DNA of 32,000 nucleotides. Source: Promethearchaeota archaeon. GTDB lineage: Archaea; Asgardarchaeota; Lokiarchaeia; Sigyniarchaeales; Promethearchaeaceae. Both the position numbers and the translations under genes were made by a program. This document shows, piece by piece, positions 1 through 32,000 of the stretch (position 1 is the first letter of the stretch; every line of letters begins with the position of its first letter). The notes below the pieces were generated by a model that searched no databases, was not told the origin of the DNA, and worked only from the letters and a program-made list of their open reading frames with translations. The DNA lies in NCBI GenBank assembly GCA_016933055.1, contig JAFGBS010000009.1:360001-392000 (forward strand), given 5' to 3'.

Positions 1-291
1 TGAGGATATATATGTATTAAACCCTAAAGAATCCCAGACCTTTTTAGGAGAAATTGTGCTAAGAGACCCTCCAACTACAGATATTTGTTTTACCCCGAAT
101 TCAAAAAGTGTTTTAATAACGTAATACAAAAACTCAGGATTAATAGTGACGGGATAAGTTTGTGGAAAAGAAAGATCTATCTGTATTAACACCGAAGAAC
201 ATTCTTTTATTCGAATTTTATAAGGTTCGAATAGCATTTGTACCGATAGTTGAAGATTAGAGATATTGGAAATGAGGATTTTAGATTTCAC
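1..291 (-). CDS. DUF362-like protein, N-terminal fragment (runs off the window start; not in the ORF track)
   Basis: Manual translation from GTG at 291 gives 97 stop-free codons to base 1: VKSKILISNISNLQLSVQMLFEPYKIRIKECSSVLIQIDLSFPQTYPVTINPEFLYYVIKTLFEFGVKQISVVGGSLSTISPKKVWDSLGF. The pattern resembles the DUF362 N-terminus (VLIKPN...P.TT.PE...L.E.GA..I.VG). Confidence 0.55.
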   Translation of the reverse strand, partial: MKSKILISNISNLQLSVQMLFEPYKIRIKECSSVLIQIDLSFPQTYPVTINPEFLYYVIKTLFEFGVKQISVVGGSLSTISPKKVWDSLGFNTYISS

Positions 292-378
292 TTTTTATTA
301 TCCCACTGGTATGAAAGACTCACTTGTTAAATATAATGTGTCTTCATTGCATCGTTAGTGTCTTTGTGTTTCTTTCAT

Positions 379-1602
379 CTATTTCATATGGGATTGTTTT
401 TCATGAGAGCCATAAGCTTTATTTCGAGATGCTAACTGTCCTAATATTTTTTCTAACTCTGGAGCGATCTGTCCTACTGGTTCACTACTATACGGGGTAC
501 CAGGTAACGGCATGAACGTATGGGTGTGAATTCGTATTTTTTTCGAAGATTTAAGAATATCCCTGAAAAATTGAAGAGTTAGGGTTATATCTTCTTCTGT
601 TTCTCCGGGAAGTCCAAAAATAAAATCTAAATCAACTCCGTATCCATAACCTAGTATCAATTCTATAGCATCTAATGCTTGTTGAAACGTATGTGCCCGA
701 TTACAACTTTTCAGTAATTTATCTGATGCGCTTTGAACTCCAATAGTGAAGAATTTATTGCTTATAAAGGGATGAACTGCTTCCATCATCTCCGTAGTGA
801 CATATTCTGGTCTAATTTCCGAAGGGAAAGTGCCAAAATAAATTTCATCTAAGTTCGGGATAGCCTTAATATCATGAAGCAATTTTTTTACAATTACTGG
901 ATTAGTACTCTTGCCTTTAGGAGAACCATATGCAAATGCATTGGGAGTAGTAAACCACACCCGGTCATAACGAATCTCCACAGCTCGTTTTATCCAACGA
1001 ACAATATTTTCAGGAGCAACATGTCGCATGGTCGTATACAAATGTCCTGTTTGACAAAATTTACATCGGAAAGGACATCCCCTGCTTATTTCGATAGGAC
1101 AAAATACTCGGTATTTTTCTGAATAAGGGGGATATTTATTCAGATCTACAGATTCATTAACAACATATATTTTTGCAACAGACGAAATGCTGCTTTTTAT
1201 ATCAGCGAGAAATTTAGGAAAACTGATTTCTGATTCTCCTAATATTACAAAATCAGCTCCCATATGTATAACATCTTCTGGATGACCAGTAGCATGCCAT
1301 CCACCAACTACAATTAACAAGTTTTTGCATAATTTCCGTAGTTTCGGTACGTTGTGTTCCATAAAATTTTGAAAATCCGTTCTCTGCGCCGTCATCAATG
1401 ATACTGGTATAATCACGTAAGGGCGCTTTCGAATTTGGTAATGCAATAAATTTGAGGGTACTAGTCTGAAAAGATTTTTTCTGATAATCACAATATCATA
1501 AAGATTCTGGATTTCTGAATTATATTCAATCACACTCAACAATTTTGCATAGGAATACACATTTGGTTTCGAAACGCAAAAGAACAGTAAAGGTTTTAGC
1601 AT
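379..1602 (-). CDS. B12-binding-domain radical SAM protein (MJ1487-like family)
   Basis: Cobalamin-binding-type segment VVGGWHAT...GADFVILGESE, radical SAM motif ISRGCPFRCKFC (CxxxCxxC), TPNAFAYGS, FGTFPSEIRPE and DFIFGLPGET. Confidence 0.85.
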   Translation of the reverse strand: MLKPLLFFCVSKPNVYSYAKLLSVIEYNSEIQNLYDIVIIRKNLFRLVPSNLLHYQIRKRPYVIIPVSLMTAQRTDFQNFMEHNVPKLRKLCKNLLIVVGGWHATGHPEDVIHMGADFVILGESEISFPKFLADIKSSISSVAKIYVVNESVDLNKYPPYSEKYRVFCPIEISRGCPFRCKFCQTGHLYTTMRHVAPENIVRWIKRAVEIRYDRVWFTTPNAFAYGSPKGKSTNPVIVKKLLHDIKAIPNLDEIYFGTFPSEIRPEYVTTEMMEAVHPFISNKFFTIGVQSASDKLLKSCNRAHTFQQALDAIELILGYGYGVDLDFIFGLPGETEEDITLTLQFFRDILKSSKKIRIHTHTFMPLPGTPYSSEPVGQIAPELEKILGQLASRNKAYGSHEKQSHMK

Positions 1603-1840
1603 CCACTCACATCATGACGAAATTCAAACTGCAATTCGAATTTTTGAAATATATAAAGAATTGAAAAAGAAAAAGTAAATGATTTCAGACTGTTACTTCA
1701 ACCTAGTATAACATCATTACCAACATATAACCTACGAAAACAACTTCGGATATAACGTCAAATGCAACAAAAACTCTTACGTAAAATACGTAGGTAGAAT
1801 TCAAGAAAAAATAAAAAAGAAAAAGTAATAACTTTCGTAT

Positions 1841-3460
1841 CTAGTACATGCCGCCACCAGGAGGCATTCCAGGAGGTCCACCAGAATTTGCACCGGCAGA
1901 TATAATATCGTCGATTCTTAATATCATCTGAGCGGCTTCACTTGCAGATTTGATGGCTTGCTTCTTTACCACGATTGGTTCAATAACTCCTGCTGAAAGA
2001 AGATCATCGACAACTCCCAATTCTGGATCAATACCCGAGTTTACATGAGAGGCATGCGAGGCTCTTAGCTGCATCAGCATATCAATCTGATCAAACCCTG
2101 CATTTTCAGCAAGCGTTTTGGGAATAATGTCCAAGGAATCAGCAAATACTTTTACAGCTAATTGCTCTCTCCCGCTTAGGGACTCTGCATACTCTCGTAA
2201 CTGTTTCGCAACTTCTGCCTCGGGGGCTCCACCGCCTCCAATGACCGCAGGTTGTTCAATTATGTCTTTAACCACGCATAAGGCATCATGTATCGCACGA
2301 TCTGCTTCTTCTACGACCAGCTCAGTCCCTCCTCGGATTAGAATGCTAAGTGCACGAGGATCTTTACAGTCTTCGACAAAAACCCAATCTTCCTTCATTA
2401 CTTTCCGTTCCTCGAACAGTCCTGCTTTTCCTAGCTTGGTTTTGTCTAATCCTTCGAAGGATGTGAAAATCGTACCTCCGGTAGCTTTTGAGAGTTTTTC
2501 TAAATCGGATTTCTTTACTCGACGCACTGCCGATATTCCTTTTTTTGCTAAAAAGTGTTGTACTAAATCATCGATTCCTTTTTGGCAAATCACGACATTT
2601 GCACCGGTTGCAACGATCTTATCTACCATGTCTTTGAGCATTTGCTCTTCTTGATCTAAGAAAGACTGGATCTGGTCTGGTGATGTAATCGAAAGCTTAG
2701 CATCGAATTCGGTTTTTTTGATCTCTAAAGCTTCTTGCAAAAGAAGTATCTTAGCATTCTCAACGCGTTTTTTCATGCTTGGATTTACAACTTCTTTATC
2801 CAAGATAATACCCGATATGAGTTGGGTGTCTTCTACTGACTCTCCTTCTTTCTTTTGAATCTGGATTTTATCAAGGTCCACAAAAAGGGTACCATCTTTT
2901 TCTTCTACGACACTAAGTGCGGCTTTTACAGCGATGTCAGCAATACGGTGTTTACTATCGTTAACTACTTTACTGGACATGCTGGTGATGGCTGCTTGTC
3001 TCAAAATGTTTTGATCTTTAGGATCGACTTTCGTCCCGATAGCGTCTAAAATTTCCAAAGCTTTTTCTGCAGCTTTTTGGAACCCTTCTGTAATGATTGT
3101 GGGATGAATTTTCTGTTCTAGCAGTTTTCCTGCACGTTTAAGTAATTCACCGGCTAACACGACTGCGCTTGTTGTGCCATCTCCCACTTCGTCGTCCTGC
3201 GTCTTTGCTACTTCTACGATCATTTTTGCTGCGGGATGCTGAACATCTATCTCTTTTAAGATGGTAGCTCCATCATTTGTTATAGTGACATCTCCAAATT
3301 GGTCCACGAGCATTTTATCCATACCTCGTGGTCCTAAACTAGTCCGCACGGCTTCTGCTATAACTTTTGCAGCTGCAATGTTGTTTTGCTGAGCATTTTT
3401 TCCTTGTTGGCGCTCTGAACCTTCTTTTAACAATAATACTGGTTGTCCTGATAAACTAAT
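1841..3460 (-). CDS. ths: Thermosome subunit (group II chaperonin)
   Basis: [33 protein letters not shown] and a [13 protein letters not shown] tail. Start is placed at ATT 3460 ([14 protein letters not shown]); the ORF track uses GTG 3469, which lies inside the AGGTGA SD-like site. Confidence 0.97.
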
Positions 3461-3465
3461 TTTTA

Positions 3466-3471
3466 TCACCT
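3466..3471 (-). promoter_or_regulatory. Shine-Dalgarno-like site AGGTGA upstream of the thermosome gene
   Basis: Minus strand reads aaat-AGGTGA-taaaa-ATT-agt-tta-tca. Confidence 0.6.
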
Positions 3472-3737
3472 ATTTATATTTTAAGTATTTAAATGAAGTC
3501 TAAGTCACCGTATCTATGATAGTTTAAAATTTTTTTGATCATTCTCATCTAGGTCTGATTCTGATGGGCAGTAATTCCCATGAATAATGGTGAAGGTATT
3601 TTCAATACTCTCCTACAATGCTCCCCTATAAGAAGAATATAAGTATCTAACTTTATTTTTGGCGTTGGTAATTTAATAATTTCATAACAAGTAATTTTAA
3701 TTATTCTAATGGTCAAGTATATTCATCAAATTTAGGA

Positions 3738-4850
3738 ATGAAAGATATGGTAAAACGACTACCATTACACACTACACATGTCGAATTAGGAGCGAAAATG
3801 ATAGAATTCGCTGGGTATATAATGCCTGTACATTATGAAACAGGCGTTATTGCAGAACATATGAATGTTCGGGAAAATATAGGTTTATTTGACATATCTC
3901 ACATGGGAGAAGTATTAGTAGAAGGCCCAGATGCTAAACCTTATCTTCAGAAAATGTTTACTAATGATTTAAGCCTTCTCTATGATGGAAAATCCCAGTA
4001 TGGATGTTTGTGTTATGAAAATGGTACCACTGTAGAGGACAGTTTTTATTATCAGCATTCTGAGACGAAATATCGCCTTATCATTAATGCTGCAAACCGC
4101 GAAAAGGATTTAAATTGGTTGAGTAAACATGCTGAGAAATTCAATGTCAGAATAAAAGACATGTCTAATCTAAGGGGAAGGTATGCCCTCCAAGGACCTA
4201 AATCATTCGAAACCCTAGAACCTTTATTATCTGATAGCATCAAAAACCTTCAGCGATTTCATTTTAAAGAAACCCAACTACTTGGCGTTGAAGTATTCAT
4301 AGCTCAAACGGGATACACAGGTGAATTTGGATATGAAATCTCTTTTGAAGTTGCTGATGCTCAAAAAGTATGGAATTCAATATTGGAATCTGGAAAAATC
4401 TATAATATACTCCCCATCGGATTGGGAGCACGTGATACCTTGCGATTAGAAGCCTGTTATTCCCTATATGGGCATGAATTGACTGATAAAATCACTCCAG
4501 TAGAGGCGGGAATTGGATTCTGTGTGAAACCAAAAGAAGGAATTGACTTTATTGGTAAAAAGGTTTTACTTGACCAAAAAGAGAATGGTACGGATAAAAA
4601 AATCGTTGGATTTGAAATAATCGGAAAAGGAATCGGTCGAGAGGAGTATAAAGTATATTCGATGGATGGTGAGGAGATTGGTTATATTACCAGTGGAACA
4701 TTTTCTCCTTTGTTAAAGAAAGCGATCGGTTTAGTATTATTAAAGATTGAATATACATCAATAGGTACCGAATTTAATATCGATATTCGGGGTAAACCCA
4801 CTAAAGCTATAGTGGCACCTACACCCTTTTATGACGTTCATAAAAAATAA
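3738..4850 (+). CDS. gcvT: Glycine cleavage system T protein (aminomethyltransferase)
   Basis: LHTTHVELGAKMIEFAGYIMPVHY, GLFDISHMGE, TGYTGEFGYE and GLGARDTLRLEA. First gene of a T-H-P1-P2 cluster; the start could be ATG 3747. Confidence 0.96.
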   Translation: MKDMVKRLPLHTTHVELGAKMIEFAGYIMPVHYETGVIAEHMNVRENIGLFDISHMGEVLVEGPDAKPYLQKMFTNDLSLLYDGKSQYGCLCYENGTTVEDSFYYQHSETKYRLIINAANREKDLNWLSKHAEKFNVRIKDMSNLRGRYALQGPKSFETLEPLLSDSIKNLQRFHFKETQLLGVEVFIAQTGYTGEFGYEISFEVADAQKVWNSILESGKIYNILPIGLGARDTLRLEACYSLYGHELTDKITPVEAGIGFCVKPKEGIDFIGKKVLLDQKENGTDKKIVGFEIIGKGIGREEYKVYSMDGEEIGYITSGTFSPLLKKAIGLVLLKIEYTSIGTEFNIDIRGKPTKAIVAPTPFYDVHKK

Positions 4851-4863
4851 GGAGCAAAACAAA

Positions 4864-5259
4864 ATGAACTTTCCAAACAATTTGAAATATTCTAAAACAC
4901 ATGAATGGATATTGAAACAAGATGACAATATCGCCTTGGTAGGGATTACAGATTATGCCCAACACGAACTTGGAGATATTGTATTTGTAGAATTCGAACC
5001 TGCGGGGGAGAATAAAAGTAAAGGAGATACTATCTGTAATTTAGAATCTGTTAAAGCTGTTGCATCTGTATACATGCCAGTTTCGGGGAAAATCAAGGAA
5101 ATTAATCCAAAACTATTGGAAGATGAAGATTTTGCGCTTGTTAATAATTCTCCCTATGAGAATGGATGGTTAATACAAATTGTAATGAGTAATTCAGATG
5201 AACTCTCTGAACTTATGGATTCAACTACTTACCAACAATTTGTCGAGGAAGCAAAATAA
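4864..5259 (+). CDS. gcvH: Glycine cleavage system H protein
   Basis: YSKTHEW, VGITDYAQHELGDIVFV, lipoyl-lysine motif ESVKAV and NNSPYENGWL. Start placed at ATG 4864 after AAGGAG, not 4831. Confidence 0.96.
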   Translation: MNFPNNLKYSKTHEWILKQDDNIALVGITDYAQHELGDIVFVEFEPAGENKSKGDTICNLESVKAVASVYMPVSGKIKEINPKLLEDEDFALVNNSPYENGWLIQIVMSNSDELSELMDSTTYQQFVEEAK

Positions 5260-5261
5260 TA

Positions 5262-6653
5262 ATGGATTTTTCTCCCCTTTCCAAGCAAGATATTCTAGAA
5301 ATGCTGAAAACTATCGGTGTTGATTCTATAGAAGATCTGTTTAGAGATATACCTAAATCTATTCGTAATCCCTTACTGGGAATCGGCAATGGGAATTCGG
5401 AATTAGAAACACGCTTAATTCTGGAAGATCTTGCTTCCAAAAATACGGTATATACATCATATTTTAGAGGAGCAGGGATGTATAATCACTACATTCCCCC
5501 TGTGGTTAACCAGATTATTAATCGCAATGAATTTTATACGGCATATACACCCTACCAGCCTGAAGTCTCTCAAGGGTATCTGCAGGCTATTTTTGAATAC
5601 CAGACTGCTATTTGTAACCTAACTGGAATGTATGCGACAAATGCATCCGTATATGATGGAGCAAATGCACTCGTAGAAGCCGCTATTATGTCAAAAAATA
5701 TCACTAGAAGAAATTCGTTTCTTATTATTGGTGAATTAAATCCGGAATATTATCGCGTATTTAAGACATATGGATTTTCTTGCGAGTTTCAAATTCTATC
5801 GACAAATCTTGAGAATTATAAAGAAATGCTACAACTAGGTGAGTACGCTGCTGTTGTGATTCAAAATCCGACTTTTTTTGGAAATCTTCAAGATCTTGAG
5901 AACATTTGTAAAACTGTTAAAGAAATTTCTCCTAAAACTCTCATAATTGAGGTCATTATCGAATCAACTAGCTTAGGACTTCTCAAAAAACCCGCTAGTT
6001 TTGGTGTAGACATCGTATGTGGAGAAGGACAACCTTTAGGCATACCAATGTCATTCGGAGGACCTTCCTTAGGTTTTCTAGCTACGACTAAGCAGCATTA
6101 CAGAAAATTGTCTGGAAGGATTGTGGGAGAAACTACTGAAATAGATGGTAAAAAAAAAGGATATTTACTGACGTTACAAGCGAGGGAACAGCATATACGT
6201 AGAGAAAAAGCACTCTCCAATATCTGTTCTAATCAGGCATTATGTGGATTAGCAATAATTGTGTATTTGACCGCAATGGGTTACAAAGGTTTACGTAAAG
6301 TTGCTGAATTGAACGTAAAGAATGCGTATTATTTAAAGTCGCAACTCAAAGATTTGCCGGGCATTGAAGTCTTAAATGGAAATACTCCTACCTTTAATGA
6401 ATTTTTAATCAGTGTTCCTACCGGATTTAATGAACACTTGGAAAAAATCTGTATACAAAACCATCTTCTCCCTCCGTATCTACTTGAAAAAGATACCTTA
6501 GAGATAACAAGAGAGATGTCAATGTACGATTTCAAAAATGAGCGGGATTATTTACTTACATGTGTTACAGAAATGAATAGGGCTGAACATATTCAAGAAT
6601 TCATACAAATATTCAAACAAGCCATGCAATTAAACGGAGGAAGTCCAAAGTGA
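5262..6653 (+). CDS. gcvPA: Glycine dehydrogenase (decarboxylating) subunit 1
   Basis: EFYTAYTPYQPEVSQG, NASVYDGA, SFGGPSLG and REQHIRREKALSNICSNQAL. Confidence 0.96.
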   Translation: MDFSPLSKQDILEMLKTIGVDSIEDLFRDIPKSIRNPLLGIGNGNSELETRLILEDLASKNTVYTSYFRGAGMYNHYIPPVVNQIINRNEFYTAYTPYQPEVSQGYLQAIFEYQTAICNLTGMYATNASVYDGANALVEAAIMSKNITRRNSFLIIGELNPEYYRVFKTYGFSCEFQILSTNLENYKEMLQLGEYAAVVIQNPTFFGNLQDLENICKTVKEISPKTLIIEVIIESTSLGLLKKPASFGVDIVCGEGQPLGIPMSFGGPSLGFLATTKQHYRKLSGRIVGETTEIDGKKKGYLLTLQAREQHIRREKALSNICSNQALCGLAIIVYLTAMGYKGLRKVAELNVKNAYYLKSQLKDLPGIEVLNGNTPTFNEFLISVPTGFNEHLEKICIQNHLLPPYLLEKDTLEITREMSMYDFKNERDYLLTCVTEMNRAEHIQEFIQIFKQAMQLNGGSPK

Positions 6654-8110
6654 AAACTATTTTTGAAAAAAGCATAGATTGTCCCTTAACACACCATAGG
6701 ATTTCAGATTCCCCTCTTATCGCCAAAAAAATCAATGAAATTATCCCAGACATCTACTTGGAGACAGATCATGGTTACGGGTGTGATGAAGAGCACATAC
6801 TACCTGAGGTCTCTGAAGTAGAATTAGTGAGACATTATGTTAAACTTTCAACTCGCAATTTTGGAGTTGATACGGGTTTTTACCCATTAGGCTCATGCAC
6901 AATGAAATACAATCCAAAAATCAATGAGTACACAGCATCTTTGCCTGGTTTTTTAACCCATCCCTATCAATCTTCCAATCAAATTCAAGGTTCATTAGAA
7001 TTATTGTATGATTTGGAACAAAAATTATGTAAAATAACTGGTATGGATGCATTTACTCTTCAACCCTCAGCTGGCGCCCATGGAGAATTTACAGGCATTT
7101 CAATAATGAAAAAATATTTTCATGAGAAAGGAGAAACCAAAAAATTCATCATTGTTCCAGATTCTGCACATGGAACTAATCCAGCAACTGCGGCAATGTG
7201 TCAATATGGAGTAATTACGATAACCTCTAATAAGCATGGAGAAGTTTCACTAGAGGAATTAGAAGCAGCAATGCAACAAAGGGATGTAGCGGGAATCATG
7301 TTGACAAATCCTAACACTTTGGGATTATTTGACAGAAATATCCTTAAAATTACAGAAATCGTACATAGATATGGGGGTTTGGCATATTATGATGGGGCAA
7401 ATATGAATGCAATGATGGGAAAATGTAAACCCGGAGAGATGGGATTTGATATTATTCATCTCAATTTGCACAAAACCTTTTCTACTCCCCATGGAGGAGG
7501 TGGACCTGGTTCAGGACCCGTAGGAGTTAAAAAATTTTTAACTGAGTACTTACCAAATCCTCGGATTGTATATAATGATAAAAAATACACTCTTTCAGAG
7601 GTCGCAACTAAATCCATTGGAAAAGTTAAGGCGTTTTATGGTAATTTTGGGATTCTCGTAAGGGCGTACACCTACATTTTAATGATGGGGGAGGATGGAT
7701 TAATCCGCGCTTCAGAGAATGCAGTTCTTAACGCTAATTATCTTCGCTCATTGCTAAGTACTGAATATAAGGTACCTTTTGACCGAATCTGCCAACATGA
7801 ATTTGTTATGAGTGATGAAACCCTAAAAAATGAATGTACAACGTTAGATCTGGCTAAACGATTACTTGATTATGGATTCCATGCACCGACGATTTATTTT
7901 CCTCTCATCGTTTCAGGTGCTATTATGATAGAACCGACCGAAACTGAAACCAAGGAAACTTTAGATACATTCGCCCAAACTCTCAAGAAAATTAAGACTG
8001 AATCCATCCGAGAGCCTGAACTTTTGAAGAAGGCCCCCATAAGTACAGTAGTTGGAAGGCTTGATGAAGTTAAAGCTGCACGCCAGCCAAAACTAAAATT
8101 TGAGAATTAG
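6650..8110 (+). CDS. gcvPB: Glycine dehydrogenase (decarboxylating) subunit 2
   Basis: YPLGSCTMKYNP, SAHGTNPATA and the PLP-lysine motif HLNLHKTFSTPHGGGGPGSGP. The GTG start overlaps the gcvPA stop (GTGA) and follows GGAGG. Confidence 0.96.
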   Translation: MKTIFEKSIDCPLTHHRISDSPLIAKKINEIIPDIYLETDHGYGCDEEHILPEVSEVELVRHYVKLSTRNFGVDTGFYPLGSCTMKYNPKINEYTASLPGFLTHPYQSSNQIQGSLELLYDLEQKLCKITGMDAFTLQPSAGAHGEFTGISIMKKYFHEKGETKKFIIVPDSAHGTNPATAAMCQYGVITITSNKHGEVSLEELEAAMQQRDVAGIMLTNPNTLGLFDRNILKITEIVHRYGGLAYYDGANMNAMMGKCKPGEMGFDIIHLNLHKTFSTPHGGGGPGSGPVGVKKFLTEYLPNPRIVYNDKKYTLSEVATKSIGKVKAFYGNFGILVRAYTYILMMGEDGLIRASENAVLNANYLRSLLSTEYKVPFDRICQHEFVMSDETLKNECTTLDLAKRLLDYGFHAPTIYFPLIVSGAIMIEPTETETKETLDTFAQTLKKIKTESIREPELLKKAPISTVVGRLDEVKAARQPKLKFEN

Positions 8111-8137
8111 TAACTATATTTTTTTTTATTTTTTCTC

Positions 8138-8659
8138 TTAACTAAACGATACTTTTGTAATGCCGCGTATCATTAAAGAACATGCTTTTTCCAAGGATTC
8201 TAATGGGATTCGGTGAGATCCAATATTTCCTCGTTCACGAATAGCTCCTTCAGGATCGCTTATGTTTATTCTATATTCTGACTCCATTGTGGGCAAGTAG
8301 ATTTGATTTACACCTAACAGAATTTCGGGGGAAATGAGTTCTTGAATCATTTCTTTCACCGAACTTTTTTCGATGATAACGATGTTTGGAATTAGATATA
8401 AATCTTGAATTTTTAGGAGTAATTCAGGGCTAAACTTTATTGTATCCCCGATTCCTACCACTAAAAATACGATATCTCCCACATCGATCGCGTTATAAAA
8501 CGAAGCGGTTTTCAGTTCGGGAAAGTCTCCTTCTTCGAAATCCAGTAAATCTTTTGCGAGGTCCATATCGAATTGTGTAACATATCCTTGATCATAGCGT
8601 TCTTGACAGCTATAACAAAGTGTATCCAGACAAGTTTTACAAACAGGTAATTTTTTCAA
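8138..8659 (-). CDS. Archaeal NusA-paralog (NusA2-like) zinc-finger/KH protein
   Basis: N-terminal LPVCKTC-x4-CYSC zinc-finger-like motif, then VTQFDMDLAKDL, FYNAIDVGDIVFLVV and LISPEILLGVNQIYLP, matching my recollection of the archaeal NusA-like KH family. TTG start after AGGAGG. Confidence 0.7.
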   Translation of the reverse strand: MKKLPVCKTCLDTLCYSCQERYDQGYVTQFDMDLAKDLLDFEEGDFPELKTASFYNAIDVGDIVFLVVGIGDTIKFSPELLLKIQDLYLIPNIVIIEKSSVKEMIQELISPEILLGVNQIYLPTMESEYRINISDPEGAIRERGNIGSHRIPLESLEKACSLMIRGITKVSFS

Positions 8660-8737
8660 GTTCTTTATTTCCTCCTATAGCCAACATCATATTGCCAATG
8701 CTAAAGAAGGAGTTGGAACTAGATGATTTTTCGATGT

Positions 8738-8932
8738 TTAAAGTTCAATAATATCGATATTCAATCTTTTAGTTAACATATCTGCTTTTTCTGGTGTAGT
8801 TTTAAAAATATATAGGGTGGTTGGTGTCCTTAATTTTAATTTAACTACATCTCCACTACGTTTAACTCTGCAACTTTGAGCTCGCTTGGATATATCTAAA
8901 AATTCTTCTTCTTTAGTAATTTCAGTCGGCAT
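8738..8932 (-). CDS. rpl38e: 50S ribosomal protein L38e
   Basis: 64 aa; MPTEI...FL...RA..CRVKR...VKLKLRTPTTLY is the eL38 signature (K.K.R....LY). Confidence 0.9.
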   Translation of the reverse strand: MPTEITKEEEFLDISKRAQSCRVKRSGDVVKLKLRTPTTLYIFKTTPEKADMLTKRLNIDIIEL

Positions 8933-8952
8933 TTGGTTTGTGAATATACCAT

Positions 8953-8970
8953 TTTTAAAAAATTTTTTCT
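8953..8970 (-). promoter_or_regulatory. Putative BRE-TATA for rpl38e
   Basis: Minus strand reads AGAAAAAA-TT-TTTTAAAA, ending about 21 nt before the ATG; no SD is visible. Confidence 0.45.
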
Positions 8971-9044
8971 AGTTCCTTTGAAAGAAATGGTATCATGCGC
9001 AAATTTTTTTAGTTAAGTTAAATAGACCAGCATACGAACTAATA

Positions 9045-9050
9045 AGGTGA
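9045..9050 (+). promoter_or_regulatory. Shine-Dalgarno-like site AGGTGA upstream of rpl40e
   Basis: aata-AGGTGA-ttatc-ATT-cca-atc-gca. Confidence 0.6.
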
Positions 9051-9055
9051 TTATC

Positions 9056-9217
9056 ATTCCAATCGCAGATCCTCAGAAACGTAAAATTGCTGCCCATTAC
9101 TTATTGTACAAGACCATATGTCGTAGATGCGGAGCTTTAAATCCGTATAATGCCAAGAAATGTCGACGTTGTCGTGGAAAAGATCTCAGACAGAAAAAAC
9201 GCGAAGTAGGGAAATAA
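9056..9217 (+). CDS. rpl40e: 50S ribosomal protein L40e (not in the ORF track)
   Basis: Manual translation: (M)[52 protein letters not shown], 53 aa with the CxxCGA.NP....CRxC zinc motif. First codon is ATT; an in-frame GTG lies at 9047. Confidence 0.93.
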
Positions 9218-9218
9218 T

Positions 9219-9623
9219 CTACTTATTTTGTATTAATTTTAAGACCCTAATCGCCATGTAGGCTGCATTTTTAGCATTATCAATACCCACACATGCAACC
9301 GGGATTCCTGAAGGCATCTGTGCAATAGATAATAAAGCATCAAGTCCTCCTAATTTAGCACTTACAGGTACCCCAATTACTAATTTTTCCGTTTTTGATG
9401 CAACCACACCCGGTAAGGCGGCACTCAGACCGGCAATACAAATGAACACTTTTGCGGTGGTATCGTTAACATATTTGGTTAACTTATCGGGGTCTCGGTG
9501 AGCAGAAATGATTTGAAGATCATAAGCGATGTTGTGCTCTTCTAAGATTTGGATAGCTTTGCTGTACACATTTTCATCAGATTCACTACCAGCAATTACT
9601 GCAACGTCAATTTTTGAAGGCAT
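9219..9623 (-). CDS. purE: N5-CAIR mutase / AIR carboxylase catalytic subunit
   Basis: [52 protein letters not shown] and NAA. Confidence 0.95.
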
Positions 9624-9660
9624 ATTATGGATTTCTTAAACACAAATAAGAAGCTTATGC

Positions 9661-10464
9661 TTACGATCGATGAGCAACTAACGAAAATTTTTCACCTAAT
9701 GACCATAAGGTTTTGAAATAGGTCATAGCATACCGAACTAGGTTAACTTCAGTAATCCAAAACACCATATTTTCCTCGCGGACGTTCAATTTAAAGAAAG
9801 AGGAGAGAAACACAAGAAGATCACTATCATCGACAATAATGCCATCAAACATAACCCGTGAATTAGTTTGAATCTTGGAAATTGTCAGCATTTTTCTCCA
9901 AATTTTTTTAGTATCTGTACTTGGATTAAAATCTCTAGGAATACTAACTTGGATTTCCACTTTTCGTGTATTAGCTTCCAATAAATGGTCAAAAAACTCT
10001 TCAATAAAACCTTCATCTGGTTTATTGAAGAAAATTTGTATTTTATTCTTAGCTCCATTCAATAGATTGGCGATTTTTAAGCTTATATCTCCTTTGAGCA
10101 TAAATATCGGAGTCGTATCTATTTCCTTTTCATTTCCGTATCGAGGTTCTAATTTATCAATAAGAGCAGATTCTATCCGTTTATATTTCTCCTCGAGTTG
10201 TTTCTTAGCAATCTTTGCCACAGACTTCGGTCGTTCGGCTTGATACATCATTGGGCGACCTTGGTGAACTTTGACCCATCCTTGACTCTCTAAATTCAAT
10301 AAAATGTCATAAATTCGGCTATAGGGTATATTAGTTTTATCTGAAATTTCCTTTGCGCTAGAAATTCCATTGATAGTTAATGCTACAAATGCTTTTGTTT
10401 CATAATCAGTCAATCCGAACTCTTTTAACGCCGCATATACCTCATGGTCGATCTTTGATAACGT
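9661..10464 (-). CDS. TrmB-family transcriptional regulator
   Basis: LKEFGLTDYETKAF...AKEISDKTNIPYSRIYDILLNLESQGWV...RPMMYQA is the TrmB wHTH, followed by a C-terminal effector-binding-type domain. The frame is open 5' of the track's TTG (10413) up to an in-frame TGA at 10471-10473, so the true start is uncertain (ACG 10464 or TTA 10461). Confidence 0.88.
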   Translation of the reverse strand, partial: TLSKIDHEVYAALKEFGLTDYETKAFVALTINGISSAKEISDKTNIPYSRIYDILLNLESQGWVKVHQGRPMMYQAERPKSVAKIAKKQLEEKYKRIESALIDKLEPRYGNEKEIDTTPIFMLKGDISLKIANLLNGAKNKIQIFFNKPDEGFIEEFFDHLLEANTRKVEIQVSIPRDFNPSTDTKKIWRKMLTISKIQTNSRVMFDGIIVDDSDLLVFLSSFFKLNVREENMVFWITEVNLVRYAMTYFKTLWSLGEKFSLVAHRS

Positions 10465-10658
10465 TCTAGTTCACCCCTTAACCTTGTATTAGCCAACGTA
10501 TTATACCCATTAAATGTTTATTATTTTACACATTTCTCTAGAGGCTTAGTTAAGGAAAAAAGAATTACTGGATAAGCCACATGACTTCTTAAAAATACGC
10601 ACAACTTTTTAATAATGGTAAAATATCAATAAATCATCAATTTTAAAGGAAAAAAAAG

Positions 10659-10862
10659 ATGCCAAGTTGTGATGATTTTAGCGTTGGGGAAATTTGGACG
10701 TGTCTGGATTGTGGTTTAGAGATTAAGATTTTAAAAACCTGTACGGCTTGTGAAGAAGGTTCTGATTCTTGTGGTTGTACCGACAAGGATAGTGATCATG
10801 AGCATGCACCACATGGGTGCGAATTTACATGCTGCAATAAGCCGTTAGTATTGAAAAAATAA
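10659..10862 (+). CDS. Small Cys/His-rich metal-binding protein, desulforedoxin-like termini
   Basis: 67 aa with 10 Cys and 3 His: GEIWTCLDCGLEIKI ... CCNKPL. ATG follows AAGGA, with a TATA-like TTTTTAATAA upstream. Confidence 0.7.
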   Translation: MPSCDDFSVGEIWTCLDCGLEIKILKTCTACEEGSDSCGCTDKDSDHEHAPHGCEFTCCNKPLVLKK

Positions 10863-10893
10863 GTTTTTTACCTATTTTTTCATTTCTTTTTTT

Positions 10894-11835
10894 ATGCAGA
10901 AACTGAAAGGCATATTTGGACCAATTCCTATTTTCCTCACGAAAGATGGTTCTATAGATTTTGATACTAATCTAAAAATCAGTAAGCAGCTCTTATTAAC
11001 CGATATTGATGGACTCTTTATTTTAGGAACGACTGGGGAATTCCCGTATTTTTCTATGGAAGAAAAAAAACGGTATATAGATATGTTTTGTGAAAATTTC
11101 TCTCAATTCAAACCAATAGTATGCTGTGTGTCCCATTGGTCCCAAAAGAAGGCGATCGAACTTACCGAATACGCATTAAAAAATGGATTCAAATATATTT
11201 CAGCCCTCCTTCCGCAATATTTTCCCGTCTCGGAAATAAATATTCTTGAATATTATCGATCGATAAGAAAGAAAATTGATGATTACGATTCTTCAGTAGC
11301 TTTTATTTTCTACCATATTCCTGTAATCCAGTCTGCAGTTAGTGTAAAACCGGGAGTCATCATACAACTTGCTAATGAAGGTGTGATTCAAGGAGTAAAA
11401 AATTCAACTCCTGATCTAGACCATTCAAGAAAAATTATTGAAAATACTGGAAAGGAATTCTCATTTCTATGCGGAACAGAAACCCTCCTCTTGGAGGGAT
11501 TTAGAGATGGGGCTATTAACACTCAATTCGATGGAGGAATATTTTCTGGAGCAAATGCATTGCCCTTAACCTACAAAAAGTTGTTTGAAGCAACCAAAAT
11601 TGCAGATAGGGATAATTTTGCTCGATTGTGGCCATTAGTAGATGAATTCATTGCAATATTTGATCATGGGTTAACCTATTTACCTCAAATTACTAAATAT
11701 GCAATGAAAAAAGCAGGATACGTCGTTTCAAATGAAATTAACAAACCTCTTGGAGTAATTGACAAGAAGATAAAAAAACAAATTAGTGAAGTCATCCATA
11801 AGATTCAAATCTATTGGGGAACGAACCAGATTTAA
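10894..11835 (+). CDS. DapA/NanA-family class I aldolase (dihydrodipicolinate synthase family)
   Basis: LGTTGEF, FYHIP and Schiff-base lysine GVKNS. Substrate cannot be assigned. Confidence 0.85.
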   Translation: MQKLKGIFGPIPIFLTKDGSIDFDTNLKISKQLLLTDIDGLFILGTTGEFPYFSMEEKKRYIDMFCENFSQFKPIVCCVSHWSQKKAIELTEYALKNGFKYISALLPQYFPVSEINILEYYRSIRKKIDDYDSSVAFIFYHIPVIQSAVSVKPGVIIQLANEGVIQGVKNSTPDLDHSRKIIENTGKEFSFLCGTETLLLEGFRDGAINTQFDGGIFSGANALPLTYKKLFEATKIADRDNFARLWPLVDEFIAIFDHGLTYLPQITKYAMKKAGYVVSNEINKPLGVIDKKIKKQISEVIHKIQIYWGTNQI

Positions 11836-12575
11836 GCAAGTGGTTTTGGCGTTAAGTCTTCATCCCCTAATTCGATCATCAATGAAAGCACTGTAAACTG
11901 CATCGTCAGCATTTCTTTACATTCAATCTCTAATTCCATAAATTCTTCAGTAGTGGTATTGATTCCATATTTTACGGCTAAATCACGTAGTATAGCAGAG
12001 AGTTGGGTGAGTAAGAAATCTTGTTTGGATAAATCTAATTTCTGATTCTTTATCCATCTGTCAATCTCATTTTTAAGATAAATCTCAGTGCTGGTCATGG
12101 GGCTATAAACAACTTCAATTTCAGCAAGCTTTCCACGATCCAATAAATATTCCTTTGATTTTAATACGGGTTCAACCAATAAACAGAGATTAAGAATTTT
12201 CGGTCCAGGTGCTAGGGTATCAAAACTAATCCCAAAAATGTTCAAAATTTCATCTTTTCGCTCTATTTTAGAATAATCTAAATATAACTCAAGAAGATTC
12301 ACAAAAGTGGTTTTTACTAATACATCAGGTATATTATCTACAAGATCGCAGATTTCATAAGAAATTGTAATTATTTCAAAGATTCGCTTCTGAAATTCGG
12401 CATCCCGTAAATAAGTACTGAAGTAATTCAAGTATTTGCGGGTTTCCTCTATAATGAATGGGATTTTAAAGGACGGATATACATTAAGAAGGGATAAAAA
12501 ATCCTCAGAATCAACGGGATTCCCCAATAAATACACAATTTCTTCAATTGTGTTTTTTGATAAGTTCTCCGTCAT
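11832..12575 (-). CDS. Hypothetical, largely alpha-helical protein
   Basis: About 247-250 aa open frame that fills the gap between convergent neighbours. ATG 12575 follows AAGGT (track start TTG 12584). No motif recognised. Confidence 0.7.
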   Translation of the reverse strand: MTENLSKNTIEEIVYLLGNPVDSEDFLSLLNVYPSFKIPFIIEETRKYLNYFSTYLRDAEFQKRIFEIITISYEICDLVDNIPDVLVKTTFVNLLELYLDYSKIERKDEILNIFGISFDTLAPGPKILNLCLLVEPVLKSKEYLLDRGKLAEIEVVYSPMTSTEIYLKNEIDRWIKNQKLDLSKQDFLLTQLSAILRDLAVKYGINTTTEEFMELEIECKEMLTMQFTVLSLMIELGDEDLTPKPLA

Positions 12576-12621
12576 TACCTTCAAATCCTATTTGTGTATT
12601 ATATTATATTTATTTTTCGAA

Positions 12622-13749
12622 CTAGTGATTAAGTTTTAATCCTAGCAATATTCTCAAAGCTAACCCAAATATTTTGCGTTTTGGCATTTTTTTTGATAGA
12701 ATCCTTAAATATAAACCCGTTGTAGTTTTTGGTGGGATATCCAATTCTGACTTGAATGTTAACCGTATGGCACTTTTTGGACATGTTGAAACACACAATC
12801 CGCATCCAATACATCGATCCCAATCTATAACCGCTTTATGATTAATAATCATTATAGCATCCATATTGCAGCGATTAATACAAACTTCACACCCAATACA
12901 TAGATCAGTATCCACTTCTGAATAGTAATTAGATTCAAAATATTGGGCGGGATTTCTTAAATGCTTAGCTTCGCTTAAAACTCCACAACAACAACCACAA
13001 CATAGGCAAAGGAATGCGGGTTTTTGACTGTTCGAAGGTTGCAGTACTAAACCCACTTTTTCAGCCTTTTCCAAAATTTCTAGTGCTTCATCTTTCGTCA
13101 AATGTCTTTTGTTACCATGCCAAGTTGCAGGTTTGCCGTCATATGCAAATGTTAAACACCATTCACGTAAATCAGTTTTCTTACAAGGACGTTCAAGTAG
13201 ATCACATGATTGCCTACAGATACAATTTCCCACCAAAATATCTGTTGTTTGATTAATAATATCTCTGATGTTATCATATGTAGTTACTGGGGAGGCATGA
13301 GTGAATGATTTTTCCACAGGTATCGTCCGTAATTGAAGTTCGGTATCTTTGCGGAAGAATTCATCTCGAAAACCCGCTTGCATATATTCTAACATTAAAT
13401 TAGAAAGTTCCAGATCCACATTATCAACTTTATATTCATATAATCCCACAACAAGCATGTCTGCTCGATATTTCGTATTTCTCTTATTTTCTGTTCTTGT
13501 AATCGTTCTTTTTTCTACCATCCCATCTAGTATGTATTTTAGGTGAGTTTTTGAGTAACCGAGGTGTTTTACTCTTCTATAAATTTGCTTTAGGGATTGA
13601 GGTATGATAGTAAGGTGAAGTAAGATTTGCGCCTCTCGTTCAGTAAAGAAATATTGTAAAAGCCGTATTTCTACACCAGTTTCAGTCGCGGGAAATCCTA
13701 TTGGTAAATTATCCAAATGTTTTTGTAGTTTCTGGTAAACTGAAGCCAT
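12622..13749 (-). CDS. 4Fe-4S dicluster-domain iron-sulfur protein
   Basis: Two ferredoxin motifs (CIGCEVCINRC and CIGCGLCVSTCP), plus CICRQSC and CLCCGCCCG clusters and an N-terminal helical extension. Confidence 0.85.
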   Translation of the reverse strand: MASVYQKLQKHLDNLPIGFPATETGVEIRLLQYFFTEREAQILLHLTIIPQSLKQIYRRVKHLGYSKTHLKYILDGMVEKRTITRTENKRNTKYRADMLVVGLYEYKVDNVDLELSNLMLEYMQAGFRDEFFRKDTELQLRTIPVEKSFTHASPVTTYDNIRDIINQTTDILVGNCICRQSCDLLERPCKKTDLREWCLTFAYDGKPATWHGNKRHLTKDEALEILEKAEKVGLVLQPSNSQKPAFLCLCCGCCCGVLSEAKHLRNPAQYFESNYYSEVDTDLCIGCEVCINRCNMDAIMIINHKAVIDWDRCIGCGLCVSTCPKSAIRLTFKSELDIPPKTTTGLYLRILSKKMPKRKIFGLALRILLGLKLNH

Positions 13750-14009
13750 CGAATCTAATTACGTTACAAACTAATTAAATGAATGCTTAAGAACTCTTTA
13801 AATAATTAAGATCCTATTGGCAAAAAACGAGGATCAGCAAAATATTGTAGAGTTAATTGTAATTTGGAAAATGTTCCACCCAACTTATGACATGAAGATA
13901 ATTAGATTTGTAGCATGAAACAAATAGTGTGCAACAAAATTATTTAGCATTCCAATAAATCTAGGATAATAGAGTCTTTATTTTAATTTATTAGAAAGGA
14001 ATTGAAAAA

Positions 14010-14399
14010 ATGCCAACATTTCTGGAATTTTGGATAATTGATCGTAATGGTATTACTCTTTACCATCAAAAACGAAATAAAAATGTCGAAAGCATAAATA
14101 AGAATCTTTTCAGTGGATTTGTTTCGGCATTTCATGATATTATTAATGTGAGTTCTCAAGAGAATGTCGAATCCATTAAGTTCAAGAATTCCAAATTAAT
14201 TATGATTCCTACTAATGTCTATGAGCGATTACTCTTTATCGCTCGTACGGATCAAAAAGAAAAAGACAAGAATGTTCGTAAGGAGCTAAATAAACTATCA
14301 AAAATCTTTCTTAATGAATTCAACGAGGAATTGAAGAAATGGGTGGGTGATATGGATACATTTGAAACTTTTGGAAAATATCTTATACCTTATTGGTAA
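14010..14399 (+). CDS. Longin-like domain protein (Asgard-type)
   Basis: FWIIDRNGITLY (beta-beta), LFSGFVSAF helix, IKFKNSKLI, LLFIART and LSKIFLNEF...W.GD...F..F, the pattern of Asgard longin domains. Confidence 0.75.
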   Translation: MPTFLEFWIIDRNGITLYHQKRNKNVESINKNLFSGFVSAFHDIINVSSQENVESIKFKNSKLIMIPTNVYERLLFIARTDQKEKDKNVRKELNKLSKIFLNEFNEELKKWVGDMDTFETFGKYLIPYW

Positions 14400-14477
14400 T
14401 TGAGCAAAATGTTTTCTACTTATTTTTATTAGAGGAATGTTTAGAAAGATTATAATTCTTTAATATTTGGTATATAA

Positions 14478-15278
14478 ATGCCAACCATTAAGATTGGATG
14501 TGCTGGGTGGGTTTATGAAGATTGGATTGGACCTTTTTATCCAGATTACGTATCCAAAGAGAGATTTTTAACATATTATGCAAAACACTTTGACATTGTA
14601 GAGATCAACTCTTCACATTACAATATTCCCAAAGAGAAAACCATTAAAAAATGGAGAGAATCCGTACCACATGATTTTCGTTTCTGTATCAAATTCTGGA
14701 ATCAAATCACTCACATCAGCGATCATCGGATAGGTATTCAAAATCTCCATATTTTCTTGAATGCATTTCAACCCCTAATCGAAAAAATTGCATATTATCT
14801 GATTCAATTTCCGCCAAGTTTCCGTTATGATAGGGATAATTTCATTTACATTCATGAAATTCTTGACAAAATTGACCCAGATATCAAAGTTTCTGTTGAA
14901 TTAAGGCATAATACTTGGTTTGATTTGCCTAATATGAAATCGTTATTAAATGGGAAAAACCAAATTCTTGGAACAATTTATCTCAATGATATAATCCCGT
15001 ATTATCCCGAATGGCAAAAGAATTACTACATCCGGGTTATTGGAGATCGAAATCTAAAAAAATTCGATAGAGTGCAGAGAACAATTCCAGAAATATGGAA
15101 TGACTTAACTTCGTTTATCAAACAAAACCGAGAAAACACCAAAATAGATGATATATTCGTTATTTTCAATAATCACTATTCGGGTTTTTCTCCAGCCGAT
15201 TCGAATATGCTTAAGAGTTTCTTGGATTTACCAATAAAAGATTTTAAGAAAAAGGGAACTATTACCGATTTTTTTTAA
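14478..15278 (+). CDS. DUF72 (UPF0759/YecE) family protein
   Basis: IGCAGWVYEDW.G.FYP, LTYYAKHFDIVEINSSHY, LIQFPPSF, VELRHNTW and FNNHYSG. Confidence 0.9.
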   Translation: MPTIKIGCAGWVYEDWIGPFYPDYVSKERFLTYYAKHFDIVEINSSHYNIPKEKTIKKWRESVPHDFRFCIKFWNQITHISDHRIGIQNLHIFLNAFQPLIEKIAYYLIQFPPSFRYDRDNFIYIHEILDKIDPDIKVSVELRHNTWFDLPNMKSLLNGKNQILGTIYLNDIIPYYPEWQKNYYIRVIGDRNLKKFDRVQRTIPEIWNDLTSFIKQNRENTKIDDIFVIFNNHYSGFSPADSNMLKSFLDLPIKDFKKKGTITDFF

Positions 15279-16531
15279 AGATATAGACTAGAATTATGTT
15301 TTATTAAATCATATAGACTCGAATCATTAATAGGATCTGAAATATCACAGATTTTACTATTTGTGAAATACTCAAAGTCGAATTCCGTATAATCCTTACT
15401 CTTTTTATTAGAAATTGGCATCAACCGACAAGTTAAAGGTTTGTTTAAACGTGTCGATAACATGGCGACATCCATCATTAACAAACTTAATGCTCCCTCT
15501 GAAACATTCCCGGGAAGTGGTATGGTGTCTAAACCTAAGCCACACACTGTTGAATTCAATAAAAGTTGCGTTAAGTCGAATTTCCCTTCAGAATGTCGTT
15601 TTGCTATTATATAATCTTCTAATAATGGTTGCATGAACCCACTAAAGCCTATCTTAGGTCTTTTCACTTTTTCAATCGCAGATGTAATTAACCCGATAAC
15701 AAATATAGTTCCCAAATCACCGAAATGAGATAATTTTATATTTTCGAGTGCAGTTCCAATACTCTTTTCTACAATAGGATAAGGGGAGGGACTAAAATCC
15801 ATACCACCGTACTTTATCCCATGTTTAATACAAAACGGCTTTAAAATGCTGAAAGTCTCATCATATATTGCAGTAAATCGTTGAACTATGCTATCTTGTA
15901 ACCATTTTAAGTCATACTGATGCTTGGAAAATTCCTGGGTGATTTTAGCCATCTCATCTGCTGCTTCTAAAGCAATCGTAATTTTTGGATTCACTCCTTG
16001 ATGATATGCTGACGGGAAAAATGGTGTGTTTGGTGGAACATTGAATGTCGCTGCGAATTGTAAATTCTTAAAAGCGTTTATGTCTGATAGTTTTTTAATT
16101 ACCCAGGCGCATTTTTTTATTGCTTCGAGAGAAATTCCATTTCGAATGGAAGAAACTTGTATGCTAGAGAACATAACAGAATGATCCTTGAAATACTGAG
16201 GAAAATTTTCAATTATTCTTAATTGGGTGGGAGTTAATGGGTGGGTTTGATCGCATAATCCAGGAATAAACGAATAATAATCCACTAAGTTTTCTTTTAC
16301 TAAAGTATCAATATATTCGAGTTTAACTGGTATTTGCGAAAAAAAATCCCCATCAAATTCACTTTTATGCGTAAAAGGAAGCGAACAAAAACGCACCGTT
16401 TGAACATTAATTGATTTTTCTTCCAATTGTTTGCGTAAAATTGAAACAAACTCGAGATTGGTTCTTAAATGCTCTAAAGATCCTGATTTTCCATCTAAGG
16501 GAAATCCCAACGTAATTGCTCGTATTTTCAT
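15275..16531 (-). CDS. DUF711 (UPF0210) family protein
   Basis: MKIRAIT start, PFFPSAYH, DFSPSP, GFSGFMQPLLED and STVCGLGLDTIPLPG. Confidence 0.88.
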   Translation of the reverse strand: MKIRAITLGFPLDGKSGSLEHLRTNLEFVSILRKQLEEKSINVQTVRFCSLPFTHKSEFDGDFFSQIPVKLEYIDTLVKENLVDYYSFIPGLCDQTHPLTPTQLRIIENFPQYFKDHSVMFSSIQVSSIRNGISLEAIKKCAWVIKKLSDINAFKNLQFAATFNVPPNTPFFPSAYHQGVNPKITIALEAADEMAKITQEFSKHQYDLKWLQDSIVQRFTAIYDETFSILKPFCIKHGIKYGGMDFSPSPYPIVEKSIGTALENIKLSHFGDLGTIFVIGLITSAIEKVKRPKIGFSGFMQPLLEDYIIAKRHSEGKFDLTQLLLNSTVCGLGLDTIPLPGNVSEGALSLLMMDVAMLSTRLNKPLTCRLMPISNKKSKDYTEFDFEYFTNSKICDISDPINDSSLYDLIKHNSSLYL

Positions 16532-16535
16532 TATC

Positions 16536-17231
16536 TCATATCCTATAATTTTGGATTATCTGATTTCGAATGTATTTTTCTACTTTTGTGGCTGGTTGAT
16601 AGATCCCAAAATGCCCTTCACATAAGATATCAGCCTTCTTCGATAATAGAAGTTTCATAGAACTTATCCAATCATGGATATTGGAGTTAAATTCTTGCAT
16701 AAACGGCCCATGAATATCCTGTCCAAAAAGGACTTTTTTGCCCTCATCTTGTATGAGTACGGCAATGGAACCTGGTGTATGACCGGGTGTATGAATAAAG
16801 TTGAACATTGTACCACCAATCACCATATTTTCTTCGATTTTTTTTACTGCTACATCAACTTTTACTGGTTTATACGTAATACCATACCAACTTGCTGCCG
16901 TTATTTTTTCGGTACCAGGACGACCTTCAATGACTTCCCGTTCCCAATCATGAGCGTAAATTCGTAGTTCAGGAAAATTTTTCTTAAAATCCGCTGCAGA
17001 TCCCGTGTGGTCGACATGTGCATGGGTAAGTACTAAACCGACCAACTGGTTAGGATCCAATCCTGTTTCCTCAATATTCCTTATCAATACTTCATATGAA
17101 TCTATCCCACAATCTATCAGAACTATTGAATCATCTTTACATTTGATGAGAAAAACCCCAGCATCTCCAGAATTACTAATATTTTCTCCACCAATCTGGT
17201 ATACATTAGTTGTTACTTGAGTATATGGCAT
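16536..17231 (-). CDS. MBL-fold metallo-hydrolase
   Basis: LIDCG, THAHVDHTG (HxHxDH), TPGHTPGS, LFGQD and LCEGH. Confidence 0.92.
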   Translation of the reverse strand: MPYTQVTTNVYQIGGENISNSGDAGVFLIKCKDDSIVLIDCGIDSYEVLIRNIEETGLDPNQLVGLVLTHAHVDHTGSAADFKKNFPELRIYAHDWEREVIEGRPGTEKITAASWYGITYKPVKVDVAVKKIEENMVIGGTMFNFIHTPGHTPGSIAVLIQDEGKKVLFGQDIHGPFMQEFNSNIHDWISSMKLLLSKKADILCEGHFGIYQPATKVEKYIRNQIIQNYRI

Positions 17232-17296
17232 TCTTCACTCTTTGAATATGTATTATCGAAATATTATATTGATTTGGTTAATTGAAAGCTATAGAG

Positions 17297-18130
17297 ATGT
17301 TTGATTATCATATTCACACTAAGTATTGTAATCACGCTGTTGGAACGATGGAAGAATATGTACAAGCTGCCATTGATAAAAACCTAAGCGAGATGGGTTT
17401 TGCTTGTCATATGCCATTTGAATTAATGCCCTCGGAAGTACCTCGAGAGGAATATGCCATGTCCTTACATACTTTGAATTCCACATATTTTCCAGAAATT
17501 GAGCGTTTGCAGCAAAAATATAAGCATCAAATCACAATCAAAACAGGTTTAGAGATAGATTATTGTCAATGGATTCAGCAACCTATCGACGAGTTCATTG
17601 ATAAATATTCACACCGGTTGGATTACATATTGGGTAGTGTTCATATTCTCAAGTCGAATGATATCGTGTGGGGTATAGACGATCATCGGTTTTCCCATAT
17701 TTTTAATGAAATCGGAGTGGATGTGGTATATCAACAATATATCAATGCATTGGAAAATCTGGTTAAATCGGGTAAATATACTATTTTAGCTCATCTGGAT
17801 TTACCAAAGAAGTATGGATTTCACCCTACTAATAGAACATGGTATCTAAATCGCATCGAACTTTTGTTGGATTTAATAAATGATAACCATATGGGAATTG
17901 AATGTTCTACAGGGGGTTTGCGAAAACATATTGGTGAGATATATCCCGAAGAACAAATCATAAAAATTGCGATACAAAAAGGAATCCCATTAATCACCTC
18001 TTCAGATGCTCACAATCCCAATGAAGTTGCGTATAATTTCCCAGAATTGTATTCCTACTTAAAAAGATTGGGACTTACTCATCTAACTTCCTATAATGCA
18101 AAGAAAAAAAGCTTAATAGAAATCAGCTGA
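17297..18130 (+). CDS. PHP-domain histidinol-phosphatase (HisJ family)
   Basis: DYHIHTKYCNHA, GLEID, DYILGSVH, LAHLDLPKK and SSDAH. ATG 17297 preferred over TTG 17282. Confidence 0.88.
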   Translation: MFDYHIHTKYCNHAVGTMEEYVQAAIDKNLSEMGFACHMPFELMPSEVPREEYAMSLHTLNSTYFPEIERLQQKYKHQITIKTGLEIDYCQWIQQPIDEFIDKYSHRLDYILGSVHILKSNDIVWGIDDHRFSHIFNEIGVDVVYQQYINALENLVKSGKYTILAHLDLPKKYGFHPTNRTWYLNRIELLLDLINDNHMGIECSTGGLRKHIGEIYPEEQIIKIAIQKGIPLITSSDAHNPNEVAYNFPELYSYLKRLGLTHLTSYNAKKKSLIEIS

Positions 18131-18136
18131 TATTTG

Positions 18137-18865
18137 ATGAAAAATCCAAAAACTGAACAAGCAGTACGATTTCTGCAGAACATGCAAAGGTACCTAAAAA
18201 AAAGCGATCAAAAGACTTTACTTGGAGAAATGCAAGAGAAAGCAAAAAAAAATAATGAGGGAGTAGATCCATTTAGAGTCCTTATTGGCACAGTACTATC
18301 TATTAGAAATAGGGATGAGAGCACCGTTATAGCCACTTCTAATTTATTTGATAAAAAGAGATTAAATACACCCCAGAAAATAGAAGATACACCCATTTCG
18401 GAGATCGAAGACTTAATTCGGAAATCGGGTATGTATAAGACAAAAGCACAACGCATTAAAGAAATCAGCCGAATTTTGATTGACAATTTTGATGGACAAG
18501 TACCTGACACCATGGAGCAATTACTTTTGCTTCCTGGAGTGGGTCCTAAGGTAGCCAATTGTGTTCTGGTCTACGCATTTAAAAAACCTGCAATTCCAGT
18601 AGATACACATGTTCATCGGATATCTAATCGAACTGGGTTAGTAACTACAAAAAACCCGGAAGACACCGAAGAAATTTTGAAGAAGATTTATCCCAAGGAT
18701 TATTGGTTAGAAGTCAATGATATATTTGTCAAATTTGGAAAATCTGTTTGTAAACCGATTGGTCCCAAGTGTAATGAGTGTCCGATCACACAAGAATGTC
18801 CTAAAATAATCATTAAAAAATCATCGAAAAAGAGTAAGGGATCCTCCCCTATTTTGAAAAAATAG
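18137..18865 (+). CDS. nth: Endonuclease III (HhH-GPD, 4Fe-4S)
   Basis: PFRVLIGTVLS, HhH LPGVGPKVANC, PVDTHVHRISNR and C-x6-C-x2-C-x5-C (CKPIGPKCNECPITQEC). Confidence 0.93.
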   Translation: MKNPKTEQAVRFLQNMQRYLKKSDQKTLLGEMQEKAKKNNEGVDPFRVLIGTVLSIRNRDESTVIATSNLFDKKRLNTPQKIEDTPISEIEDLIRKSGMYKTKAQRIKEISRILIDNFDGQVPDTMEQLLLLPGVGPKVANCVLVYAFKKPAIPVDTHVHRISNRTGLVTTKNPEDTEEILKKIYPKDYWLEVNDIFVKFGKSVCKPIGPKCNECPITQECPKIIIKKSSKKSKGSSPILKK

Positions 18866-18979
18866 TGTAAATTCATTTAGGAGATAGTCCACTAGCTTAA
18901 ACATCAGTTAAAACGAAAACTGAAAAAAATACTTTAGTGAACAGCTAACGTGCTATTCGACTACTCGGAGTTCTAGGTC

Positions 18980-21013
18980 ATGTCTGAAAAACACAATAGT
19001 GAACTCATTAACATTGATCCTCTAGAAAGTTCCGATGAAGAAATTTCTGAAGAAGAGGAGATAGTCCTACCTAGCGCTATCGATATTCAAGTGGACTCAT
19101 TAGATACAAGTCGTAAACAGTTTTTCAATCAAATTCTTGGGATGATCCAATCTTTAAGTGAACAGAAAGACATCATTTCAAAGATCTTGGATGAGGGTTG
19201 TTCTATACTGAATGCAAGTTCTGCAGCTCTGGTGATTTGGGAGGACAAATTAGGTTTCTTTAATTCCATATCGGGTTTTCCAGAAGAGATGAATATCCGA
19301 GGTCACTTAATCAATACTAATGAGGGATTAAGCGGGAGGATCTATTCCGAACAAAAAACAATTTGGATTCGCAATTATAGTAAGTCAATTTATTGTTATA
19401 AGTTATTTAAAAAACTGAATTTTAACTACGCAATAGGAACACCAATTGTTATCCGTGGGGAATTAATCGGAAATGTCAATTTTTATTATAAATCCATGCC
19501 TGAAGCGGATAATGAATTATTAAAAAGATTTATCGAGGATTTAAGTCAACAGTTAAGTATTGTTATCATAAACTCAAGAATTTACCAAGAACTCCAAGAA
19601 AATGCAAAAAAACTAGAAAATGTAATAAAATACCGGGATGTAATTTTAGATCACTCTCCAAATATCATCATTGATTTAGATAATAATGGGAAAATTCAAT
19701 ATTGGAACAAAACTGCTACCGATATCCTGGGATATTCCCCCCATGAAATGGCGGACTGTAATTTACCGTTAGCAGATCACGCAAATTCAGAACAATTTTT
19801 AAAATATTTCATTGATGCTCGTAAAGGCATTGAATATGAGAAAGCACCCATTGATTTTAAGAGAAGTAATAATGATGTTGTTACTTTAAATTTAAAAATA
19901 GTCCCTTTAATTACATCCACCCAACGAAAAAAGGGAGAAGAAGCTAAATCTATATTAATTTTCGCTATGGATGTTTCTCGGAAGCATATTTTGGAGCAAA
20001 AAATTAAACAAACTGAATTAGAGCTTCATGAACAAAAGCAAGAATTAGAGAAAACCCAAGAAAAACTAAAGGGTATTAGTAGAGATCTCAAAAATAAGGA
20101 AAAGCTAGCACGTATTGGAAGAATATACGGAAATCTTGCGAACCAAATTAATAATCCCTTGATGATTATTAGTAATTGGGTGCAAGTATTAATGGATTCT
20201 CATGAAGACGCCCCCTCCCCAAAAAGTCAGGAGACATACGCTTACCTTATGGAAATACCCTCCGAAATTGAACGAATAGCTGAAATCGTTCGAAACCTCC
20301 GAGTGTATTCTGAAATAGCTACACAAAAAATTGAAGATCGGGATTCAAAGGTATCGCACGGAGTAGGGGAAGATACAATTCCCCGATCAAATGATGTTAC
20401 CGTAATCAATCCGTTGTATGATGCAGTTAAGGACATTAAAAGATGCATTAAAGGAGAACGCATCAAAATCGATGTGGTCTCCAATTTTAAAAAGAATCCT
20501 CCTGTGATAAAGGGAAGATATCGTCATCTCAAAACTTGCTTTTACCATATTCTTGAAAATGCAGTAATCTCTCTTCGATTTAAAGATCTATATACAAAAC
20601 TCGGACTTATAGAGAAAAAATGGGATCGGAAAATCAAGGTTACTATAGGGGAAAAAATTATCAATGGCATCCCATATGTTCGGATAGAAATACATGATAG
20701 TGGTATTGGTATTGATCGGGATGAAATTCGAAATATTAAGAAAGCTTTTCACTCCAATTGGCCCAGTATCGATGATATACAAGAACTCGCTGAATCTGTC
20801 GGGAAAAAATTAAACGCTAAAGATTTAGAAATTATTCGAGATTTTTGTGAAGAGGGATTTAAACAAAAACTCAAAGATAAAAAATATTGTGTAGGAATGG
20901 GACTTACAATTGCCTCCCTTATCGTAAAATCCCATGAGGATAGTAGTATACACGCTAAACTAACTCCACAAGATGGAGTTTCCTTTATAATGGATTTCAA
21001 GCAAGTATCATGA
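18980..21013 (+). CDS. GAF-PAS sensor histidine kinase-like protein with degenerate H-box
   Basis: GAF (GLSGRI...AIGTPIVIRGELIG), PAS (SPNIIIDLDNNGKIQYWNKTATDILGY), coiled coil, HisKA-like ANQINNPL, N box ILENA, G1 box DSGIGID and G2-like GMGL. Confidence 0.9.
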   Translation: MSEKHNSELINIDPLESSDEEISEEEEIVLPSAIDIQVDSLDTSRKQFFNQILGMIQSLSEQKDIISKILDEGCSILNASSAALVIWEDKLGFFNSISGFPEEMNIRGHLINTNEGLSGRIYSEQKTIWIRNYSKSIYCYKLFKKLNFNYAIGTPIVIRGELIGNVNFYYKSMPEADNELLKRFIEDLSQQLSIVIINSRIYQELQENAKKLENVIKYRDVILDHSPNIIIDLDNNGKIQYWNKTATDILGYSPHEMADCNLPLADHANSEQFLKYFIDARKGIEYEKAPIDFKRSNNDVVTLNLKIVPLITSTQRKKGEEAKSILIFAMDVSRKHILEQKIKQTELELHEQKQELEKTQEKLKGISRDLKNKEKLARIGRIYGNLANQINNPLMIISNWVQVLMDSHEDAPSPKSQETYAYLMEIPSEIERIAEIVRNLRVYSEIATQKIEDRDSKVSHGVGEDTIPRSNDVTVINPLYDAVKDIKRCIKGERIKIDVVSNFKKNPPVIKGRYRHLKTCFYHILENAVISLRFKDLYTKLGLIEKKWDRKIKVTIGEKIINGIPYVRIEIHDSGIGIDRDEIRNIKKAFHSNWPSIDDIQELAESVGKKLNAKDLEIIRDFCEEGFKQKLKDKKYCVGMGLTIASLIVKSHEDSSIHAKLTPQDGVSFIMDFKQVS

Positions 21014-21078
21014 GGATTATTAACAATTTAAGATAAGATTAAAAAATAAAACCACGAAAAACTCACAACAAATAACAT

Positions 21079-21084
21079 AGGTGT
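21079..21084 (+). promoter_or_regulatory. Shine-Dalgarno-like site AGGTGT upstream of the response regulator
   Basis: acat-AGGTGT-tataa-ATT-acc-gat. Confidence 0.55.
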
Positions 21085-21089
21085 TATAA

Positions 21090-21758
21090 ATTACCGATAA
21101 AAAAGCAAGAATATTGGTTATTGATGATGAAAAAGCCATCAGAGTAACATTGAAAAGAATTCTTGAACTGGCAGATTTTACGGTCGAAACTGCGAGGGAT
21201 TTCCAAAGTGTTAAATCCATATTAAACGCTGAGAATCCTAATTTTGACCTACTTTTGGTAGACTTAGTTCTACCTAAAACTAATGGAATCGATATTGTAA
21301 AACACTTTAGCGAAAAATATGATTTCGACATACCTGTTATATTTTTAACAGGTGAACCGAACTTAGATTCCGCAATTAATGCACTGCGTTTAGGAGCTTA
21401 TGATTATATTGAGAAACCAATTAAAAAAGCACAATTACTAGAAGTCATCGAATATGCGTTACAACGCAAAAAAAGTGAGGATAATATCCAAGATAAGCGT
21501 ATGGCACAAAAAATGGAACAGAAGCTAAAGGGATTAGAAAAAAATTTACAATCAAGTATCATAACCAACTTTACAATGAAAGTCGATGCGCTACGAGAAA
21601 AAATTGATTATTTGAGACAGGGCAAAGCGGGAAACCTCCCCGTTGAGATTTCTAATGAAATTGCGAATTTAGATAAATTAGTTAATGACCTAGAACTCGA
21701 GATTAAAAAAAGTAATCACCTTGGAAAATTTATGCGAGAACTAACAAAAAAAAAATAG
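21090..21758 (+). CDS. Response regulator (receiver domain plus coiled-coil C-terminus)
   Basis: RILVIDDE, LLLVDLVLPKTNG (phospho-Asp), FLTG and YIEKP. Start placed at ATT 21090 (MTDKKARILVIDDE); the track start TTG 21114 cuts into beta-1. Confidence 0.92.
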   Translation: MTDKKARILVIDDEKAIRVTLKRILELADFTVETARDFQSVKSILNAENPNFDLLLVDLVLPKTNGIDIVKHFSEKYDFDIPVIFLTGEPNLDSAINALRLGAYDYIEKPIKKAQLLEVIEYALQRKKSEDNIQDKRMAQKMEQKLKGLEKNLQSSIITNFTMKVDALREKIDYLRQGKAGNLPVEISNEIANLDKLVNDLELEIKKSNHLGKFMRELTKKK

Positions 21759-21943
21759 TCTAATCTACATTTGTTGAACCTAATCGCTTTTTTTTCATAC
21801 GACCGTTGTATAAAGGGGTAACTATACTGTACGCAGTGCGTTTGGTCAGCAATTTTGATGATAGCATGTAAAAATCGAAATTTGGATGGATTCTTGGGGA
21901 GAAGGGAGAAGACCGCACAGTACAAAGGAGAATAAAGGGGAAA

Positions 21944-21967
21944 TTTTACCGATTAGCTTCGGTAAAA
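21944..21967. other. Perfect 9-bp inverted repeat with 6-nt spacer
   Basis: TTTTACCGA-ttagct-TCGGTAAAA, about 90 nt upstream of the roadblock ATG. Function unknown. Confidence 0.5.
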
Positions 21968-22056
21968 AAAGATTACTATACAATTTTTTGACATAGAAGA
22001 AATATTCAAATAGTGAATCAACCGATATTTTATTAGATCAATCGAGTGGGCACATT

Positions 22057-22416
22057 ATGAGTGATGCAATAATAAATGAAATCGCGCAATCCTTAAAGAA
22101 AATCAAAGGTATTCATGGTTCAGCAATAATTGAAAAATATGGTGAAATCACTGGATTTGCATTACCGGGTTGGGTAGATCCGGAGGGTGTAAGTGCTATG
22201 GTTGCTTTGATATTGAAGGCTAGTGAACGTGCAACTAAGGAATTAGATCAAGGAGAACTTCTTACTGCAACCTTAGAAAATGAAAAAGGAAAACTTGTTT
22301 TTACTCCTATTGGAGATAAAGTAATCGTCATAATTACTACAAAAGAAGCCCAATTGGGATTGATTACTCTCAAACTTGAAGCAGCTCGGAAAAAGCTGAA
22401 AGAAGGGACTATTTAA
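22057..22416 (+). CDS. Roadblock/LC7 (MglB/LAMTOR-like) domain protein
   Basis: 119 aa; KGIHGSAII...G, VSAMVALILKASERATKEL..GEL....LE.EKGKL and AQLGLI.L.L. Confidence 0.9.
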   Translation: MSDAIINEIAQSLKKIKGIHGSAIIEKYGEITGFALPGWVDPEGVSAMVALILKASERATKELDQGELLTATLENEKGKLVFTPIGDKVIVIITTKEAQLGLITLKLEAARKKLKEGTI

Positions 22417-22555
22417 TTTCTCTTTTTACTTTTTTGCGCACCTTAAGCTGAAATCTATTCTTTTTCCCCTTGAGAGCGGATCTTAAAAAAAGAATAAGCT
22501 TTTGAGTTCTTTCTTTAATAAAGTGAGTATAAAAAAAGAGAGTTGAATCCAATAA
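22417..22555. terminator. Oligo-T tracts on both strands between convergent genes (probable archaeal terminators)
   Basis: Plus strand has TTTCTCTTTTTACTTTTTTG right after the roadblock stop. The plus-strand AAAAAAAG runs form T-tracts on the minus strand downstream of the mre11-rad50 stop. Confidence 0.45.
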
Positions 22556-25500
22556 TTAATGAAGAATAATAGAATTTCCCGTATCATCACGACCAATCTT
22601 AATCCGATTTGAAAATTGCTCAGCCACATCCTCCAAATGCGTAATTAAGATGATATTCTTAAAGCGAGATTTCATAGAGAGGATCTTGTCTACGAATCGT
22701 TGTCGGGACATTTCATCATCCAAGGTTCCCAAATCCCCCTCATCAATAAATAAGGTATCTGATTTTCGAAATATTGCTCCAGCGGTATCGGGAATTTCCG
22801 ATATCCGTTCCATGATTGCAAATCGAATCGCTGCATTGATTTGAGTCTTTTCACCACCTGAATAGGTTCCAGCTTCCCGACTCAATTCTCCATCAAAAAC
22901 ATGGATATTGAATCCTACGCGATGATTCTCTTCAATGGGGACAAATTCAATTTGATTCAATCGGCCTCTTGTCAAATCACTGAGGATTTCTGATGCACGA
23001 ATAGAGATTGCAGGCAGTATTTTCTCCAGAGCGAATTTTGGAATTCCATCCAAATGGAAGATTTCCTTATGTAAAATGGTATAGACTTCAATTTCTCTTT
23101 TAAATTTGTTCAGTTCTTTGATCATGTTCCGAATATCGCTTTTTTTCTCTTCTTTTTCCATGATATCTTGTTCTAAATGTTGAATATCCGACTTGATGCG
23201 TTCAATGGCGATATCCATTTCCTTTAGCTCTTCTTTTGATAATTCGTAATAGGAACACAGCTCTTGGTACGATTTATATTTAGGTTCAAGTTCGTGAAAC
23301 TTGTTTTCTGTCTTTTTTTTCTCTTCTTCAATATTCTTGATGTTATGCACGGTTTCATTTATTAGCAGAGAATAATCTTTTAACTGAGATAATCGACTAA
23401 GCAATTTTTCTTCTTCTTGTTGTTGCTTTTCGATGGATTTTAGAGTACGTGTGACTTCTGCTAAATGCGATTGGAAGTCCTCTTCCAACTTCTGCTTACG
23501 CATGGAATCTTGTATCGTAGCAAGATCTGTTTGCAGTGGTTTAAGTATTCCATCAAGTTTGTCCTCTAAGACTTGTATTTCGACTTCCATGGTGGCGACC
23601 TGTTCGATAAGCTCATTGGCAATAAATATATCTTTGGTGATTAGTTTTTGCTTCGGTTTCACATTATTCAGCTCGTTAACTGTAGACGATTTGGTATTTT
23701 CAAATTGTACTAAACGAGGTTGATCTGAATATTCCTTTGCCATGGGGATTTCGATGTTTTGGAGGCGTGATAGGCGTTCTGTTAAAGCTCCAATTGTCTG
23801 TAATACATCAAATGCTTGTTCTTTACTCATATCCACTGCAAGCTTTTCAATCCTGGCTTTGAAGTTCTTAATTTTGGCTGCAATTTCTTTTATTTGCTCT
23901 TGATTCTGGTGCTTTACCATTGAAATTTTATCAACAATCGCTCTTTTCTCCGTTTCACAAAGTTGTTTTTGAGACAATTTCTCCTGTAATTCGTTTCGAA
24001 CTTTCTGATGCATGTCTTTCTCTTTGGATAAATCTTTGAACTTCTCCAACTGGTTTTGAATAACTTCATAATTTTTCTGGTTTTTCTGGTAATCAGTTAG
24101 ATTTTGCTTGGTTTTCATTAATTGCGACGCAAATTCTTGTACTTTGTTTTTAGTGATTTCATACTGAGTCAGTATGGAAGAATCCTTTTCGATTTCTTTT
24201 TCTAATTCGGTCATCTTCTGTTGGTGCTTATTGCGTTCTTTTTTAGATTCCTGCAGTACTGCTTTTTTTGTTTTAAGCTTGGTTACCAGTTCGGGGATTT
24301 TCTCGATATCTTCTTGTTGTGCCCCGATTTTCCCCTCAAGATTATCATGGACTGAATTCAGATCTTTTATGATCTTTCTCATATCCATGGTCGTGAATAT
24401 CTTGAGTTTGAATAATTTGGCCAGTCGTTCTTGTCTTTCAGCGGAAGAGAGCGATGAGAATATTTGCAGCTCTTGCTGGCGAATAAAAAATGAGGAGATA
24501 AAACTCTCATAATCATACCCGATAATCTCTTCCAGTCTTTTCTCTTGCTCGGGGATTTTTAACCCTTGATAAGGTTCCTGTCCATTGATAAAAATCCGTA
24601 ATTTTGGAGAATTTTGACTTCTTCGTATCCTCAAGAGGTTCTTCCCAATCTGAAACTCTACATCCACATATCCATTTTCATATAAGATCTCATCATTCGT
24701 CAATCCAGCTTCCTTTCTCATACTTCTTTTAAAAAGAGCAAATGTAATAGCATCTAATAAGGAAGATTTTCCCGTACCCGTTGGACCCGTTATAACGTAC
24801 AAATCCTCCTCAAATTCGATTCTGTTTGGGCCTTTCCTATATTTGTTGAAATTTTGGAGGGAAATGGATTTTATGGAGAGAGTTCCTTTTTCAGTAATAT
24901 CACTGGTTTTTAATTGAGATTCTATCAATTCAGTGCCTTTTTTGAACACATCATCGTAATATTCATTTTGTCTGTATTTCTGTTTCATAAAATCCTCAAA
25001 TAAACTCAAGGGGGAGAGATTAATACTCCTTAGATGCTGAAGTTCTTCTTCAGCTTTTACTACATAAATAATATCCGTATAGAACGAGCCGGTAAAATGC
25101 TGTTCGATTGCCCGTTTATCCAAATGAATTTGTTTTCCTTTAATGCAAGTTATGGTGACATGACAGAGTGCATGTTTTATCGTTTCTTTTTTGGGTAATC
25201 TCTCAAAAATATATTGAGTTAAATTTAGTGTATTAGGAGGGACTTCAATCTCAGTTTTAAGGATTGGGCGGCATTTCAACTCGTGGTATTTCAATGTATC
25301 CGTTTCAGGTTCATAGACACAATAATATTTTTTTGAATCCTTTTCTCCCATATCGATTCGCTCGGTAGAACCTAATACGACAATACGGTCATCGTTCCAC
25401 ATGGTTTGTTTAAGATGCACATGTCCGAATATAACTAAATCAAAAAAGTGTTTTTGAACCATCTGCTGATTAAACTCAAATTCTCCATAGATATGTGCAG

Positions 25501-26119
25501 GATTCATCGTTTCCCGGATTTTGCTTCCTTTCAGGTAATAGTGCCCGATTAGAATCCGTTTATCACACTCTTTAAGATCCTCTTCACATATTTGTGTAAT
25601 ATACCTTTGAACAATTGTTTGTGCGATGGATTGGGTATCCATACCTTCAGGAATGTCAAACCCGACCTTTTTCGCTAACGAAACTAATACATCATAATGC
25701 ATAAACGGTAAAAGTGCCAATCCTATGGAACAATTGTTAGATTGAATGATTTTAGAAGCAAATTGCATGTGTACCTCGACATTAGAATAGCTGGAAAGCT
25801 CCTCTAAATCTACTCCACGTTGCGGATGACGGGCAGCATCATGATTTCCTCCGATAATAATCACAGGGATCTTCGCTTTATATAAAGGGTCAAAAATACG
25901 ATTTCTCACAATTTTGCGAATTGTGGGGGAGATTATCTTTCGATCGTATACATCTCCTAGAAAAATGACATAATCTGCGTTATTTTGTATCGCATCCTTG
26001 ACAATTATCTCACAATTATCAATTACATCCAGATTTCGTTCCGAGATATTCAATTCGTAATTTGATAAATAGGAATATTTCTTCCCGAAATGGGTATCTC
26101 CTATAAAATATAATTTCAT
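22556..26119 (-). CDS. Mre11(SbcD)-Rad50(SbcC) fusion protein
   Basis: N-terminal phosphoesterase motifs GDTHFG, LGDVYD, GGNHD, IGH and FGHVH. From about residue 418: SISLQNF, Walker A GPTGTGKSS, Q-loop IRQQE, long coiled coil, signature YSGGE, Walker B/D-loop FIDEGDLGTLD and H-loop ITH. One uninterrupted frame; ATG 26119 (track TTG 26131). Confidence 0.93.
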   Translation of the reverse strand: MKLYFIGDTHFGKKYSYLSNYELNISERNLDVIDNCEIIVKDAIQNNADYVIFLGDVYDRKIISPTIRKIVRNRIFDPLYKAKIPVIIIGGNHDAARHPQRGVDLEELSSYSNVEVHMQFASKIIQSNNCSIGLALLPFMHYDVLVSLAKKVGFDIPEGMDTQSIAQTIVQRYITQICEEDLKECDKRILIGHYYLKGSKIRETMNPAHIYGEFEFNQQMVQKHFFDLVIFGHVHLKQTMWNDDRIVVLGSTERIDMGEKDSKKYYCVYEPETDTLKYHELKCRPILKTEIEVPPNTLNLTQYIFERLPKKETIKHALCHVTITCIKGKQIHLDKRAIEQHFTGSFYTDIIYVVKAEEELQHLRSINLSPLSLFEDFMKQKYRQNEYYDDVFKKGTELIESQLKTSDITEKGTLSIKSISLQNFNKYRKGPNRIEFEEDLYVITGPTGTGKSSLLDAITFALFKRSMRKEAGLTNDEILYENGYVDVEFQIGKNLLRIRRSQNSPKLRIFINGQEPYQGLKIPEQEKRLEEIIGYDYESFISSFFIRQQELQIFSSLSSAERQERLAKLFKLKIFTTMDMRKIIKDLNSVHDNLEGKIGAQQEDIEKIPELVTKLKTKKAVLQESKKERNKHQQKMTELEKEIEKDSSILTQYEITKNKVQEFASQLMKTKQNLTDYQKNQKNYEVIQNQLEKFKDLSKEKDMHQKVRNELQEKLSQKQLCETEKRAIVDKISMVKHQNQEQIKEIAAKIKNFKARIEKLAVDMSKEQAFDVLQTIGALTERLSRLQNIEIPMAKEYSDQPRLVQFENTKSSTVNELNNVKPKQKLITKDIFIANELIEQVATMEVEIQVLEDKLDGILKPLQTDLATIQDSMRKQKLEEDFQSHLAEVTRTLKSIEKQQQEEEKLLSRLSQLKDYSLLINETVHNIKNIEEEKKKTENKFHELEPKYKSYQELCSYYELSKEELKEMDIAIERIKSDIQHLEQDIMEKEEKKSDIRNMIKELNKFKREIEVYTILHKEIFHLDGIPKFALEKILPAISIRASEILSDLTRGRLNQIEFVPIEENHRVGFNIHVFDGELSREAGTYSGGEKTQINAAIRFAIMERISEIPDTAGAIFRKSDTLFIDEGDLGTLDDEMSRQRFVDKILSMKSRFKNIILITHLEDVAEQFSNRIKIGRDDTGNSIILH

Positions 26120-26134
26120 TTTACCTTTCAATCC

Positions 26135-27769
26135 TTATTTGAATAACGCTTTCGCATCTCCTTTCATAATATCATTTTTTACTTCCGCTTGGGTCTTAAT
26201 CATCTTAAGTGCTTTCTTAAGATCATCTTCTTTATGATAATCCATTATCCGAATGATAGTAGGAACCGTAATTGCATCTCCATAGATCAAGCATTCTCGT
26301 TTCAACAAACCCGAAATGATTTTACGATATTCGGTCGGATTCCGAAGTGTTCCTACGGTTTTATCGATATCTCTACTGTCAATCAAATGCATAATAAATC
26401 TCGTGGCAACTTGGGACATTACTTCTTCATCAATTTGAGAAGGACGTTGGTCCACAAAAGCAAGCGTTAATTGGAATTTTCGCATTTCTCTAGCGATTCG
26501 GTCAAATATGGTGTATCGGATAACACCGGGATGTAGAAATTTGTGAGCTTCTTCCAATACGACTACTAAAGGAGGAAGATCTTCATTTTCCTCTCGTAGC
26601 GAATACATCTGATATAATCGGCGAGTAATAGCGTTTGCTATGAAATAATAGAGAAATTTATCTACACCGTAAGTACCGAAATCAATGACAACGGATTTTC
26701 CCTTCTGGATTTGTTCAAACATATTCTGAATGCTATCAGGCGTATTGGGAATTTTTGGAACTAGAAAAGAATATTTATGGAAGCGGCTAATGCGATTCCG
26801 TAATGCGATTAAAGATGATCGAAATATATTTGGTTCTTCTTCTCCATTGTTGTTGATATAATTCAATAAATCTTGACTTTGTTTTGGATCACTTCGCATT
26901 TTTGTTTCAAGAATATGAAGTGCGTTGATAGATGGTTCTCCCAAAGTCTGGCTGCTTGCGATAATATCGCCGCTGGTAATATTTTCCCGATAAAATTTAA
27001 ACGGCTCGGCATCATCTATGACTTTTTCTTTCTGATTTACATCACCGAGTCGATATATTTGAATCTCATCGTGGAAGTAATGTTTAAGCCCTTTAGAACG
27101 ATCTTCTCCGCGGGATACTAACCCATACTCTCCTTGCATATCAAAAATTAGTAATCTCGATACTTTTTGCTTTAAAATGAACAAACAGAGCAATTTATTC
27201 AGTATTGATTTTCCTATCCCCGTTCTACCGAACACTCCAAATGGTTTTTTCACTAAAGTTCCAAAATCAATCGGAATTTTGTAATTAAAACCACGAAGCG
27301 TGCCAATAGAATCCGAAGTGGGGGTTTCTCCGAAAATAATTTTAATTTCCTCTTCGGTTATTGATCGACATTTCGCAAATACAGGAGGAATAGTATCAAA
27401 TTCTCGCAATTCTTCATTAGTGGTATCGATGGGAATAATTTTCAAACAGTCTAAGTTGGCAAGACCATAAAATTCTTTCCCACGCACACCCTCTACTTGA
27501 CTCGCTGGAATCAAGTTAGTTAAGGAAGTGTTAGCAAATTTCATAACAACATCATTAGGTGGATAAAATAAACGATTGACCATGCTATAATACAAAAACT
27601 TGTCTGTATCTACAATTATTGGTTGCCCGAGTTTTAATTCATCTGGTCTTTTTTGGATCTTTAATATTATTCCAGTTTCGGTATCTGCAAGACAGACTTC
27701 TCCTATTTTCTCCTTTTCAATTGGAGTGGGTATTTCTTCAAATTTCATATCTTCTTCCTTTTTTTTCAC
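26135..27769 (-). CDS. herA: HerA-family helicase/translocase ATPase
   Basis: N-terminal HAS-barrel-like region, Walker A FGRTGIGKS, FDMQGEY, Walker B VLEEAHKF and IAREMRKF...DQRPSQID. The start may be ATG 27748. Confidence 0.92.
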   Translation of the reverse strand: MKKKEEDMKFEEIPTPIEKEKIGEVCLADTETGIILKIQKRPDELKLGQPIIVDTDKFLYYSMVNRLFYPPNDVVMKFANTSLTNLIPASQVEGVRGKEFYGLANLDCLKIIPIDTTNEELREFDTIPPVFAKCRSITEEEIKIIFGETPTSDSIGTLRGFNYKIPIDFGTLVKKPFGVFGRTGIGKSILNKLLCLFILKQKVSRLLIFDMQGEYGLVSRGEDRSKGLKHYFHDEIQIYRLGDVNQKEKVIDDAEPFKFYRENITSGDIIASSQTLGEPSINALHILETKMRSDPKQSQDLLNYINNNGEEEPNIFRSSLIALRNRISRFHKYSFLVPKIPNTPDSIQNMFEQIQKGKSVVIDFGTYGVDKFLYYFIANAITRRLYQMYSLREENEDLPPLVVVLEEAHKFLHPGVIRYTIFDRIAREMRKFQLTLAFVDQRPSQIDEEVMSQVATRFIMHLIDSRDIDKTVGTLRNPTEYRKIISGLLKRECLIYGDAITVPTIIRIMDYHKEDDLKKALKMIKTQAEVKNDIMKGDAKALFK

Positions 27770-27795
27770 TATTTTTCCCTCATTTTCATATTATC

Positions 27796-32000: not shown

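Follow-up and report, generated by a model that had tools for sequence, protein, structure and literature searches.

Translation of a response-regulator gene in a Loki-type Asgard archaeon very probably begins at an ATT codon (AUU in the message), at position 21090 of the DNA analysed, on an mRNA led by a Shine-Dalgarno (SD) sequence. The regulator would be one case of a habit spread through its order, in which a minority of SD-led genes, including those for uS12, eS30 and the initiation factor aIF1, appear to use AUU, AUA or AUC in place of AUG. The stretch under study, called the window here, comprises 32,000 nucleotides, bases 360001-392000 of contig 17 in an assembly of 3.76 Mb (36 contigs, 35% G+C, 91% complete); positions given without a contig are counted from its first letter. 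The features around the start site and the neighbouring genes are as follows.

18980-21013, plus strand: sensor histidine kinase GAF-PAS-HisKA-HATPase (Pfam), ending 76 nt upstream of the regulator
21038-21051, plus strand: A/T-rich box ATTAAAAAATAAAA, likely the TATA element of the regulator promoter; six syntenic orthologues share a conserved block, TTTAAAAGATAAAAT, at the aligned position
21079-21083, plus strand: SD core AGGTG, complementary to the 16S 3' end GGATCACCTCCT; GGTG kept in 7/7 sequences
21084-21089, plus strand: spacer TTATAA, 6 nt, between the SD and ATT
21090-21092, plus strand: proposed initiation codon ATT, the first codon past TAA; ATT in 5/7 and ATA in 2/7 orthologous sequences
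21090-21758, plus strand: response-regulator gene, 222 codons and stop; receiver domain at residues 8-120, two long C-terminal helices at residues 113-221
21108-21122, plus strand: codons of strand beta-1, R7 I8 L9 V10 I11 (E7-11 by DSSP on the AF2 model)
21114-21116, plus strand: TTG, first canonical in-frame start, chosen by gene callers and yielding the 214-aa product P0001
22057-22416, plus strand: Roadblock/LC7 gene with an ATG start (Pfam Robl_LC7), downstream of the regulator and in synteny with it

The segment 21079-21116 and the codons behind it read AG GTG TTA TAA ATT ACC GAT AAA AAA GCA AGA ATA TTG GTT ATT GAT GAT, exactly as written in a preliminary description of this DNA, which had proposed initiation at ATT on the ground that a TAA directly before it blocks the GTG embedded in the SD. 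That TAA (21087-21089) is in frame both with the GTG (21081) and with the regulator gene, and the frame is open from ATT 21090 through the stop at 21756-21758. Between the TAA and TTG 21114, which sits 30 nt from the SD, the frame holds no ATG, GTG or TTG. The 3' end of the 16S rRNA is GGATCACCTCCT and its full SD complement is AGGAGGTGATCC, within which GGTG lies, so that the motif is a true anti-SD complement. At the genome's ATG starts GGTG ends 5-8 nt upstream of the codon, and the regulator's spacer to ATT, with its 6 nt, falls inside this range. The centre of the A/T-rich box ATTAAAAAATAAAA lies about 46 nt before ATT 21090, and we infer a promoter role for it; the transcript would then have a 5' leader of some 20 nt with the SD inside it. 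A search with Rfam over 20900-21300 returned no RNA family, the one sub-threshold match being to a snoRNA (16.9 bits against a cut-off of 41), and the fold of the start region is ordinary (z -0.8); with neither a family nor an unusual fold, a riboswitch or structured leader at the start site is unsupported.

The 222-residue product matches the Pfam family Response_reg (PF00072) with 88.3 bits against a cut-off of 30.2, over residues 8-120 and profile positions 1-110 of 111, and its AF2 model (mean pLDDT 74) places two long C-terminal helices after the receiver. Among 18 homologues D58, T87 and K109 are invariant and D12 and D13 nearly so; we take D12 and D13 to be the acidic pocket, D58 the phospho-acceptor, and T87 and K109 the conserved Thr and Lys of CheY-like domains. 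The GAF-PAS-HisKA-HATPase kinase encoded upstream is likely the partner of the regulator, as predicted from the sequence, and the gene order kinase, regulator, Roadblock is kept on orthologous contigs. A tblastn search of the genome for N-terminal receiver paralogues found only two. Elsewhere in the window, on the minus strand, a single frame of 1191 codons (22556-26131) encodes both an Mre11-type phosphoesterase (residues 5-239) and, from residue 420 on, a Rad50-type ATPase, archaeal mre11 and rad50 usually being separate genes, and a HerA-like helicase gene (26135-27769) adjoins this fused frame.

Close homologues of the regulator, which carry the name 'Promethearchaeota archaeon' and so help to place the genome among the Loki-type Asgard archaea, were collected from the protein database, and the DNA of six distinct syntenic sequences, 78-83% identical, was aligned with the window (L175 is an identical copy of L174). 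In all seven sequences GGTG is invariant and is followed by a spacer of exactly 6 nt and then by an Ile codon, which is ATT in the window, L174, L176, L177 and L178 and ATA in L172 and L173. A Ser or Thr codon comes next in 7/7, then a short variable tail and then (A/T/S)-R-I-L-V-I-D-D-E; the differences in length between the Ile codon and ILVIDD are multiples of 3. The spacer reads TTATAA in the window and TTACAA, ATACAA, ATATAC or ATATAA among the orthologues, with an in-frame TAA in 3/7 (the window, L172 and L173), and the spacer has the behaviour of untranslated sequence. In the other four sequences the GTG of the SD is in frame without a stop, and there the gene callers choose it; the two residues that a GTG start adds are hypervariable (LQ, IQ, IY). 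The TTG of the window is replaced by TTA, a synonymous Leu codon, in four of the six orthologues (L173, L174, L177 and L178), which means that this start is not conserved. TAA and TTA occur together in L173, where no canonical codon is found before or within the first 25 residues of the receiver; the gene caller took there a TTG ten codons past IDDE, a start that would delete beta-1 together with the acidic pocket, and judged from the alignment the ATA behind the SD is the sole workable start in this sequence. Distant orthologues (37-49% identity) begin M-[SA]-K-A-[KR]-I-L-[VI]-I-D-D behind GGTGA, and an N-terminal tail before beta-1 is thus the norm of the family. In the same-genus genome G001 (76% complete) the search with this query found no regulator orthologue.

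A single mechanism would explain all seven sequences, namely that GGTG is the ribosome-binding site and the Ile codon 6 nt on is the initiation codon, although for the use of the Ile codon in all seven, including the four with an open GTG where GTG could serve, the argument rests on parsimony. The preliminary description had also anticipated that N-termini would be mis-annotated in this lineage, and the public proteins bear this out, in that those which begin at a TTG lack 8 or more than 25 residues, and those which begin at the GTG of the SD have 3 residues too many.

The alternative that survives best, and which we still regard as unlikely, is a start at TTG 21114, perhaps on a leaderless transcript from an A/T-rich TTATAAATT box, which would yield a 214-aa protein MVIDDE... 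and leave ATT and SD irrelevant. TTG 21114 is after all the first canonical codon, and the TTATAAATT spacer about 26 nt before it could pass for a TATA box. The preliminary description had objected that such a start would truncate beta-1. This stands insofar as a start at residue 9 would lose two of the five strand residues (R7 and I8), but the damage is milder than the objection implied, the Pfam domain being shortened by one profile position only. Further points speak against the TTG: its homologous codon is TTA in the four orthologues named above, there is no SD within 30 nt of it, in every homologue read beta-1 is preceded by 4 or more tail residues, and the putative TATA TTATAAATT is not conserved (TTACAAATT and ATATACATT stand in its place), whereas the box about 46 nt upstream of ATT is.

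One could also suppose that translation originally began at GTG 21081 and that the TAA arose as a nonsense mutation, the gene being dead, or rescued by read-through or by re-initiation after a two-codon mini-ORF. Such a history would fit the four orthologues that have an in-frame GTG immediately preceded by a stop (TAG GTG), the start that gene callers choose there. We hold it to be very improbable, however, as the 222-codon frame is intact with all catalytic residues kept, and as the TAA occurs in three sequences from two sub-lineages, paired with ATT in one and with ATA in the other. The two residues after the GTG are hypervariable, unlike the Ser or Thr that follows the Ile codon, no separate SD serves the GTG, and the essential gene for uS12 has the same GTG-TAA-(AAT)-ATT layout.

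More improbable still is a start at the near-cognate ATA 21111, giving MLVIDDE..., even though this codon is invariant among the orthologues and ATA serves as a start elsewhere in the genome, in an epimerase and a NifX-like gene. It lies 27 nt from the SD and is without an SD of its own, its invariance is accounted for by the conserved Ile of beta-1, and the codons between ATT and ATA 21111 hold frame across indels and keep Ala-Arg or Thr-Arg.

That the ATT is an assembly or sequencing error for a true ATG is hardly credible, given that Logan contigs of the source sample (run X1, depth about 18-19), an independent assembly, cover 3000-7468 and 7441-21790 with zero differing letters, and that ATT or ATA also occupies this position in orthologues taken from several other metagenomes and MAGs. 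The preliminary description had named ATG in the reads as an outcome that would speak against initiation at ATT; the independent contigs show ATT, and the ATT sites of the regulator and of the two other genes of the window with this layout, described below, are thus reproduced and are not assembly errors. Two metatranscriptome runs of the same study contained next to none of the window's sequence. Short contigs of an unrelated hot-springs metagenome from 2017 (run X2) are identical to parts of window 3000-22000, and the same strain, or one very near it, seems to be present in that second sample.

The genome offers a broader view. Two genes of the window besides the regulator carry an ATT behind the same SD:

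1841-3471, minus strand: thermosome gene with AGGTG at 3471-3467, spacer ATAAAA of 6 nt and ATT at 3460-3458, the same layout
9045-9217, plus strand: eL40 gene (Pfam Ribosomal_L40e) with AGGTG at 9045-9049, spacer ATTATC of 6 nt and ATT at 9056

The window contains AGGTGW-N5-ATT 3 times, where 0.85 would be expected and where 3 of 100 shuffles reach the same count of 3; the three sites are the 5' ends of the thermosome gene, eL40 and the response regulator, the very trio that had been pointed out from the sequence. For eL40 the ATT is probably the start, in a case that is not decisive, the GTG of its SD (9047) being in frame without a stop; the thermosome gene likewise probably starts at its ATT and is not decisive either, its GTG 3469 being in frame right after a TAG. 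Most of the 29 thermosome orthologues listed have an SD-like GGTGA, GTGA or GAGGT a few nucleotides before their ATG, and their N-termini fall within 1-2 residues of the ATT start.

The preliminary description had called for a genome-wide scan for enrichment, and this was carried out in two directions. In the first, in-frame codons within 10 codons of an upstream stop, in openings of at least 80 codons, were scored for GGTG 5-8 nt upstream. Of 2603 ATT cases 43 have it, the rate for non-start codons being 0.73% (odds ratio (OR) 2.3, p 5e-6). Once sites preceded by a canonical codon, or followed by one within four codons, are removed, 22 of 1250 have it against 0.58% (OR 3.1, p 1.5e-5). In the converse test we took the codon behind GGTG[AT], with a spacer of 5-8 nt and a stop within 10 codons upstream, and recorded the fraction that opens a frame of at least 80 codons. 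This fraction is 23% for ATG, 6.2% for ATT (34/549; OR 3.6, p 3e-9), 5.9% for GTG, 4.3% for TTG and 1.8% for non-start codons, the background. Of the codons with the same composition, AAT and TAT lie at background, which TTA exceeds only marginally (3.5%, OR 2.0, p 0.04). Permuting the SD word to GTGG and TGGG brings the OR to 1.04; for GGGT, which overlaps the SD, it is 1.65. The enrichment that had been proposed is therefore present and specific to the SD motif, and it is modest, with a net surplus of about 24 genes for ATT and about 10 for ATA. After an SD of this kind ATT thus ranks second in frequency among start codons, behind ATG alone. When any 5-mer of AGGAGGTGATCC is accepted as SD, noise rises and the OR for ATT drops to 1.4 (p 0.05), and raw counts of GGTG-Nx-codon without filters for ORF starts are dominated by coding-phase periodicity.

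Individual genes give the same picture. In the uS12 gene the layout is AGGTG, TAA, AAT, ATT and then P-G-S-K-S-P-R-G, with ATT at the position of the orthologues' Met-1. The same-genus genome and two other genera share this ATT, three further genomes carry ATC or ATA there, and the remainder have ATG; in the same-genus genome a canonical codon is absent for 15 codons upstream of the ATT, and over the first nine codons the three closest genomes differ mostly by synonymous changes. In eS30, GGTGA is followed after 6 nt by ATT at Met-1, and the entire Pfam domain precedes the first ATG; ATT stands at Met-1 in 10 of the 30 loci read, the same-genus genome having ATG. Domains begin before any canonical start also in an epimerase (ATA), the NifX-like protein (ATA), a methyltransferase (ATC), a PAPS-reductase-like protein (CTG) and a RagA-like GTPase. 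A RagA/Gtr1-like GTPase (L067; contig 11, 27566-28528) and a Rab-like GTPase (L072; contig 6, 242881-243876) both have a G domain well before the first canonical start, by 70-140 codons.

CTG is found at the correct spacing behind GGGAGG or GGTGA in two genes, L066 (contig 26, 1180-1941) and L068 (contig 17, 640337-641965). The former, the PAPS-reductase-like gene, is a firm candidate for a CTG start, its first canonical start lying inside the domain; the latter, an aldehyde dehydrogenase gene, is a less firm case, a canonical start preceding its Pfam match. A TrmB-family regulator gene within the window (9661-10475, minus strand) has its Pfam TrmB match at residues 13-79 when counted from ACG 10464, with a TTG at residue 18 as the first canonical codon, and GGGGTGA 7 nt upstream of the ACG, the TGA of which is in frame; we regard it as a candidate for a start at ACG or at another near-cognate codon.

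The gene for aIF1/SUI1, of which the genome has one copy only (L141; contig 6, 28138-28455), holds no ATG, GTG or TTG before the CxxC zinc knuckle, and most likely starts at ATA in this genome. A canonical start before the CxxC knuckle is missing in most relatives as well. Across the relatives one family has a conserved AGGTTGTGA-N9-ATT, several genera have TTG or GTG, and ATG is found in one genus only. This pattern suggests that weak starts may limit the synthesis of the factor for start-codon fidelity by the factor itself.

The preliminary description had further envisaged routine use of ATT on highly expressed genes. This holds for uS12 and eS30, and probably for eL40 and the thermosome gene; it does not hold for the main ribosomal-protein cluster (contig 28), in which every gene read starts with ATG, or with GTG in the case of uS8. 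The use of ATT by all ribosomal proteins is thereby ruled out, and ATT is a minority start codon in this genome.

The one initiator tRNA found in the 91%-complete assembly has the anticodon CAT, A1 and three G-C pairs; as this single initiator is ordinary, an altered initiator tRNA as the cause of the ATT starts is unsupported. The genome-wide tRNA scan also returned a gene for tRNA-SeC (anticodon TCA), which implies that some in-frame TGA codons of the genome may encode selenocysteine. For the spread of the codon across the phylum, a degenerate DNA pattern of the eS30 N-terminus was searched in 400 genomes. The eS30 start is ATH (ATT, ATA or ATC) in 20 of the 126 genomes of this order that bear the motif, distributed over seven genera, and in 0 of 116 outside it; it is ATG in the other 106 genomes within the order and in the 116 outside. 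Although related genomes do not count as independent samples, the variety of codons and the scatter over genera suggest that the start switched repeatedly inside one order.

Taken together with the layout of the site, these observations are consistent with a simple course of initiation on the regulator mRNA. The 3' end of the 16S rRNA would pair with AGGUG and so set the codon 6 nt downstream in the P site, where the ordinary initiator tRNA (anticodon CAU) would accept AUU despite the mismatch at the third position and give an N-terminal Met. The GTG inside the SD would not be a start codon, and the next six bases would be an untranslated spacer, which is why a TAA could be tolerated there. 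We infer that the strong SD compensates for the weak codon, and weak starts may serve to set or regulate expression. More speculatively, start-codon stringency in the order may be constitutively relaxed for SD-led mRNAs, with AUU, AUA and AUC as regular initiators, and may be set by aIF1, itself translated from a weak start, in a feedback like that of eIF1 and IF3; the genes concerned would then make up a translational regulon particular to this lineage, with ribosomal-protein and signalling genes among its members. We put this wider proposal forward only as a possibility.

Near-cognate initiation assisted by an SD is already known, and what the comparison of genomes would add is its occurrence throughout a lineage, an archaeal order. 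The bacterial genes infC (IF3) and E. coli pcnB have conserved AUU starts behind an SD. These are native AUU codons at normal SD spacing read by the ordinary initiator tRNA, and we propose the same here; in infC and pcnB the weak codon ties output to the factor that polices start codons. They are, however, isolated regulatory exceptions, bacterial and under the control of IF3, whereas the present case would involve archaeal aIF1, aIF1A and aIF2 and dozens of genes, ribosomal proteins included, and, unlike infC and pcnB, shows ATT, ATA and ATC interchanging with ATG among close relatives. Bacterial IF3 and eukaryotic eIF1 limit their own synthesis through weak starts or poor start context. A role of eIF1 in start-codon fidelity is on record (PMC6237735). 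In the order studied here the homologous aIF1 appears to be encoded with a weak start in the same manner, with ATT, ATA, TTG or GTG in nearly all relatives read, and stringency appears to be tunable here as in eukaryotes. The likeness has its limits: eukaryotes scan from the cap and favour CUG among the near-cognates, whereas here SD pairing would pick the codon, and the third-position variants AUU, AUA and AUC dominate.

Mitochondrial codes (NCBI tables 2 and 5) use AUU, AUA and AUC as routine starts, together with a changed code and a modified wobble base of tRNA-Met. The AUH initiators are the point of likeness with these; the difference is that the code here is the standard one, AUH is Ile internally, and the initiator tRNA gene looks ordinary. 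Among archaea, ribosome profiling of Haloferax volcanii has placed about 30% of putative alternative initiation sites at near-cognate codons (PMC7261190), from which it follows that archaeal ribosomes can start on near-cognate codons. Those sites are minor or alternative ones, which the study left aside because they might be false positives (PMC7261190), whereas in the order considered here the near-cognate codon would be the sole available start of conserved and partly essential genes. Reviews of archaeal and Asgard translation mention only the rarity of SD sequences in Lokiarchaea (PMC7531240; a 2026 review, PMC12993045), and a full-text search of the literature found no description of AUH starts in Asgard archaea.

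Such starts matter in the first place for annotation. Gene callers limited to ATG, GTG and TTG would truncate, extend or miss the proteins concerned, the regulator family being stored with three different wrong N-termini, and wrong starts would affect structure prediction, domain calls, tables of presence and absence of 'eukaryotic signature' proteins and estimates of the completeness of Asgard genomes. They bear also on the biology of the lineage. No known prokaryotes are more closely related to eukaryotes than the Asgard archaea, whose initiation factors are homologous to eIF1, eIF1A and eIF2. The use of AUU, AUA or AUC for AUG at uS12, eS30, aIF1 and regulators would thus be a natural experiment in start-codon fidelity with eukaryote-type machinery and, as cultured relatives exist, near-cognate initiation in this lineage would be directly testable.

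Follow-up and report, generated by a model that had tools for sequence, protein, structure and literature searches.

A predicted single-chain Mre11-Rad50 protein without a zinc hook, encoded in a nurA-herA operon of Lokiarchaeia

Introduction

The zinc hook is normally needed for Rad50 function. In solved Mre11-Rad50 complexes, the helix-loop-helix of Mre11 is bound to the base of the Rad50 coiled coil in all states, and the complex opens on a hinge formed by the tether that connects the capping domain to this helix-loop-helix. The canonical archaeal systems (P. furiosus, M. jannaschii, and Sulfolobus) consist of two polypeptides that together provide the nuclease, capping, and helix-loop-helix domains and a Rad50 ABC head with its coiled coil; HerA and NurA are their partners, and the operon order is herA-mre11-rad50-nurA. 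Bacterial SbcCD (E. coli) is the same two-domain machine, built from two proteins, with a zinc hook present and without NurA or HerA partners.

Natural fusions of Mre11 and Rad50 were first described by Yoshida, Claverie, and Ogata in 2011 (Virol J 8:427, PMC3175470), who reported them in Mimivirus (R555), Bacillus phage 0305phi8-36, plasmids of C. kluyveri and Deferribacter, and several eukaryotes. In the T. maritima complex, the C terminus of Mre11 lies about 28 Å from the N terminus of Rad50, which corresponds to a linker of 9 to 12 residues (PMC3175470). Nearly all of the cellular cases (all but Deferribacter) have a second, unfused Mre11-Rad50 set; no archaeal fusion is among the cases, and no nurA-herA context is mentioned (PMC3175470). 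Our search of the literature on natural fusions and on Asgard Mre11/Rad50 found only this paper on the subject; the reviews that we found omit the fusion, and a study of the ubiquitylation of Sulfolobus Rad50 (PMC5654768) is irrelevant to it. The initial annotation of the locus described below had noted that such fusions are sporadic, with Mimivirus as an example, and are not known from nurA-herA operons. The first statement agrees with Yoshida et al. (PMC3175470), and the second matches our full-text search, which found no Asgard or nurA-herA-linked fusion.

Here we describe a fused mre11::rad50 gene from the class Lokiarchaeia, located in a window of 32,000 nucleotides (the whole stretch of DNA that was analyzed). 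It shares with the fusions of Yoshida et al. the domain order (N-terminal Mre11, C-terminal Rad50), a linker of about ten residues, and a sporadic phyletic spread and differs from them in being archaeal and in its nurA-herA context; unlike all of the cellular cases but Deferribacter, it has no second unfused set found in its genome. Compared to the canonical archaeal systems, it encodes one polypeptide rather than two, its Rad50 part is shorter (about 775 aa) and has no CxxC hook, and the gene order is nurA-herA-mre11::rad50. We consider it likely that the gene encodes a functional single-chain Mre11-Rad50, its activity being predicted, and that it is the last gene of an operon for DNA-end processing. 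The kind of fusion and the linker-distance argument have been known since 2011; the Asgard, nurA-herA-linked case is rare and lineage-specific.

Results and Discussion

One open frame carries an Mre11 nuclease and a complete Rad50 ATPase

The initial annotation had read the locus as a single-chain Mre11-Rad50 with all nuclease and ATPase motifs in one frame, joined by a linker of roughly ten residues free of stops, frameshifts, and methionines and set within a nurA-herA operon. Our analysis bears out these points, with a linker of eight residues, close to the estimated ten. The gene occupies one open frame on the reverse strand (22556..26131), which gives 1,191 aa when counted from a TTG. The likely start is the ATG at 26119, which is preceded by AAAGGT and lies 15 nt past the herA stop; the resulting product of 1,187 aa is identical to database protein P0004, whose numbering we use for all motifs and domains (Table 1).

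Table 1. Coordinates in the window of the fused gene, its encoded domains, and its operon neighbors
Feature	Position	Strand	Basis
Fused mre11::rad50 gene	22556..26119	-	1,187 aa; stop 22556-22558; mechanical ORF reaches TTG 26131
Mre11/SbcD phosphoesterase domain, residues 1-250	25370..26119	-	Motifs I-V; Pfam Metallophos, TIGR00619, Foldseek
Mre11 capping domain (predicted), residues 251-355	25055..25369	-	Beta strands 264-355 (AF2); Foldseek
Flexible tether between capping domain and helix-loop-helix, residues 356-369	25013..25054	-	Mostly coil, block pLDDT 68-74 (AF2)
Mre11 C-terminal helix-loop-helix, putative Rad50-binding domain, residues 370-405	24905..25012	-	Helices 370-381, 388-405 (AF2)
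Fusion linker SDITEKGT, residues 406-413	24881..24904	-	Coil (AF2); ungapped in 27 homologues
Rad50 N-terminal ATPase lobe, residues 414-580	24380..24880	-	Strand 1, Walker A 445-453, Q-loop Q548; AAA_23, SMC_N, AAA_29
Antiparallel coiled coil, residues 581-1020	23060..24379	-	Long helices with short breaks (AF2)
Conserved Cys-free apex at zinc-hook position, residues 766-832	23624..23824	-	Conserved apex motifs; homodimer prediction
Rad50 C-terminal ATPase lobe, residues 1021-1187	22559..23059	-	Signature SGGEK 1087-1091, Walker B D1126/E1127, D-loop, H1161
herA helicase gene	26135..27769	-	PF01935, 69.7 bits (cut-off 23.2); HerA NCBIfam models match
nurA nuclease gene, divergent	27796..28872	-	PF09376 matches of orthologues

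Profile searches placed the Pfam family Metallophos at residues 5 to 239 (55.3 bits, cut-off 21.5) and AAA_23 at residues 422 to 648 (66.9 bits, cut-off 27). Among the NCBIfam models, sbcd covers residues 5 to 269 and the Rad50 and sbcc models match from residue 419 onward. The cut-offs specific to Mre11/SbcD were missed (TIGR00619 sbcd, 61.7 versus 77.65 bits; Mre11_Halo, 48.6 versus 550), as were those of the Rad50/SbcC equivalogs (Rad50_Sulf, 105.7 versus 1000 bits; sbcc, 101.1 versus 478.5). Scores so far under the curated thresholds indicate a divergent subfamily.

All five of the Mre11/SbcD motifs that we scored (DxH, GDxxD, GNHD/E, H, and GHxH) are present. When the protein was aligned with 27 full-length homologues, D56, N92/H93, H193, and H233/H235 were invariant, and D8 and H10 were conserved in at least 90%. 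The ABC ATPase set (Walker A, Q-loop, signature, Walker B, D-loop, and H-loop) is likewise complete, invariant throughout, and split by the long coiled coil; G445 to S452 of Walker A, Q548, S1087 to E1090 of the signature, D1126/E1127 of Walker B, and H1161 do not vary among the same homologues.

A capping domain and a C-terminal helix-loop-helix are also predicted from the models. Foldseek matched the nuclease part to Mre11/SbcD structures with TM-scores of 0.75 to 0.77 (normalized to target length), the nuclease and capping parts together aligned with Mre11/SbcD structures such as 7dog_B and 4tug, and the comparison with full-length MjMre11 (3av0_A) gave a target TM-score of 0.66. The helix-loop-helix, in which L373, Y382, and G395 are invariant in the 27 homologues, aligns with the C-terminal end of split Mre11 proteins. 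For the ATPase part, Rad50 structures were the top matches in both sequence and fold, the best phmmer sequence match in the PDB being M. jannaschii Rad50 (3aux, E = 9.8e-20); SbcD and SbcC were matched by Foldseek and phmmer as well. The AF2 model of the 1,187-aa protein has a pTM of 0.46, so that the mutual arrangement of its domains is uncertain.

The junction is conserved without interruption

Could two genes have been merged into the single frame by an artefact of assembly or sequencing? The source is a metagenome-type assembly of 36 contigs. However, the search for full-length fused homologues that the initial annotation had suggested returned 27, from independent assemblies and at 44 to 56% identity, and the alignment across the junction contains no gap in any of them. 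The same unbroken frame recurs in more than 27 independent assemblies at these identities, and a second fused clade, at 25 to 31% identity, also carries an uninterrupted frame. Because the frame is conserved across independent assemblies, a local error is very unlikely, and we regard the artefact as having next to no chance of being correct.

The fusion might instead exist at the level of the gene only, with two subunits arising through proteolysis or from an internal translation start close to the junction. Nothing speaks directly for such a process, although the linker is an exposed coil of lower confidence in the AF2 model. The junction DNA (24820-25020) contains neither a stop nor an ATG, the 27 homologues share no conserved methionine or start context there, and their linkers are all of one length; the last two features argue for selection on the covalent link. 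Production of two subunits therefore seems highly improbable, and a single polypeptide is the reading that we retain. In its AF2 model, the two helices of the helix-loop-helix are followed by eight residues of coil and by a strand at 414 to 424, the first of the Rad50 part.

The fused gene closes a nurA-herA operon among housekeeping genes

The three genes are tightly spaced (15 nt and 26 nt). The NurA protein of the window (P0003) by itself scored 15.4 bits against PF09376, under the cut-off of 21; all eight of the eight orthologues match this family (best E = 4.3e-13), and a profile built from the orthologues matches S. solfataricus NurA (2ygk, E = 0.023). At every fused locus examined, herA is the gene that immediately precedes the fused one. 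The nurA-herA pair precedes the fused gene directly in the window, at five loci of its clade, and at one locus of the other fused clade.

The flanking genes are housekeeping genes (an F420 ligase, a pterin-binding enzyme, a two-component system, endonuclease III, and Roadblock) and are syntenic with a relative. In GCA_016839385.1, identical flanks enclose the module in the opposite orientation; a search for flanking inverted repeats as a possible cause of this inversion revealed no repeat of more than 20 nt and nothing at the module borders. At the same site in a genome of the same genus (G131), after the Roadblock gene, lies a different set of NurA-like, HerA-like, and Mre11-like genes.

The fused form is rare and its closest relatives are split gene pairs

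The initial annotation had considered that such fusions might be the documented norm in this lineage. They are not: of the 161 species genomes in the class, only 8 carry the fused form, which occurs in none of the 13 other genomes of the window's own family and in 1 of 40 high-quality genomes and which defines two Lokiarchaeia clades. One genome (G181) has two copies of the module. This rarity, the absence from the 13 family genomes, and the two-copy genome form a pattern that would not usually be expected of core repair machinery.

Among unfused forms, the closest relatives are neighboring mre11 and rad50 genes of Hodarchaeales/Heimdall-type genomes and of some Thermoplasmatota genomes. These split modules (e.g., G067:C1:923905-927467; P0043, P0047, and P0063) have the same nurA-herA-mre11-rad50 order as the fused locus and belong to the same family (27 to 34% identity), with the same helix-loop-helix end and likewise without a zinc hook; where the fused form has one gene, they have two, which encode about 410 aa and about 800 aa and lie roughly 30 to 60 nt apart. 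In contrast to the fused form, with its rarity in Lokiarchaeia, the split form is present in almost all genomes of one Heimdall-type family (19 of 22). In the alignment, the Mre11 stop and the Rad50 start of the split relatives fall within the fused linker. Judged by this alignment, the fused gene corresponds to neighboring mre11 and rad50 genes joined end to end, putatively from a zinc-hook-less family of the Asgard/Thermoplasmatota type. Since the nearest relatives are unfused Asgard and Thermoplasmatota pairs and not viral or plasmid proteins, the fusion looks independent of the viral and plasmid cases. In the free tree, the second fused clade groups with the split clade, weakly (80/74); monophyly of all fused forms was not rejected (p-AU = 0.207).

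Does the fused module serve housekeeping break repair, or is it an accessory, laterally moving cassette that acts against foreign DNA or in the service of mobile elements? Yoshida et al. proposed such an accessory role for other Mre11/Rad50 fusions, which are tied to viruses and plasmids (PMC3175470). The patchy spread, the two copies in one genome, the inversion, and the different set in G131 fit this proposal, as does the finding that most loci have no conserved flanking genes. The neighbors in the window, however, are housekeeping genes, no integrase, transposase, or defense gene flanks the module, and its GC content matches the surroundings. A tblastn search of 50,697 phage and 72,556 plasmid records revealed nothing above 26% identity, and IMG/VR gave only one weak match (28%), to an unfused pair in two separate open reading frames; we rejected a mobile-element origin on these grounds. 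The near-universal split form also speaks against a cassette, as does the finding that the fused gene is the sole Rad50-type gene found in this genome. On balance we think a mobile accessory role unlikely and favor DNA-end processing.

Our search of the genome, which is 91% complete, revealed no further Rad50-type gene. An Mre11-like gene that stands alone (369 aa, contig C17, about 803.4 to 804.5 kb) has no Rad50 neighbor, and two other SMC-like proteins lack CxxC, one of them having a globular, hinge-like middle. We therefore rejected these genes as a second Mre11-Rad50 set.

The covalent link should fix stoichiometry and probably leaves opening unaltered

How would a single-chain protein work? 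Two chains are predicted to pair through their Mre11 nuclease domains, and each C-terminal helix-loop-helix would dock in cis, at the base of the Rad50 coiled coil of the same chain. ATP would then unite both Rad50 heads over DNA, the Cys-free apex would self-associate without zinc, and HerA and NurA would perform long-range resection. The fusion would guarantee a 1:1 stoichiometry and co-inheritance of the two parts.

The claim that the fusion fixes stoichiometry is reasonable, since a covalent link between the helix-loop-helix and Rad50 strand 1 should give a 1:1 ratio. The accompanying claim of the initial annotation, that the fusion constrains head opening, is unsupported: the hinge tether is retained in the AF2 model of the fused protein. 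With the tether kept and the helix-loop-helix docked as in the solved complexes, the link to strand 1 would fix the ratio and leave opening unrestricted. The fusion thus probably leaves the open/closed cycle unaltered.

A Cys-free apex takes the position of the zinc hook

No CxxC zinc hook is present in any of the 27 homologues, whose Rad50 part holds only 0 to 2 cysteines, and none was found in the split relatives; the whole family, fused and split, is without it. A PF04423 search of the genome gave no match, with a model so insensitive that it matched only 3 of 14 control genomes. The conserved apex is nevertheless predicted to self-pair. The predicted apex homodimer scored 0.55 (best control, 0.00); in comparison, 20 of 30 solved homodimers and 1 of 23 solved monomers attained the mark used. 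At least 64% of the contacts are shared between the runs, with a pLDDT of at least 69. Its interface comprises residues 770 to 802 and 824 and coincides with the invariant residues 770 to 797.

A broader scenario is speculative, and we would not expect it to hold in full. Lokiarchaeia would possess a self-sufficient, zinc-independent single-chain Mre11-Rad50, with the Cys-free apex replacing the hook for dimerization; close relatives would carry any of several exchangeable NurA/HerA/Mre11-type cassettes, this module among them, at the same chromosomal site; and the fused state might even be ancestral, with fission in the Heimdall/Thermoplasmatota branch, which would be compatible with the tree.

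To what extent Rad50 really requires a zinc hook is a question on which both the absent hook and the apex, predicted to pair by protein contacts only, have a bearing, and the fusion seems to have arisen again inside a classical nurA-herA operon. As the closest archaeal group to eukaryotes is its source, a natural Mre11-Rad50 in one compact chain would be convenient for structural and single-molecule work, offering one gene, a fixed 1:1 ratio of the two parts, and the absence of a zinc hook. Public databases list these proteins solely as "AAA family ATPase," "exonuclease SbcC," or "hypothetical protein," so that the fused architecture is currently invisible in annotation.

A single frame encodes Mre11 and Rad50

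Our analysis of the minus strand at 22556-26131 revealed a single open frame, which spans 1191 codons when read from a TTG. GGATTGAAAGGTAAA separates the herA stop TAA (26135-26137) from an ATG at 26119, and the likely product is therefore the 1187-aa protein that begins at this ATG, identical to the database protein P0004. We use P0004 residue numbers throughout; numbers in P0001, the product counted from the TTG, are higher by four. In P0001 numbering, Pfam placed Metallophos at the N terminus and AAA_23, SMC_N, and AAA_29 from residue 420, and NCBIfam placed sbcd at 5-269 and Rad50/SbcC models from 419 onward. The junction DNA contains no stop and no ATG. The open frame, the domain matches, and the junction DNA bear out the initial annotation, which had described both proteins in a single frame with neither a stop nor an internal Met codon where they meet.

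A database search for full-length fused homologues, one of the checks proposed alongside that annotation, returned ∼35 proteins that are 1186-1200 aa long, share the query's two-domain Pfam content, and are 44-58% identical to it. These come from many independent metagenome assemblies and, where named at all, are assigned to Promethearchaeota. In an alignment of 27 of these full-length homologues, the nuclease motif residues D8 and H10 are kept in at least 90% and D56, N92/H93, H193, and H233/H235 in all, while Rad50 Walker A (445-452), Q548, the signature (1087-1090), Walker B (1126/1127), and H1161 are invariant. Region 340-440, which crosses the junction, has no gap in any of the 27 sequences. 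Judged from these alignments, the Mre11-Rad50 fusion is real and under selection.

Predicted structure and head opening

The AF2 model of the fused protein (mean pLDDT 78.3, pTM 0.46) gives the segments tabulated below. Foldseek matched the protein to the Rad50 structures 7zr1 and 3av0_B and to the Mre11/SbcD structures 4tug, 7dog, and 3thn (target TM-score 0.75-0.77), and the top phmmer matches in the PDB were Rad50 of M. jannaschii and T. maritima.

Genes of the operon (window nucleotides) and predicted segments of the fused protein (P0004 residues)
Feature	Position	Strand or source	Remark
herA	26135-27769	same strand as fused gene	PF01935
nurA (358-aa gene)	27796-28872	same strand, upstream of herA	orthologues match PF09376
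Nuclease domain	N-terminal	AF2 model	
Capping strands	264-355	AF2 model	
Coil tether	356-369	AF2 model	
Helix-loop-helix	370-381 and 388-405	AF2 model	helices
Linker coil	406-413	AF2 model	SDITEKGT, 8 residues
Rad50 strand 1	from 414	AF2 model	
Coiled coil	581-1020	AF2 model	
ATPase lobe, C-terminal	after coiled coil	AF2 model	

In solved Mre11-Rad50 complexes, the helix-loop-helix is bound at the base of the Rad50 coiled coil with its C terminus ∼28 Å from the Rad50 N terminus, a gap that a 9- to 12-residue linker would span (PMC3175470). The predicted 8-residue coil, together with fraying helix and strand ends, fits this gap. In such a protein, the helix-loop-helix would dock in cis, two chains would dimerise via their Mre11 domains, the Rad50 heads would engage, driven by ATP, and the enzyme would pass DNA ends to HerA-NurA. 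Does the fusion then constrain head opening, as had been proposed? In known complexes, opening hinges on the tether from the capping domain to the helix-loop-helix. Because the fused protein keeps this tether, the fusion is expected to fix stoichiometry but to leave the open/closed cycle unrestricted; the proposed constraint is not supported.

A hook-less apex

No CxxC hook was found in any family member, fused or split. At the apex (∼769-832), A769, F770, G777, E781, R782, R785, E790, Y797, D799, and D830/F832 are invariant, and P792 is kept in at least 90%. Homodimer prediction for residues 740-880 gave a score of 0.55, which expresses the model's confidence, versus 0.00 for the best control; of the 30 proteins solved as homodimers, 20 reach the homodimer mark, compared with 1 of 23 solved as single chains. 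The runs showed at least 64% contact agreement with pLDDT of at least 69, and the predicted interface (770-802) falls on invariant positions. These predictions support an apex that probably self-pairs.

The nurA-herA module and its distribution

On its own, the 358-aa protein scored below the NurA cut-off. PF09376 was matched by all eight of its orthologues (best E 4.3e-13), whose profile matches S. solfataricus NurA. The order nurA-herA-fused gene recurs at five other loci of the window's clade and at one locus of a distant fused clade. The genes flanking the module are ordinary: endonuclease III, a sensor kinase with response regulator, and Roadblock/LC7 on one side, and F420 ligase, a NosD-like protein, and a pterin-binding enzyme on the other. 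GCA_016839385.1 (L064, JAEOUK010000564.1 3229-11380) has the same flanks as window 22057-29838, with Roadblock on one side and F420 ligase on the other, and its module is inverted relative to the window. No inverted repeats flanking the module were found in the window. Separately, a ∼240-bp dispersed repeat that looks like a MITE or small non-coding element separates the response-regulator gene from the Roadblock gene at 21746-21989. The genome contains at least 18 copies at 74-94% identity, several of them at the ends of contigs, and the same-genus genome G131 contains at least 5.

The fused gene was found in 8 of 161 species-level genomes of the class, one of these carrying a fragment, and so the fusion is not the norm of its lineage, nor is it unique to this genome. 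Another of the eight, the Lokiarchaeia genome G181, has two copies (G181:C64:18085-21657 and G181:C8:32347-35901), both in full nurA-herA-fused-gene modules and each sharing 49-50% identity with the fused protein of the window. The gene was found in none of the window's 13 other family members, three closed genomes included. This patchiness is the main argument for reading the module as an accessory cassette. Against this reading, the flanking genes are of housekeeping type, no close relative turned up in phage, plasmid, or viral collections, and no Rad50-type gene other than the fused one was found in the genome, which is 91% complete.

Own-family relatives carry other HerA-like and Mre11-like pairs with no adjoining Rad50. 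In the closed Lokiarchaeia genomes G142:C1 (L046, 9043-12086) and G137:C1 (L047, 8790-12608), the HerA-like proteins are 582-595 aa and the Mre11-like proteins 393-404 aa, an FHA-domain protein lies near the pair in G142, and this query found no Rad50 relative in either genome. In G131 (L058, G131:C49 5740-10051), the site after the Roadblock orthologue (96% aa identity), compared with window 22057-28872, contains a different set: NurA-like (373 aa), HerA-like (523 aa), and Mre11-like running to the contig end, only 25-33% identical to any set examined. One conserved site therefore appears to hold alternative end-processing cassettes. The window's genome also encodes a stand-alone Mre11-like phosphoesterase of 369 aa (L003 694-1803; contig C17, ∼803.4-804.5 kb), whose match to archaeal Mre11 models (Mre11_Pyroc, E 3.7e-20) is better than that of the fused gene. 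Its neighbours are a radical SAM gene and an ArsR-type regulator, and no Rad50 lies close by.

Origin of the fusion and known counterparts

A survey of 400 genomes of the phylum revealed split pairs, in which an mre11-like gene (∼410-450 aa) lies directly upstream of a rad50-like gene (∼790-820 aa), in 19 of 22 genomes of one family and in one further genome. Database names assign them to Hodarchaeales/Heimdallarchaeota, and some of them to Thermoplasmatota, and NurA and HerA adjoin these pairs. The split genes align to query residues 5-408 and 416-1188 (28-34% identity). The split Mre11 ends and split Rad50 starts both fall within the fused linker, and on this alignment the fusion is therefore a simple end-to-end join. 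Searching the Mre11 part against 1.8 billion representative proteins revealed a second fused clade (1204-1217 aa, 25-31% identity), likewise from Lokiarchaeia/Promethearchaeota. Trees of the Rad50 part supported both the window's and the second fused clade (100/100 each) as well as the split clade (98/95), and monophyly of all fused proteins was not rejected (p-AU 0.207). These trees give the three groups no firm branching order and are compatible with a single fusion, with two, or with a fused ancestor and later fission.

Natural Mre11/Rad50 fusions in Mimivirus, phage, plasmids, bacteria, and eukaryotes were described in 2011 with the same structural rationale and no archaeal case (PMC3175470). 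Full-text literature searches turned up no description of a fusion from Asgard archaea or of one linked to nurA-herA, nor is such a fusion mentioned in a 2026 review of NurA that covers Asgard genomes. The fusion thus belongs to an already known type; of more interest are its apex, which lacks a hook and probably self-pairs, and its cassette-like distribution. Single tblastn segments from Listeria phage LM 4-11-1 (OR846945.1 5537-7939) and a Nicoliella plasmid (NZ_CP093360.1 30599-32275) cover query residues 1-787 and 1-571, respectively. Both cross the Mre11/Rad50 boundary and so suggest that phages and bacteria have further sbcD-sbcC genes that are fused or abut in frame.
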